Positions 1 to 64,000 of a stretch of DNA of 64,000 bases are shown here, piece after piece (within the stretch, counting starts at the first letter, position 1; every line of letters begins with the position of its first letter). Position numbers and translations under genes: made by a program. Source of the DNA: an uncultured Gammaproteobacteria bacterium (lineage in GTDB: Bacteria > Pseudomonadota > Gammaproteobacteria > GCA-001735895); contig CAZYYM010000006.1 in NCBI GenBank assembly GCA_964651385.1, positions 1,293-65,292 on the forward strand, written 5' to 3'. The notes under the pieces are model-generated. The model was not told the DNA's origin. It was given only the letters and a program-made list of their open reading frames with translations, and did no database searches.

Positions 1-39
1 CCAGGCCATTAATATGGCGATCAAACAAATCTGTTTCAT
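1..39 (-). CDS. 5' end of an unidentified ORF running off the left edge (hydrophobic MKQICLIAILMAW...)
   Basis: ATG at 39..37 lies 5 nt downstream of the stop of the LolA-like gene on the same strand. Only 13 codons are visible and they look like a signal peptide. Confidence 0.25.
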   Translation of the reverse strand, partial: MKQICLIAILMAW

Positions 40-44
40 TACTG

Positions 45-851
45 TTATTTGAGTCGTTTCAGGGCCTGTGAGCGAAAATCACTATTTTTTAGACCCGTCT
101 GGAACTGATAATTTTTCCATTCAAGTCGGGTGCTTTTACCGTTTTGGTTATTGACCATATCCATCACGCCGGGACGCCAGTAGTGACCGAGAAACTGCTG
201 AAAATTACTTGCAGTCAAGGTTTTTAACAAGGCTTTTTTACGGTCATAGTACTCAGCCTTGATAACTCGATAGGCTTCTTTATCGAGCCAGGCTACCTGG
301 CGCGTATAACCCGAATGCTTATAAGCCGGGAATCGTTCGATCACAAAGCATTGCAATTCACCACAGGCTTCTTCACCGATTAAATTATAGGTATATTTCT
401 CGACTTCCTGCGAGCCAAGATCTTCGAATGCAAAAGTACTGCCCATGAACGGACCTGATTTGTTTCGTGAGTTTATTCGTTTCACTTTTTTCAATGCGGG
501 CAAATATAACCACTGATCGTCCGGCTCGAGACCGTGTGAATAGGTCAGCATAGCCGTTCCCTTAACATCGTTGGGTTCATCAAATATCGACAAACTTTTA
601 TCACCGTCACCTTCGACCTCTTTAGTTCTGATTCGAATTAATCGCGTCGATGTATCACCCGTTTTGGTTTTTATAGTCATTACCATATCGGCGGTGAAAT
701 CGCCGAAACCACGGTCATAACTTCGGGCTGCTGTTGCTATCTCCAGGCCTTTTTCTTCGGGGGTTTGGGCCTGAATTTGCGGAGACAAAATTCCCAGCAG
801 ACCTAACAAAATAGCGGATAGTTTCAATGTGTTGTGTTGTAGCTTAGGCAT
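45..851 (-). CDS. LolA-like outer-membrane lipoprotein-sorting family protein, periplasmic partner of the adjacent MMPL/RND exporter
   Basis: Has a signal peptide (LSAILLGLLGILSPQIQAQ). The motif WLYLPALKKVKRI is typical of the LolA_like family as I recall it. The ATG at 851 overlaps the RND stop by 8 nt (AATGCCTAA); the maximal ORF starts at 872. Confidence 0.6.
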   Translation of the reverse strand: MPKLQHNTLKLSAILLGLLGILSPQIQAQTPEEKGLEIATAARSYDRGFGDFTADMVMTIKTKTGDTSTRLIRIRTKEVEGDGDKSLSIFDEPNDVKGTAMLTYSHGLEPDDQWLYLPALKKVKRINSRNKSGPFMGSTFAFEDLGSQEVEKYTYNLIGEEACGELQCFVIERFPAYKHSGYTRQVAWLDKEAYRVIKAEYYDRKKALLKTLTASNFQQFLGHYWRPGVMDMVNNQNGKSTRLEWKNYQFQTGLKNSDFRSQALKRLK

Positions 852-3141
852 TACTGTGCTCCTTTTTATCAAACGCCATTAATATCGGGGGTAACAGCAA
901 AAAATCAGCGACAATAGCGAATATTATTGTCACTGCTGTCATAAAAGCCATATCTGAATTCAACTTGAAGGCGGAGAAAGTCAGAACGAAAAATCCTGCA
1001 ATTAAAACAAGTGAAGTCACCAATAATGCCAGTCCGACTGTATTAAAAGCATAACGCACAGCATCCTGGGAATTAAGATTTTTCTCTCGTCGCGCCCTCA
1101 AATACTTACTGAGGAAATGCACCGTATCGTCGACGACTATACCCAGGGTCATGCCGGTGACGACCGATAGTGCCAATCCCACCTGGCCAACTGCAAATCC
1201 CCAGACACCAAATGCCAATGCAGCGGGGATCAGATTTGGGATCAAGCTTAACAAGCCAATTTTGAACGATCTCAACGCAAACACCAGAATGACGGAAATC
1301 AAAACCAGTGCAATCGTAGTACCCAATAACATACTGTAGATATTTCTCTGGCCGATATGACTGAACATCAGTGTCGGACTAGCACCAACGACGTGCATGC
1401 TCTCGGGGGCATTATCGCGCAACCATTTTTGTGCACGGTCTTCCAGTGCAAGCACCGTATTGGAGGTCATGTTATGCAGCATCACCACCATACGTGTTGC
1501 CGATTTGTCGATGTTAATCTGATTATTTAAATCGAGACCATAAGGCAGCGACATTTCATACAACAACAGATACTGAGCTGCCAGATCGCGTTGCTCCGGC
1601 AAACGATAATAAGTGTCATCATCACCATGCATACTGCGATTCAGTCGCTTGAAGGTATCAGAAATAACATTGACATGGATGACTTCGGGCTGCTTTAGAT
1701 ACCAATTGGCAAAGTCTTCAACCTTTTGCTGAAAAGCTGGCTCGCTGACCCCTCCATCTTCACCTGACTCCAGCGAATAGTTAACCAGATATAGCCCGCT
1801 CAGGTGTTTCGACGCAAAGTCGGCATCGCGTCGGAACTCAATTTTTTCACTGAAATACTTTACGAAATCATCGTTGAGTTCGTTCATGGGGACAAATGAA
1901 ACCAGTAATACGCTGGCTATGCCCATGGCTAATAAAAGCATCGAACGTTTCGCAATCACAAACTCGGCAAAATGCCGCATGGCAATACTCGAAGGGGTGT
2001 CTCTGACTTTCTGGCGACCGGGCAAAATCATCGAAATCGCCGGCAGAAAGGTCACACTGAGTACGAACGCCACCATAACGCCCATCGCAACAATATTACC
2101 GAGATCGCGAAACGGCGGCGCATCTGAAAAATTCATACTCATAAATCCTATCGCGGTGGTGATACTGGTGAGGAATACCGGTTGCATATTGATGCGAATA
2201 CTATCGACCATTGCCGCATGCTTACTTTCGCCGCGACGCATAGCTAGCACAAAACTCATCAGGATATGCACGCTGTCGGCAATCGCCATGGTCGGAATTA
2301 TCATAATCGCCGAGAACGACGGCGGTGTCAGCGCTATACCGAGCCAGCCTGCCAAACCCATGGCACCGGCAATAGCGAAAATAATAATAATAAACGTCGC
2401 AACTGTGCCAGAAAGACCGCGAATCCAAAAATATAACACCACCACGAATATCAATAACATCAACGGAAACAATGTCGACATATCGTATTGACTTGCTTCA
2501 GGGAATGCTTGATTCATCATCACAATGCCGGTTAAACGAACCTCTATATCGGGAAATTTTGCGCGAAACTCCTCGCGTAATTCACGGATAAAGGTAACCA
2601 CTTCGGGGTTTTCTACAATTGGATCGACACCTGGTAATTCAATATTGATATTAACGCCTGTGACAAGCGCGGAAGGCGAGATCAGGCGATTTATCAACAC
2701 CGGTTCAGACAGGGCAATATTTCGAATTCGGATGAGGTCTTCATCGCTTAATTCGCCGGGTTCCGACACCAGGTCTTCAACCAGCAAATCATCCTCAATT
2801 GCCGAAGTATGTTGATAGTTGGTTATCGATTCCACACGAGTCGAATACGGTGTCTCCCAGGCACGTTCGGTCAACCAGGCGACGGCCTCAAGAGTCGGAC
2901 GGGTAAAAACCTCGCCGTTTTTAGGCACGAGTAACAGCATCGCATTATCGCTTCGCGAATAGGTATTCTGAATATTTTCGAATGCTAATAATTGCGGATT
3001 ATCTTCACCGAAAAATACCCGGTAATCATTAGTAAAGGTCAGGTATTGCGCACCCGCTCCCATTAACATGACCCAAATAACGGAAAATAATACAGTTAAC
3101 CATTTGAAACGAATTATAAATTCGGCGAATTGCTTGACCAT
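844..3141 (-). CDS. MMPL/RND-superfamily exporter (HpnN-like, two 6-TM bundles plus periplasmic loops)
   Basis: 765 aa with two hydrophobic blocks separated by soluble loops. The repeated motif GIVVDDTVHFL / AIADSVHIL is characteristic of RND/MMPL transporters. Confidence 0.85.
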   Translation of the reverse strand: MVKQFAEFIIRFKWLTVLFSVIWVMLMGAGAQYLTFTNDYRVFFGEDNPQLLAFENIQNTYSRSDNAMLLLVPKNGEVFTRPTLEAVAWLTERAWETPYSTRVESITNYQHTSAIEDDLLVEDLVSEPGELSDEDLIRIRNIALSEPVLINRLISPSALVTGVNINIELPGVDPIVENPEVVTFIRELREEFRAKFPDIEVRLTGIVMMNQAFPEASQYDMSTLFPLMLLIFVVVLYFWIRGLSGTVATFIIIIFAIAGAMGLAGWLGIALTPPSFSAIMIIPTMAIADSVHILMSFVLAMRRGESKHAAMVDSIRINMQPVFLTSITTAIGFMSMNFSDAPPFRDLGNIVAMGVMVAFVLSVTFLPAISMILPGRQKVRDTPSSIAMRHFAEFVIAKRSMLLLAMGIASVLLVSFVPMNELNDDFVKYFSEKIEFRRDADFASKHLSGLYLVNYSLESGEDGGVSEPAFQQKVEDFANWYLKQPEVIHVNVISDTFKRLNRSMHGDDDTYYRLPEQRDLAAQYLLLYEMSLPYGLDLNNQINIDKSATRMVVMLHNMTSNTVLALEDRAQKWLRDNAPESMHVVGASPTLMFSHIGQRNIYSMLLGTTIALVLISVILVFALRSFKIGLLSLIPNLIPAALAFGVWGFAVGQVGLALSVVTGMTLGIVVDDTVHFLSKYLRARREKNLNSQDAVRYAFNTVGLALLVTSLVLIAGFFVLTFSAFKLNSDMAFMTAVTIIFAIVADFLLLPPILMAFDKKEHSNA

Positions 3142-3153
3142 TGAGTCTCTCTA

Positions 3154-3813
3154 TTAATTTTTGCGAATTAATTGCAGATACTGGATTAATCCAGCACCGC
3201 AACGGTAAAGTTTTTCCAGATCCTGCGCCACTTTGGCGGCATTGAGCGCGCCTTCCATGGTTGCCACTATAGTGACCGCGGCGGTATATGGATCGACATC
3301 ACCCAAAATTAGATTATTTTTCTGCGCCCGTTTCAAACTATCGGCGATCGCACCATGCCATTGATCGTATATTTTCATTAGCCGCGTTCGAAAACCTTCG
3401 TCTATCGGCGCCATTTCCTGCGCCAGCGAGGTTAGCGGGCAACCGAGCTGTATATCGATTAAAGTAAATTCAACACCTGAAGCCTGTATCAGTTCGACGA
3501 GACCATCGATAGGATGGTCGAAAATCTGTAATGGCTTGACGAAACTGAGGTGGATGCGCTGGGCTATGACTTCGTCAATAACCGCATAGCCGAGCTCTGT
3601 TTTGTTGGGGAAATGGTGATAAAGCGCACCTTTGGTGACACCGGTTCGAGCCAGAATATTACTCAGACTGGCCGACTGAAAGCCCTGGCAGTGAATTTCT
3701 TTATAAGCCGCCAATAAAATTTGGGCGCGCGTACCCGGTAGAATTTCTCCGAGTGGTCTCCACCAATAAACACTGTTTTCAGGTAAACTTTTCATAAGAG
3801 TGTAACATACCAA
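3154..3813 (-). CDS. TetR/AcrR family transcriptional regulator
   Basis: N-terminal HTH FQSASLSNILARTGVTKGALYHHFPNKTEL. It is 12 nt upstream of the RND gene. Alternative start at 3795 (MKSLPEN). Confidence 0.85.
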   Translation of the reverse strand: MVCYTLMKSLPENSVYWWRPLGEILPGTRAQILLAAYKEIHCQGFQSASLSNILARTGVTKGALYHHFPNKTELGYAVIDEVIAQRIHLSFVKPLQIFDHPIDGLVELIQASGVEFTLIDIQLGCPLTSLAQEMAPIDEGFRTRLMKIYDQWHGAIADSLKRAQKNNLILGDVDPYTAAVTIVATMEGALNAAKVAQDLEKLYRCGAGLIQYLQLIRKN

Positions 3814-3842
3814 CTGGTTTGCTTTATAATACCAACCGGTAT
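3807..3842. promoter_or_regulatory. Two 14-bp operator-like sites, ATACCAACTGGTTT (3807..3820) and ATACCAACCGGTAT (3829..3842)
   Basis: The sites share 12 of 14 positions with a 22-bp period. The second is a dyad (ATACC-N4-GGTAT) filling the promoter spacer, and the first covers the predicted transcript start. This is the classic TetR autoregulation layout. Confidence 0.45.
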
Positions 3843-3851
3843 GTATGTCAA
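3823..3851 (-). promoter_or_regulatory. sigma70-type promoter of the tetR-RND-lolA-like operon
   Basis: The minus strand reads TTGACA (3851..3846), a 17-nt spacer, then TATAAA (3828..3823). This sits immediately upstream of tetR. Confidence 0.55.
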
Positions 3852-3859
3852 CTTTTTAT

Positions 3860-6742
3860 TTAAATTGCCACCATTACTCTTACGGCATCGAGGCGCAACC
3901 TTGCATGACTTAGTGCGGATTCAAAAGAATTTAATTGCTCACGGAAGTATTCAATTTCATCGTCGCGCACGCTGGAATTAATTTGTTGCAAGGCAATCAG
4001 CCTGTCTACCTCGCGACCCAATACTTCACTACCTCTCTGCCTGGCTATTTCAACCATGTCAGGAACCTGTTGCCCGGCGGCCACTTCAGCAACCTGGATT
4101 AAATTGTCCAGCTCCGTTTTGCGGGCTCTTATAATCTTAATCGAAGTATCGATATCGACTCGCTGCATAAGCGGCTTTATGGTATCCCGGTCGAGGATAT
4201 GGCCATGTTGACGGTTTTTCTCATCGATAACAATTACAACACCACTGTTTGGAAAAAAGCGCTGGTGGCCTGAACTGATTTTATCTGAAAACTCCATTAG
4301 AAAATGACACTCGAGCAACAGGCTTCCCGGTTTAACACCCGCGTATTTAATTGCAATGAGCGCGGTATTGCCAAATTCGCTACTGAGAATCAAATCCATC
4401 GCATTGCGCACAAACGGGTGCTCCCAACTAAGGTAATGCACATTCTCGTTGGCCAAAGCAACATTGCGACGATAGGTGACGGTCATACCATCATCGGGTA
4501 ACCCGGGCATCCTGGTAAGCATATTGTCACCCGGAGTTATCACCCAGCAATCCTGGCCACGAATATCACTATTAACGCCGTAGCAGTCGTAAATTCGCTC
4601 CATGAATTTAAATAAATCGAGATCGAAATCCCGTTGCATAGCCTGGTCAGCTAAGGACTCGGCGATCATTGGTCGGCAGGAATTGACTTCCAGTAAACGA
4701 TCACGACCCTGCTGTAAGGTCTCATTTAATTCATCGTGCAAAGCGGCGGTGTTGTCAATAAATTCGTCGACTGGCAAATCCGGTGATTGTAAATGCTGGC
4801 GAAGCTCAACCTGGGTTTGCATATATACCTGATGTCCGGCCGGACAGGTATGCCGGAATGCATTCATGCCTTCATCGTACCAGCGAAACATTACCGCCTG
4901 CGCGCTTTGTTGTAAATAAGGCACGTGAATATTGATCACGGCATTCTGGCCGATTCGATCCAGCCGACCGATACGCTGTTCGAGCAAATCCGGATTAAGC
5001 GGCAAATCAAATAGAACCAGGTGATGAGCAAATTGAAAATTGCGACCTTCGCTGCCAATTTCCGAACAGATTAAAACCTGCGCTCCGGAATCATGGTCGG
5101 AAAAATCAGCTGCTCCCTTATCGCGCTCAATCAGATTCATGCCCTCATGGAACACAGCCGCGCGAATCCCGAATTTGATCTTTAGCTGGTCGACCAGTCT
5201 TAAAGCCGTGTCGGCTTCTGACGTTATAACAAGAATCTTACGTGTCTTGTTACCTCTTAGAAATTCACCCAGCCAGTCGAAACGGGGGTCGCAATCAATC
5301 CAGACTTGCTCCATTCCAGGCATTAGTTCCGGTGATAACAGGTTTTGAAGGTCGGCTCCCGTGGTATCACATTTTTGCCAGTTTTGGCGCCACTGATCAC
5401 CGGGGTTTAATGCATAGGCATGAACTTCGCGCTCTGGAAATCCCTGAACCACATGCCGGGTATTACGAAATAGAATACGGCCCGTACCGTGCCGATCGAG
5501 CAAGTGTTCAATCAATGAGTTGCGCGCCATTTCCCGCCTTTCCTCATTTTCGCTGGCGAGTTTACCCAGCCATTCTCGATTGTCGCCTTCTGCCAGAGTT
5601 TCATCGAGCATCTGCCATTGATTATCATCCATTCGAGCTCCTTGATGCAGCACTTCGACCAAATCGGCCAATTGGCCATAAGCCGATTCGTCCTGCAAGA
5701 AGCTGTCAAGATCACCAAACCGATTCGGGTCTAATAGCCGCAGACGGGCAAAATGGCTCTCCTTACCAAGTTGTTCCGGCGTCGCGGTTAGTAGCAAAAC
5801 ACCCGGCGTTTTAATCGCTAACGATTCAACAATTTGATATTCCGCACTGATAGACTCCAAGGTCCAGGCCAGGTGGTGTGCTTCATCGACGACCAGCAAA
5901 TCCCACTCTCCCTGTAGCGCCTGCTCCCTGCGATTTTCCTGGTTTAGCAAAAACTGTAAGCTACATATAATGAGCTGCTCACTATGAAACGGATTGTCTC
6001 CATTTCCAATGCCTTCGTCACCGGACTCTTCAATCGCCTGACAACGGTCTTCATCAAATACACTAAACATCAAATTGAAACGGCGTACCATTTCTACCAG
6101 CCATTGATGAACCAGCGATTCCGGCACAACGATCAAGACGCGATGCGCACGTTCCAGCAATAACTGCTGATGCAGTATTAAACCGGCTTCGATGGTTTTT
6201 CCAAGGCCCACCTCATCGGCCAGCAACACTCGTGGCGCAAAGCGACGGGAAACTTCGTGGGCGATGTACAGTTGATGGGCGATTAAACTGGTGCGACAAC
6301 CCGCCAGTCCGTAAATCGGTGACTGTAATAAAGTATTGGCAATTAAGCGCGCCCGAGTGCGCAATGAAAACCATTTATTACGATCGATCTGGCAATTCAG
6401 TAAGCGTTCCCCCGGTCTATTTAATTGCAGATAATTATTAAGTTTACCCTCCGGTAATAGCGCTGCATTACCCGCTTCGTCCTCACAGTGATAAACAATC
6501 AGACCACTGGATTCTTCCAGTTTAAGTATCTGCAAAAGCTGATTTTCCTGATTCTGAATCCAATCTCCGGGGCTAAATTTAACCCGTGTCAATGGCGCAT
6601 CCTGCCGCGCGTAAATTCTAATTTCGGTAGTTGCCGGGAAGATAATGCTAACGGTACGATGTTCAATTTCGATGACCATACCGAGGCCAAGCTGTAATTC
6701 GGCAGCGCTGATCCAGCGTTGGCCGATAGAAAACTCCTGCAT
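3860..6742 (-). CDS. rapA: RNA polymerase-associated SWI2/SNF2 ATPase RapA (HepA)
   Basis: N-terminus FSIGQRWISAAELQLGLG matches the E. coli RapA start. Helicase motifs LLADEVGLGKTIEAG and DEAHHL are present. The maximal ORF starts at 6766. Confidence 0.9.
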   Translation of the reverse strand: MQEFSIGQRWISAAELQLGLGMVIEIEHRTVSIIFPATTEIRIYARQDAPLTRVKFSPGDWIQNQENQLLQILKLEESSGLIVYHCEDEAGNAALLPEGKLNNYLQLNRPGERLLNCQIDRNKWFSLRTRARLIANTLLQSPIYGLAGCRTSLIAHQLYIAHEVSRRFAPRVLLADEVGLGKTIEAGLILHQQLLLERAHRVLIVVPESLVHQWLVEMVRRFNLMFSVFDEDRCQAIEESGDEGIGNGDNPFHSEQLIICSLQFLLNQENRREQALQGEWDLLVVDEAHHLAWTLESISAEYQIVESLAIKTPGVLLLTATPEQLGKESHFARLRLLDPNRFGDLDSFLQDESAYGQLADLVEVLHQGARMDDNQWQMLDETLAEGDNREWLGKLASENEERREMARNSLIEHLLDRHGTGRILFRNTRHVVQGFPEREVHAYALNPGDQWRQNWQKCDTTGADLQNLLSPELMPGMEQVWIDCDPRFDWLGEFLRGNKTRKILVITSEADTALRLVDQLKIKFGIRAAVFHEGMNLIERDKGAADFSDHDSGAQVLICSEIGSEGRNFQFAHHLVLFDLPLNPDLLEQRIGRLDRIGQNAVINIHVPYLQQSAQAVMFRWYDEGMNAFRHTCPAGHQVYMQTQVELRQHLQSPDLPVDEFIDNTAALHDELNETLQQGRDRLLEVNSCRPMIAESLADQAMQRDFDLDLFKFMERIYDCYGVNSDIRGQDCWVITPGDNMLTRMPGLPDDGMTVTYRRNVALANENVHYLSWEHPFVRNAMDLILSSEFGNTALIAIKYAGVKPGSLLLECHFLMEFSDKISSGHQRFFPNSGVVIVIDEKNRQHGHILDRDTIKPLMQRVDIDTSIKIIRARKTELDNLIQVAEVAAGQQVPDMVEIARQRGSEVLGREVDRLIALQQINSSVRDDEIEYFREQLNSFESALSHARLRLDAVRVMVAI

Positions 6743-6934
6743 TGCGATTCCCGCGGATTTTGTCACGATTTGCCTTATCCGATGTCAGTGTCTGCACTTT
6801 CGCGTCAGCCGACCAGCTGTCCATCGAGTCGAATTAACGAGTCCAGATTATAACAAGGGAATACAATAAAAGTTGGATTAATTGTTTGTTTATTGCGACT
6901 TGCAGTGAAGTCCATTCTTACTCAGAATGCCTGC

Positions 6935-7609
6935 ATGATCCCTATTGATTGTAATGGCTATTTTATTACAGGTTCCGACACAGATGTCGGTAAAACCTAT
7001 ATTACCTGCCTGATAATCCAGCAGCTACGAGCTTTAAACAAATCTATTGAGGTGCGCAAGCCAGCCGAGTCCGGTTGCAAAGTAGATCAACAGGGAAACC
7101 TGCTTGCCGCAGATGCGATGTTATTAAGTGCTGCGAACAATCGACAACAAGACATCGAAGTAGTAACGCCTTACCGTTTCAGAGCTGCACTGGCGCCACA
7201 CCGGGCAGCACGTCTCAATGGAACTGAATTGAATTTACGTAATCTTATCGAGGCTTGCCACCACGAACAAACAGACTGCCTGCTAATTGTGGAGGGGGCA
7301 GGCGGTTTTTACTCACCGCTGGCAAAGGACGGCTTAAACGCAGACCTGGCCAGCGCCTTGCAATTGCCGGTATTTATCGTAGTTAACGATCGCATAGGTG
7401 GTGTCAATCAGGCACTTATGACGATTGCAGCAGTCGAAGGTCGCCATCTGCCGATAGCAGCCATTGTTTTCAATCAGGTGGAACCAGATCACGAAGTTCA
7501 CATGGATAACCTGGCCGATTTGGCTCAATATTGCGACTATCCCGTTTTTCACTGCGGCCATCAACAATCGCTTCCAATCCTTTTCGACGTGGACGTTACT
7601 GAAAAATAA
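6935..7609 (+). CDS. bioD: Dethiobiotin synthase
   Basis: P-loop FITGSDTDVGKTY near the N-terminus and IVEGAGG in the body. The maximal ORF starts at a TTG at 6893; the ATG at 6935 gives the usual length. Confidence 0.8.
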   Translation: MIPIDCNGYFITGSDTDVGKTYITCLIIQQLRALNKSIEVRKPAESGCKVDQQGNLLAADAMLLSAANNRQQDIEVVTPYRFRAALAPHRAARLNGTELNLRNLIEACHHEQTDCLLIVEGAGGFYSPLAKDGLNADLASALQLPVFIVVNDRIGGVNQALMTIAAVEGRHLPIAAIVFNQVEPDHEVHMDNLADLAQYCDYPVFHCGHQQSLPILFDVDVTEK

Positions 7610-8493
7610 TGCGCGGTTATCTTGTAATTCTCACCGGTTACATCGGTTGGGGATTGTTTCCCCTCTATTGGGCATTACTCAGCCATGTACCGGCATTTGA
7701 AGTATTACTACATCGCATGCTCTGGGCTATGCCGATATTGTTTTTATTCATCGCAATCAATGATCGACGCCGAAAACAGGTTGCCGCTGCATTCCAGTCC
7801 TGGGCTTCTATGCGTCTACTATTCATTTCAAGCCTGATGATATGCTTTAACTGGGGAGTTTATATCTGGGCCGTCGCCAATCATCGAGTAATCGAGGCCA
7901 GCATGGGTTATTTTCTGACGCCGCTGTTAAATGTATTGACCGGCGTGCTCTTCCTCCAGGAAAGGATCGACAAAATGAAACGAATCGCAATTGCATTCGC
8001 AGCGACCGGTGTTTTGTACTATATCGTCAGCACATCGATAATTCCCTGGGTCGGTCTGGCCGTCGGTGTCAGCTTTGCTGGCTATGGGTTTTTGCGCAAG
8101 CAGATGGATACCAACGCCATTCCGGGGTTGTTTATTGAAACCGTGATCCTGTTGCCGTTTACTTTGATATTGGTATTGTGGCTACATTATCAGGGACAAG
8201 CAATATTTTTAAATGACAGCTTCAAAACGGATCTCCTATTAATTCTCGGAGGGCCGATTACAGTTTTACCGCTGGCATTTTTTACAGCTGGTACGCGGTT
8301 ACTACCTATGACCACGGTCGGTATTTTATTTTATGTTACGCCGACCCTGCAATTTCTGTCCGGTATTATTTTACTTGGCGAAAACTTTGACAGCGATCAG
8401 TTGATAGGATTTTCTGGCATCTGGATTGGTCTGGCGATTTTTAGTTATAACCTGTTTCAGGTTAAATCAGTCAGAGAAATGATAAGGCCTTAA
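7609..8493 (+). CDS. rarD: EamA/RarD family permease
   Basis: 10-TM profile. N-terminus GYIGWGLFPLYW is typical of RarD. The start overlaps the bioD stop (TAATG). Confidence 0.75.
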   Translation: MRGYLVILTGYIGWGLFPLYWALLSHVPAFEVLLHRMLWAMPILFLFIAINDRRRKQVAAAFQSWASMRLLFISSLMICFNWGVYIWAVANHRVIEASMGYFLTPLLNVLTGVLFLQERIDKMKRIAIAFAATGVLYYIVSTSIIPWVGLAVGVSFAGYGFLRKQMDTNAIPGLFIETVILLPFTLILVLWLHYQGQAIFLNDSFKTDLLLILGGPITVLPLAFFTAGTRLLPMTTVGILFYVTPTLQFLSGIILLGENFDSDQLIGFSGIWIGLAIFSYNLFQVKSVREMIRP

Positions 8494-9944
8494 CCCACAA
8501 CCGTCGGCATATTACCCACTTCAACAATTTTCATGGCGTTGGTACCACCACCAGTACCCATTAAATCACCCTTGGTGATAACAACGTGGTCACCATCCTG
8601 GACTACATGGCGCTTTTTCAGCATATCAACCACTTCCCAGTTGGCTTCGGCATGGTTGGTGTGAACGGTGGGAAAATAAATCGGGAAAACCCCCCGGTAT
8701 AGATTGACTTTTCGATTCGTTTGTTCGTGACGCGACAGCGCATAAATCGGAATGCCCGAGCTGATGCGCGACATCCACAAGGCGGTCGAACCCGATTCGG
8801 TAAGCGAAGCTATGGCCCGCACATTCAGATGATTGGCGGTGTACATGGTAGCCATAGCAATGGCCTCATCAACCTGGTTGAACGTGGAATTGAGGCGATG
8901 AGACGATTTGCTGGCGCGCTTTTCCCTCTCGGCACTGAGACAAATATCCGACATGGATTTAATAGTCAGGGCCGGGTATGCGCCTGTTGCGGTTTCGGCT
9001 GAAAGCATGACCGCGTCGGTGCCATCCAGCACCGCATTGGCAACATCAAAAACTTCGGCACGAGTTGGAATCGGATTATCACGCATGGATTCCATCATCT
9101 GTGTCGCCGTGATAACAACACAATTCATACTGCGCGACAAATTGATGATTCGTTTTTGCAATGCGGGTAGATTCGCATCACCCATTTCCACACCGAGATC
9201 ACCACGCGCTATCATAATCGCATCGGAGGCTTCGATAATAGTTTCGATATTTTCAATTGCTTCTGCACGCTCTATTTTAGCTACGATACCACCGTGGCCA
9301 CCGGCCTCACGTAACAATCGCCGAGCAGTGGTTATATCTTCGGCGGTGCGGGGAAAAGATACGGCCAGATAATCGGCATCCAGTCTTGCCGCTGTAATGA
9401 TATCGGCCTTATCCTTTTCGGTTAGCGCTTCAGCAGTTAACCCACCTCCTTTCAGATTAATACCCTTGTTATTCGACAGCTCGCCACCAACTTCGACGAT
9501 GCAGTTAATCCTCGGGCCTTCGACTGATTGAACCTTGAGAACAATTCGACCATCGTCGAGCACCAGCACATTACCTTTTTCAACATCGCTGGGTAAAGGT
9601 TTGTAGGTAATGCCGACCTGGAACTGGTCACCATCGTTAACGTCACATTCAGCATTTAGACAAAACCTGTCGCCATTTTCGAGAGTGATTGCTTCATTTT
9701 TGAACCGTTCTATTCGAATTTTTGGGCCTTGCAAATCAGCCAGAATACCAAGGAACCTATGATTGGCATCTCCAATTCTTCGGACTTTCTCCGCCCGAGC
9801 GATATGGTCCTCAGGATTGCCATGCGAAAAATTAAGGCGGACAACATCAACACCGGCTTTAACGACAGCATCGAGAGCTTCGTCGGACTCGGTAGCCGGT
9901 CCCAGCGTTGCAATTATCTTGGTTCTACGCAATACTTTTATCAT
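8490..9944 (-). CDS. pyk: Pyruvate kinase
   Basis: [22 protein letters not shown] and a C-terminal regulatory domain; 484 aa. Confidence 0.95.
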
Positions 9945-11124
9945 AGTCTTTCTTCCTTTGTTCCAGCATCGCTACCGCCGGCAATTGTTTACCTTCCAGA
10001 AACTCAAGAAAAGCGCCGCCGCCGGTCGATATGTAGGAAACCTGATCGGCGACCCCGTATTTGTCAACGGCCGCCAGCGTATCACCACCACCTGCAATGG
10101 AAAAAGCCGCCGAACCGGCAATCGCCGTCGCCAAGGTTCTGGTACCTTCTCCAAATTGATCAAACTCGAACACGCCAACCGGGCCATTCCACACTACAGT
10201 GGCGGATTGCTGCATAATTTCGGCAAACCGCGCAGCCGTCTGTGGGCCGATATCAAATATCATATCGTCATCGGTAACTTCTTCAACCAGCTTGATGACC
10301 GCTTCCGCCTGTTCGGAAAATGCTTTACCACAAACCACATCGGTCGGTACCGGAATCTCTCTGCCTTTGGTCCGTGCCTGCTTGATTAGCCGCCTGGCTT
10401 CGGGAATTAAATCCACTTCAACCAAAGATTTACCAACATTATAGCCTGCCGCGGCAATAAAGGTATTGGCAATACCACCTCCCGGAATAAGCTGATCGAC
10501 AAGCTTCGACAATGAATCGAGCACGGTGAGCTTGGTCGAAACCTTGGAACCGCCGACAATAGCCACCATCGGACGTTTCGGATTATCCAGCGCCTTCGAC
10601 AATGCCTCGAGCTCTGCTGCCAATAGCGGTCCTGCGCAGGCTATCGGTGCGTAGCTGCCCGCACCATGCGTTGAAGCCTGGGCACGATGCGCAGTACCAA
10701 AAGCATCCATCACGTAAACATCGCAAAGGCTTGCGTATTGACGCGATAAGGTTTCATCATTGGTCTTTTCACCCGCATTAAAGCGGACATTTTCCAGCAA
10801 AACAACATCGCCGTCAGCCATTTCGGGTGATGCCTGCAAATAATTGTCAACTAACGGAATTTGCCGCGACAACGCCTCACCGAGATAGTCAGCGACCGGT
10901 TTGAGCGAATACTGTGCTTCCGGTTTGCCTTCTGTCGGGCGGCCAAGATGAGACATAACCATCAGTTGCGCCCCCGCATCCATGCAAAACCGAATCGCGG
11001 GCAACGATGCCCTGATACGTTGATCGCTGGTGACAACACCGTCCTTCACCGGTACGTTTAAATCCTGGCGTATGAGCACACGCTTGCCACGCAAATCAAG
11101 ATCGGTCATTTTGATTACAGTCAT
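9925..11124 (-). CDS. pgk: Phosphoglycerate kinase
   Basis: [29 protein letters not shown] is nearly identical to the E. coli Pgk N-terminus. The maximal ORF starts at 11151. The 3' end overlaps the pyk start by 20 nt. Confidence 0.95.
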
Positions 11125-11270
11125 TGAACGCTCCTCAATACGTACTATCAATTAAAATACTGGCCAGATTAGCCCGAAGAGAATCAATTGGCCTGCCAAT
11201 GCAGCGATGATTAAAAAAAGTCACAATCAAAGCTGCCACGCTTTGTTTGACAGAATAATTTCCAGCTGAT

Positions 11271-14319
<3,049 letters not shown>

Positions 14320-14470
14320 AAGTTGCTCCCGGGGAAACCTGGTTTATTCCCGATAATGTACAACTACCGAGTAATGAAGGCGGGGTATTCTCTCGTAAAT
14401 GCCGAAACACAGCAACTCAAAAATATTTTTGTGATCATTGACAAATCCTTTCGACGACCCGGCTAATAAT

Positions 14471-14499
14471 TTGATCTGACAGATATCTTTAACTAAACT
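14471..14499 (+). promoter_or_regulatory. Candidate sigma70 promoter for the riboswitch-metK-ahcY unit
   Basis: TTGATC (14471..14476), a 17-nt spacer, then TAAACT (14494..14499), about 40 nt upstream of the riboswitch-like element. A second TTGACA at 14438 has a poorer -10. Confidence 0.3.
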
Positions 14500-14540
14500 A
14501 TACTGTTAGCACATTAGCCCGTATAACTGGGCACTGTTTT

Positions 14541-14605
14541 GTGAGGGGCGCTGCGACAGATTCCCTGCCAGGCTCACAAAGCAGTCATGATAAACGGCGC
14601 TCATA
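14541..14605 (+). promoter_or_regulatory. SAH (S-adenosylhomocysteine) riboswitch-like element in the metK leader
   Basis: GUGAGGGGCGCUGCGAC...CAGGCUCAC...AACGGCGCUCA matches the SAH-element core I recall (GAGGxGCGCUGCGAC / CAGGCUC / AACGGCGCUCA). P1 can form as GUGAG (14541..14545) with CUCAC (14573..14577). The two GGCGCU tracts can form the pseudoknot. Confidence 0.7.
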
Positions 14606-14629
14606 AATAGATAGTAAACAGGTTTATTT

Positions 14630-15817
14630 ATGAACAGCACTACCCGAAATTCAGCAAATTCTTTTATATTTACGTCTGAATCAGTCTCTGAAGGGCATCC
14701 AGATAAGGTTGCGGATCAAATTTCAGATGCGGTGCTCGATGCGCTTTTAACACAGGATATACATTCGCGGGTGGCTTGCGAGACACTGGTCAAGACCGGT
14801 ATGGTTATGCTCGCGGGTGAAATCACTACCGATGCCTGGGTCGATACCGAAGCACTGGTTCGCGAAACCGTCTGTGGCATTGGTTATGACAATCCGGAAT
14901 GTGGTTTCGATGGCAATACCTGCGCCGTGCTGACAGGGCTTGGCAAACAATCGAGCGATATCGCGATGGGTGTGGATGAGTCGGAGGACCATGAGCAGGG
15001 CGCCGGTGACCAGGGTTTGATGTTCGGCTATGCCAGCAATGATACCGACGTTCTTATGCCCGCACCGATCACTTATGCTCATCGCCTGGTGCAACGCCAG
15101 GCCGAGGTCCGCAAATCGGGAGAATTGCCCTGGTTACAACCCGATGCCAAGAGTCAAATTACATTCCGCTACGAAAATTACGAGCCGGTGGGTATCGAAG
15201 CTGTGGTACTTTCCACGCAACACAATGAAGACATCGACCTGGCAACGCTACGTGAAGCCGTCATTGAAACCATCCTCAAACCGATATTGCCGTCGGCGTG
15301 GCTCGATCAATGCCGGAATGAACACATTCACGTCAACCCTACCGGGCGTTTTGTCATTGGTGGCCCTGTCGGTGACGCCGGTCTGACAGGTCGAAAAATT
15401 ATTGTTGATACTTACGGCGGCATGGCGCGACACGGAGGTGGCGCCTTTTCCGGTAAAGACCCCTCCAAAGTGGACCGTTCAGCAGCCTACGCTGCGCGTT
15501 ATGTCGCCAAGAACATCGTTGCCGCCGGAATTGCCGACCGCTGTGAACTCCAGGTTTCATACGCAATTGGTGTCGCCGAGCCGACGTCGATCAGCGTAGA
15601 TACTTTTGGTACAGCGAAAATCGACGACAGCAAAATCATCAACCTGGTTCGACAGCATTTCGATCTGCGACCCAAAGGATTGATCGCGATGCTCGATTTA
15701 TTAAAACCAATCTATCAACAGACGGCAGCTTACGGCCATTTCGGTCGTGATGACATCGCTTTGAGCTGGGAAATAACCGATAAAGCCGAGGCATTGAAAG
15801 CTGACGCAGGCCTGTAA
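14630..15817 (+). CDS. metK: S-adenosylmethionine synthetase
   Basis: [37 protein letters not shown] and [19 protein letters not shown]. Confidence 0.97.
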
Positions 15818-15858
15818 TATACCCACTCCCCCGCTACATCATTAACTTAGGTTTATCT

Positions 15859-17277
15859 ATGAACGCAACCGCAAAAGACGCACTAAATCAAGACTACCTT
15901 ATCGCCGATATCTCGTTGGCGGCCTGGGGTCGTAAGGAAATCAATATCGCCGAAACCGAAATGCCAGGACTTGTTTCGCTACGCAGCAAATACGCTAAAG
16001 ATGCGCCATTAAAAGGTGCACGTATCGCTGGTTCACTACACATGACTATTCAAACGGCCGTATTAATCGAGACACTGCTTGCGTTAGGCGCCGAAGTCCG
16101 CTGGGCCTCCTGTAATATATTCTCGACACAGGATCACGCCGCAGCGGCCATCGCTGAGTCCGGCGTGCCAGTTTTTGCTTTCAAGGGGGAATCTCTGGAA
16201 GATTATTGGCGTTATACCCACCGCATCATGGAATGGCACGATGGCGGTACCCCAAATATGATCCTCGACGATGGCGGTGACGCGACCATGCTGGTCAACC
16301 TCGGTAGTAAAGCCGAGCAGGATATTTCAGTCCTCGATAGTCCGGGCAGTGAAGAAGAAATTATCATGTTTGCGGCCATTCGAGCCAAACTCGCCGAGTC
16401 GCCCAACTGGTATTCTTCAATCCAGAATAACATCCGCGGAGTTACCGAGGAAACCACCACCGGTGTTCATCGTTTGTACCAGATGCAGGCTCGTGGAGAA
16501 CTGCCCTTCCCGGCCTTCAACGTTAACGATTCGGTCACCAAGTCAAAATTTGACAATCTCTATGGTTGTCGCGAATCACTGGTCGACGGCATCAAACGGG
16601 CAACGGATGTCATGATTGCCGGTAAGGTTGCACTGGTGCTGGGCTATGGCGATGTCGGAAAAGGCTGTGCGCAATCACTAAAAGGTCTTGGCGCGACAGT
16701 CCTGGTAACCGAAATCGATCCAATTTGCGCATTACAGGCAGCCATGGAAGGGTTTCGTATTGTTACAATGGAAGAAGCCTGCTCGAATGCCGATATTTTC
16801 GTCACCACTACCGGCAATTTCAACGTCATCCGCCACGAGCATATGCTGGAAATGAAGGATCAGGCGATTGTCTGTAACATCGGGCACTTTGACAACGAAA
16901 TTCAGGTCGCCGAACTCAGGCAATACACCTGGGAAAATATTAAACCACAGGTCGACCACATCATCTTCCCGGACGGCAAACGTATTATTTTGCTCGCCGA
17001 AGGCCGGTTGGTAAATCTCGGTTGTGCGACGGGTCATCCAAGTTTTGTGATGTCGAATTCATTTACCAACCAGACACTGGCGCAGATCGAGATCTTCTGT
17101 AATCCCGGCAAGTACAGCAATGAAGTCTATACCCTGCCAAAGCATCTGGATGAAGAAGTAGCGCGCCTGCACCTGGAAAAAATTGGCGTTAATCTAACAC
17201 GCCTGACCGCAGAACAAGCCGATTATATCGGGGTTAGCCAGGATGGTCCTTACAAGCCTGAGCACTATCGCTACTAG
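15859..17277 (+). CDS. ahcY: Adenosylhomocysteinase
   Basis: [23 protein letters not shown] motif and the C-terminal YRY; 472 aa. It starts 41 nt after metK. Confidence 0.97.
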
Positions 17278-17307
17278 CAGAACCTGAAACAACAGTAGTG
17301 ATCGGCC

Positions 17308-18051
17308 ATGGGTTTATCTCGCATATACCTGGAACAATCTCTCACTGTTGATTCGAATGTCACGCTGGACGCGGCTGCCAATCATTATGTGCGTCATGTG
17401 CTAAGATTGAAATCTGGGTCAAGCTGTTTATTGTTTAACGCGGATGAATCCTGTGACTATCTATCCCGGCTGACATTCGAAGGCAAACAAACGCTTGCCC
17501 ATATTGAATCCTGTCTCAAATCAACTTGTGAGTCCAATCTAGACAGCGAAATCATACTGGGTTTGGGCCGTAGCGATCACATCGATTTAAGCATCCAGAA
17601 ATGTACCGAACTCGGCGTTATACGTATCGGCATATTTAATGCTCAACATAGCCAGATACCGCTCAAAAGTACCCATCAGGATAAACGCTTGCATCACTGG
17701 AGGGCAGTCGCGATAAAAGCCTGCGAACAATGCGGGCGCCACCGACCCCCTGAAATCGAATTTTTTAACCGGTTCGAAACGGCACTCCACTATTCGGTCG
17801 GTCGTATCAATAAACTGTTACTCAATTTTGATGGCCGGCCATTAACAGAATTATTGCAAGCGTCAGAAAATCAAAATCAGGTTTCATTGTTAATAGGGCC
17901 GGAAGGTGGGCTTTCTACAAAAGAAATTGATCTGGCGAAACAGTTTGAATTTATTCCCGTACGGATGGGGCCACGCGTCATGCGCACCGAAACGGCTGCG
18001 ATGACTTCACTCGCTATAGCCCAATCGATCTGTGGTGATCTTAACGACTAG
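17308..18051 (+). CDS. rsmE: 16S rRNA (uracil1498-N3)-methyltransferase
   Basis: RsmE family features: LIGPEGGLSTKEI and the C-terminal LGPRVMRTETA. Confidence 0.8.
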   Translation: MGLSRIYLEQSLTVDSNVTLDAAANHYVRHVLRLKSGSSCLLFNADESCDYLSRLTFEGKQTLAHIESCLKSTCESNLDSEIILGLGRSDHIDLSIQKCTELGVIRIGIFNAQHSQIPLKSTHQDKRLHHWRAVAIKACEQCGRHRPPEIEFFNRFETALHYSVGRINKLLLNFDGRPLTELLQASENQNQVSLLIGPEGGLSTKEIDLAKQFEFIPVRMGPRVMRTETAAMTSLAIAQSICGDLND

Positions 18052-18529
18052 TGTTGAGACTACCGACCTTATCCAGACTAAACTGAGGTTTCAAATCTGC
18101 AGCGATAGCATCAAGATTGGGGATAACCCGGGAAAATTGATCATCATCAAGTCGGGACAGTAGATAGGGACTTAAATTGTTGTCACTACCTGATTCCATT
18201 TTGTCCGATTCGGCCAGATAGGCACGCGGAATGTCCTGCATATGTAAACCGATATAAGGTAGATGATCGTCCTTTTCGGGATTATAAATGATACCAATGC
18301 GCGATCTGGGACCAACGTGCAGCGTATCGACACCACACAATTGCTCTACAGATATTACCGGCACGTAGATACCGCGCCATGAAACGACACCGAGAAACCA
18401 TTCACTCGCCTCATCGAGCCTCCTTGGCTCCGAATAACCGATAATTTCCGCTACACCTGAATTCGGCATAACCAGATTGATCGATGACATTGGCAAAAGC
18501 ATACAGCGTACCGCCTCACTATCATTCAT
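18041..18529 (-). CDS. CheW-like coupling protein (ChpC-like)
   Basis: A single CheW-like domain (VSWRGIYVPVISVEQLCG), 3 nt downstream of chpA. Its position matches chpC of the Pseudomonas cluster, but orthology is not proven. Confidence 0.65.
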   Translation of the reverse strand: MNDSEAVRCMLLPMSSINLVMPNSGVAEIIGYSEPRRLDEASEWFLGVVSWRGIYVPVISVEQLCGVDTLHVGPRSRIGIIYNPEKDDHLPYIGLHMQDIPRAYLAESDKMESGSDNNLSPYLLSRLDDDQFSRVIPNLDAIAADLKPQFSLDKVGSLNTSR

Positions 18530-18532
18530 TTG

Positions 18533-21500
18533 CTACGCCCCCAACGCTGACTGAATATTTCTAATTAACTCGTCTTCCTGATAAGGCTTACCCATATATT
18601 TAGTGACACCGATTTCCAGCGCACGATCTCGATGTTTTTCGCCGGTTCTGGAAGTAATCATAATAATCGGAATTTTCGAATACTGATCCTCATTTTGCAT
18701 ATGCGATGCTAGCTCGAAACCGTCCATTCGGGGCATTTCTATGTCGAGCAGCACGACATCGGGCTGCACTTGTTCGAGTTGGGCCAGAGCATCCACACCA
18801 TCCTTAGCCGTTACCACGCGATAGTTATGCCTTTCTAACAGTTTGCTGGCTACGCGCCGCATGGTGATAGAATCATCGACTACCATGACCGTGCTTAGAG
18901 GCAGTTGCAGGGTTTGTGTCGCATTTTCATCCGTCACCTGTTCCACACGATAAACCACTTTGACGGTACCCGCAGCTCCGTGGCGAACCAGCCCGTTGAC
19001 ATCGAGAATGAGAACTACACTACCATCCGCAAGAATGCTGGCACCAGCCAGACCCTTAACCTGGCTAAGCTGCTTACCCAGTGATTTAACAACAATTTCA
19101 CGGTTTCCAAGCAGCTCATCGACATGCAGTGCAACGCGCACATCACCGGAGCGAATCAGAATGACCGGTTGTTTGAATTGCTCATCCGGGGCGTTGAACT
19201 GCGAACTAGCGCCAACCAGCTGTGGTAAATAATGCAAGGAGAATTTCTGTCCTGCAAATTCCAGCCCTGGATTATCCGATTGATAATGCTCAACCAGTTT
19301 ATAGGTCTCCAGGCGAGTAATTCCTTCGATATTAATCAATGGTATCGCATAGGTTTCGTCACCGGTTTTAACCAAAATCGCCTGATTAATAGACAACGTG
19401 AAAGGTAACCGCGCGATAAACATAGTACCTTCCCTATCCGTTTCAATTTGAAGGGTACCGCCAAGTTGTTTGATTTCGATATCAACCACGTCCATGCCCA
19501 CACCGCGTCCGGACATTTGAGTGACATGATCGGCTGTACTAAATCCGGGCTCCAGAATATATTGCACGAGATCAGCATCGTCGATGGTTTGATCCTGTTC
19601 GATCAATCCCAGTTGCATGGCACGACTACGCACCTTATCAAGGTTAACGCCACCACCATCGTCACTGACCTTTATGACAATATCGGAACCATCACGGCTG
19701 ACATCAATACTAATCTCACCGACTTCAGGTTTGCCTTTATTAACGCGTTCAACCGGGGCTTCTATACCATGCGACAGGGCATTTCGAATAATATGCTCAA
19801 GTGGCGCAATCATTCGATCCAGTACTTTGTTATCGACTTCGTTGTCTTCACCGACAACCATCAATTCGGCCTTCTTGGCAAGTTCCTGACCACCCTGGCG
19901 TACTAAACGGCGCAACCGGGGTAACAATCCGGAAAACTTGACCATACGGCTTTTGATGAGCCCATCTTGCAAATCTGTACTGACACGCGACTGCTGTAAT
20001 AACAGGGTTTCTGAGTCTCTTACCTGTTCACCCAACATACCCTGCAAACTGGAAAGATCATTAACACTTTCACTAAGCGAGCGCGACAGTTCCTGAATCA
20101 TGGTATATCGATCCATTTCGAGTGGATCGAAATCATCGTCATGCTTGGCATGAGTCTGGTGACTATAATGGATTTGGGCGTCAGTTTCGGCTTCGAGGCT
20201 GCGCAACTGATTTTTCAGGCGCATAATAGTTTGTCCAAGTTCGCCCAGATGGGAACCCAGGCCAGCTACCTGTTGTTCCATACGTGCTCGATAAATACTG
20301 ACTTCACCAGCCGAATTAACCAGATTATCGAGTAAGTCCGAACGCACTCGAATGATATCCTGAGTTTGCCGCTCGGAGGGCTGCTGGCCGAAATTTTTGC
20401 CGGAATTTTCGAAATTAAAATCGATTTCGTCAATTTCAGGCCGGTTATCAGCTTCGACAATTTCTCCGACTAATCCAGAATTGCCATTTCGACGCATATT
20501 TTTTAATTCTGTTACTTTTATACTGGAATCAGCAATCGGTTTATCTTCCTGTACCTCGTTTACCTGCCTGTGTAATAAATCAAAACTATCTTTCAAAAGA
20601 TCGACCAGATCTTCATTTTTTTCGACGCGGTTATCGATAACAGCAATAAACATGGACTCAAGTTCGTGGCTAAGATCACAAATTGGCTCCAGTTCAGCCA
20701 TTTTGGCACCACCCTTAAGTGTGTGTAGGTATCGCTGCAGTTCCATTACTTCGGTGAGATCGAGATTACCATTCTCATCCGGTTCCTCGTCAACCCACCG
20801 GTGCAAAGTATGATCGCTCATTTCCAACAACTCGTTAGCCTCATCGATGAATATCGAGAGTAGTTCGTTGTCAGGTTCCTGGGGCGATTCACTCATCATC
20901 GTCAGAGTATCGATAAAATCGGAACTCGCCTGATCCTGATCATCGGGTAATTCGACGGTATGTTCTTCCAGGTCCTCGGCCAACTCCAAAAGTCTATTCT
21001 GCAAATCTTCCGGGATAGGCGGAAGGCGCCTGGTTTCCACCAGTTCCGAGGTTAAATCTCTCAGCGCCTGATAACCCTCGCGATACAAGTTTATAATGTC
21101 CTGATCAAACGCCAGGGATTGCGTCACAGCAGCCTTAAGGGGTTTTTCCAGTAGAGACGCGAGTTCACCGATGCTACTGATATCGGCCGTACGTGATGCA
21201 CCATGGATGGTATGCAGTGCCCGATACATATCTTCCGTCGGTACTAGCTCTGATTTATTTTCTGCGGTCTCAAGGGCGGAATTTACTGTGCTTAGGTGCT
21301 GCTCTACTTCTTGTTGGTAGATGGTTAGAAGTTCGGGATCGATCGACAGGACGGTTTCTTCGAGCCGCTCTTGGCGACTGGCCACCCGATTCCCTACCCC
21401 CTCGCCAGGCATATCGCTTCTTGTCGCCGCTACGAAAGGGTCAGGGCGGGACTCCTCGACGTCAATTGATTCTTCATCTATCTGCTGTTCAAGCCCTTTA

Positions 21501-24500
21501 ATCGCAAGTTCTTCTTCCAGGACTAATTCTGACAAATCTTCAAAGTCTTCTTCAACCAGGTCATCTTCACTGACTTCGTAAGAAATTTCATCTACTGGTG
21601 AATCGTCCAGGGGTGACAAAGATTCAAACTCAGAATCATTGGCAGACATATCAATGCATTCTTCAAGCTCGGGCTTTGCTTCGAGTGTACGAAGCTGTTC
21701 TTCCACGGCCTGGAAGTCCGACTCCGATCTATCCGCTTTGTTTTCAATTCCGGTTTCGAGTGCGTAATCCTGAGCAGCAACCGTATCCGGAATTACCAAC
21801 GTTTCTTCGATCCCGCCTCCTGGCCTGTTATTCAGACCATGCATATCAACCTGATCATATTTAGAAAGATCAATAGCTGCCCTGTCTTCGTCTGAAATCA
21901 CAACAGTTTTCTCCAGGGACTCCCCTGCAGGAAAAATTGTTTCAATTAGCGCATCCGACGCATGGTTGTTTTCGTTCCTATCTACTATATGATCGTAAGG
22001 CGATTCGATAGCTCGCATAACGCCGGTACGTTCAATGCGAACCTGATCCGCATCAAAGGTTGCCAAAGCGCGGGCTAGTCCACGTAAATAGGCAATATCC
22101 GACACCGGTGCCTGCCCATTTTTTAGTTCTTCCACCAGTTCCAGTGAGGCAACAGCAGCATTGCCAACTGCATTGATTATAGCGTCATTGGGGGCAATGG
22201 TTTTATCGATTACGCTATTCAGTAGCTGTTCGTAGTCCCAAGCAAATTCGCCAATCTTTACCGCACCAACCAGTCGGCCACTCCCTTTAATGGTATGGAA
22301 TGCGCGCCGAATATTTTTTAGCGCATTCTGGTCTTCTGGATGCAATAACCAGTCCTGTTGCAAACGCGCAATATTTTCAGATTCCTCTTCAGCTTCTTCA
22401 AGATAGATTTCAAGTATATCGGCATCGCTACCGGGTTTTAAAACTTCGAGCACCTCAACCACCGGTTCGACATCGATACTATCTTCAGTAATCGATGTTA
22501 CCGACTCAATAAGACCATCTTCTTCTAATTCAGCGCTTTGTTCTTGCTTGGCTTCACCTTCGTAGACATCGAGAACGGCATGAATATCTTCCAGCTCACC
22601 ACTAATTTCACTGACTATTTCATCATCTGCAGTTGTGTCTTCAAGCCCGAATTCTGAATCCGGTTCAATTGGATATTCGGCTACAACAATAGGGTCAGCC
22701 GAATCCACGGAGAGAGTCTCGTCAGCATCGGATTGATCGTCAATTTCAGGAGAAAAGCCAGCAACACTTGTAACCTCGTCGGTTAACTCTAATTCCTGCG
22801 ACTCCTCTGCGGTCAATTCGGTATCGAGAAATTCAAGCTCCAATCCTACAGGACCTTCAACCGGTGGCGAGGTTAATTCAGGTGCCGAATCAGAACCCGG
22901 ATCATCTGTATCGGCAATGACTAGTTCACTCCCGTCTTCCACCACCGAGTTTGCACGCTGCTCGGCGCTCTGCAATAGTGCCTGCAACTGCGTATCGGCT
23001 AAATCAAGGATATTATTAGCATCACCACGATGTTCGCCAAGCGCCTCAAGATAATACTCAAGACTGACCACAACCTGCGAAAGCGCATCCAGTCGAGCGG
23101 CATCCATGAATTCGACGACATCGTAATCTTTCAAATACTTCAGCAAACCTTCAACTACCGCGACCGCACGTGCCTGATTGAGTAAAACCAGCGCCCCTTT
23201 AGACTCCTCCATGAGTTCAATACAGAACTCTATATTTTCACCATGGGCTGGATCTTTAACATACTCAAGTATGGCACTTTTAGTCTTCTGAATATTATCG
23301 AGTGCAGCGGTAACTACAGAAGTTAATACATTGTCGAGTTCATAATCCCGCGAAACATCCGATTCGGAGCGATTATCTTCCTCATTACTGGCAACCGGGC
23401 GTTTTTGCATTACATTGAGTGCCTGCTCAACATGAATTAACTCGCTAGCCATCGATAGCAATTCTTCTTCGCTGGACAATTGATTACCGGCAACGATTTC
23501 TTTTATCACGTTGATTTGCTTTTCGATCATCTGACGCTGATGCCCGAGGCCAAGCATGGCTAGCGTGTCGGATATAATATGCAGTTCGTGTGGTACTTCC
23601 TTAAGTTGGTCGGTATCACCAAGATCGCCATTGACATAAACTTCGAGCGTTGATTTAACCGACTCGATATCAACTTTCATTGCCTCGCTAACGGTTTTCA
23701 ACAGCGCCTGATTCGGTCCGGCGATATTATCGAGTACACGACTGCGTACCGCCTCGCTCGGTAGAAACTGTTCCAGACGATAGGCCGTTTTTATTGCCAG
23801 TGCTTTTGGCCCCTCGCATTCAGGCTGAGCGATATAAAACAGGAAGTTTTTAATTAAATCAATTGGCTGTCGTTTAAGCAATCCTTGTTCGCCGATAAGC
23901 AATACTACTCGAAACAGCGCATCTACTTTACCGAGCAGATTTTTAATCGATGCCCCTAATTCCAACTGCTGGCGAGAAACAGATTCTATAAGCGCGCCAA
24001 TTATCCACCATATGCGAGCCACCTGCTCGCTAAAAGACTTTTCTTCAAATGTTTCACAGACTTTTTCGAGGCGTTTAAGGTTTTCTTCAACGGCTTCCTC
24101 CTTGATTATTTTCAATAAGGCAAACTGGTAGATTGGTCGTAGTTTTTTGGCATATAACTTTGAAACCTGGTTATCTTTGGGATCGATAGCATCCGCATCA
24201 GCACTACCCTGATGCACGGATAAATCCGGCAAAAAAAGCAGCTTTTCGGAAAACATATCCTGATTTTTGACAGCACGAATATCATTGAGCAACGGTAATA
24301 TCGCGATCGGTATATCCCTATGACCGGACTGAATATGCTCGAGATAATCGGGTAACTGCAACACCGCTCGCAGCATGACTTCCAGTGCTTGATCATCCTG
24401 CACCTGTTTATTTTCGATGAGGTGATCGCAGAGTGTGCCCATTTCCTCTGTCAACATAGCTGCGCCATATTGCTCGATCATCATCAACACGCCCTGGACT

Positions 24501-24655
24501 ACACCCAGTCGTTCCTTGATCAATTCCAGCAGATTCTCATTCTCTGCTTCAATATACTGCTTGAGGTTTATGTTTATCTCGGCAAGATTATCGTCAATGG
24601 ATTTTTTAACCCACCCGAGTGCACTATGCTTAATCGATGTCTGCCGACGGCTCAT
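18533..24655 (-). CDS. chpA: ChpA-type hybrid histidine kinase (multi-Hpt CheA homolog with CheW and receiver domains)
   Basis: 2040 aa. Three canonical Hpt motifs: FHTIKGSG (His codon 22295..22297), LHTIHGAS (21212..21214) and LHTLKGGA (20723..20725). Also has HATPase boxes HIIRNALSHGIE, DDGGGV and GRGVGMDVV, a CheW-like domain, and a C-terminal receiver (VMVVDDS...LLDIEMPRMDG). Confidence 0.9.
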   Translation of the reverse strand: MSRRQTSIKHSALGWVKKSIDDNLAEININLKQYIEAENENLLELIKERLGVVQGVLMMIEQYGAAMLTEEMGTLCDHLIENKQVQDDQALEVMLRAVLQLPDYLEHIQSGHRDIPIAILPLLNDIRAVKNQDMFSEKLLFLPDLSVHQGSADADAIDPKDNQVSKLYAKKLRPIYQFALLKIIKEEAVEENLKRLEKVCETFEEKSFSEQVARIWWIIGALIESVSRQQLELGASIKNLLGKVDALFRVVLLIGEQGLLKRQPIDLIKNFLFYIAQPECEGPKALAIKTAYRLEQFLPSEAVRSRVLDNIAGPNQALLKTVSEAMKVDIESVKSTLEVYVNGDLGDTDQLKEVPHELHIISDTLAMLGLGHQRQMIEKQINVIKEIVAGNQLSSEEELLSMASELIHVEQALNVMQKRPVASNEEDNRSESDVSRDYELDNVLTSVVTAALDNIQKTKSAILEYVKDPAHGENIEFCIELMEESKGALVLLNQARAVAVVEGLLKYLKDYDVVEFMDAARLDALSQVVVSLEYYLEALGEHRGDANNILDLADTQLQALLQSAEQRANSVVEDGSELVIADTDDPGSDSAPELTSPPVEGPVGLELEFLDTELTAEESQELELTDEVTSVAGFSPEIDDQSDADETLSVDSADPIVVAEYPIEPDSEFGLEDTTADDEIVSEISGELEDIHAVLDVYEGEAKQEQSAELEEDGLIESVTSITEDSIDVEPVVEVLEVLKPGSDADILEIYLEEAEEESENIARLQQDWLLHPEDQNALKNIRRAFHTIKGSGRLVGAVKIGEFAWDYEQLLNSVIDKTIAPNDAIINAVGNAAVASLELVEELKNGQAPVSDIAYLRGLARALATFDADQVRIERTGVMRAIESPYDHIVDRNENNHASDALIETIFPAGESLEKTVVISDEDRAAIDLSKYDQVDMHGLNNRPGGGIEETLVIPDTVAAQDYALETGIENKADRSESDFQAVEEQLRTLEAKPELEECIDMSANDSEFESLSPLDDSPVDEISYEVSEDDLVEEDFEDLSELVLEEELAIKGLEQQIDEESIDVEESRPDPFVAATRSDMPGEGVGNRVASRQERLEETVLSIDPELLTIYQQEVEQHLSTVNSALETAENKSELVPTEDMYRALHTIHGASRTADISSIGELASLLEKPLKAAVTQSLAFDQDIINLYREGYQALRDLTSELVETRRLPPIPEDLQNRLLELAEDLEEHTVELPDDQDQASSDFIDTLTMMSESPQEPDNELLSIFIDEANELLEMSDHTLHRWVDEEPDENGNLDLTEVMELQRYLHTLKGGAKMAELEPICDLSHELESMFIAVIDNRVEKNEDLVDLLKDSFDLLHRQVNEVQEDKPIADSSIKVTELKNMRRNGNSGLVGEIVEADNRPEIDEIDFNFENSGKNFGQQPSERQTQDIIRVRSDLLDNLVNSAGEVSIYRARMEQQVAGLGSHLGELGQTIMRLKNQLRSLEAETDAQIHYSHQTHAKHDDDFDPLEMDRYTMIQELSRSLSESVNDLSSLQGMLGEQVRDSETLLLQQSRVSTDLQDGLIKSRMVKFSGLLPRLRRLVRQGGQELAKKAELMVVGEDNEVDNKVLDRMIAPLEHIIRNALSHGIEAPVERVNKGKPEVGEISIDVSRDGSDIVIKVSDDGGGVNLDKVRSRAMQLGLIEQDQTIDDADLVQYILEPGFSTADHVTQMSGRGVGMDVVDIEIKQLGGTLQIETDREGTMFIARLPFTLSINQAILVKTGDETYAIPLINIEGITRLETYKLVEHYQSDNPGLEFAGQKFSLHYLPQLVGASSQFNAPDEQFKQPVILIRSGDVRVALHVDELLGNREIVVKSLGKQLSQVKGLAGASILADGSVVLILDVNGLVRHGAAGTVKVVYRVEQVTDENATQTLQLPLSTVMVVDDSITMRRVASKLLERHNYRVVTAKDGVDALAQLEQVQPDVVLLDIEMPRMDGFELASHMQNEDQYSKIPIIMITSRTGEKHRDRALEIGVTKYMGKPYQEDELIRNIQSALGA

Positions 24656-24677
24656 TTCGTGTTACACCTGCTCCGAC

Positions 24678-26822
24678 TCAGGATCCCATTAAATCACGTG
24701 ACGCCAACTTATCGCGATTTACCACCACGGTGCTTTCCATTGAGCCGATGCCCGGCAATTTAAAGCCCGCTACCGATTTTTGCATTGCATTAACCATTTG
24801 CGTAAGTTCGCCAATTGAATTCGATGCCTGAGTTGAACCTGTCGAAGTCTTCTGAGTAATATCCTGTATTACATCCATTGTTCGGGTAATTTTGACACTC
24901 TCGTCGGCCTGCGATTTGGTTGCATCAGAAATTTCCAGGATACGCTGGGCGAGATTCATGGATACCTGCTCAATTCGGTCGAGTGCGCTACCTGCATTCT
25001 CGGTTAGCTTGGCGCCCTTTACCACGTTTGCGGTACTTTGCTCCATAGAAACTGTGGCTTCGTTGGTATCGGCCTGAATGGTTTTTACGAGGGCCTCAAT
25101 TTGTTTGGTTGCATCACCCGTTCGTTCTGCAAGTCGCTGAACCTCGTCTGCAACTACGGCGAAACCACGACCGGCCTCACCCGCCATCGATGCCTGTATG
25201 GCGGCATTTAATGCGAGAATGTTGGTCTGATCCGAGATTTCCGTAATCAAATTAACAATATCACCGATTTCCTGAGACGATTCGCCGAGTCGCTTGATTC
25301 GTTTTGAAGTTTCCTGAATCTGCTCACGAATGGTTTCCATACCGGCGATCGTCTGACGCACTGTCTCGCCCCCTTTGTGTGCAATGCTCACCGACTTCCG
25401 CGCCACTTCGGCCGAGTCGGCCGCTTTTTCCGATACATCAAGCATGGATTGTGAAATCGTTGTAATGGTTTCACTGGCGCCGGTAATCTCTCGTGTTTGC
25501 TCGGTACTGGCCCTGGCAAGCTGGCCGGTCGTGCCCTGGGTATTCTTTACAGCACTACTCACCTGAACAGCAGTTTGATTGATAGTGCCCACCAGATCTC
25601 GCAAAGCGTCGATTGAGTAATTTACGGAATCGGCTATGGCGCCAGTGATATCCTCGGTAACTGTCGTATGTGTTGACAGATCACCATCCGCAAGATTAGT
25701 CATTTCATCAAGTAATCGTAATATCGCGCGCTGATTCTTATCATTCTGATTCTGTAAACCAGATAGACGATCACGCGATTCACTCACCATAGACAATACC
25801 ATCATAATCAGTAATGCCAATGACAGGACGCCAAAACCATAACCAGTGATCGATAAAATCCGAAATTGTCCATCCTGACCCTTAATGCGTTCAATCAAAC
25901 GGCTGGTAGCGGCCAGCAGTGAGGCACTAGATTGCTGGATATTTTCTACCGATTTATGAACCTTTGAATATTTCGCCGAAAAATTCAGGACGACATTTAT
26001 ACTATTATTGGCTACGTCGAACACATCGGCTGATTTGAGCAGGGATCCAACCAGTTTCGTATCGGTAACACGACTGACACCCAATGATGTATTTCCCTTA
26101 AGCAGTGCTAGTAATAATGTCTCAACTTCGCTACTGTCAGAGGCAAGTTGTTCAGCAGCGACCAGAAGCGCCGAACCACCCTCGGTAATTTGATAAAGAC
26201 TTCCCTTGATGCGTTGTATCAAAGCCAACTGCCGCGCAGCAGCAATGATATTGTGGCGCGGCGCATCAACTTTACCCAGGGTATTCATCACCTCTTCGAA
26301 TAGTGCGATCAGCTCGGGTATAGATTCGCTTGCCTGCGTACCTTGCTGCTTTATTTTTGCAACGGTTTCACTCTCATTCAGGATATTACCAATGTCTTTG
26401 TTATAACCGTTCCATACCAATTTTAACTCCGAATACTCGCTGTTATACCTCTCTGGAATTGGTTGTATGTTTCGGAAACTATCACCGGAATCAAGGATGC
26501 GCATTAAATCTAGAAATCGATCACGGCTCGACTTAAGACGACCAAATCCGTCGGCACTATCTTTGACCGCTTCAGCCGCATTAACCGCAATTTGTTGAGA
26601 AACAATCTGTTGCTCGGAAATAATATTAATAAAGGTATCATTAGGATGTGACAAGACGGATGCCGAAATGAATAACGCAGCCATAACAACAATCGACAAA
26701 ATCAGCAATGAACCTAAGTAGACGGCCTTTTTATTAAACGATTTCCCCGACTGCACTACTGCGTCCGATCCTGTCTTATCCCCTCCTGGAAGTAGATTTC
26801 TAATTTTATCTAACAATGCCAT
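24678..26822 (-). CDS. pilJ: PilJ-type methyl-accepting chemotaxis protein
   Basis: Two TM segments, a large periplasmic domain, HAMP, and the MCP signalling hairpin [41 protein letters not shown]. Confidence 0.9.
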
Positions 26823-26854
26823 TGGTCTCTCTTTATGACGGCCTTACAGGTCCT

Positions 26855-27388
26855 TTATACAACGCGAATGAACTGGTCGGTTTTTACCAGTTTTTCGACA
26901 CTAACTACGTTCCAACGCTGCACCTGATCGGCGAAAACGCCTGCCAGATAATGACTGACCGCATTTATATTCGGGTCAGATTCTTTGATATACTCTTCCG
27001 GTTTAAAGCGGCGCAAACCATATACCTCCTCGACCAGCAAGCCTGCCGCGACACCGAGTACATTAATAATTAACACTCGGCTTTCCTTCTGTATACGAGT
27101 GGATTGATTAAACAAAAAAGCTTTCATATCAAGTACCGGCATTAAACTACCCCGCACATTAGCCAACCCTTTCACCCAACTTTTAACTCCTGGTACCCGA
27201 ATCGTTTCAGGTGGCGGCAATATCTCTGAAACTTCATCCATCCTGGCAAGCAAAGGGATACCATTAATTTTGAAACCTATACCTATCCAGTCTTCGACGA
27301 CTGTACTATTTACCGGCAAACCACTAGCGTTTTGTCGACAGCGGACATCCAGTGATCGCAGCATTTCAAATGGCGTGGTAATAGCCAT
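26855..27388 (-). CDS. pilI: PilI, CheW-like coupling protein
   Basis: CheW domain, positioned between pilH and pilJ. Confidence 0.8.
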   Translation of the reverse strand: MAITTPFEMLRSLDVRCRQNASGLPVNSTVVEDWIGIGFKINGIPLLARMDEVSEILPPPETIRVPGVKSWVKGLANVRGSLMPVLDMKAFLFNQSTRIQKESRVLIINVLGVAAGLLVEEVYGLRRFKPEEYIKESDPNINAVSHYLAGVFADQVQRWNVVSVEKLVKTDQFIRVV

Positions 27389-27391
27389 TTA

Positions 27392-27757
27392 CTACTCTTC
27401 CAGCGCCTTATGAATTCTGTCAATCAAATCCTGCTCATTAGCAGGCTTGACAATGTAATCGCGCGCGCCCTGCCGCATACCCCAGATCTTGTCGGTTTCC
27501 TGATCTTTAGTGGTAATAATTATGACTGGAATCGATGATGTTTGCGGGTTGCGGCTCAGGTCACGGGTTGCCTGAAAGCCATTTTTACCCGGCATTACCA
27601 CGTCCATTAGAATCAGGTCCGGACTGATTTTAGCAGCCAAAGCGATACCTTCTTCGCCATTGGTAGCAACCGAGACCTGGATTTTATGTTTTTCCAAAAT
27701 TGACTTGAAGACATGAACTTCCGTTGGTGAGTCATCAATGATCAGAATATGTAGCAT
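27392..27757 (-). CDS. pilH: PilH single-domain response regulator
   Basis: ILIIDDSPTE...LILMDVVMPGKNGF...KP receiver signature; 121 aa. Confidence 0.9.
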   Translation of the reverse strand: MLHILIIDDSPTEVHVFKSILEKHKIQVSVATNGEEGIALAAKISPDLILMDVVMPGKNGFQATRDLSRNPQTSSIPVIIITTKDQETDKIWGMRQGARDYIVKPANEQDLIDRIHKALEE

Positions 27758-27795
27758 AAGTTAATTACCTCAAATATTACCGGTAGAGCTTGTGG

Positions 27796-28215
27796 CTAAG
27801 CCCTACCTACATGTGAAGTGATAGCCTGGATTAAATCTTCCTTAGAGAACGGCTTGGTTAAATATTCTTCTGAACCAACAATTCGTCCACGCGCCCGATC
27901 AAAAATACTGTCCTTGCTTGACAGCATAATGACTGGAATCGCCTTGAATATCTGATTATTTTTGATTAGCGCGCAGGTTTGATAGCCATCAAGCCTCGGC
28001 ATCATGATGTCAACAAATATGATATCGGGTTTATGCATGGTAATTTTTGCCAGTGCTTCGAATCCATCAACCGCAGTCACAACTTCGCAACCGACTTTTT
28101 TCAATAAAGTTTCGGCGCTTCGTCGAATCGTTTTACTATCGTCGATAACCATAACCTTAACACTTAAGGCACTCAGGTCGGCGGTGCCTTCTGCTTGCAA
28201 AGACTCTTCGTTCAC
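27796..28215 (-). CDS. pilG: PilG single-domain response regulator
   Basis: VMVIDDSKTIRRSAETLLKKVGCEVVTAVDGFEALAKI...IFVDIMMPRLDGYQTCALIKNN is nearly identical to P. aeruginosa PilG as I recall it. GTG start at 28215 preceded by GGGGGA. Confidence 0.9.
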   Translation of the reverse strand: MNEESLQAEGTADLSALSVKVMVIDDSKTIRRSAETLLKKVGCEVVTAVDGFEALAKITMHKPDIIFVDIMMPRLDGYQTCALIKNNQIFKAIPVIMLSSKDSIFDRARGRIVGSEEYLTKPFSKEDLIQAITSHVGRA

Positions 28216-28581
28216 ATATCCCCCAAAGGGTTGAAGGTTGCTTCAGAGCAACTCGATCTTGAATAGATTATATGTATTTTTTCATGTAAAACCATTAATT
28301 TATTTAAACTAGCTGATGTAATTTCTATCATTCTATCTTATTCCTGACAGGCAAAATTTATCCCTTTGAAATGACCAGATCGAGTTATCGGATTGGTAAT
28401 ATATAGCACAAATTTTTATCGTAATCTGGATTCAGTTGGCTTCAGCCATTGCATCGGCAACATATAATTCGGCAGAAAAATTCAGTAGAATCGGCCCTCA
28501 CTCAAATTCGTTAAATTTATGTACAATCAATTTCTCACCATCAGCACCACCCTTTCACTTATTACCTGAAGGCGCTAATTT

Positions 28582-29535
28582 ATGAGCAAACGCAAACTTG
28601 GCATCATCATGGACCCGATCGAATCTATCAAACCCTGGAAGGATTCCAGTTTCGCGATGATGTTAGAGGGACAAAGTCGTAGTTGGGATATCTACTATAT
28701 GCAAATCAATGACATCTACATGGATAGCAGTGCCAGTCATGCGCGTTACCGGACGATAAAACTGACCGATAACAACCATCACTGGTATGACGTAATCGAT
28801 TCAGGGCATTGTCGTCTAGATTCGCTGGATATCATAATTATGCGCAAGGACCCCCCTTTCGATCTGGAATATATTTACTGCACTTATCTCCTTCAACAGG
28901 CAGAAGAAGCAGGCGTGATGGTGGTCAATAAACCAGCCAGTTTACGCGACTGCAATGAGAAATTATTTACCCGGTATTTCCCGCAATGCTGTGTCGAAAC
29001 ACGCGTTAGCCGAAGTACCGATTTACTGATTGATTTCATAACTCAACACCAGGATTGTATTGTCAAACCGCTGGACGGTATGGGCGGCCAATCAATATTC
29101 AGAGTTAAATCTGGAGACAGTAATACCAACGTGATACTCGAAACTGTGACCCGCCAGGGTAGCTCACAAACTATGGTGCAGCGCTATATCCCAGAAATCT
29201 CCGAAGGTGACAAACGTATTTTGCTGATCGATGGCGTACCGGTGCCTTACGCTTTAGCCCGTTTACCCGCAGCAGGTGAAAATCGCGGCAATATTGCCGC
29301 CGGCGCAAGCACCCGAGGACAACCGCTTAGTGAGCGTGATCGATGGCTTTGCGACCAGGTTGGAACCGATTTACGCAAGCGTGGTTTGCTATTTGTTGGC
29401 ATTGATGTCATCGGTGATTACATTACTGAAATCAACGTCACCAGCCCGACCTGCATTCGCGAACTCGATAGCGAATTTAACCTCAATATCAGTGCTGACC
29501 TGTTCAATTGCCTAGAACACTACCTCGCTGCCTGA
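28582..29535 (+). CDS. gshB: Glutathione synthetase (ATP-grasp)
   Basis: N-terminus KLGIIMDPIESIKPWKDSSFAMMLE and a C-terminal ATP-grasp region ending EINVTSPT. Confidence 0.9.
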   Translation: MSKRKLGIIMDPIESIKPWKDSSFAMMLEGQSRSWDIYYMQINDIYMDSSASHARYRTIKLTDNNHHWYDVIDSGHCRLDSLDIIIMRKDPPFDLEYIYCTYLLQQAEEAGVMVVNKPASLRDCNEKLFTRYFPQCCVETRVSRSTDLLIDFITQHQDCIVKPLDGMGGQSIFRVKSGDSNTNVILETVTRQGSSQTMVQRYIPEISEGDKRILLIDGVPVPYALARLPAAGENRGNIAAGASTRGQPLSERDRWLCDQVGTDLRKRGLLFVGIDVIGDYITEINVTSPTCIRELDSEFNLNISADLFNCLEHYLAA

Positions 29536-30533
29536 ACCTATTGGCTTGTAGCTGTTTGGTATGGCTGTCAGCCTGCGAACCTCGCCAGCAATTGTTCGAA
29601 CAGCGTATTCTGCAATTCGGTACTGTTATCGACATCACCATTATCCACTCCGATGTTACCGAAACCGAACGGGCATTGGCGGACGTTGAAAAACAATTGC
29701 AACTATACCAAAGCTATTGGCACGCATGGGAAGACAGCGATTTGTATCGATTCAACCAGGCATTAAACCAGTCAAAACTAACACCAGTTCCGGAATCGCT
29801 ACGTGAGCTGATTTCACTGAGTCAGGATTATTACCGATCATCCCAGCAATTATTCAATCCGGCACTGGGAAAATTAATCGCCGCTTACGGCTTTCATGGT
29901 AATAATAGTGCCGATGAAGCTCTCGTTTCCGCAATACGAAAAGACCTTCCTACCATACAAGATCTGAAAATCGAAAACCAGTTAGCTAGAAGCACTAACC
30001 CGAATTTGCAACTGGATTTCGGCGGCATAGCCAAAGGTTATGCCATGGCCAAAATCGCTGCACATTTAAAATCTGCCGGTTTTAAACACTTCTTGATTAA
30101 CGCCGGCGGCGATGTATTGGTAGCCGGAGAACGTTTCGGAAAACCCTGGACCATAGCGGTGCAAAATCCGTTTGCACCCGGCGCCATCGCCAGCATCCAG
30201 CTCAGTGGAGACCATCAAATATTTACTTCCGGTAATTACCGGCGTTTTTACAGAAAAAATGGCAGGATTGTGCATCACATCATCGATCCTCGCAGTGGAA
30301 AGCCATCTGACAGGATCAGTTCTGCAACTGTATTGGCGACGGACGCAGTGCTCGCCGATGTCGCAGCAACCACTCTGATGATAGATGGTTGGCAGAATCA
30401 CCAATTACTAGCCAACTCGCTCGGTGTACAAGACTATTTAATTATTAATGATGATAGGGAAATTATCGTGTCTCGCGCTATGTCAGACAAAATAGAATTT
30501 CTAACTGATACGATGAGCATTCTTGTCTACTAG
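29508..30533 (+). CDS. apbE: FAD:protein FMN transferase (ApbE family lipoprotein)
   Basis: Lipobox LSAC (Cys codon 29574). ApbE motifs DFGGIAKGYA and HHIIDPRSG. The start is uncertain: TTG at 29508, or CTG/TTG at 29532/29541. Confidence 0.8.
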   Translation: MPRTLPRCLNLLACSCLVWLSACEPRQQLFEQRILQFGTVIDITIIHSDVTETERALADVEKQLQLYQSYWHAWEDSDLYRFNQALNQSKLTPVPESLRELISLSQDYYRSSQQLFNPALGKLIAAYGFHGNNSADEALVSAIRKDLPTIQDLKIENQLARSTNPNLQLDFGGIAKGYAMAKIAAHLKSAGFKHFLINAGGDVLVAGERFGKPWTIAVQNPFAPGAIASIQLSGDHQIFTSGNYRRFYRKNGRIVHHIIDPRSGKPSDRISSATVLATDAVLADVAATTLMIDGWQNHQLLANSLGVQDYLIINDDREIIVSRAMSDKIEFLTDTMSILVY

Positions 30534-30614
30534 GTCAGTAAGACTCGCTTTATTAAGTCTTCTCCCATCGATTGCTGGTTTAGCGGCCACATTCTTGGCA
30601 GAATAGCCTACCCG

Positions 30615-31511
30615 ATGGTAAGACAACTACCCACAGAATATCACCCTGGAATCAACGCCAGCGACCGCTTGGGTTTTACGCTTTTTCTGGCACTAACCAT
30701 ACACGCTATCATCGTGCTCGGCATCGGTTTTACCCAGACAAATTTGCCCGACTCTAACGCTTTGCCCAGCCTCGATATCATTCTTGCCAATTCACGTAGC
30801 CTGGAACCGGTGGAAAACCCGGATTTTCTCGCGCAAGTCGATCAATCCGGTGGAGGCGAGTCAGACCAGAAAGCGCGTCCAAGTGCACCAGTGTCAGCTA
30901 ACACACCGCTAAATCAACGTGGCTTGGCAGATCAGGCCCGAACCAAATTACAGAGGAGTCAACTACAGATCGACCAACTTTATTTCGTCAGTCAGCCGGA
31001 ATCGCAGACGCAGATAGACTTGCAAAAGGAAAAACCCGAAAAAAAATCCAAATCCAAACAGACCAATAAATCCGAGCAACGCCAAAGCCAGATAGCAAAA
31101 CTGCAGGCTGAAATTAGACAGATGACCATCGATTACGCAAAAAGACCCAGGGTGGTGGTGCTGACCGCAAGCACCAAAAAGGCGGTAGAGGCCGGCTACC
31201 TCGCTGCCTGGGTACAAAAAATCGAAAACACCGGTAACCTGAATTATCCGGCCGAAGCCCGTGTCAAAAGAATCGGCGGAAAATTACGCATGAGCGTGCG
31301 ATTAAATTCAGCAGGCAACATACTTGAATACGAAATAACCCATTCTTCGGGCAGTAGTTTGCTCGATGAAGCCGCGAAACGTATCCTCCGGCTAGCCGAG
31401 CCATTTCCTCCTTTTCCTGAAGAAATGAAGGAACGTGCCGATCATGTTGTTATAATCCGAACATGGGATTTTAAGAGCAATAAATTCAGAACTGACAATG
31501 GAGTTAGTTAA
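30615..31511 (+). CDS. TonB-family energy transducer (TonB3-like by position)
   Basis: N-terminal TM anchor, a charged Q/K-rich linker, and a TonB C-terminal domain (YPAEARVKRIGGKLRMSVRLNSAGNI...SSGSSLLDEAA). Confidence 0.6.
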   Translation: MVRQLPTEYHPGINASDRLGFTLFLALTIHAIIVLGIGFTQTNLPDSNALPSLDIILANSRSLEPVENPDFLAQVDQSGGGESDQKARPSAPVSANTPLNQRGLADQARTKLQRSQLQIDQLYFVSQPESQTQIDLQKEKPEKKSKSKQTNKSEQRQSQIAKLQAEIRQMTIDYAKRPRVVVLTASTKKAVEAGYLAAWVQKIENTGNLNYPAEARVKRIGGKLRMSVRLNSAGNILEYEITHSSGSSLLDEAAKRILRLAEPFPPFPEEMKERADHVVIIRTWDFKSNKFRTDNGVS

Positions 31512-32080
31512 TGATGCCTGAGGAAAATGACAGCCTTGTCAATAAATGTCTGATTGCCACCCCGGCAATCAAAGACCACTTGTTCGCGTCAAGCCTGGTG
31601 TATATGTGCGAGCACAACAAAAACGGCAGTATGGGGCTGGTTATCAACCACCCGACGGGGCAAAATCTTGACGAAATTTTCGGACAGCTTGATATCGAAT
31701 GTGACGACGATAACATACGCAAACAACCCGTTTATATCGGAGGACCGGTACAGCTTGAACAGGGTTTTATTTTACATAGTGAGTCCGGCGACTGGCAAAA
31801 AAGCATTGAAGTGTCTTCGGGTATTCATTTAACCAGCTCTATCGATATTCTGCATGCGATCGCAACCGCTAAAGGCCCTAGTGAATATCTGGTGATGCTT
31901 GGTTTTTCAGGCTGGTCTTCCGGTCAACTCGAATCCGAATTGCAAGATAACTCCTGGCTAACCGCATCGGCCAATGCCGATTTGCTATTCCACCAAAGTG
32001 CCGACGATAAATGGCAGGTCGCGTTCGATACCCTCGGATTCGATATTAGCATGCTGTCACCTGTCAGTGGCAATGCCTGA
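31511..32080 (+). CDS. algH: YqgE/AlgH family protein (UPF0301)
   Basis: LIATPAIKDHLFASSLVYMCEHNKNGSMGLVIN is the family N-terminal signature. Confidence 0.85.
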   Translation: MMPEENDSLVNKCLIATPAIKDHLFASSLVYMCEHNKNGSMGLVINHPTGQNLDEIFGQLDIECDDDNIRKQPVYIGGPVQLEQGFILHSESGDWQKSIEVSSGIHLTSSIDILHAIATAKGPSEYLVMLGFSGWSSGQLESELQDNSWLTASANADLLFHQSADDKWQVAFDTLGFDISMLSPVSGNA

Positions 32081-32498
32081 AAATAATGTTAGTACGGTAC
32101 TCGGTTTCGATTTTGGTAGCGTTTGGACTGGCGTCGCGGTTGGTCAGACTATTACCCTACAGGCAAACCCGCTCAAAGCGATAAAATCGAAAAATAATAA
32201 GCCGGACTGGAAAACCATCGAGTCGCTAATTCGGATCTGGCAACCACAAAAACTAATTGTTGGCCTGCCAACCAGCTTTGATGGTTCGGCTGACGAGATG
32301 ACAGAATTCACCAAAAAATTCAGTCGTCAGTTGCAAGGAAGATTCTTTATTGATACCGAACTGGTCGATGAGCGACTGACTACCCGCGAAGCATATGAAA
32401 TTGCCATTGAAAGCGGTAAATTTAAAAGCAAACCGGAAATTGACAGTATTTCAGCCGTTTTAATTACGGAGTCGTGGCTGCGTGATTATGTTCCGTAA
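32073..32498 (+). CDS. ruvX: Holliday junction resolvase-like nuclease RuvX (YqgF)
   Basis: VLGFDFGSVWTGVAVG motif. The ATG at 32073 overlaps the algH stop (ATGCCTGA); the maximal ORF starts at 31974. Confidence 0.9.
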   Translation: MPENNVSTVLGFDFGSVWTGVAVGQTITLQANPLKAIKSKNNKPDWKTIESLIRIWQPQKLIVGLPTSFDGSADEMTEFTKKFSRQLQGRFFIDTELVDERLTTREAYEIAIESGKFKSKPEIDSISAVLITESWLRDYVP

Positions 32499-32589
32499 AA
32501 TTAACTCCTAGCATCTATTTCCGCCCAAAATATCGTATGGATCATTAATTTATGGTATAAAGCGTGCCCACAACAACCTGGGAAATTTT

Positions 32590-33111
32590 GTGCCGCTACC
32601 AACCGTCGAAGCCCTAATCGATAAGCTCACTCTGGCAATAAAGCCTTATTTCCCCCCCGGTCAGCCAGCCTCAGAACAACCCATTGTCGTCGGTATCGAA
32701 ACCGGGGGTTACTGGATCGCAAAAAACATTCATCAGTCAATTGCACCCGAAACCGAACTCGGTCGCCTGAACATTTCTTTTTATCGTGATGATTTCAGCA
32801 AAAACGGGTTACAGCCAACCGTTAAACCCTCGAGTCTACCAACTGATATAGACAATAAAACCATCATCCTGATCGACGATGTACTCTATTCAGGTCGCAC
32901 TATCCGTGCCGCGATGAATGAAATTTTCGACTATGGTCGGCCGCATTGTATATTGCTCGCGATAATGATCGACCGGGGTGAACGCGAGATTCCGATTCAG
33001 GCGGATATTGTCGCCGACACCATTGAACTGAAACCCGGTGAACACATTAAACTGGAAGGTCCGCAACCTCTGACCCTATCAATTAAAAAAAACACAGATT
33101 ATGTTGGCTGA
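32590..33111 (+). CDS. pyrR: PyrR bifunctional pyrimidine regulatory protein / uracil phosphoribosyltransferase
   Basis: PRPP-binding motif [17 protein letters not shown]; GTG start. Confidence 0.85.
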
Positions 33112-34081
33112 CAATATCCAGCTCGACGATAACGGTAAGCTCCTGCATTTTCTCAGCATCGAAGGATTGAATCAGGCGATCCTTACTGAAATTCTCGATA
33201 CCGCCGAATCCTTCACTTCGATTACCGACCGCCAGGTCAAGAAGGTACCAATGCTGCGCGGTAAAACCGTCGCTAATCTTTTCTTTGAACCCAGTACCCG
33301 TACCCGTTCGACTTTCGAACTGGCAGAACAACGTCTATCAGCCGATATCCTCAGTCTGAATGTCAGCACTTCGGCAACTACCAAAGGCGAGTCATTGCTC
33401 GACACATTGCAAAATCTTGAAGCGATGCAAATCGACATGTTCGTGATTCGCCATCAGGATAGCGGAAGCGCGTACTTTTTTGCGCAACACGTCAGCCCGG
33501 GTGTCAGCGTACTTAACGCCGGTGATGGTCAACACGAGCACCCTACACAAGCCATGCTCGATATGTTTACGATTCGCCACTTCAAAAAAGATTTCAGGCA
33601 ATTGCGCGTGGCCATTGTCGGCGATATATTGCATTCTCGGGTCGCTCGTTCTCAGATCCATGCTTTAAATATTCTCAATACGGCTGAAGTACGTGTCATC
33701 GCACCGCGGACACTTATTCCGATCGATACGGAATCCCTCGGCGTTCAAGTTTACAACAACTTGGAAAAGGGCCTCGAGGGCGTCGATGTCATTATCATGC
33801 TGCGCTTACAAAAAGAGCGCATGCGTGGAGCTCTGCTACCGAGTGAAAAGGAGTACTTCCGTCTTTACGGTTTATCCGGGGAGCGCCTGGCCATTGCCAA
33901 ATCCGACGCCATAGTCATGCACCCTGGCCCGGCCAATCGAGGTGTTGAAATTGAATCCAGCGTTATGGACGGCAGTCAATCTGTAATCCTCAATCAGGTG
34001 ACATTTGGTATATCGGTGCGCATGGCGGTGATGTCGATGATTGTCGGTCAATCACGTCGCGCAGAGGGTATCGGGGAATGA
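33101..34081 (+). CDS. pyrB: Aspartate carbamoyltransferase catalytic chain
   Basis: [13 protein letters not shown], the HPTQA motif and [11 protein letters not shown]. Confidence 0.95.
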
Positions 34082-35355
34082 ACCTGCGTATCAGTCAGGG
34101 CTTACTGGTTGATCCGATTGCCGGAAAAACAATCAAATCGGATATTTATATCGAGAATGATATTGTTGTAGGTATCGGTAATGCCCCAACAGCATTTGCG
34201 GCCGATCAGACGATAGCTGCACAGGGTTATTGGGTCATTCCCGGCCTGGTCGATTGTCAAGCACGTTTACGCGACCCGGGACAGCCGCAAAAAGCCAATA
34301 TTAACAGTGAAACCTCTGCGGCCATTCAGAACGGCATTACCAGCCTCTGTCTGCCGCCCGATACACAACCGGTAATCGACAATTCTGCAACGGTAGAATT
34401 GATTCATCACCGCAATGAAACCTTTGGACATGGCGCTCGCGTCTATCCAATCGGTGCGCTGACTCGCGAACTTGGCGGTGAGCATTTAAGTAACATGGTG
34501 AGCTTAAAAGGTAATGGCTGTATCGCATTCAGTAATGCGACGCGACCCTTGCTGAATAATCTGGTTCAACGACGTGCTATGGACTATGCTGCCGGCGAGG
34601 ATATGCTGGTTGTCATTCAGCCGATAGACTTCGATTTGCTTGGTAATGGTTGTGCGCACGAAGGTGAGATTGCAACACGTCTGGGACTACCCGCGATTCC
34701 CGAAGCAGCTGAAACAGCGGCACTTGCCAAAGACATAGAACTGGTTGCACAAACTGGCGCTCGCACCCATTTCGGACAGTTATCCTGCGCGCGCTCTATT
34801 GACATGATCCGCCGAGCAAAAGCCAATGGACTGCCTATAAGCGCCGATTGTACAATGCATCAGTTGTTTTTAACCGATCACGATACCGGGCATTTTGATA
34901 GCAACAAGCTGACATTTCCACCTCTGCGCAGTCGCTATGATAGGGATGCTTTACGCGAAGGCGTTGCCGACGGGACCATCGACTGTATCTGTTCCGACCA
35001 TCAGCCACATGAAACCGATGCCAAACTACGCCCTTTCCCGTCAGCAGAAGCGGGCGTTAGTGCACTCGATACACTGCTATTATTGGCTTTAAGACTGGTA
35101 GAGGAAAAGCTGATGAGCCTGCCGGAGGTTATATCGCGCCTAAGCTACAATCCGGCAAGTATTTTCAGATTACCCGCCGGTCAGATAACCGAAGGAGAAC
35201 AGGCAGATATCGTTATAATTGATCCAGAGCCGCATAGAATCTGTCATGGACGGAACTTCGTTTCACAGGGTAAAAACACGGCTTTTGAAGGTTGGGATTT
35301 TAATGGCGAAGTAGTGACCACTATCATAGCCGGTAACATCCTCTATCAGCGCTAA
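34078..35355 (+). CDS. Dihydroorotase-like protein, probably the non-catalytic ATCase partner (PyrC-prime)
   Basis: Amidohydrolase fold, but the N-terminal metal-binding HxH position reads DCQAR (34252..34266). The start overlaps the pyrB stop, as in Pseudomonas pyrB-pyrC-prime. Confidence 0.8.
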
Positions 35356-35523
35356 GTTAAGCCGGATGATCCAGGGAACTCTGATTAAATCAGGATTTCC
35401 TACACTACAAGGATGTGCCGCCATATCCGATCACTTTAACTGTTCGATTATGTGAAAAAGTAAAAACCAGGTTTATTACATATTGTCATCTGAGAATTCA
35501 TGGATGGATTATTCAGATTTTCC

Positions 35524-36690
35524 CTAAATTTCTTCTGACGGCAAAGTTAGCTCTTCCAGGCTACCCTGTTTATTCAGATTGTGCCTCGGATCATTCGATT
35601 TTGCCATTTGTTCACCGCCAAAATTGATTTTCCATTCAAGATTGGTGCTCGAATCTGCGTAAGCCAGTGCAGACTTAATGGTAATAACATCAGATTTGTA
35701 AAGCTCATACAAAGATTGATCAAAAGTCTGCATACCTGTGGAATCACCTTTTTCCATAATTTCCTTAATATCATTAAATTTACCTTCACGTAACAATTCG
35801 GAAATATAAGGCGTGTTCATCATAACTTCTACCGCGCAGGCAAGCTTGCCACGCATGCCCGGAACCAGACGTTGTGAAATTACTGCCTTCAGGTTAAGTG
35901 ATAAATCCATTAACAACTGATCGCGCATTCCCGATGGGAACATATTCATTATACGATCCATAGCCTGATTTGAGTTAACCGCGTGAAGGGTTGTCAGACA
36001 AAGATGGCCCGTGTCGGCAAAGTCAATGGCAGCCTTCATAGTTTCGCCGTCACGGGCCTCGCCGATCATAATCACTTCGGGCGCTTCACGTAACGCTTCG
36101 CGTAACGCATTCTGGTAACTTAGTGTATCAATTCCGACCTCGCGCTGGGAAATGATCGATTTATTATGTCGAAATACAAATTCGATAGGGTCTTCAATGG
36201 TTAGTATGTGGCCACTTTCCTGCTTATTGCGATGATCAATCATCGACGCCAGTGTGGTCGATTTTCCAGAACCGGTAGATCCCACGACCAGTACCAGCCC
36301 ATTATTATTCATAACGATACTTTTTAGTACCTGCGGTAGTCCGAGTTCATCGATACTCGGAATTTTCCACTTAATGTATCGAATAACCAGCGATACTTCC
36401 GAACGCTGGATAAATATATTGACGCGGAATCGGCCAACATCTGCCAGTGTAAAACCCAGATTCAACTCACGGTTAATTTCGAAGTCACGCACCTGTTCCT
36501 CGTTAAGCAGGCTATAGGCAAGTTTTTCAACCTGGCCGAGCTGAAACGAATTTTTGGCGATAGGCGAAGTTCTGCCCTGCACTTTCATATTGGGCTGCGC
36601 GCCTGAAATGAAATACAGATCCGAAGCCTGTTTCTCGACCATGATCTTCAGATAAGGCTCTAACAACCTGGTTGTCGGTTCACGAGCCAT
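35524..36690 (-). CDS. Third PilT/PilU-family hexameric ATPase (divergent PilU-like paralog)
   Basis: Walker A GSTGSGKSTT, ILTIEDPIEF and His-box TGHLCLTTLHA. The PilT AIRNLIRE motif is replaced by YISELLREG. The start lies 1 nt after the pilU stop. Confidence 0.75.
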   Translation of the reverse strand: MAREPTTRLLEPYLKIMVEKQASDLYFISGAQPNMKVQGRTSPIAKNSFQLGQVEKLAYSLLNEEQVRDFEINRELNLGFTLADVGRFRVNIFIQRSEVSLVIRYIKWKIPSIDELGLPQVLKSIVMNNNGLVLVVGSTGSGKSTTLASMIDHRNKQESGHILTIEDPIEFVFRHNKSIISQREVGIDTLSYQNALREALREAPEVIMIGEARDGETMKAAIDFADTGHLCLTTLHAVNSNQAMDRIMNMFPSGMRDQLLMDLSLNLKAVISQRLVPGMRGKLACAVEVMMNTPYISELLREGKFNDIKEIMEKGDSTGMQTFDQSLYELYKSDVITIKSALAYADSSTNLEWKINFGGEQMAKSNDPRHNLNKQGSLEELTLPSEEI

Positions 36691-36691
36691 C

Positions 36692-37861
36692 TTAAATCAA
36701 GCCGCCAACCTGATCATCATCGGACTCTTCCAGTTCGAAATCGCGGTGATCTTCAACCAGACCGGTTTTACGTGCAGTATCGCTCTCAAGCTTGATACGT
36801 AACCGAATATCGTTGACGGAGTCAGCATTGCGCAACGCGTCTTCGAAAGTAATTTTGCGCTCTTCATACAGGTCAAACAATGCCTGATCAAAAGTTTTCA
36901 TGCCGGCCTCATTGGATTTTGCGATCAACGATTTCATCTCGTGAACATCGCCCTTGAAAATCAAATCGGCCATCAGGGGTGTATTTATCATGACTTCGAT
37001 CGCCGGTATTCGCCCAGCACCATCAATATTCGGTATCAGGCGCTGCGACACAAGACCCTTCAGATTGAGCGATAAATCCATCAATAGCTGTGAACGGCGC
37101 TCATCGGGAAAAAAGTTGATGATCCTGTCTAACGCCTGGTTGGTGCTATTGGCATGCAGAGTCGATAAACAAAGGTGTCCCGTTTCTGCGAACGCTATGG
37201 CATGTTCCATGGTTTCACGGTCACGAATTTCACCAATGAGTATCACATCGGGTGCCTGGCGTAAGGTATTTTTCAATGCAATTTCGTAAGACTCGGTATC
37301 CACACCCACTTCGCGTTGCGTCACCAGACAGTTGCCGTGATCGTGCACAAATTCGACCGGATCCTCGATGGTGATAATATGTCCATGACTGTTTTTATTC
37401 CGGTAATCCACCATGGATGCCAACGATGTCGACTTGCCCGAACCGGTACCACCGACAAAAATAACCAGACCACGTTTGGTCATCGCGATATCCCGCAGGA
37501 TTGGCGGCAGATTCAATTCTTCGAAGCTAGGTATTTCAGAATTAATTATCCGGAGCACCAGTCCGCTGCTACCTCGCTGAATAAATGCATTCACGCGAAA
37601 ACGAGCGACGCCGGGCAAGGCTATCGAAAAATTACATTCCTGATTTTCTTCGAATTCGGAAACCTGTTTGTCGTTCATAATCGACCGCGCCAGCATCTGG
37701 GTATGATTTGGTGACAGGTTTTGCCTGGAAACAGTTGTCACTTTACCATCGATTTTCATCGCAGGCGGCGACCCCGTCGTAATAAACAAATCGGAGCCAT
37801 CCTTGCTCACCATCATACGCAGCAAGTCATGCATAAAACTTATCGCTTTGTTGCGATCCAT
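36692..37861 (-). CDS. pilU: PilU type IV pilus retraction-associated ATPase
   Basis: High similarity along its length to P. aeruginosa PilU as I recall it (GSDLFITTGSPPAMKIDG, GGTGSGKSTS, TGHLCLSTLHAN, NTPLMADLI). Confidence 0.85.
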   Translation of the reverse strand: MDRNKAISFMHDLLRMMVSKDGSDLFITTGSPPAMKIDGKVTTVSRQNLSPNHTQMLARSIMNDKQVSEFEENQECNFSIALPGVARFRVNAFIQRGSSGLVLRIINSEIPSFEELNLPPILRDIAMTKRGLVIFVGGTGSGKSTSLASMVDYRNKNSHGHIITIEDPVEFVHDHGNCLVTQREVGVDTESYEIALKNTLRQAPDVILIGEIRDRETMEHAIAFAETGHLCLSTLHANSTNQALDRIINFFPDERRSQLLMDLSLNLKGLVSQRLIPNIDGAGRIPAIEVMINTPLMADLIFKGDVHEMKSLIAKSNEAGMKTFDQALFDLYEERKITFEDALRNADSVNDIRLRIKLESDTARKTGLVEDHRDFELEESDDDQVGGLI

Positions 37862-37891
37862 TATTTATCCCCCTTCACTATACAACTGCCA

Positions 37892-38926
37892 TTATAACTG
37901 GTCAGGATGCGCAGCTTTACGCATCGCCTCATCTTTAGAGACCGCACCAGAGGCCAATAATCCTTTGAGGTTCTGGTCTAGCGTCTGCATACCGGCATTT
38001 TGTCCGGTTTGGATCGCCGAGTACATTTGTGCCACTTTATCTTCGCGAATCAGATTCCGAATAGCCGGTGTGCCAATCATGATTTCATGCGCCGCCACAC
38101 GACCACCTCCGATTTTTTTCATCAAGGTCTGCGAGATAACCGCCTTGAGTGACTCGGATAACATTGAACGTACCATGGCTTTTTCCGCTGCTGGAAACAC
38201 ATCGACAATACGATCAATAGTTTTTGCAGCCGAACTGGTGTGGAGGGTTCCAAAAACAAGGTGACCTGTCTCAGCCGCCGAGAGCGCCAGCCTGATAGTT
38301 TCCAAATCGCGCATTTCGCCTACCAGAATGGTATCGGGGTCTTCTCGCAGCGCTGATCGCAGGGCCTCGTTAAAACCCAGCGTATCACGATGGACTTCGC
38401 GCTGATTGACCAGGCATTTTTTACTCTCGTGAACAAATTCGATTGGATCTTCGACGGTTAAAATATGACCATATTCGGAATCGTTCTTGTAATCGACCAT
38501 GCCAGCCAGCGTAGTCGATTTACCCGAACCTGTCGGTCCGGTCACCAGCACAATACCACGCGGGTACTCGGATATTTCCTGAAAGATCTTCGGTGCACCC
38601 AAGTCTTCCAGACTAAGAATTTTTGACGGAATCGTTCTAAATACACCACCAGCGCCCCGATTGTGATTAAACGCGTTAACACGAAAACGCGCCAATCCTG
38701 GAATTTCAAATGAAAAATCAGTTTCCAGAAATTCTTCGTAATCCTTGCGCTGTTTATCACTCATAATGTCATAAATCATATCGTGTACTTGTTTATGATC
38801 CATTTCCGGTACATTGATCCGACGGATATCACCGTCCACTCGAATCATTGGTGGTAAGCCTGCAGAAAGATGCAAATCAGAAGCGCCCTGTTTCACACCG
38901 AAGGCTAACAATTGAGCTATATCCAT
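37892..38926 (-). CDS. pilT: PilT twitching-motility retraction ATPase
   Basis: ASDLHLSAGLPPMIRVDGD, GPTGSGKSTT and the PilT-specific GTPAIRNLIREDK; 344 aa. Confidence 0.95.
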   Translation of the reverse strand: MDIAQLLAFGVKQGASDLHLSAGLPPMIRVDGDIRRINVPEMDHKQVHDMIYDIMSDKQRKDYEEFLETDFSFEIPGLARFRVNAFNHNRGAGGVFRTIPSKILSLEDLGAPKIFQEISEYPRGIVLVTGPTGSGKSTTLAGMVDYKNDSEYGHILTVEDPIEFVHESKKCLVNQREVHRDTLGFNEALRSALREDPDTILVGEMRDLETIRLALSAAETGHLVFGTLHTSSAAKTIDRIVDVFPAAEKAMVRSMLSESLKAVISQTLMKKIGGGRVAAHEIMIGTPAIRNLIREDKVAQMYSAIQTGQNAGMQTLDQNLKGLLASGAVSKDEAMRKAAHPDQL

Positions 38927-39107
38927 AATTTATCCTGTTATTGATTTGTGTTTTTCAAGCACCATGTATAAACAAATCGTCGGGTCGGTTATTATGTATA
39001 ACCATCCGCAATCACTTTATAAACCGGGTTCCTTATTATCTTTAAGTACTTGCGCCATATGAAAAAATAACTATGCAGAATCCAGCAGGTAGACTATAGC
39101 AAAACCT

Positions 39108-39791
39108 ATGCAGAACACCGAAAAAAATCTGGATAGGGTGCAACGGCAAATCGAACAGGCAGCTATAGACTGTGGCCGCGAACCCTCAGAAGTTTCGTTA
39201 CTGGCCGTGAGCAAGCGAAAGCCGGTAAAGGACATTCGAGCCGCCTATGCCTGTGGTCAGCGTGATTTCGGTGAAAATTATTTACAGGAAGCACAGGAAA
39301 AAATAGCCGAACTGGCTGATCTGGATATTCACTGGCATTTTATTGGGGCAATACAATCTAACAAAACTCGACCTCTGGCTTCCAATTTTGACTGGGTACA
39401 CTGCATTGATCGTTACAAAATCGCCCATCGATTAAGCGAACAGAGGCCCGCGACCTTACCCGCACTGAATTTATGCATACAGGTGAACATTGATGCCGAA
39501 ACAGGCAAATCCGGAATACCCCTGGAAAAAGTTACCGAACTTGCACAGAAAATAGCGCCACTACCCAACCTGCGCCTGCGGGGTTTAATGGCAATTCCTG
39601 CACCTCGCGACGATATCGATTCGCAACGCGTACCCTTTGCATTGATGGCAGATATGCTTCGACAATTGAATCAACTGGGCCTTGATTGCGATACCTTATC
39701 CATGGGTATGAGCCACGACATGTCTGCGGCCATTGCAGAAGGCGCCACGCTAGTTAGAATAGGCACTGCAATTTTTGGAGAGCGAGTTTGA
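39108..39791 (+). CDS. yggS: YggS family pyridoxal-phosphate homeostasis protein
   Basis: LLAVSKRKP (PLP lysine), GENYLQEA and HFIGAIQSNK. Confidence 0.9.
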   Translation: MQNTEKNLDRVQRQIEQAAIDCGREPSEVSLLAVSKRKPVKDIRAAYACGQRDFGENYLQEAQEKIAELADLDIHWHFIGAIQSNKTRPLASNFDWVHCIDRYKIAHRLSEQRPATLPALNLCIQVNIDAETGKSGIPLEKVTELAQKIAPLPNLRLRGLMAIPAPRDDIDSQRVPFALMADMLRQLNQLGLDCDTLSMGMSHDMSAAIAEGATLVRIGTAIFGERV

Positions 39792-40621
39792 ATCAGACAC
39801 TCTGTTTTATCGGTGGCGGCAACATGGCAGCCAGCTTAATCGGCGGTTTAATTGCTAATGGTGTTGAAGGCGATTCTATTACCGCTTGTGATATCAATAC
39901 CGAACAATTAAAAATACTGTCCGAAAAGTTTTCCATTCAAACAACGACTGATAACGTCGCGGCAGTTGAACTTGCGGATGTAGTATTGCTGGCCGTTAAG
40001 CCACAGGTTATGCAAATGGTCTGTGAGCAATTAGCTCGTATAAATTCTGGTAATGAACGTCTGTTTATCAGTATCGCCGCCGGGGTAAGAGAGACCGATA
40101 TCAATCGCTGGCTAGGTGGTTCCCGATGCGTAGTCCGCTGTATGCCAAATACACCCTCATTAATGCAGCTCGGTGCGACCGGTTTATATGCCAATCCACA
40201 AGTTAGTAGTGAACAGAAACAAACGGCACAATCGATACTCGACGCAGTCGGTATCAGCGTCTGGGTAAAAGAGGAAATCCTGCTTGACGCGGTTACCGCG
40301 GTGTCCGGCAGCGGTCCGGCTTACTTCTTTTATTTCATTGAATTACTACAGGCTGCCGGCAAGAAATTAGGACTCGACGCCGAAACCTCGCTTAAGCTGG
40401 CCAGGCAAACAGCACTTGGCGCCTCACATATGGCGCAACAGGACGACATCGTCGACTTACGTAACCGCGTAACTTCGAAAAATGGTACTACCGAGCAGGC
40501 TATTTTGTCTTTCCAGAACAATAACCTGGGGGCGCTGGTCGATGCCGCGACAAAGGCAGCTTATGACCGATCATCTGCACTTGCAGAAGAATTGGGCAAC
40601 CAACCCGCAAAAAACAAATAA
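39788..40621 (+). CDS. proC: Pyrroline-5-carboxylate reductase
   Basis: FIGGGNMA NADP motif and C-terminal VTSKNGTTEQAI. The start overlaps the yggS stop. Confidence 0.9.
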   Translation: MNQTLCFIGGGNMAASLIGGLIANGVEGDSITACDINTEQLKILSEKFSIQTTTDNVAAVELADVVLLAVKPQVMQMVCEQLARINSGNERLFISIAAGVRETDINRWLGGSRCVVRCMPNTPSLMQLGATGLYANPQVSSEQKQTAQSILDAVGISVWVKEEILLDAVTAVSGSGPAYFFYFIELLQAAGKKLGLDAETSLKLARQTALGASHMAQQDDIVDLRNRVTSKNGTTEQAILSFQNNNLGALVDAATKAAYDRSSALAEELGNQPAKNK

Positions 40622-40639
40622 ACTTCACCTGGATAAATC

Positions 40640-41245
40640 ATGGGTTCAAACTATTTAATATCACCACTGACACTGATCATTAATACATTATTCGATTTGT
40701 ATATCCTGCTGGTTTTGCTGCGGTTCCTGTTACAAGTGTTCCGTGCTGATTTTTACAATCCGGTATCGCAATTTATCGTCAAGGCTACCACACCGCCACT
40801 ACGTTATTTTCGTCGTATTATTCCCAGTGTATCGGGTCAGGATGCCGCCTCTCTCGTATTGTGCCTGACACTAATCTATTTAAAATTTTTGTTACTACGA
40901 CTACTCGACATCCCCGCAGTGCCGATTGCCAACATTACGGCGCCTATAGTTGCCGTAAGTTATCCAGGCCTGATTATTTATGCCTTTGCCGATTTGATAT
41001 CTCTAACACTTACGGTATTTTTAGTCGCAATTATTATCCAGGTAATTCTTAGCTGGGTGAATCCAGCTCAACATAACCCTGTGGCCGGCCTGGTCAATTC
41101 ACTCGCATCACCCGCTTTGCGACCATTTCGTAAAATCATACCCTCGCTCGGTGGTCTTGATCTGTCCCCGCTGTTTGCCACTCTGGGTATTCTGGTTCTA
41201 AAGATGTTGATCATTCCGCCGATTATTTATCTCGGCAGTTTCTAG
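40640..41245 (+). CDS. yggT: YggT family membrane protein
   Basis: Duplicated YGGT-type TM repeats (LRPFRKIIPSLGGLDLSPL) in the conserved yggS-proC-yggT order. Confidence 0.8.
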   Translation: MGSNYLISPLTLIINTLFDLYILLVLLRFLLQVFRADFYNPVSQFIVKATTPPLRYFRRIIPSVSGQDAASLVLCLTLIYLKFLLLRLLDIPAVPIANITAPIVAVSYPGLIIYAFADLISLTLTVFLVAIIIQVILSWVNPAQHNPVAGLVNSLASPALRPFRKIIPSLGGLDLSPLFATLGILVLKMLIIPPIIYLGSF

Positions 41246-41423
41246 ATACCTTTCAAACCATGTATTTTTCGAGGTGCACCTCTGAAAAAATATCCTTTAA
41301 ATTCCGGACAAACTATCGCGAGAATTTTTTATTCCTGACATGTAACAACCGTTCAGGCTCATGATTAACTTTTCGTTAAGAAATCGTTGCTATAAGATCA
41401 GTTAAATTCAAACTTCTTTTGAT

Positions 41424-42122
41424 ATGTACCGATCATTAAGCTTCCCATTGTTACTTCTATTTATTACATGTTTCGCTTTTGAGTTTACCACGTTAGACAT
41501 GGCAATCCAGGACCGACTCTACGACTTCAGCAGTCAACAATGGTTGCTATCCCGCCACGACAGGGTATTAAAGTTTATTTTTTATGACATGATAAAAGTA
41601 CTTTACGGCCTGTTCATCGTTTCCGTTGCCATAACGATGTTATTTTTTCGTAACAGCGAGCGGATCAAAGCCTATAAAAAAGGCTTAATAATCGTTTTAT
41701 TATCAACTCTGCTTGTTCCGCTTACGATCGGCGTACTGAAAGAAGTTACAAATACCCCATGCCCGCGAAATATTATGCACTTTGGTGGTAGCCATCCCTA
41801 CGTGACAGCGTTCGAACCCTATCCCGACAACTTTATATCGAAAGGACGCATATTATGTTTTCCAGCAGGGCATGCAAGTGGTGGTTTCGCGTTGATGTCA
41901 TTGTTTTTTCTGTTCAAACGGCACAGGTATCAGGTAATCTCGTTAGGATCTACGGCCACCTTTGGTTGGATAATAGGATCATACAAGATGTTCATTGGCG
42001 ATCACTTTTTTAGCCACACACTGATCTCAATGGAAATAGCCTGGTTCATTATTATATCGATCTCTTACATGGTCGAATCAGTTTATAACAGTGGAAACCG
42101 GGAGATCTCCGTCGACCCCTAG
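41424..42122 (+). CDS. PAP2-superfamily membrane phosphatase
   Basis: Multi-TM protein with PAP2-like motifs KEVTNTPCPR, FPAGHASGG and GDHFFSHT. Flanked by AT-rich spacers of 178 and 163 nt. Confidence 0.65.
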   Translation: MYRSLSFPLLLLFITCFAFEFTTLDMAIQDRLYDFSSQQWLLSRHDRVLKFIFYDMIKVLYGLFIVSVAITMLFFRNSERIKAYKKGLIIVLLSTLLVPLTIGVLKEVTNTPCPRNIMHFGGSHPYVTAFEPYPDNFISKGRILCFPAGHASGGFALMSLFFLFKRHRYQVISLGSTATFGWIIGSYKMFIGDHFFSHTLISMEIAWFIIISISYMVESVYNSGNREISVDP

Positions 42123-42285
42123 GTTATACCACTGGTACCAAAAAAAGTGACGTAATCAGGCAAGAAATACGCCATTAGAGGCAAGCCAATGCATATTCAA
42201 CTTACCGCGCGGAGTTGGAAAGCAATTCCGTGAAAAAAACGCCACGTTAAAGCAGCGTTTAAAATCAACAATATTTTTGCTCCAA

Positions 42286-44004
42286 TTACTGTGGAATAGT
42301 TGAAGTAAAGGGTTCCGGTCTGGCTTCGGAGTCAGGTTGAAGATGTGGAATCGGTTCCGGTGACGCCATTCGCGATTTAGCTGCCTCGGAAAAATCATCC
42401 GCCGAAGTCGATGCCTCTCCAATCGGCATTTTCTCCCGCTCGGGCATATCCACCTGCATTTTTACCGTTTCCGGTAAGCTATCTGTGGCAGCTACAGAAT
42501 TTGATTGACGCCCTGTATCAGTAGCCGTTTGCTTCGGAGCTGTCGCAGAACTTTCCAGTTTTCCAAATGCCGCATTAATTGCCTCATTTTCGAAATCATC
42601 TCTGCTTGGTGGATCGGGATCGAGCTCAGGAACCAAATCCGCATTGGGCACTGGAAACGGGGCATCAACTGCTTCCGGTTTGGGATTCAATGTCGCCAGT
42701 GTATTTGCTGTTAGTTCCTGGACAGATTTAGAAGACGCAGCACTGTCAATTGCGGGCTTTGGTTGCGAAGGTCTTTTGGTCATTTCGATCCCGGGATTTG
42801 CAGCCGTACCTAAAGCAGGTTCCGGATTCGGTGCTTTCGCAGCTGACTGCACCCCGGTCGGTTTACTCGGTGCCACCGGTATATTGGCTTTAGACCCGGA
42901 AACCAATGTCGGTCTGGCAATTTTGCGCCGGGGAACGGGCGCATCCGTTTTCCTGGATTTAGCCACCGCCAATCTGGCAGCTACGACTGCCGATGGTCTG
43001 GTCGCTGCTGGTTTATTTGCGCCTGGTCGAGAAACGACTGCCTTTATCGCGACTGGTTTATTATTACGTTCCGACCCTGTCCCATTAGATCGAGATATTT
43101 TATCTTTGATAACTGCTGGACCACTAGCGGGATTCCGGGCCTTACCGATAAAAAATTCCATCTGTGGCCGGGGCATGCGTTTCAGATAACCATCCAAACT
43201 CGGTTTCAATCCATGGCCATCGGTCGTGACTCTGAGTCGGCGACTCAACACATATAGCATCTGTAACACGATGAGACGAACTGGCGCTGGGTCTATGCCG
43301 ATGCCCAAGAGGCTATTTTCACTCACTGTAAACGGGGCCGAATTTCTCCAGGCAAAACAACCCTGAGTCGCGACCACAGCAGGCAACTCCTTCATTGTAA
43401 CCGGCTTATGATTTTCCTCGCGCTCATCCATCCAGGCCTGCATCGTATCCCCGAGTTGCTTTGGACTGGTCTTGTAGCCATTGAACGCATAGATAAATGA
43501 AATTGGTCGACCCACCAAATGAAAACGTGCAGTGCGAATTGGTTCGGGGTGGACGTATTGCCTATTCTCGTTCATGGTGAGCTGATTCCTGGCAGCAAGA
43601 CCAGTCATCACTTTCGGATTGATATCAGGATTTAACACAGCCAGCGAAGCACACCGATTGAGCGCATCGAAGAATGTTTTCTTTACTAATTTCGCTGCGA
43701 CTTCGACAGTCGCTATCACGCTTTCGTAAAGATAAATATCGCGGCTGCCAGGTAAATCCAAACGCGGAAAATCGCGGCGATAGATTATAATATCCATTTT
43801 TCCTGAAAGTTTACCGCTCGAATCCATTATCTGTCCGCCACCGACACCATATATTTCGGGGAGGAAACGATCAAGTACCGAACGAATAAACGCAGATCTG
43901 GCGGCATCGCCCTCAAGTTCATGCCTGGTCAAACTAGTTAGCGGGTCGGCCTCGGATTTCAGGTACTTAGAAATTATTTGCGACCAGTCATCGAAGTTAT
44001 TCAT
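42286..44004 (-). CDS. Hypothetical protein: N-terminal PD-(D/E)xK-like (DUF6602-like) domain fused to a long Pro/Ala/Lys-rich low-complexity tail
   Basis: The N-terminal roughly 295 aa is globular: FLPEIYGVGGGQIMDSSGKLSGKMDIIIYR...LYESVIATVEVAAKL. The C-terminal roughly 280 aa (42289..43137) is low complexity. The maximal ORF starts at 44025. The product name is tentative. Confidence 0.5.
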   Translation of the reverse strand: MNNFDDWSQIISKYLKSEADPLTSLTRHELEGDAARSAFIRSVLDRFLPEIYGVGGGQIMDSSGKLSGKMDIIIYRRDFPRLDLPGSRDIYLYESVIATVEVAAKLVKKTFFDALNRCASLAVLNPDINPKVMTGLAARNQLTMNENRQYVHPEPIRTARFHLVGRPISFIYAFNGYKTSPKQLGDTMQAWMDEREENHKPVTMKELPAVVATQGCFAWRNSAPFTVSENSLLGIGIDPAPVRLIVLQMLYVLSRRLRVTTDGHGLKPSLDGYLKRMPRPQMEFFIGKARNPASGPAVIKDKISRSNGTGSERNNKPVAIKAVVSRPGANKPAATRPSAVVAARLAVAKSRKTDAPVPRRKIARPTLVSGSKANIPVAPSKPTGVQSAAKAPNPEPALGTAANPGIEMTKRPSQPKPAIDSAASSKSVQELTANTLATLNPKPEAVDAPFPVPNADLVPELDPDPPSRDDFENEAINAAFGKLESSATAPKQTATDTGRQSNSVAATDSLPETVKMQVDMPEREKMPIGEASTSADDFSEAAKSRMASPEPIPHLQPDSEARPEPFTSTIPQ

Positions 44005-44303
44005 AGCAATAGCCACTCCTACCACAATTATGGTGGACGTTGATTAAAGGGCATCCTATCCGTTGATAATTTAATATCTGATTCCGACAAACCTTTTTAA
44101 CTTTTCTAACAATTTAAAACCGGGATTGTGCCCTGTTGATTAAAAGCGCTCAAATGAGCGTACACCATCCAATAAAGTTGTGTAATAAATGAGAACTATC
44201 TAACATTAACGAAAGTGGTCCGCAAACAGTACTTTCATTCATCATTCATTTTTTCGGTTGTTAGAGTAATATAATAGCACCGATTAAAAGGTTTGGAGCT
44301 AAT

Positions 44304-45944
44304 GTGCCATTAATTGACGCCGCTCAAACGAATTTCGACACCATTTGTGCTAATTTCCGATGGAATATTCCTGAGAAACTAAATATCGCCCATCAGGTTT
44401 GTGAACGCCATCAGACTGAACCCGCGCGTATTGCAGTCTTTTATGAAAATGCGGCCGGCATAAAGACAGCCTATAGTTTCGGACAGTTGAAAACCTATTC
44501 CGATCAATTTGCCAATGCTCTGAAATACCTCAATATACAACGCGGCGATCGTGTAGCAATCGTTTTATCACAACGAATCGAAACTGTTATTGCACATCTG
44601 GCAATTTACAAGCTTGGCGCGATTGCCCTGCCACTGGCTATATTGTTTGGACCGGAAGCCCTCGAATATCGATTGCGCGATAGTGGTTCACGCATTGTGG
44701 TTACTGATGCCAGCAAATATGACGACCTGCGGGCATTGCAATCTGAACTTGGCGATTTAGAAACCATAGTTGGTTGCCAGATCGGTGAAGGCGATACTGA
44801 ATTCTGGCAATTGATTGAGCAGGCCTCCGCAAATTTTGAAATGGTTCAAACCTATGCCGATGATCCAGCCTGCCTGATTTACACATCGGGTACCACTGGG
44901 CCGCCAAAGGGTGCACTGGTTGCACATCGGGCAGTGATCGGCAATTTCACCGGTTTTGAAATGTCACAAAATTTTTTCCCTGGATCAAACGATGTATTCT
45001 GGACACCGGCCGACTGGGCCTGGACCGGCGGTCTGTGGGACGGGCTCCTGCCCAGTTTGAATTACGGTGTCCCAGTACTCGCTTTTGAAGGCGGCGGCTT
45101 TGACCCGGAACGCGCCGCAGTGCTACTCGGACAATATCATGTCAGCAATGCGTTCATTCCGCCAACTGCGCTAAAAATGTTGCGATCAGTAGAAAATTTA
45201 AAAGACAAGTATGCGATTCAATTGCGCGCTGTAATGAGCGCGGGTGAGCAGGTTGGCGAAGAATTGATCCACTGGGGACGCGAGGCTCTCGGTATTACCA
45301 TTAACGAAATGTGGGGACAGACTGAGTTCAATTACCTGGTTGGTAATTGCTCAGCCATACTACCGCCGAAACCGGGCTCTATGGGTAAATCATACCCCGG
45401 TCATCGTGTCGGCATTATTGATGATGACGGCCATCTACTTGCCGACGGCGAACACGGCGAACTCGCTGCCTGGTGCAATGATCCGGTCATGTTTCTCGGT
45501 TACTGGAAAAACAAGGACGCTACCGAAGCCAAAAAAATCGCCAACTGGTTTCGTACCGGTGATATCGGCTATCGGGACGAGGAAGGCTTCTTCTGGTTTG
45601 TCGGTCGTAAGGATGACGTTATCAGCAGCGCCGGATATCGCATCGGTCCCGGTGAAATTGAAGACTCACTGATCCGACATAGCGCTGTTTTACAGGCCGC
45701 CGTAATCGGCAAACCCGATACGCTACGCGGTCAAATAGTCAAAGCCTTTGTTGTACTGACTAAATATCAACAACCCAGTGACGAGCTGGCAAAAGAAATC
45801 CAGCAATCGGTACGAGAAAGACTTTCGGCGCACGAGTATCCCAGGGAAATAGAATTTGTCGAAACACTACCGATGACAACCACCGGCAAGGTTCGGCGCA
45901 TGGATTTACGACAACGCGAGATTGATAAAATTAGTCAGGTGTAA
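44304..45944 (+). CDS. AMP-forming acyl-CoA synthetase (ANL superfamily)
   Basis: AMP-binding motif IYTSGTTGPPKG, GYWKN, and the C-terminal TGKVRR. GTG start preceded by GGAG (44295..44298). Confidence 0.85.
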   Translation: MPLIDAAQTNFDTICANFRWNIPEKLNIAHQVCERHQTEPARIAVFYENAAGIKTAYSFGQLKTYSDQFANALKYLNIQRGDRVAIVLSQRIETVIAHLAIYKLGAIALPLAILFGPEALEYRLRDSGSRIVVTDASKYDDLRALQSELGDLETIVGCQIGEGDTEFWQLIEQASANFEMVQTYADDPACLIYTSGTTGPPKGALVAHRAVIGNFTGFEMSQNFFPGSNDVFWTPADWAWTGGLWDGLLPSLNYGVPVLAFEGGGFDPERAAVLLGQYHVSNAFIPPTALKMLRSVENLKDKYAIQLRAVMSAGEQVGEELIHWGREALGITINEMWGQTEFNYLVGNCSAILPPKPGSMGKSYPGHRVGIIDDDGHLLADGEHGELAAWCNDPVMFLGYWKNKDATEAKKIANWFRTGDIGYRDEEGFFWFVGRKDDVISSAGYRIGPGEIEDSLIRHSAVLQAAVIGKPDTLRGQIVKAFVVLTKYQQPSDELAKEIQQSVRERLSAHEYPREIEFVETLPMTTTGKVRRMDLRQREIDKISQV

Positions 45945-46538
45945 TGATACGCAACCTTGCTTGCGACAATTCTACCAGAGTCAGCCTGATTTCATCTAAA
46001 CGTGATTGAGGCACCAGCAATCAATAAACCACGTCATCGCTATAGTCTTTTTCTGACACAATGATCTTGCTCTTAAGCAAATAGAAGTCCAATTTTCCCT
46101 GGAAGTCACAGGGAAACTGAACAATAAGCGACCTGCTAATTTTTTTTAACTACATCAGACCACTTTAATGCATCACTTACCGACTGCGAGTAAGCCCGCA
46201 CTAGCCCCCACGCCGAGTTTTTTACCTCCAAAATATCGAGTAACCACCACTACGATATCACCCAATCCGGAATACTGTAAGACGTTAAACATCGGCTTTC
46301 CGGCACTACCTCCAGGTTCGCCATGATCACTTTGACCAAATTCATTTGCATCGTCAGGCCTGCCCGCAATGAAAGCCCAGCAATGGTGCGAAGCGGTTGG
46401 CATTTCGTCGCGAATATTCTGAACAAATTCCAATGCTTGCTCTCGCCCTGTAACTGTATTCAGACTGATTATAAATCGGCTGCGTTTGGTTTCGAGATCG
46501 AACCGGTGAAAACCATTGATCGTAGAGTACTCATCCAT
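45931..46538 (-). pseudogene. yigZ: yigZ (IMPACT/UPF0029 family) pseudogene
   Basis: The 121-aa ORF (46173..46538) loses the family motif after YFGGKKLGVG. LVRAYSQSVSDALK continues in a second frame after the C5 run at 46205..46209. A DUF1949-like tail (CDFQGKLDFYLLKSKIIVSEKDYSDDVVY) continues in a third frame after the T7 run at 46141..46147. That tail contains an in-frame TGA at 46021..46023. The reconstructed length is about 200 aa. Confidence 0.7.
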
Positions 46539-46892
46539 CGATAGGTTTATTGCGTTGAATTGAGCAAATAGCCATCGTCGACAGGGTAAAAAGCACGCTG
46601 AACTTCGCAGCTGCCAGCACAGCGATAAGTTGACTACCGACGGGTTGCATGTCGGTCAAGCCCACCAGGGCCATTGCCCGGAACACAGGCCCTCGCCAGT
46701 TTTTGCAAATCTTTTATATCGCAGGTAGCCGGCATAACGGAATTCCAGAAGAATGAATAGCGGCGACATTATAGCGACTGATCCTAGCCGAATTGAATTC
46801 TCTAGGCTATTACCTTCCCTTTACCGATACATAGCTGGCAAAGCCGGGGCCCGGCAAGTTATGATTAAGCCTTTACAGCAATCACACATTTC

Positions 46893-48383
46893 ATGCCCCT
46901 CGACTACCAAACTCTTGAGGCGCTCAGGCAAAACCATCCGGCCTGGCGTTTACTCGCTAGCCCTCATTCCGCGTTGATAGCAAGCTTTCTTCAGCGGGTT
47001 TTTGTCGATAAAAATGCGCGGGTGATTCCTCAGGCCGACCTGGTCGAAGCGCTGGAGGACGAGTTATTTCAACTGCGTGACATGCTTGGGGCCGAAAAAT
47101 TTCCGAAATCGGCGCCGGATTATCTAAATGACTGGGCCGCCCCGGAAAAAGGCTGGTTACGCAAATTCTACCGCCAGGACTCGGATGAAGTACAATTCGA
47201 TTTAACCCCGCCAACCGAAAGGGCATTGGCCTGGCTCGATGGCCTTGCCCAACGCAGTTTTGTCGGCACTGAATCTCGTCTGCTAATTTTGTTCGATCTA
47301 TTGCGCCAGCTCAGCGAAGGCAGTGACAAAGACCCGCAAACACGCTTACAGGAATTACAAAAACGTCGCGATATTATCGATGCCGAAATTGCCGAAGTGA
47401 CGCTGGGCCACGTCAGCCTGTTGGATGACACCGCGCTAAGAGACCGTTTTATGCAATTCAATCAGCAGGCCCGCGAACTGCTTTCCGACTTTCGCGAGGT
47501 CGAGCATAATTTTCGCCAGCTTGACCGTAACGTGCGCGAGCGCATCGCAACCTGGGATGGTGGCAAGGGAGAATTACTGGTCGAGATCATGGGTAAACGT
47601 GACGCTATTGCCGATTCCGATCAGGGTGCAAGCTTTCGTGCTTTCTGGGATTTTCTGATGTCGCCTGAACACCAGCAGGAATTCAGTGGACGATTGCACA
47701 GAGTGCTTGCGCTGCCTGCCATCAACCAGCTAAAACCCGACAAACGCACGCGCCGTATCCATCACGACTGGCTCGAAGCAGGCGAATACACACAGCGCAT
47801 GGTAGCTCAGTTATCGCAGCAATTGCGGCGTTTCCTCGATGATCAGGCATGGCTCGAAAATAAACGAATTATGGATATCCTGCATGGCATCGAAAACAAA
47901 GCCCTTTTGCTGCGCGATATGCCGCATAGCGCGCCAACGAGTACTGATTTTATCGCCCTGGATGAATCCTCAGCGCGTATAGAATTGCCTATGGAAAGAC
48001 CTCTTTACCAGCCATCGATAAGACCCTGCATCGCCGACATTGATTTATTAGATGGCGATCAGGATCTGAATTCGAGCGCGCTTTATACTCAAATTGTGGT
48101 GGACAAGGCGGCGATTGGCAGCCACATTCGCCAGACCTTACAGGAGCGCTCGCAGGTATCGCTAAGCGAGCTATGTACAAGTCGTCCGCTTACACAGGGG
48201 TTAGCCGAACTGGTCGCCTATCTGGAACTGGGCGCACAGGACGGTCCGAACGAGCACTTTGCCATGCTGATCGATGAGGACGTAAAAGAGATTATCAGCT
48301 GGACTTCAGAGCATCAAATGCAACGCCGCGCCAGCATGCCTCGCATTGTCTATTTACGTCCGTCGGCGAGCCAGCACCAATAG
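46893..48383 (+). CDS. jetA: Wadjet JetA (MksB-like kleisin, DUF3375 family)
   Basis: N-terminus LRQNHPAWRLLASPHSALIASFLQRVF...YLNDWAAPEKGWLRKFY matches my memory of DUF3375/JetA proteins. 496 aa and first of four coupled genes. Confidence 0.85.
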   Translation: MPLDYQTLEALRQNHPAWRLLASPHSALIASFLQRVFVDKNARVIPQADLVEALEDELFQLRDMLGAEKFPKSAPDYLNDWAAPEKGWLRKFYRQDSDEVQFDLTPPTERALAWLDGLAQRSFVGTESRLLILFDLLRQLSEGSDKDPQTRLQELQKRRDIIDAEIAEVTLGHVSLLDDTALRDRFMQFNQQARELLSDFREVEHNFRQLDRNVRERIATWDGGKGELLVEIMGKRDAIADSDQGASFRAFWDFLMSPEHQQEFSGRLHRVLALPAINQLKPDKRTRRIHHDWLEAGEYTQRMVAQLSQQLRRFLDDQAWLENKRIMDILHGIENKALLLRDMPHSAPTSTDFIALDESSARIELPMERPLYQPSIRPCIADIDLLDGDQDLNSSALYTQIVVDKAAIGSHIRQTLQERSQVSLSELCTSRPLTQGLAELVAYLELGAQDGPNEHFAMLIDEDVKEIISWTSEHQMQRRASMPRIVYLRPSASQHQ

Positions 48384-48396
48384 AATAATCACGAAA

Positions 48397-49041
48397 ATGG
48401 ACACCGCAAATACCAATTCGAATGCAGAAGTATCTACCCGGACAAACCTCGGCAGCCTCCTGGTGCCCTTACTAAAAGGCGTAATCTACCAGGATACCGA
48501 CGCCAAACGCTGGTCTGGCTTACTGGCCCTGCAAAACAGAGTCAGAGACTACGTCGCAATATTAGGCCTGGAGTTGATTCTGGATGAATCCGAAGGCTAC
48601 GCTTTCCTACGTTCTCGTCAGTTTGACACCGAAGATCATAGCGTTGAGGAAAACGGCGAAACGCCACGCTTGATCATGCGCCGGCAATTGTCGTTTCCCG
48701 TCAGCTTGTTGCTTGCGCTATTACGCAAAAAACTCGCCGAATTCGACGCTAGCGGCAGCGAAACCCGCCTGGTATTAAGCCGCGAAGATATCGTCGCTCT
48801 AATGCGCCTGTTTATGCCCGACATCAGTAACGAAGCCAGACTGGTAGATCAAATCGACCGACATATCAACAAAGTGGTCGATCTGGGATTTTTACGGCGT
48901 CTAAAACCGACCACACCAAAGAGTCAGCCCGGCTTCGAGGTACGCAGAATCATCAAGGCTTTTGTTGATGCCCAGTGGCTCTCGGAACTCGATCAAAAGC
49001 TCGAATCTTATCGGCAATTATTACTGGGCGATAACGACTAG
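48397..49041 (+). CDS. jetB: Wadjet JetB (MksE-like, DUF4194 family)
   Basis: 214 aa from the ATG at 48397, 13 nt after the jetA stop. LLKGVIYQDTDAKRWSGLLALQNRVRDYVAILGLELILDESEGYAFLR is typical of the family. The maximal ORF starts at 48346. Confidence 0.8.
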   Translation: MDTANTNSNAEVSTRTNLGSLLVPLLKGVIYQDTDAKRWSGLLALQNRVRDYVAILGLELILDESEGYAFLRSRQFDTEDHSVEENGETPRLIMRRQLSFPVSLLLALLRKKLAEFDASGSETRLVLSREDIVALMRLFMPDISNEARLVDQIDRHINKVVDLGFLRRLKPTTPKSQPGFEVRRIIKAFVDAQWLSELDQKLESYRQLLLGDND

Positions 49042-52000
49042 TGGAGAGCAGGATTTCAACAGAACGCTTAGTCATCGAAAACCCCGGGCTCGACTTTACC
49101 GGTGACAACGCGCTCAGCGGCTTCCGGCTGAAAAAGCTCGAAGTGTTTAACTGGGGTACGTTTAATGACCAGGTCTGGTCGTTAACTCTGGGAGGGAAAA
49201 ACAGCCTGCTCACTGGCGACATTGGTTCCGGTAAATCAACGCTTGTGGATGCAGTAACGACCCTGTTAGTGCCCGCCAACAAAGTCGACTATAACAAGGC
49301 GGCCGGCGCGGAGAAAAAGGAGCGCCATTTGCGCTCTTACGTGCTCGGTTACTACAAGTCGGAACGCAGCGAAAGCAGCGGCAAATCCAGACCGGTAGCG
49401 TTGCGCGATCAAAATAGTTACTCGGTCATCCTCGGCGTATTTTACAACCAGGGTTATGATCAGACCGTAACACTCGCGCAAGTGTTCTGGATGAAAGAAT
49501 TGCAGGGACAGCCACAACGTTTTTTCGTGGGTGCAGAAAAAGCGCTGGGCATTAAGCAGGATTTCGCCCACTTTGGCGGCGAGATGTCTGCGTTGCGTAA
49601 GCGCTTACGTAAAGATGGTTGCGAATTGATGGAACACTTCCCCCAATACGGTGCCTGGTTCCGCCGCCGTTTCGGTATCGAAAATGAACAGGCATTAGAT
49701 CTTTTCCACCAGACCGTATCGATGAAGTCGGTCGGTAACCTGACCGGGTTCGTACGTACGCACATGCTCGAACCATTTGATGTCGCGCCACGAATCCAGG
49801 CCCTGATCGAACACTTCGATGACCTTAATCGCGCACACGAAGCGGTGTTAAAAGCGCAACAACAAATCAAACGACTGACGCCTTTGATCGCCCATTGCGA
49901 CCAGCACCAGCAGCGACTTGAAACCACCAGAGAACTGCGCCACAGTCGTGATGCGCTCACCTGTTACTTCAGCGCTATAAAGCAGCAACTCCTTGAACAG
50001 CGCCTCGAACGACTGCAAGTGGGTCTCTCGCGCCAGCAAAGCAAACTTCGGAGTCTCGATAGCGAAAAAAACGCCTTGCACAGTCAACAGCAGGAATTGA
50101 AACAACAAATAGCCGAAAATGGCGGGGACCGCGTCGAACGTCTGCAACGGCAAATTCAGCAACAGGGAATAGAGCGCGAACGCCGATTTGCAAAATCCGA
50201 GCGCTATCGAAACTTGCTCGTAGCGCTATCGCTAAAGGCTGTGCAAGACGCCGAGGCCTTTGTCGAACAGCAGCTAAGCCTTCAACAGAAACAGACACAA
50301 CTGCGACAGCAACAGGCTGACCACAATAATCGTTCGCGGGAAGCAGAGTTTGATTTCCTGCGCAGACAGGAAGAATACAATGAATTAAAACAGTCCATTA
50401 CGCAGCTAAAATCACGCCAGAGCAATATCGACCAGCGGCAGATTGATATCCGTCGTCAACTCTGCATTGCACTGTCCGATAATGGCGCACAGGTGGGTGA
50501 AGCCGACTTGCCCTTCGCCGGTGAATTACTCCAGGTTCGTGAAGAAGACAAAAAATGGCAGGGCGCGATCGAGCGCTTAATGCATAACTTCGGCCAATCC
50601 ATGCTAGTGCCGGATGAGCATTATAGCCGTGTCGCGCAATGGGTCGATGAGACCCTCCTGCGTGGTCGCCTGGTGTATTTCCGCGTGCGCCAAAACCAGC
50701 CAGGTAGATTGCCATCGCTGCATCCGGATTCACTGATACGTAAAATCACGATCAAGCCCGATTCGCCGTTTTACCTTTGGCTTGAACAAGAAACCACCCG
50801 CCGCTTCGATATCGCCTGTTGCGAATCCCAGCAGCAATTCCGTCGCGAGAAACGCGCTATCACGAGTAACGGCCAGATCAAAGCGTCGGGCGAACGCCAC
50901 GAAAAAGACGACCGTTTTGCTATCGACGACCGCAGCCGTTTTGTGCTCGGTTGGAGCAACCAGGATAAGATCGCAGCGCTGGCAAACAAGGCAACACGGC
51001 TTGAACGCGAGATGGCGGCCCTGGGACAGACCATTGGGGGGTTGCAAAAGCATGAAAAGCAGATCAAAGACACCCTGGAGGCGATCAGTAAACTGGAGGA
51101 ATACAGCGATTTCGAGGAACTGGACTGGCAGCCCCTGGCACGAATTATCGCCAACCTGCAAGCCGAACTGGGCCAACTCGAATCTTCTTCAGATCTGTTA
51201 CAGACGCTCACACAAAAATTAAAAGAACTTGAATCGGCACTCACCGACAATGCCACGCGCCTAAGCAAGGCGCATGAAGAACTCGGCAGCACGAAGCAGA
51301 AAATAGTGACGACCGAAGAACAACACGACGAGGTACAGACCATTCTGGCTGGCGAGGAGGCCGAACAAAGCCAGACCTGGTTCGAGCGCCTCGACAAATT
51401 GCTCACCGAAGCACTTGGCGAGCACAAACTCACGTTGAGCTCCTGTGACACCCATCAGCAGCAAATGCGTAAATGGCTACAGGACCGGATAGATACCGAG
51501 GACAGGCGCGTGAGCCGACTTCAGGAAAAAATCGTCAAGGCGATGAGCGACTACAAAAACGATTTCAGGCTGGAAACCCAGGAAGTCGATGCGGCAGTTG
51601 AGGCTGCGGATGAATACCGGCAAATGCTGACACTGTTACAGGCTGATGACCTGCCGCGATTCGAATCCCGCTTTAAGTCCTTGTTGAACGAAAATACCAT
51701 TCGAGAAGTCGCCAATTTCCAGTCGCAATTACATCGTGAGCGGGAAACCATCAAAGATCGTATCGCACAAATCAACGACTCACTCACGCAGATCGACTAT
51801 AACCCCGGTCGTTATATCAAGCTGGAAGCCCAACCGAGCCAGGATGTCGATATCCGCGACTTTCAAACCGAGCTGCGCGCCTGCACCGAAGGCGCGATCA
51901 CCGGCTCGCAGGATGAGCAATATTCCGAAAACAAATTTTTGCAGGTAAAACGCATCATCGAACGTTTTCGGGGTCGTGAAGGGTTGAGCGACCAGGACAA

Positions 52001-52472
52001 ACGCTGGGCAATCAAGGTCAGTGATGTACGTAACTGGTTCGGCTTTGCGGCCTCTGAACGCTGGCGCGAAGACGATAGTGAGTTCGAGCACTATTCGGAC
52101 TCGGGGGGAAAGTCCGGCGGGCAAAAAGAAAAACTCGCCTACACAATTCTTGCCGCCAGCCTGGCCTACCAGTTCGGCCTGGAATGGGGTGCGCTGCGAT
52201 CTCGCTCGTTCCGTTTTGTCGTTATAGACGAAGCTTTCGGCCGTGGATCGGACGAATCCACACAATACGGTCTTAAGTTATTCGAACAGTTAAATTTGCA
52301 ATTGCTAATCGTCACGCCATTGCAGAAAATTCATATTATCGAACCTTACGTGGCGAGCGTCGGCTTTGTCCACAATGAGGTCGGACTCGCCTCCAAAGTA
52401 CGTAATCTCAGCATCGAAGCCTATCATCAGGAAAAGGCACAGCTACATCGTCGCAACACTGATGACAAATAG
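49041..52472 (+). CDS. jetC: Wadjet JetC (MksF-like SMC-family ATPase)
   Basis: 1143 aa. Walker A GDIGSGKST (49215..49241), a long Q/E/L/R-rich coiled-coil middle, an ABC-signature-like SGGQKEKLAY, and Walker B FVVIDEAF (D and E codons at 52227..52232). GTG start overlaps the jetB stop by 1 nt. Confidence 0.9.
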   Translation: MESRISTERLVIENPGLDFTGDNALSGFRLKKLEVFNWGTFNDQVWSLTLGGKNSLLTGDIGSGKSTLVDAVTTLLVPANKVDYNKAAGAEKKERHLRSYVLGYYKSERSESSGKSRPVALRDQNSYSVILGVFYNQGYDQTVTLAQVFWMKELQGQPQRFFVGAEKALGIKQDFAHFGGEMSALRKRLRKDGCELMEHFPQYGAWFRRRFGIENEQALDLFHQTVSMKSVGNLTGFVRTHMLEPFDVAPRIQALIEHFDDLNRAHEAVLKAQQQIKRLTPLIAHCDQHQQRLETTRELRHSRDALTCYFSAIKQQLLEQRLERLQVGLSRQQSKLRSLDSEKNALHSQQQELKQQIAENGGDRVERLQRQIQQQGIERERRFAKSERYRNLLVALSLKAVQDAEAFVEQQLSLQQKQTQLRQQQADHNNRSREAEFDFLRRQEEYNELKQSITQLKSRQSNIDQRQIDIRRQLCIALSDNGAQVGEADLPFAGELLQVREEDKKWQGAIERLMHNFGQSMLVPDEHYSRVAQWVDETLLRGRLVYFRVRQNQPGRLPSLHPDSLIRKITIKPDSPFYLWLEQETTRRFDIACCESQQQFRREKRAITSNGQIKASGERHEKDDRFAIDDRSRFVLGWSNQDKIAALANKATRLEREMAALGQTIGGLQKHEKQIKDTLEAISKLEEYSDFEELDWQPLARIIANLQAELGQLESSSDLLQTLTQKLKELESALTDNATRLSKAHEELGSTKQKIVTTEEQHDEVQTILAGEEAEQSQTWFERLDKLLTEALGEHKLTLSSCDTHQQQMRKWLQDRIDTEDRRVSRLQEKIVKAMSDYKNDFRLETQEVDAAVEAADEYRQMLTLLQADDLPRFESRFKSLLNENTIREVANFQSQLHRERETIKDRIAQINDSLTQIDYNPGRYIKLEAQPSQDVDIRDFQTELRACTEGAITGSQDEQYSENKFLQVKRIIERFRGREGLSDQDKRWAIKVSDVRNWFGFAASERWREDDSEFEHYSDSGGKSGGQKEKLAYTILAASLAYQFGLEWGALRSRSFRFVVIDEAFGRGSDESTQYGLKLFEQLNLQLLIVTPLQKIHIIEPYVASVGFVHNEVGLASKVRNLSIEAYHQEKAQLHRRNTDDK

Positions 52473-53673
52473 TAACCCGAAATGGAGTAGTAAAAAGACC
52501 CTGTTGGCGCAGCTTCAAAAATCCTGGGACAAGGGTATTTTATTAAGAGACTGCATAGAGAACAATAACTTATTCCCGATGCCTCTCAAGTTTAAATCAC
52601 CCGGCAGCAATGCCCTGGCGCACGAATTTGATGCGGTGCGTTGCTGGGTAGCCGAGATACAAAGGCTCAGCGCTTATCGTATTGTTTACAAAACACGATA
52701 CCATCGCATCATTGGCGAAAACAGCCTCCCCTGCGAAGCCTGGGTCGATACGCGCAAAGTCGCCATCGAACTGCTCGGCAAACAGCCGCAACTTGACGCT
52801 TTTTTACGGTTACTCAACACAACCCGCAAACGAGCGCCCTGGCTCATTGACTGGGTCAGGCAATTTCCGTTCAAGGCGCTAAACCTCTCCGAAAGCTGGT
52901 CGAAGTTAATTGATTTCATATGCTGGCGACAACAACATCCGCAGCCCGGCATTTATTTGCGGCAGGTCAGCCTGCGCGGAATCGATAGTAAATTTATTGA
53001 ACAGCATCGTTCGACTCTGGCGCAATTACTCGATTTATCGCTACCGCCTTCGCAGATAAATCGCGAAAAAATTGGTAGCCGGCAATTTCCGCAACGCTAT
53101 GGTTTTCGTAACAAACCGCCGAGACTGCGCTTTCGCCCGCTCGACGCCAGGCTGGCACTGTTGCCCGGAACCGACCACGATATCAGCCTTAGCGTCGATG
53201 ATGCGAATGCGCTGCAGCTAAAGCCTCAATTTATCAATCATATTCAGCACATTTTTATCACAGAAAACGAGATTAATTACCTCTCCTTTCCGCCTGCAAA
53301 TAACAGCGTGGTGATATTCGGTGCCGGCTATGGATTCGAGGCGCTCGAAAAAATTGGCTGGCTTGGTCAAAGGCAAATATTCTACTGGGGCGATATCGAC
53401 ACACATGGTTTCGCCATTCTTGACCAACTGCGCAGCAAATTTCCCAATGCGCAAAGTCTGTTGATGGACGAACCTACACTGGTGCACCACCGAGAATTCT
53501 GGGGCGAGGAAGACAAACCCAGAAACGGCGGTTTACAGCGCCTCAATCCCAGCGAACAAAAGCTTTATCAGTCACTGATATACAATACCCATCATCCCCG
53601 TTTACGGTTGGAACAGGAGCGAATTTCTTTCGAGTATTTAATGGCTTCCCTGCCGAAAATCAGGGCTGACTAA
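52462..53673 (+). CDS. jetD: Wadjet JetD (MksG-like Toprim nuclease, DUF2220 family)
   Basis: 403 aa from an ATG that overlaps the jetC stop by 11 nt. Toprim Glu in ITENE (53257..53271) and the DxD motif in WGDIDTHGF (53389..53400). Confidence 0.85.
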   Translation: MTNSNPKWSSKKTLLAQLQKSWDKGILLRDCIENNNLFPMPLKFKSPGSNALAHEFDAVRCWVAEIQRLSAYRIVYKTRYHRIIGENSLPCEAWVDTRKVAIELLGKQPQLDAFLRLLNTTRKRAPWLIDWVRQFPFKALNLSESWSKLIDFICWRQQHPQPGIYLRQVSLRGIDSKFIEQHRSTLAQLLDLSLPPSQINREKIGSRQFPQRYGFRNKPPRLRFRPLDARLALLPGTDHDISLSVDDANALQLKPQFINHIQHIFITENEINYLSFPPANNSVVIFGAGYGFEALEKIGWLGQRQIFYWGDIDTHGFAILDQLRSKFPNAQSLLMDEPTLVHHREFWGEEDKPRNGGLQRLNPSEQKLYQSLIYNTHHPRLRLEQERISFEYLMASLPKIRAD

Positions 53674-53675
53674 CC

Positions 53676-54344
53676 ATGTTATCGATTCGCAATCTATATA
53701 AATCATTTAAACAACCGGAAGGTAATATCAGTGTTTTCAACGGACTGGATTTCGACATGGCAGCGGGCAGGTCGATTGCCTTACTCGGCGAAAGCGGTAG
53801 CGGAAAAAGTACCTTGTTGCATTTAATCGCTGGCCTCGATGTAGTAGATGCGGGGGAAATTATCGTTGGTGATAAAAAACTCACATCGATGTCAGAAGCC
53901 GGCCTTGCCGAAATGCGCCGTCAGCAAGTTAGCCTGGTCTTTCAGCAATTTCACCTGATAGCTACAATCAATATCGCCGATAACATTCGTTTTCAGGCGG
54001 CTTTATGCCAAAGATACGATGCCGAATATGAATCCCTGTTGATCGATCGTCTCGGGCTTATTCAGCAGTTAAAAAAGTTTCCCCACCAACTTTCTCGTGG
54101 GCAGCAGCAACGCGTCGCCATTGCGCGATCACTGCTACATCGACCGGCGCTCGTGCTCGCCGACGAACCCACCGGCAACCTCGACGAGCAATCCAGTCTC
54201 GAAGTCATGTCGCTATTCAGTTCGCTGGTCAAAGACACCGGTAGCAGCTTACTGATGGTGACGCACAGTCGCGATATGGCAGATTATCTCGATCAATCTG
54301 TCCTCCTGCACAATGGCAAGATTGGCGAGTTCGATGACGTCTAG
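53676..54344 (+). CDS. ABC transporter ATP-binding protein (LolD/MacB-type)
   Basis: Walker A GESGSGKST, signature LSRGQQQR and Walker B LVLADEPTGNLD. The ATG lies 2 nt after the jetD stop. Confidence 0.9.
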   Translation: MLSIRNLYKSFKQPEGNISVFNGLDFDMAAGRSIALLGESGSGKSTLLHLIAGLDVVDAGEIIVGDKKLTSMSEAGLAEMRRQQVSLVFQQFHLIATINIADNIRFQAALCQRYDAEYESLLIDRLGLIQQLKKFPHQLSRGQQQRVAIARSLLHRPALVLADEPTGNLDEQSSLEVMSLFSSLVKDTGSSLLMVTHSRDMADYLDQSVLLHNGKIGEFDDV

Positions 54345-56850
54345 GCTGTTCTGGGTTAGCAAAGCGGTTTTCAGTCACTACTGGCGGCATCGTTGGCAAA
54401 CTCTGTTTTTATTAACCGGGCTGGTGGCCGGAGTCGGTCTGTGGAGCGCCGTTCAGATCATCAACGAACAGGCTCGTTTAAGTTATCAACAGGCGGATTC
54501 GCTACTCGGTATACAGGCCAGTCACTGGATTCGCAGCCGCTCCGAGCTGGGTGTTTCGCAATCTGACTATATCAAATTACGTCGGCAGGGCTTTCGCCGG
54601 CTATTCCCGATTGTTGAAGGCCGGGTAAGTACGAGTGCCGGAAATCCAATTCGTATAATCGCCACCGATTTATTGGCGTTGCCGAATAATATATTCGAAT
54701 CCGTTGGGCATGATTCGACAGTCTCATCGGCATCTGGCTGGCTTGAATTTGTGCAACCGCCTTATCGCGCGTGGGTTCCACATCAGCTCGCCGAGGAATT
54801 TAACCTAAAAAACGGTGATCAGTTGCTACTAAGCGACGGCAGGCGATTACCGCCAACGTCGGTACAAAGCCACCAACAGCAGGGCAGGCGGATATTTATG
54901 GATATCGCGGCAGCTTTCGAACTGCTCAATAAACAACATTTCAGCTACCTGGCCGTTGCAAATCCAAGTCCCGAAGTACTCGACAATTTGCAGAAAGCCT
55001 TACCCGAAAACCTCAAACTGGTGGAGAACCGGCAACATCTGGATCTTGCACAACTCACCGAAAGCCTGCACACGCATCTTAGCGCTATGAGCTTGCTTTC
55101 CTTCGCGGTCGGCTTATTCATTGTTTTCAATGCGGTGAGATTTTCACTCTGGCATCGTCGATCCACTCTTCTAAATTTACGTTTAATGGGTGTCAGTGCA
55201 GGTCAGTTTTTACTGGCGATTGCGCTGGAGTTAGTACTCTGGAGTCTAATTGGATCCGGTATGGGCCTTATACTAGGATTCCAAATTGGACACTGGTTGC
55301 TGCCGGGTCTGGGTACAAGCCTGCACAGCCTGTATGACGCTACCGTCGAAACCGAATTAATCTGGCAGATTGACACCGTTTTCAAGGCCTGGATGATTAC
55401 TTTGGCAGGATTATTATGGGCATTGGGCTGGCCCATTTATCAACAGCTAAAACATAATAGCCTGCCTTCAAATGTGACAACCAGAGTGCCACAGGATGAA
55501 CGGCAGTCTCGATCCCAACTGGCAATAGCCGGGTTTGTTTTAATATTACTGGCCGGCTTTATTTACCCCTATATAAATACCATCCTAAGTGGATTCGTAT
55601 TGCTGGGATTATTGCTTTTTGGCGCCGCCTGGTTATTACCGACACTGCTCGCATCGGTACTCACATTATTGTCCAGATACATCCCTGAAAGACACTTATT
55701 GGCGCGCTGGCTGGTCAGCGACGGCTGGGCGCAATTACCTGCCTTTCGACCTGCGATGATGGCATTAATGCTGGCAATGACTGCAAATTTGGGCGTAGGC
55801 GCCCTGGTAGACAGTTTTCGCAACGCATTCGTCAACTGGCTGGAAATTCGCCAAAGCGCCGATATTTATCTACGCTCGCCTAATGTCAATATCAATCTAT
55901 TGCTTGATCCACAACAGTCGTCGCAATGGCTGGCGTACAGCCATCAACGTATTGGCGTCAGCAGCCGTTGGCGTGACCGGCTAACATTCATCAGAGGCGT
56001 GGATACCCATGCGCCCGACAGTCGAGCTCTGCCACTGGCACAATGGCTGGGTGCAACTCCCGAAGATGCCCTGGCTCAATGGCGGGAACAACCCTCCCGC
56101 ATTCTCGCCAACGAGCAGACGCATTACCTGGGTGGACTGCAACTCGGTGACAAACTCGAACTGCAATCTGACAACGGTTCCCGAGAATACCAGGTAGTCG
56201 GATTTTTCTACGACTACGGCACACCTTATTTCCAGTTTTATTTACCCTATGCCGAAGTCGCTGGACATTGGCGGACGCATCGTTCGCAAGGTATCGCGCT
56301 GTGGTTAAAAACATCGATTAATCCGCAGCAAAACATCCAGCGTGCCGAAGCAGCCATGCGTGCCGCCGGCGCCAGAACCGGTGACTGGATATCGCAATCT
56401 CAGGTTCGAAAATTATCCTTAAAAATTTTTGATCGTACCTTCGCCATTACCTCGGCGATGAATGGCCTGACCATGATTGTCGCGGCGATTGCTTTGCTGG
56501 CGTCATTACTGGCTATCCTGCAGGAACGTCTGCCACAGTATGCACAATGGCAGGCGCTGGGCATCCGCTGGTCCGAACAAATGTTAATTATTAGCTGCCC
56601 GATATTTATTTTTGTCTGTATTTCGTGGTTATTGGCAATTCCGCTCGGCGCCCTGTTAAGCTGGTTATTGATTCACAAACTGAATATTGTCAGCTTTGGC
56701 TGGAGTATGCCAATGACCTGGGATATGACACCGGCCTGGCAACTGGCGGGCGTCATCTTACTGGTAGTCGGCTGCACACTGCTGCTCGCCGGCTGGCAAT
56801 TACGGCGACGCCTGCCCGAGGCACTCGCACAGCTCGGGGAACTGGCATGA
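54334..56850 (+). CDS. ABC transporter permease with duplicated FtsX-like domains
   Basis: About 838 aa with two 4-TM FtsX-type modules, each preceded by a large extracytoplasmic loop. The ATG at 54334 overlaps the ATPase stop. Confidence 0.85.
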   Translation: MTSRLFWVSKAVFSHYWRHRWQTLFLLTGLVAGVGLWSAVQIINEQARLSYQQADSLLGIQASHWIRSRSELGVSQSDYIKLRRQGFRRLFPIVEGRVSTSAGNPIRIIATDLLALPNNIFESVGHDSTVSSASGWLEFVQPPYRAWVPHQLAEEFNLKNGDQLLLSDGRRLPPTSVQSHQQQGRRIFMDIAAAFELLNKQHFSYLAVANPSPEVLDNLQKALPENLKLVENRQHLDLAQLTESLHTHLSAMSLLSFAVGLFIVFNAVRFSLWHRRSTLLNLRLMGVSAGQFLLAIALELVLWSLIGSGMGLILGFQIGHWLLPGLGTSLHSLYDATVETELIWQIDTVFKAWMITLAGLLWALGWPIYQQLKHNSLPSNVTTRVPQDERQSRSQLAIAGFVLILLAGFIYPYINTILSGFVLLGLLLFGAAWLLPTLLASVLTLLSRYIPERHLLARWLVSDGWAQLPAFRPAMMALMLAMTANLGVGALVDSFRNAFVNWLEIRQSADIYLRSPNVNINLLLDPQQSSQWLAYSHQRIGVSSRWRDRLTFIRGVDTHAPDSRALPLAQWLGATPEDALAQWREQPSRILANEQTHYLGGLQLGDKLELQSDNGSREYQVVGFFYDYGTPYFQFYLPYAEVAGHWRTHRSQGIALWLKTSINPQQNIQRAEAAMRAAGARTGDWISQSQVRKLSLKIFDRTFAITSAMNGLTMIVAAIALLASLLAILQERLPQYAQWQALGIRWSEQMLIISCPIFIFVCISWLLAIPLGALLSWLLIHKLNIVSFGWSMPMTWDMTPAWQLAGVILLVVGCTLLLAGWQLRRRLPEALAQLGELA

Positions 56851-57908
56851 GGAACTTGTTGCCCTTACTCATTCTATTATCCACTGTGCTGGCAGATGAC
56901 AGTTTCGAGGTTTTACGCGATGATGCCGAAGGTTATGCCCGGGTAATACCTGGAAAGGTTTTTGATTTTCCTTTTGACCATGGCCCGCATCCCGACTTTC
57001 GCATCGAGTGGTGGTATTTAACTGGTAATTTACAGGATGCAAAGGGACGCTCCTGGGGGTTACAGTGGACTCTGTTTCGTCAGTCGCTTTCGCCTGGATC
57101 GATAACGAAACGGGGCTGGTCGAACAGTCAACTCTGGATGGCCCATGCTGCCATCAGCACTCCCGACGGTCATCAATTTGAACAACGCTTTGCGCGCGGT
57201 GGCATCGGGCAGGCAGGAGTAAGACTCGATGATCGATTCGAAGCCTGGATAGATGATTGGATATGGCAATCTGATACCGACTCATTGTTTCCTTCACAGC
57301 TGCAATTTCGTATTGCCGACAAAGACATTCATATGCAATTAAGCAGCACTGCCGGCTGGGTGTTGCACGGCGACTCGGGATACAGTCAAAAATCACAACA
57401 GGGTCAGGCCAGTTATTACTACAGTCAACCACGGATACAAATAAAGGGCAGGATTGCGGGACAACTATTGGCCGGCTCCGCATGGCTGGACAGAGAATGG
57501 AGTTCGCAGCCCCTGTCGCCGAATCAGGACGGCTGGGACTGGTTCTCGTTGCACTTGAATGATGGTTATAAGCTCATGCTTTACCGATTGCGACATGACG
57601 ACGGTGAACATTGGCTAAGCGGTAGCTGGGTAGACCCTCTTGGCAAAGTTCGACATCTTGCTAAAGATCAAATTGAATTAACTGTGCTTGCCAAACGAGG
57701 GATTGAAATTGACAGCAAAAAAATTATTTTACCACTGGACTGGAGAATCGCTTTACCTGGATTAAATCGCCACTTTCAAGTTAAGCCTTTGTACGATCAA
57801 CAGTGGATGGAGGCGAGATTTCCTTACTGGGAGGGCGTTGTTCTAGTAAAAGATGATAACGGTGAACAGGTTGGCGAAGGATACATGGAATTAACGGGAT
57901 ACCAATAA
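56847..57908 (+). CDS. Lipocalin-like / CrtC hydratase-like (AttH-like) secreted protein
   Basis: Signal peptide MRNLLPLLILLSTVLA. HPDFRIEWWYLTGNL...GLQWTLFR is typical of the AttH/CrtC family. ATGA overlap with the permease stop. The 5' part of the maximal ORF (from 56625) lies inside the permease gene. Confidence 0.65.
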   Translation: MRNLLPLLILLSTVLADDSFEVLRDDAEGYARVIPGKVFDFPFDHGPHPDFRIEWWYLTGNLQDAKGRSWGLQWTLFRQSLSPGSITKRGWSNSQLWMAHAAISTPDGHQFEQRFARGGIGQAGVRLDDRFEAWIDDWIWQSDTDSLFPSQLQFRIADKDIHMQLSSTAGWVLHGDSGYSQKSQQGQASYYYSQPRIQIKGRIAGQLLAGSAWLDREWSSQPLSPNQDGWDWFSLHLNDGYKLMLYRLRHDDGEHWLSGSWVDPLGKVRHLAKDQIELTVLAKRGIEIDSKKIILPLDWRIALPGLNRHFQVKPLYDQQWMEARFPYWEGVVLVKDDNGEQVGEGYMELTGYQ

Positions 57909-57914
57909 TCGGGG

Positions 57915-58964
57915 TTACATTCGGCTTAATATTTTTCGCACAGGTACCGGTAATCCATATTCGGATAATTTATCCAGAGGCACAAATGCTAGATCATCAT
58001 TGTCAGAGATTTTCCCCGGCAGGGTTTCAACCACTATTTTAGCCACCGATATATGCAGGCTAAAATGCGTAAACTGGTGCTTTAGAAAATTTTCACTGAC
58101 CGACAGGTGATGTGGTTGTCGTGATAAATTTCTTGCCTGCCAGGCGTCAATTTCATCGACCCCACCTACTTCCGGCAGGGACCACAAACCACCCCAAACG
58201 CCAGTCGGTGGACGACGATGCAACAGAACCCGGTCTTTGTAACTATGCAGCAGCATCAACGTCTTTTTACATGGTTTTGTTTTGGCTGGTTTCCTGTGTG
58301 GATACAGATGCTGTGTTTGATGTTGAAAACTGTGGCAATGCAAATTCAATGGGCATTTTTGACAAAGTGGTTTTGAATTCAGACAAACCATAGAACCCAA
58401 ATCCATCATCGCCTGATTAAAGTCACCGGTTCTTTGCATTGGTGTAACCTGTTCGGAACGCTCCCAAAGCCGTTTCATCGTCTTACTTTGGCCGTACCAG
58501 CCCGAAACCTGGAAACAACGCGCAAGTACACGTTTGACATTGCCATCAAGTATTGCCCGGCTTTGTCCATGCGAAAAAGTCAGAATTGCGGCAGCTGTAG
58601 AACGTCCAATTCCGGGCAATTCCAGAACGGATTCCATTGAATCGGGAAATACTGCATCGTGTCGGTCACGAATGAGCCGGGCCGCCTTATGCAGGTTTCT
58701 GGCCCGCGCATAGTAACCGAGTCCCTGCCAGAGCAGCAGAACCTGATCAATATCGGCATCGGCGAGAGCTGCGATAGATGGGAACCTTTCAAGAAACCGT
58801 CGGTAGTAAGGAATAACCGTGGCAACCTGGGTTTGCTGCAACATGATCTCCGACAGCCAAACCCGGTAGGCGGTCTTGTCCTTTTGCCAGGGTAAATCGT
58901 GGCGACCATGCAGTTCAAACCAATCGAGCAATGTCTCGCCAAAGGATACGCTTTTGTCCGGCAT
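57915..58964 (-). CDS. mutY: A/G-specific adenine DNA glycosylase
   Basis: LLDWFELHGRHDLPWQ, the HhH-GPD region LPGIGRSTAAAI, and the Fe-S cysteines C-x6-C-x2-C-x5-C (CLNSKPLCQKCPLNLHC). Alternative TTG start at 58976. Confidence 0.9.
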   Translation of the reverse strand: MPDKSVSFGETLLDWFELHGRHDLPWQKDKTAYRVWLSEIMLQQTQVATVIPYYRRFLERFPSIAALADADIDQVLLLWQGLGYYARARNLHKAARLIRDRHDAVFPDSMESVLELPGIGRSTAAAILTFSHGQSRAILDGNVKRVLARCFQVSGWYGQSKTMKRLWERSEQVTPMQRTGDFNQAMMDLGSMVCLNSKPLCQKCPLNLHCHSFQHQTQHLYPHRKPAKTKPCKKTLMLLHSYKDRVLLHRRPPTGVWGGLWSLPEVGGVDEIDAWQARNLSRQPHHLSVSENFLKHQFTHFSLHISVAKIVVETLPGKISDNDDLAFVPLDKLSEYGLPVPVRKILSRM

Positions 58965-58968
58965 ACTT

Positions 58969-61011
58969 TTATTCAAGCAGCTTTTTTAATTTGTCTTTGA
59001 CTTTCGCTGTTGCCTTTTCCTTTGCTGCTTTCTTTCTTGCTTCGAGTACGGCTTTCTGTTTTTCGATTGTTTTTAACTTAACCGCCTCCAGCGCTGCTTT
59101 TTCCTCGGCGATTTTAGCTTTCAGAGCAGCCTTTTGAATATCTAGTTTGGCTTTGAGTTTGGCCTTCTCGGCAGCTATTTTTGCATCGCCTTTTGCCTTG
59201 AGCATTTCGTCGAGTTGCACATCAATATTCGGTTTTGTAAACGGGCCCTCTATGCGAACCGGAATCAACAGACCACTGAGCTGATCCCGGGTACTGCCCT
59301 GCTGCCCCTGCAAAGTACCAACCAGTTTGGCATTCACCAGATAATCCAGTGTATCGTTGTTCAGGTTAACCTGACCCTTACCGCCCACGCGTAACACCGG
59401 TGCCTGCAGGTTAAGGTCATCACTACTGAATACCCCTCGGGTTATCTTACCGGTCAGACTTAAAGCAGAAAAATCGGTTTTTTTCGCCAATTCAACGGGA
59501 GGGTTCTTACCGCTAATTTTCGCTTTGGCTTTATCGAGCAGATAACGTAGATTAAATCCGTTTAAAGCACCATCGGAAAAAGCCAGCGACATGTCACCAT
59601 TACTGTTTTTCTTTATCTCGCTTAGCCATACACCTTCACTATTGACATTGACACTCGCAGTCATCGCTCCGCTTATCTTATCTTCACCAGTAAAGTCAGC
59701 GAGCATTTTACCGACCTGTACAGCCGTCAGTTTTTTTCTGACCTGATATTTCGGGACAATGCCTTTGACATCGATTTGTACAGCGCCATCGAAGCCACCG
59801 TCGTAAAGCGACATTTGCAAGGGCATTATATCGATCACACCACCTTTCGCATTCATACCGAGCTTAATATGTTCCATCCACAGGTTTTGCAGTTTAAGTT
59901 TTGCAATCGTCAGGTTGCCGTCAATATTGAGTGATCTGATCAATTCCATTGGTAATTTGATTTCGACATCTTCGGCACTGCCGGTTTCGACCGGTTGTGG
60001 TTCTGCATCGGTTTCCAGCCTCGAACCCGGGGGCGCTGTACCCAGCAATTCATCCAGGTTCAGCGTATCGGCTGCCAGTTCAAACGAGATAGCGGATTGC
60101 GAGTAATCATGCACCGTGATGTCACCCATCAACCGTAAATTATTCAAGGCCAAAACCAGACCTTTTAAATCGATAGACCGGGTTGCCGGGTCGAAAGAAA
60201 GGCTCGCGGTCGATACCCCGGCAACTAACGGATCGAACGGTATCGAGCTGCCCTTTGCATCGAGTTTTAAATCGAGATTGTTGAGTTTAAGTTGATTACT
60301 GCCAAGCAGATATTGTATCTGACTGTTCAAATAGAGATTCGCATCGATCTCACCGCTACTTTGAACAGCAACATGCAGTTGCAGCGGAAATGCCGCGTCC
60401 GGCGTGATACGACCAGTCTTCAAATCTAGATCACTGACCCGATACTCGACACCGGCCTGTTTGTCTTTCCACAGCAGGCGGGCATTCTGAATATTCAAAC
60501 CGCCAAAGGCGCCCCGCAGCTTCGGCGGTTGAATAGAATCCGACACTTCCGGCGTCGTTGATTCCGTCTGATCCGATGGACTCCCGGCTTGAACCAGGTC
60601 GTCCCAGTTCGTTACACCCGCTGAGTTTTTTTGCAAATTGATATCCAGATCGCGTAACAGCAATTGATCGATCTCCGGACTGAAAGCGACAATCGAGGCG
60701 ACATCGACACTGATACTGACCTGATTAACTTTTACCATCGGTTCGCCGCCAAAGCCTTTGGCATTCGACAAACTCAATGCGCCGAGCTTCATGCCTAATG
60801 CCGGATAAAAAGTCAAGCCGACATCACCATAAAATTGCAAATCGCGACCTGTCTTCTCGCGTACCAGATCCGTCAGTTCCTGTTTGTAACCATTGGCATC
60901 GAATGTGGCGATGAATATACCAGTCACCGAGGCAATAAATACCACCAGGACCAGCAGCAGATAAGCAAACAGTTTAAAAAAAATTTTGATGATTCCTGAC
61001 ATAATTTTCAA
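58969..61011 (-). CDS. asmA: AsmA family protein
   Basis: N-terminal TM anchor and a long beta-rich body with the AsmA-type C-terminal region (LNGFNLRYLLDKA, LRVGGKGQVNL). It ends in a roughly 80-aa Lys/Ala/Glu-rich tail. Confidence 0.75.
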   Translation of the reverse strand: MKIMSGIIKIFFKLFAYLLLVLVVFIASVTGIFIATFDANGYKQELTDLVREKTGRDLQFYGDVGLTFYPALGMKLGALSLSNAKGFGGEPMVKVNQVSISVDVASIVAFSPEIDQLLLRDLDINLQKNSAGVTNWDDLVQAGSPSDQTESTTPEVSDSIQPPKLRGAFGGLNIQNARLLWKDKQAGVEYRVSDLDLKTGRITPDAAFPLQLHVAVQSSGEIDANLYLNSQIQYLLGSNQLKLNNLDLKLDAKGSSIPFDPLVAGVSTASLSFDPATRSIDLKGLVLALNNLRLMGDITVHDYSQSAISFELAADTLNLDELLGTAPPGSRLETDAEPQPVETGSAEDVEIKLPMELIRSLNIDGNLTIAKLKLQNLWMEHIKLGMNAKGGVIDIMPLQMSLYDGGFDGAVQIDVKGIVPKYQVRKKLTAVQVGKMLADFTGEDKISGAMTASVNVNSEGVWLSEIKKNSNGDMSLAFSDGALNGFNLRYLLDKAKAKISGKNPPVELAKKTDFSALSLTGKITRGVFSSDDLNLQAPVLRVGGKGQVNLNNDTLDYLVNAKLVGTLQGQQGSTRDQLSGLLIPVRIEGPFTKPNIDVQLDEMLKAKGDAKIAAEKAKLKAKLDIQKAALKAKIAEEKAALEAVKLKTIEKQKAVLEARKKAAKEKATAKVKDKLKKLLE

Positions 61012-61062
61012 TCCATATATAATGAACCCAATGTGGCATGAATCAGATATTGAATCAAGACG

Positions 61063-62115
61063 ATGAATAAAAAACTGGCCGATTGGATCTACGACTTGAA
61101 AGACCGATGGGACAGGCGCTCGTCAGGTTCCAAAGGACTGTCTCGATGGCTCTCTTTACCGATATTGCTCGTCCCGCTATTTCTTTTCGCACTCGGCATT
61201 TACTGGAGCGTTGAACCCGACGCTTTCGACGTCGTCGAAGTAGCCGTTGCCAAAGCACCCGAAACCCGCGCCAAAATCACCACCGGCAGTTATACCACCA
61301 GTACCGTAATTGTCGCGATGGAAACATTGCTCGATAAGCGCGGTGGCTACCTGAGCAACGATATTCTCCCACCCTCCATCTTCCTCGACAATATTCCCAA
61401 CTGGGAATTCGGTGTTCTCGTGCAGGTGCGCGATTTAACCCGCTCAATGCGAAACGACTATAGCCGTTCACAGTCCCAGTCTACCGAAGATGTCGACCTT
61501 ATCATTGCCGAGCCGCAATTTAACTTCGATAACCAATCCTGGATTTTACCTGCCACCGAATCCGAGTACCGTAAGGGCATCAAGGCACTCTATGGCTACC
61601 TTGATCGACTGCAGAATCCGGGTAATCCGGAAGCACAGTTTTACGCCCGAGCCGACAATCTGAAGGACTGGCTCAATCAGGTCGAGAAACGGCTCGGCAG
61701 CCTGTCACAACGGCTCAGCGCAAGCGTCGGTCAAACCCGTTTGAATACCGATCTGGCTGGCGATGCCGAAGCGGTTCAATCGACCAAAACCGCGCAACAG
61801 GTTGCTGTCAAAACCCCCTGGAGCAAAATCGACGACGTTTTCTACGAAACTCGCGGTGCGGCCTGGGCTCTGATCCATTTTCTCAAAGCCGTCGAGCTCG
61901 ATTTCGAACCGGTATTGAAAAAGAAAAATGCACTGATCAGTCTGCGTCAGATTATCCGTGAACTCGAAGCCAGCCAGGAAACCCTGTGGAGCCCGATGAT
62001 CATGAACGGTAGTGGCTTCGGACTGTTTGCCAATCACTCACTGGTGATGGCATCGTATATTTCCCGTGCCAATGCGGCGGTGATTGATTTGAGGAGTCTG
62101 CTGGAACAGGGTTAA
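61063..62115 (+). CDS. DUF2333 family membrane-anchored protein
   Basis: A single N-terminal TM segment, then a conserved soluble domain. The family assignment is from memory of the N-terminal pattern (YWSVEPDAFDV). Confidence 0.55.
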   Translation: MNKKLADWIYDLKDRWDRRSSGSKGLSRWLSLPILLVPLFLFALGIYWSVEPDAFDVVEVAVAKAPETRAKITTGSYTTSTVIVAMETLLDKRGGYLSNDILPPSIFLDNIPNWEFGVLVQVRDLTRSMRNDYSRSQSQSTEDVDLIIAEPQFNFDNQSWILPATESEYRKGIKALYGYLDRLQNPGNPEAQFYARADNLKDWLNQVEKRLGSLSQRLSASVGQTRLNTDLAGDAEAVQSTKTAQQVAVKTPWSKIDDVFYETRGAAWALIHFLKAVELDFEPVLKKKNALISLRQIIRELEASQETLWSPMIMNGSGFGLFANHSLVMASYISRANAAVIDLRSLLEQG

Positions 62116-62170
62116 ATCGCAGACCCGATAATGGCTCGCGCTACTGGCCACCTGACATAGGAGAAAACCC

Positions 62171-63532
62171 ATGAGTTATGATGAAAGTCTGAACGTCGAA
62201 CAGGAACTGGATCGTTTCATGAATGGCCTGATACGCCGAAATCCGGGCGAGGAAGAATTCCACCAGGCTGTACACGAAGTCGCAGCTACCATCATCCCGT
62301 TCATTCACGATAAGCGCCTCTATCGGAAGCCGCGCATACTCGAACGTATGACCGAGCCGGACCGGGTCATATCATTTCGCGTATGCTGGGAAGACGATAA
62401 CGGTAATGTGCGCGTCAATCGGGGTTATCGGGTACAATGTAATAACGCCATCGGTCCCTACAAGGGCGGCCTGCGATTTCACCACGATGTTACGCTCGGT
62501 ACACTGAAGTTTTTATCCTTTGAACAAACCTTTAAGAACAGCCTGACCGGTTTACCGATGGGTGGTGCCAAAGGCGGCTCGGACTTCAACCCGAAAGGTA
62601 AAACGGATAGTGAAGTCATGCGCTTCTGCCAGGCTTTCATGACCCAGTTATCTCGCCACATCGGTGCTAATACCGATGTGCCAGCAGGTGATATCGGTGT
62701 CGGTGCGCGTGAAATCGGCTATCTGTTTGGCCAGCATAAACGTCTGACCAATGAATTCAGCGGTGTTCTGACCGGCAAGGGTCTCGAATATGGAGGTAGT
62801 CTGGTGCGACAGGAAGCCACCGGATACGGCGCGGTTTATTTTCTTGAAGACATGTTAAAACAACGCAATATGACGCTACATGGAAAAAGTGCCGTTATAT
62901 CCGGCTCGGGTAATGTCGCTACCTTCGCCGCGAAAAAACTCATGGAGCTCGGTGCCAAAGTGATCACTCTGTCCGACTCTTCGGGATATATCCACGATCC
63001 AGACGGCCTCGACGTCGACAAGCTTGCCTATATTATCGAATTAAAAACGCTCAAACGTGGCCGTATATCTGAATACGCCGATCACTACGGAGTTGAATTT
63101 CATGCCGGGAAACGCCCCTGGGATGTCCCCTGTGATGTCGCTATGCCATGCGCAACGCAAAATGAAATTAATAAATCCGAGGCTGAAACACTGGTTGAAA
63201 ATGGTTGTGTCGCCCTGTCTGAAGGCGCCAATATGCCGACCGAGAAAGAAGCCGTAGAAGTATTCCAGCAGGCAGGCGTGATGTACGCTCCGAGTAAAGC
63301 AGCAAACGCCGGGGGCGTCGCGGTCAGCGGGCTGGAAATGAGTCAGAACAGCGCACGTATTTCGTGGACCGAAGAGGACTTAAACCGTCAGTTGCGTGAA
63401 ATCATGACCAGAATTCATGATCGCTGCGTCACCTGGGGCCGCAACGGTGATCGAATCGATTATGTCAGGGGAGCCAATATAGCCGGTTTCATTAAAGTAG
63501 CCGATGCAATGTTGGCTTATGGTGTGGTTTGA
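62171..63532 (+). CDS. gdhA: NADP-specific glutamate dehydrogenase
   Basis: Active-site region GPYKGGLRFH...LPMGGAKGGSDFNPKG and the GSGNVA dinucleotide motif; 453 aa. Confidence 0.95.
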   Translation: MSYDESLNVEQELDRFMNGLIRRNPGEEEFHQAVHEVAATIIPFIHDKRLYRKPRILERMTEPDRVISFRVCWEDDNGNVRVNRGYRVQCNNAIGPYKGGLRFHHDVTLGTLKFLSFEQTFKNSLTGLPMGGAKGGSDFNPKGKTDSEVMRFCQAFMTQLSRHIGANTDVPAGDIGVGAREIGYLFGQHKRLTNEFSGVLTGKGLEYGGSLVRQEATGYGAVYFLEDMLKQRNMTLHGKSAVISGSGNVATFAAKKLMELGAKVITLSDSSGYIHDPDGLDVDKLAYIIELKTLKRGRISEYADHYGVEFHAGKRPWDVPCDVAMPCATQNEINKSEAETLVENGCVALSEGANMPTEKEAVEVFQQAGVMYAPSKAANAGGVAVSGLEMSQNSARISWTEEDLNRQLREIMTRIHDRCVTWGRNGDRIDYVRGANIAGFIKVADAMLAYGVV

Positions 63533-63782
63533 TTGTGTATTTGTCATTGCGGCCTCCGAGTCGCAATCTATCTTCCTGCATACTCATAAAATCGACTGTA
63601 TACACCAGATACGGCCCACCGGAGGTTCTCCAACTGACGGAGGTTTAAAAAACCATCCCAAACAGCAACGAAGTATTGAAAAAAACATGCTACCAAATCG
63701 ACCAATCGTAGCAATGTCGTGAAGATTAATAATTTGACGAAACTGACCTGTGCCTGAATTGCAATTGACTACACCGCATCTG

Positions 63783-63803
63783 ATCTTACAAACATTGTAA
63801 GAT
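63783..63803. repeat. 21-bp perfect inverted repeat ATCTTACAA-ACA-TTGTAAGAT
   Basis: Read directly from the sequence: 9-bp arms and a 3-nt centre. It lies in the non-coding stretch about 250 nt downstream of gdhA. Confidence 0.6.
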
Positions 63804-63959
63804 TTGGTCTCGTTTGAATGCCTGCCTGGACTGAGATAGCGGTCATCTGGGTTTAAGGATAACGATAGACGGCAGTCGACCCATCAGTGATATTCAGGAT
63901 CCAGGCTTAACTGCAGAACACCCGATTACACACTGAACACTAAATGCTAGACCAGTCCC

Positions 63960-63985
63960 CGTTACTCTCCGCTCGTTACTCTCCG
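63960..63985. repeat. Tandem direct repeat CGTTACTCTCCG-CT-CGTTACTCTCCG
   Basis: Two identical 12-mers with a 14-nt period, 15 nt from the right edge of the window. Confidence 0.6.
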
Positions 63986-64000
63986 GTTTCAGCGACCATA

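Follow-up and report, generated by a model that had tools for sequence, protein, structure and literature searches.

Positions 46893–53673 of the window (the whole 64-kb stretch of DNA analysed) contain four open reading frames that form a single co-directional operon on the forward strand, in the order jetA-jetB-jetC-jetD. jetA (46893–48383, ATG start, 496 aa) encodes a kleisin subunit with a DUF3375 domain, and jetB (48397–49041, ATG, 214 aa) a KITE subunit of the DUF4194/MksE type. jetC (49041–52472, GTG, 1143 aa) encodes an SMC-like ABC ATPase with a long coiled coil and a hinge, and jetD (52462–53673, ATG, 403 aa) a nuclease subunit with a DUF3322 arm/CAP region and a JetD_C Toprim domain. 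There is a 13-nt gap between jetA and jetB (48384–48396), a 1-nt overlap between jetB and jetC (TAGTG at 49039–49043) and an 11-nt overlap between jetC and jetD (52462–52472). The ORF map agrees with the sizes and orientation given in a first-pass annotation of this DNA, and its three junctions are exact. The identical gene order is found in three other loci (L007, L010 and L011).

Longer open reading frames with TTG starts exist for jetB (from 48346) and jetD (from 52366). Homologues back the 214-aa form of JetB; the JetB of L007 is also 214 aa long, and the two N-termini are collinear. The cassette has a GC content of 51.6%, compared with 48.0% for the whole window. The host is an uncultured marine-type gammaproteobacterium and the locus is chromosomal. 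When the locus was compared by megablast with every complete E. coli genome, no match appeared; the source is not an enterobacterium. An exact look-up of JetA yielded no record, and that of JetD led to L006, a second assembly of the same population.

Protein families and catalytic motifs

Searches with PADLOC and Pfam profiles matched all four of the Wadjet families that had been expected. JetA matches the PADLOC model JetA1 (E-value = 6.2e-211, aa positions 3–489 of 496) and Pfam DUF3375 (1.6e-150; 502.6 bits, cut-off 28.6). JetB matches JetB1 (3.7e-89), DUF4194 (4.5e-44, 150.5 bits) and MksE (2.4e-15, 57.7 bits). JetC matches JetC1 with an E-value of 0 and 1595 bits (aa positions 16–1135 against profile positions 6–1120 of 1123), as well as Pfam AAA_29 and SbcC_Walker_B. 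Its arm segments are rich in Q, E, L, K and R residues (fraction 0.47–0.55), and the coiled coil is predicted from this composition together with alignment. JetD matches JetD1 (1.5e-131), DUF3322 (2.7e-46) and JetD_C (5.4e-50). With full-length HMM E-values of 4e-89 to 0, the four-gene match lies far outside what chance would give.

The PADLOC models of types II and III give weak signals (JetC2 2e-08, JetC3 2.5e-04, JetD3 1.7e-06). The strong matches of every Jet protein are exclusively to type I models and extend along the whole length of all four proteins. This assigns the system to type I rather than to type II or III, as had been proposed from the gene layout.

JetC displays a Walker A motif, GDIGSGKST (aa positions 59–67, nt positions 49215–49241), an ABC signature, SGGQ (aa positions 1025–1028, nt positions 52113–52124), and a Walker B motif, VVIDEAF (aa positions 1060–1066, nt positions 52218–52238). 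In JetD the Toprim acidic motif ITENE is found at 53257–53271, with the catalytic glutamate E268 encoded at 53263–53265, and the DxD motif, GDID, at 53389–53400 (D311 and D313). The first-pass annotation had considered these motifs intact, and the positions it gave for all but SGGQ are exact. Residues T267, E268, N269 and E270, and also Y308, W309, G310, D311, I312 and D313, are the same in all of 35 JetD homologues. The GDID region aligns with YWGDMD of PDB 8q72 and YWGDLD of 8b7f. E268 aligns with position 248 of the 8q72 protein, JetD(E248A), a cleavage-deficient mutant (10.1101/2023.11.03.565488); a JetD devoid of nuclease-type Toprim residues, the reservation attached to the earlier assignment, is thus not what the alignment displays. 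With open reading frames of full length relative to the profiles and the catalytic residues kept, the system appears from its sequence to be intact and not decayed, as was first claimed.

Positions 46893–53673 therefore very probably (about 0.9) encode a complete type I Wadjet system (JetABCD, also termed MksBEFG or EptABCD).

Flanking regions and transcription

The left flank had been described as a single decayed gene. Decay is evident, but there are two remnants, both on the minus strand. The first, at 46555–46735, is a remnant of an FMN-dependent dehydrogenase in which residues 1–19 and 71–115 are recognisable and the remainder is deleted. In tblastn searches with the L001 and L007 proteins as queries, aa positions 71–115 gave E-values of 3.5e-09 and 7e-09 and aa positions 1–19 gave 2e-05 to 2e-03. 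The second remnant is a truncated yigZ/IMPACT-family gene at 46173–46538, which encodes 121 aa and only the N-terminal domain (NCBIfam PRK11568, 8.7e-36, positions 9–112 of 204; Pfam UPF0029 is also matched). A continuation of yigZ was absent from all frames of 45945–46172.

On the right, the transporter operon that had been reported is confirmed as a conserved core ABC transporter operon (53676–57908, forward strand), beginning 2 nt past the jetD stop codon. It comprises a LolD/YbbA-like ABC ATPase (53676–54344), an FtsX/MacB-type permease (54313–56850) and a CrtC/AttH-type lipocalin (56625–57908), all on the forward strand.

The region upstream of jetA (46767–46892, forward strand) originates from the native spacer between the FMN-dehydrogenase and ABC genes, as an alignment of nine intergenic regions indicates. 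It includes a conserved sequence, CATTATAGCGAC, at 46767–46778. Its minus strand gives TATAAT, and the lost dehydrogenase gene probably had its −10 box here. The conserved motif CATTATAnCGAC upstream of jetA was considered as a captured ABC promoter. Reverse-complemented, it matches TATAAT perfectly, and in all relatives it lies ~35–40 nt before the start of the divergently oriented FMN-dehydrogenase gene; because of this orientation and position, it is better read as the dehydrogenase −10 box. The upstream region also has a 52-nt lineage-specific insert that contains an imperfect palindrome. Homology to L007 begins at 46835.

About 62 nt before jetA are similar to the promoter region of the ABC operon in relatives. 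Shuffle tests on these last 62 nt gave z = 4.0 (L016), 3.4 (L015) and 2.8 (L014), while an earlier comparison of the jetA-upstream sequence with that upstream of the L001 ABC gene was not significant (z about 1.6–1.8, p about 0.06–0.075). The region upstream of jetA may thus be homologous to that upstream of the ABC operon in relatives, with significance only against the closer ones, L014–L016. A simple scan upstream of jetA found no convincing sigma-70 promoter, and no obvious Shine-Dalgarno sequence precedes jetA or the ABC gene.

The ABC ATG follows the jetD stop after a gap of 2 nt in the window and 8 nt in L007, and no terminator-like site was found on the forward strand of 45800–54500. 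These small gaps, the absence of a terminator and the resemblance of the jetA-upstream sequence to the ABC promoter region of relatives make it likely that jetABCD is co-transcribed with the ABC operon, the transporter genes being read through after jetD. The former promoter region of the ABC operon would then serve jetABCD. The idea that Wadjet and the ABC transporter are functionally linked was also considered and rejected: JetD homologues with 58–60% identity have other neighbours, among them toxin-antitoxin, type I restriction-modification, AbiE or other unrelated genes.

The earlier claim that integrase, tRNA and transposase genes are absent beside the Wadjet locus agrees with the scans. 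There are no tRNA genes in the whole 64 kb, and no integrase or transposase domains among the scanned open reading frames (the majority of those with 100 aa or more between 33.1 and 63.5 kb, and the larger ones farther upstream). Short direct and inverted repeats around the cassette occur at chance level only. Transfer through flanking homology would leave a recombination tract in common with L007 where the ABC gene begins, and none is present: over its first 300 nt this gene is 76%–81% identical to L014 and 65%–69% to L007, and such a tract is rejected because the ABC start is nearer to L014.

Distribution, age and alternative readings

The comparison with related genomes that the first-pass annotation had proposed shows 46.9–53.7 kb to be variably present. 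The cassette is missing from seven of nine related loci that share the flanks (L001, L002 and L014–L018), where the ABC operon is present with the FMN-dependent dehydrogenase gene directly upstream. One further lineage, L007/L008 (ENA ERZ27251236 k141_2461771; JGI Ga0316189_10011069), has Wadjet in the identical slot. This is the closest Wadjet found, with a DNA identity of about 73% and aa identities of 79%, 72%, 80% and 64% for JetA, JetB, JetC and JetD. The dN/dS ratios between the window and L007 are 0.05–0.16 for all four jet genes and a similar 0.07–0.09 for the flanking ABC genes, values that are rough because dS is saturated (above 1.6). Absence from seven relatives, the shared slot at ~73% DNA identity and the low dN/dS indicate, as far as sequence comparison goes, that the cassette is accessory yet old and under long-term purifying selection at a fixed chromosomal slot.

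The two Wadjet-bearing lineages are not each other's closest relatives, and the slot is empty in relatives closer to the window organism. It is conceivable, though rather doubtful, that the cassette is a promoter-less insert that begins at about the jetA start codon, ends a few bases past the jetD stop and is placed exactly between the promoter/5′ leader of the ABC operon and its start codon. If so, either relatives would have exchanged the cassette at a hotspot, precisely and by an unrecognised route, or it would have been cleanly excised several times; in both cases a defence system would now share its transcript with an envelope transporter.

Two other readings of the operon as a whole were weighed. 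The first, which is improbable, is that the Wadjet is sequence-intact here but silent or decaying in the population, a relic heading for loss as in the seven Wadjet-less relatives, either through poor expression or through frameshift variants such as those of L006. The degraded left flank, with its dehydrogenase remnant and truncated yigZ, and the lack of a clear promoter or Shine-Dalgarno sequence are in keeping with it. L006 is 99.8% identical and carries five single-base indels: two at the jetA start (46892 and 46896), one in an A7 run of jetC (50065) and two in the permease (55148 and 55217). They all fall within the stretch from jetA to the permease and would frameshift jetA, jetC and the permease. 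However, L006 is the lower-quality assembly and contains Ns, three of the five indels lie in homopolymer runs and two would also break the conserved core permease, so that assembly error fits better than biology. The full-length open reading frames of the window, its complete set of catalytic residues and the low dN/dS against L007 likewise speak against decay. Should the L006 indels be real variants, the system would be inactive in part of the population.

The second, which is very improbable, is that the operon encodes a chromosome-organising condensin of the MksBEF/MukBEF type that has no defence role, its fourth gene being irrelevant. JetABC is structurally MukBEF-like, JetB also matches Pfam MksE, and an old, vertically maintained cassette that is under purifying selection and lies in a core chromosomal region free of mobile-element marks would suit such a role. 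[quoted passage not shown] The best models of all four proteins are those of Wadjet type I, and the lack of the whole cassette in seven close relatives does not fit an essential role in chromosome maintenance. The presence and conservation of JetD thus largely refute the condensin reading.

A Lamassu system (LmuABC) is dismissed, as LmuB models match only part of the JetC coiled coil, at 2.8e-12, compared with E = 0 for JetC1, and matches to LmuA and LmuC are absent from the PADLOC search of the four proteins.

Proposed mechanism and comparison with known systems

For the type I Wadjet reading, a mechanism can be carried over by homology from the E. coli GF4-3, P. aeruginosa PA14 and C. glutamicum systems (10.1101/2022.10.04.510915; 10.1101/2023.11.03.565488; PMC10586767). 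JetC (SMC ATPase), JetA (kleisin) and JetB (KITE) would assemble into a dimer-of-dimers loop-extruding motor that loads onto DNA and then extrudes it. On small circular DNA (up to roughly 50–100 kb) extrusion would run to completion and then stall, and the stalled motor would recruit or activate the dimeric Toprim nuclease JetD to cut the plasmid; its size would protect the chromosome. By this analogy, JetABCD is predicted to carry out ATP-dependent cleavage/restriction of small circular plasmids.

The locus represents an accessory defence system without the usual island hallmarks, long kept at one slot and probably wired into the transcription of a core transporter operon. It is therefore informative about the gain and loss of defence systems at chromosomal hotspots, and leaves knowledge of Wadjet itself unchanged. 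L007/L008 share the slot between the FMN-dehydrogenase and the ABC ATPase, with jetD likewise abutting the ABC start. L007 differs in having an intact dehydrogenase, where the window has the remnant, the truncated yigZ and the 52-nt insert upstream of jetA.

The E. coli GF4-3 JetABCD (type I; PDB 8as8, 8bfn, 8q72) is alike in gene order and domain content. JetC matches it over its full length (8as8, 6e-52) and JetA at 6.8e-18 (8q72); the JetD Toprim domains align, E268 falling on the catalytic E248 and GDID on GDMD. The sequences are nevertheless far apart. The system differs in host, in that the JetD match is only 4e-08 (8q72) and confined to Toprim and a short CAP stretch, and in that JetB is unmatched by phmmer, as it is against solved structures in general.

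The P. aeruginosa PA14 JetABCD (type I; PDB 8dk1-3, 7til) is the best solved-structure match for JetC (8dk2, 4.1e-61, residues 28–1134 against 31–1109, hinge region included) and for JetA (8dk1, 1.2e-23); the JetD match is weak (7til, 8.5e-07, Toprim only). An N-terminal IFDR motif that contacts JetD is reported for JetB. It is absent from the N-terminus of the window JetB in both the 214-aa and the 231-aa reading, and is not family-defining.

For JetD, the best solved-structure match is MksG of the C. glutamicum MksBEFG system (PDB 8b7f, 2.5e-18, residues 144–400), with ENxxxF, YWGDxDxxGF and the C-terminal LRxEQERI aligned. This system differs in being actinobacterial, and the N-terminal arm is unaligned. 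The family is already known and has been characterised structurally and biochemically, and the window adds one more intact type I Wadjet to it. Since the closest JetD relative is only 64% identical, the locus also adds some sequence diversity for comparative work.

The jetABCD Genes and Their Neighborhood

The candidate anti-plasmid operon is located on the plus strand at positions 46893–53673. It consists of jetA (46893–48383, 496 aa), jetB (48397–49041), jetC (49041–52472, 1143 aa) and jetD (52462–53673). JetB and JetD are 214 and 403 aa long with the start codons chosen in the first-pass annotation; alternative open reading frame starts are at positions 48346 and 52366, respectively. There is a 13-nt gap between jetA and jetB, a 1-nt overlap (TAGTG) between jetB and jetC, and an 11-nt overlap between jetC and jetD. 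The open reading frame list and a check of the junctions agree in every detail with the four same-strand open reading frames, sizes and junctions first reported. The motif coordinates were also exact, i.e. translation yields GDIGSGKST (49215–49241) and VVIDEAF (about 52218–52238) in JetC, and ITENE (53257–53271) and GDID (53389–53400) in JetD. By translation, the SGGQ motif of JetC is at 52113–52124.

The window represents core chromosome, with rapA, pyruvate kinase, pgk, transketolase, metK-ahcY, yggS-proC-yggT, a PAP2 phosphatase, mutY, asmA, DUF2333 and gdh genes. An SAH riboswitch (Rfam RF01057, 14537–14609, plus strand; 55.9 bits vs a gathering score of 37) is directly 5′ of metK (14630–15817), which is followed by ahcY (15859–17277). 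A 2040 aa ChpA-like hybrid kinase of the Chp chemosensory type (18533–24655), a nearby MCP (24678–26822) and three consecutive T2SSE-family (PilT/PilU-like) ATPase genes (35524–38926, minus strand) make up a twitching-motility/Chp cluster. No tRNA is present in the window, and no integrase or transposase domains were found among its scanned open reading frames.

Immediately left of jetA there is a truncated yigZ/IMPACT gene (46173–46538, minus strand), which retains the N-terminal domain only. The first-pass annotation correctly placed a decayed gene here but missed a second one, a remnant of an FMN-dependent dehydrogenase on the minus strand at 46735–46679 (residues 1–19) and 46695–46555 (residues 71–115) (tblastn E-value = 3.5e-09). 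All eight related lineages have an intact copy of the dehydrogenase gene, of which the window has only these two short fragments. They are joined directly to the truncated yigZ/IMPACT gene, and 228 bp of non-coding DNA follows. Rearrangement and foreign DNA are candidate sources of the yigZ fragment. Immediately right of the cassette is a LolD/YbbA-like ABC ATPase whose ATG is 2 nt past the jetD stop codon; next come an FtsX/MacB-type permease and then a CrtC/AttH lipocalin.

A 579 aa DUF6602 protein is encoded at 42286–44025 (minus strand; N-terminal domain Pfam E-value = 1.1e-16). In PADLOC this domain matches a Cas-associated PD-DExK nuclease model (5.9e-21) as well as NucC-type endonuclease effectors (9e-11 and 8e-07); the remaining ~450 aa of the protein gave no match. 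Nearly all of the related loci that were compared (L001, L002, L014, L015, L017, L018) have the gene in a syntenic position, whether Wadjet is present or not, which makes it a conserved nuclease-like gene 2.9 kb from Wadjet.

A second, lower-quality assembly of the same population (L006, a 21-kb contig, KVRMV2_100037513, JGI sample 3300002231) encodes a JetD identical to that of the window. Over 15.5 kb (window positions 42463–58006) it shares 99.8% identity with the window and differs by 27 mismatches or Ns and by five single-nucleotide indels. The stretch from the jetA start to the permease contains all five: 46892 and 46896 at the jetA start, 50065 in an A7 run in jetC, and 55148 and 55217 in the permease. 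They split jetC and the permease in the gene calls. Three of these lie within homopolymer runs, and two would disrupt a conserved core gene. Assembly error is the probable explanation, and real frameshift alleles would be the alternative.

Occupancy and History of the Slot

The first-pass annotation suspected variable presence, and the cassette is indeed accessory. Seven loci from related uncultured Gammaproteobacteria (L001, L002, L014–L018) share the neighborhood, with permeases 67%–78% identical to that of the window, and none of the seven has Wadjet. Their gene order is DUF6602(−), acyl-CoA synthetase(+), FMN-dehydrogenase(−), ABC ATPase(+), permease, AttH, mutY(−), asmA(−), DUF2333, with a gene missing in some loci, e.g. 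the synthetase in L002. In these loci the ABC ATPase gene is the divergent neighbor of the dehydrogenase gene, at a distance of 49–122 bp in L001 and L002, where it was measured.

Exactly the same slot is filled by jetABCD in one other lineage, represented by L007 (ENA) and L004=L008 (JGI). There an intact dehydrogenase lies 105 bp ahead of jetA, and the ABC ATG is 8 nt past the jetD stop codon. This is the closest Wadjet in a collection of 5.8 billion proteins, with identities to the window proteins of 79% (JetA), 72% (JetB), 80% (JetC) and 64% (JetD). JetD homologues of 58%–60% identity are in unrelated contexts, beside toxin-antitoxin, type I restriction-modification and AbiE genes, and one of them is a decayed remnant. 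The association between Wadjet and the ABC transporter is therefore positional, not functional. At 9550–11227 of a locus in another genome (L012/L013, GCA_964451365.1), only a 155-aa C-terminal piece of JetC stands ahead of a JetD with 58% identity to the window protein; this decayed Wadjet adjoins a T6SS VgrG/Rhs cluster.

The window and L007 copies differ as much as their flanking genes do, so the cassette was not acquired recently by the window lineage alone. The flanks most similar to those of the window are in L014 and L016, which lack Wadjet (ATPase 83%–84%, permease 76%–78% identity); those of L007 are more distant (78% and 72%). No L007-like tract was found at the start of the window's ABC gene, and no flanking repeats bound the cassette. 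Two histories would fit: either the cassette was present in ancient times and was cleanly lost more than once, or it was exchanged laterally at this slot long ago; percent identities alone do not decide between the two. The context is mildly instructive, if unsurprising to specialists: an accessory yet old cassette, free of mobile-element marks, in front of a core operon.

Upstream Region and Transcription

Two intergenic elements are common to the Wadjet-less loci. One, CATTATAnCGrC, gives TATAAT when read on the minus strand; it lies about 35–40 nt from the dehydrogenase start and is probably the −10 box of that gene. Both Wadjet-bearing loci retain it ahead of jetA (46767–46778 in the window). 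The other, GGCGATGsCCTGTGTTAyyAT on the plus strand, resembles an extended −10 element and would probably serve as the ABC promoter. In the window, the 62 nt directly preceding jetA resemble the ABC-upstream sequence of the closest relatives (z = 4.0 for L016, 3.4 for L015 and 2.8 for L014); the similarity is not significant with more distant loci.

In the window, a 52-nt insertion (46779–46831) that L007 and all Wadjet-less relatives lack separates the jetA leader from the conserved −10-like motif. The insertion, which includes the imperfect palindrome CCTAGCCGAATT/GAATTCTCTAGG, could be an operator or the scar of a small repeat element.

No terminator-like sites were found on the plus strand at 45800–54500, jetD and the ABC gene are 2 nt (window) or 8 nt (L007) apart, and the region upstream of jetA shows the similarity described above. 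Most economically, the cassette would sit between the ABC start codon and the native promoter/leader of the ABC operon, and jetABCD and the transporter genes would form one transcript. Because a consensus promoter scan gave no convincing promoter upstream of jetA, the single transcript is what we infer.

Relationship to Known Wadjet Systems

All four proteins match the type I profiles of PADLOC-DB: JetA1 (6.2e-211), JetB1 (3.7e-89) and JetD1 (1.5e-131) end to end, and JetC1 (E-value = 0, 1595 bits) at profile positions 6–1120 of 1123. Matches to the type II and type III Wadjet models and to Lamassu LmuB are weak. The Pfam families, all far above gathering scores, are DUF3375 (JetA), DUF4194 and MksE (JetB), AAA_29 plus SbcC_Walker_B (JetC), and DUF3322 plus JetD_C (JetD).

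An alignment of 35 JetD homologues, 45%–63% identical to the window protein, shows T267, E268, N269, E270, Y308–D313 (including D311 and D313) and R382–E386 to be invariant. E268 aligns with the E248A-substituted position of the 8q72 chain; E248A is a cleavage-deficient JetD mutant used for cryo-EM work (10.1101/2023.11.03.565488).

In the Wadjet mechanism (10.1101/2022.10.04.510915; 10.1101/2023.11.03.565488; PMC10586767; PMC10123090), JetC, JetA and JetB would assemble into a DNA-extruding SMC motor, a dimer of dimers. If the DNA is circular and small (less than roughly 50–100 kb), extrusion would run to the end and stall, and the JetD Toprim dimer would be engaged and cut the DNA. Larger or linear DNA would be spared. 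Compared with the orthologous L007 cassette, dN/dS is 0.07 for jetA, 0.07 for jetB, 0.05 for jetC and 0.16 for jetD, and 0.07–0.09 for the adjacent ABC genes; these values are rough since dS is saturated. The low dN/dS, the coverage of all profile positions and the retention of all catalytic residues give indirect but good support for a working system.

The window JetC aligns over its full length with the JetC proteins of P. aeruginosa (8dk2, 4.1e-61) and E. coli GF4-3 (8as8, 6e-52). JetA aligns with the solved structures 8dk1 and 8q72, and JetD with C. glutamicum MksG (8b7f, 2.5e-18) as well as with JetD of E. coli (8q72) and P. aeruginosa (7til). JetB gave no phmmer match in PDB. In view of the profile, Pfam and structure matches and the invariant JetD residues, neither outcome that the first-pass annotation named as refuting is seen. 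Its Wadjet assignment stands, and the locus is, by its sequence, a type I Wadjet with ATPase and nuclease motifs intact. It was correctly recognized as a textbook member of an already known family.
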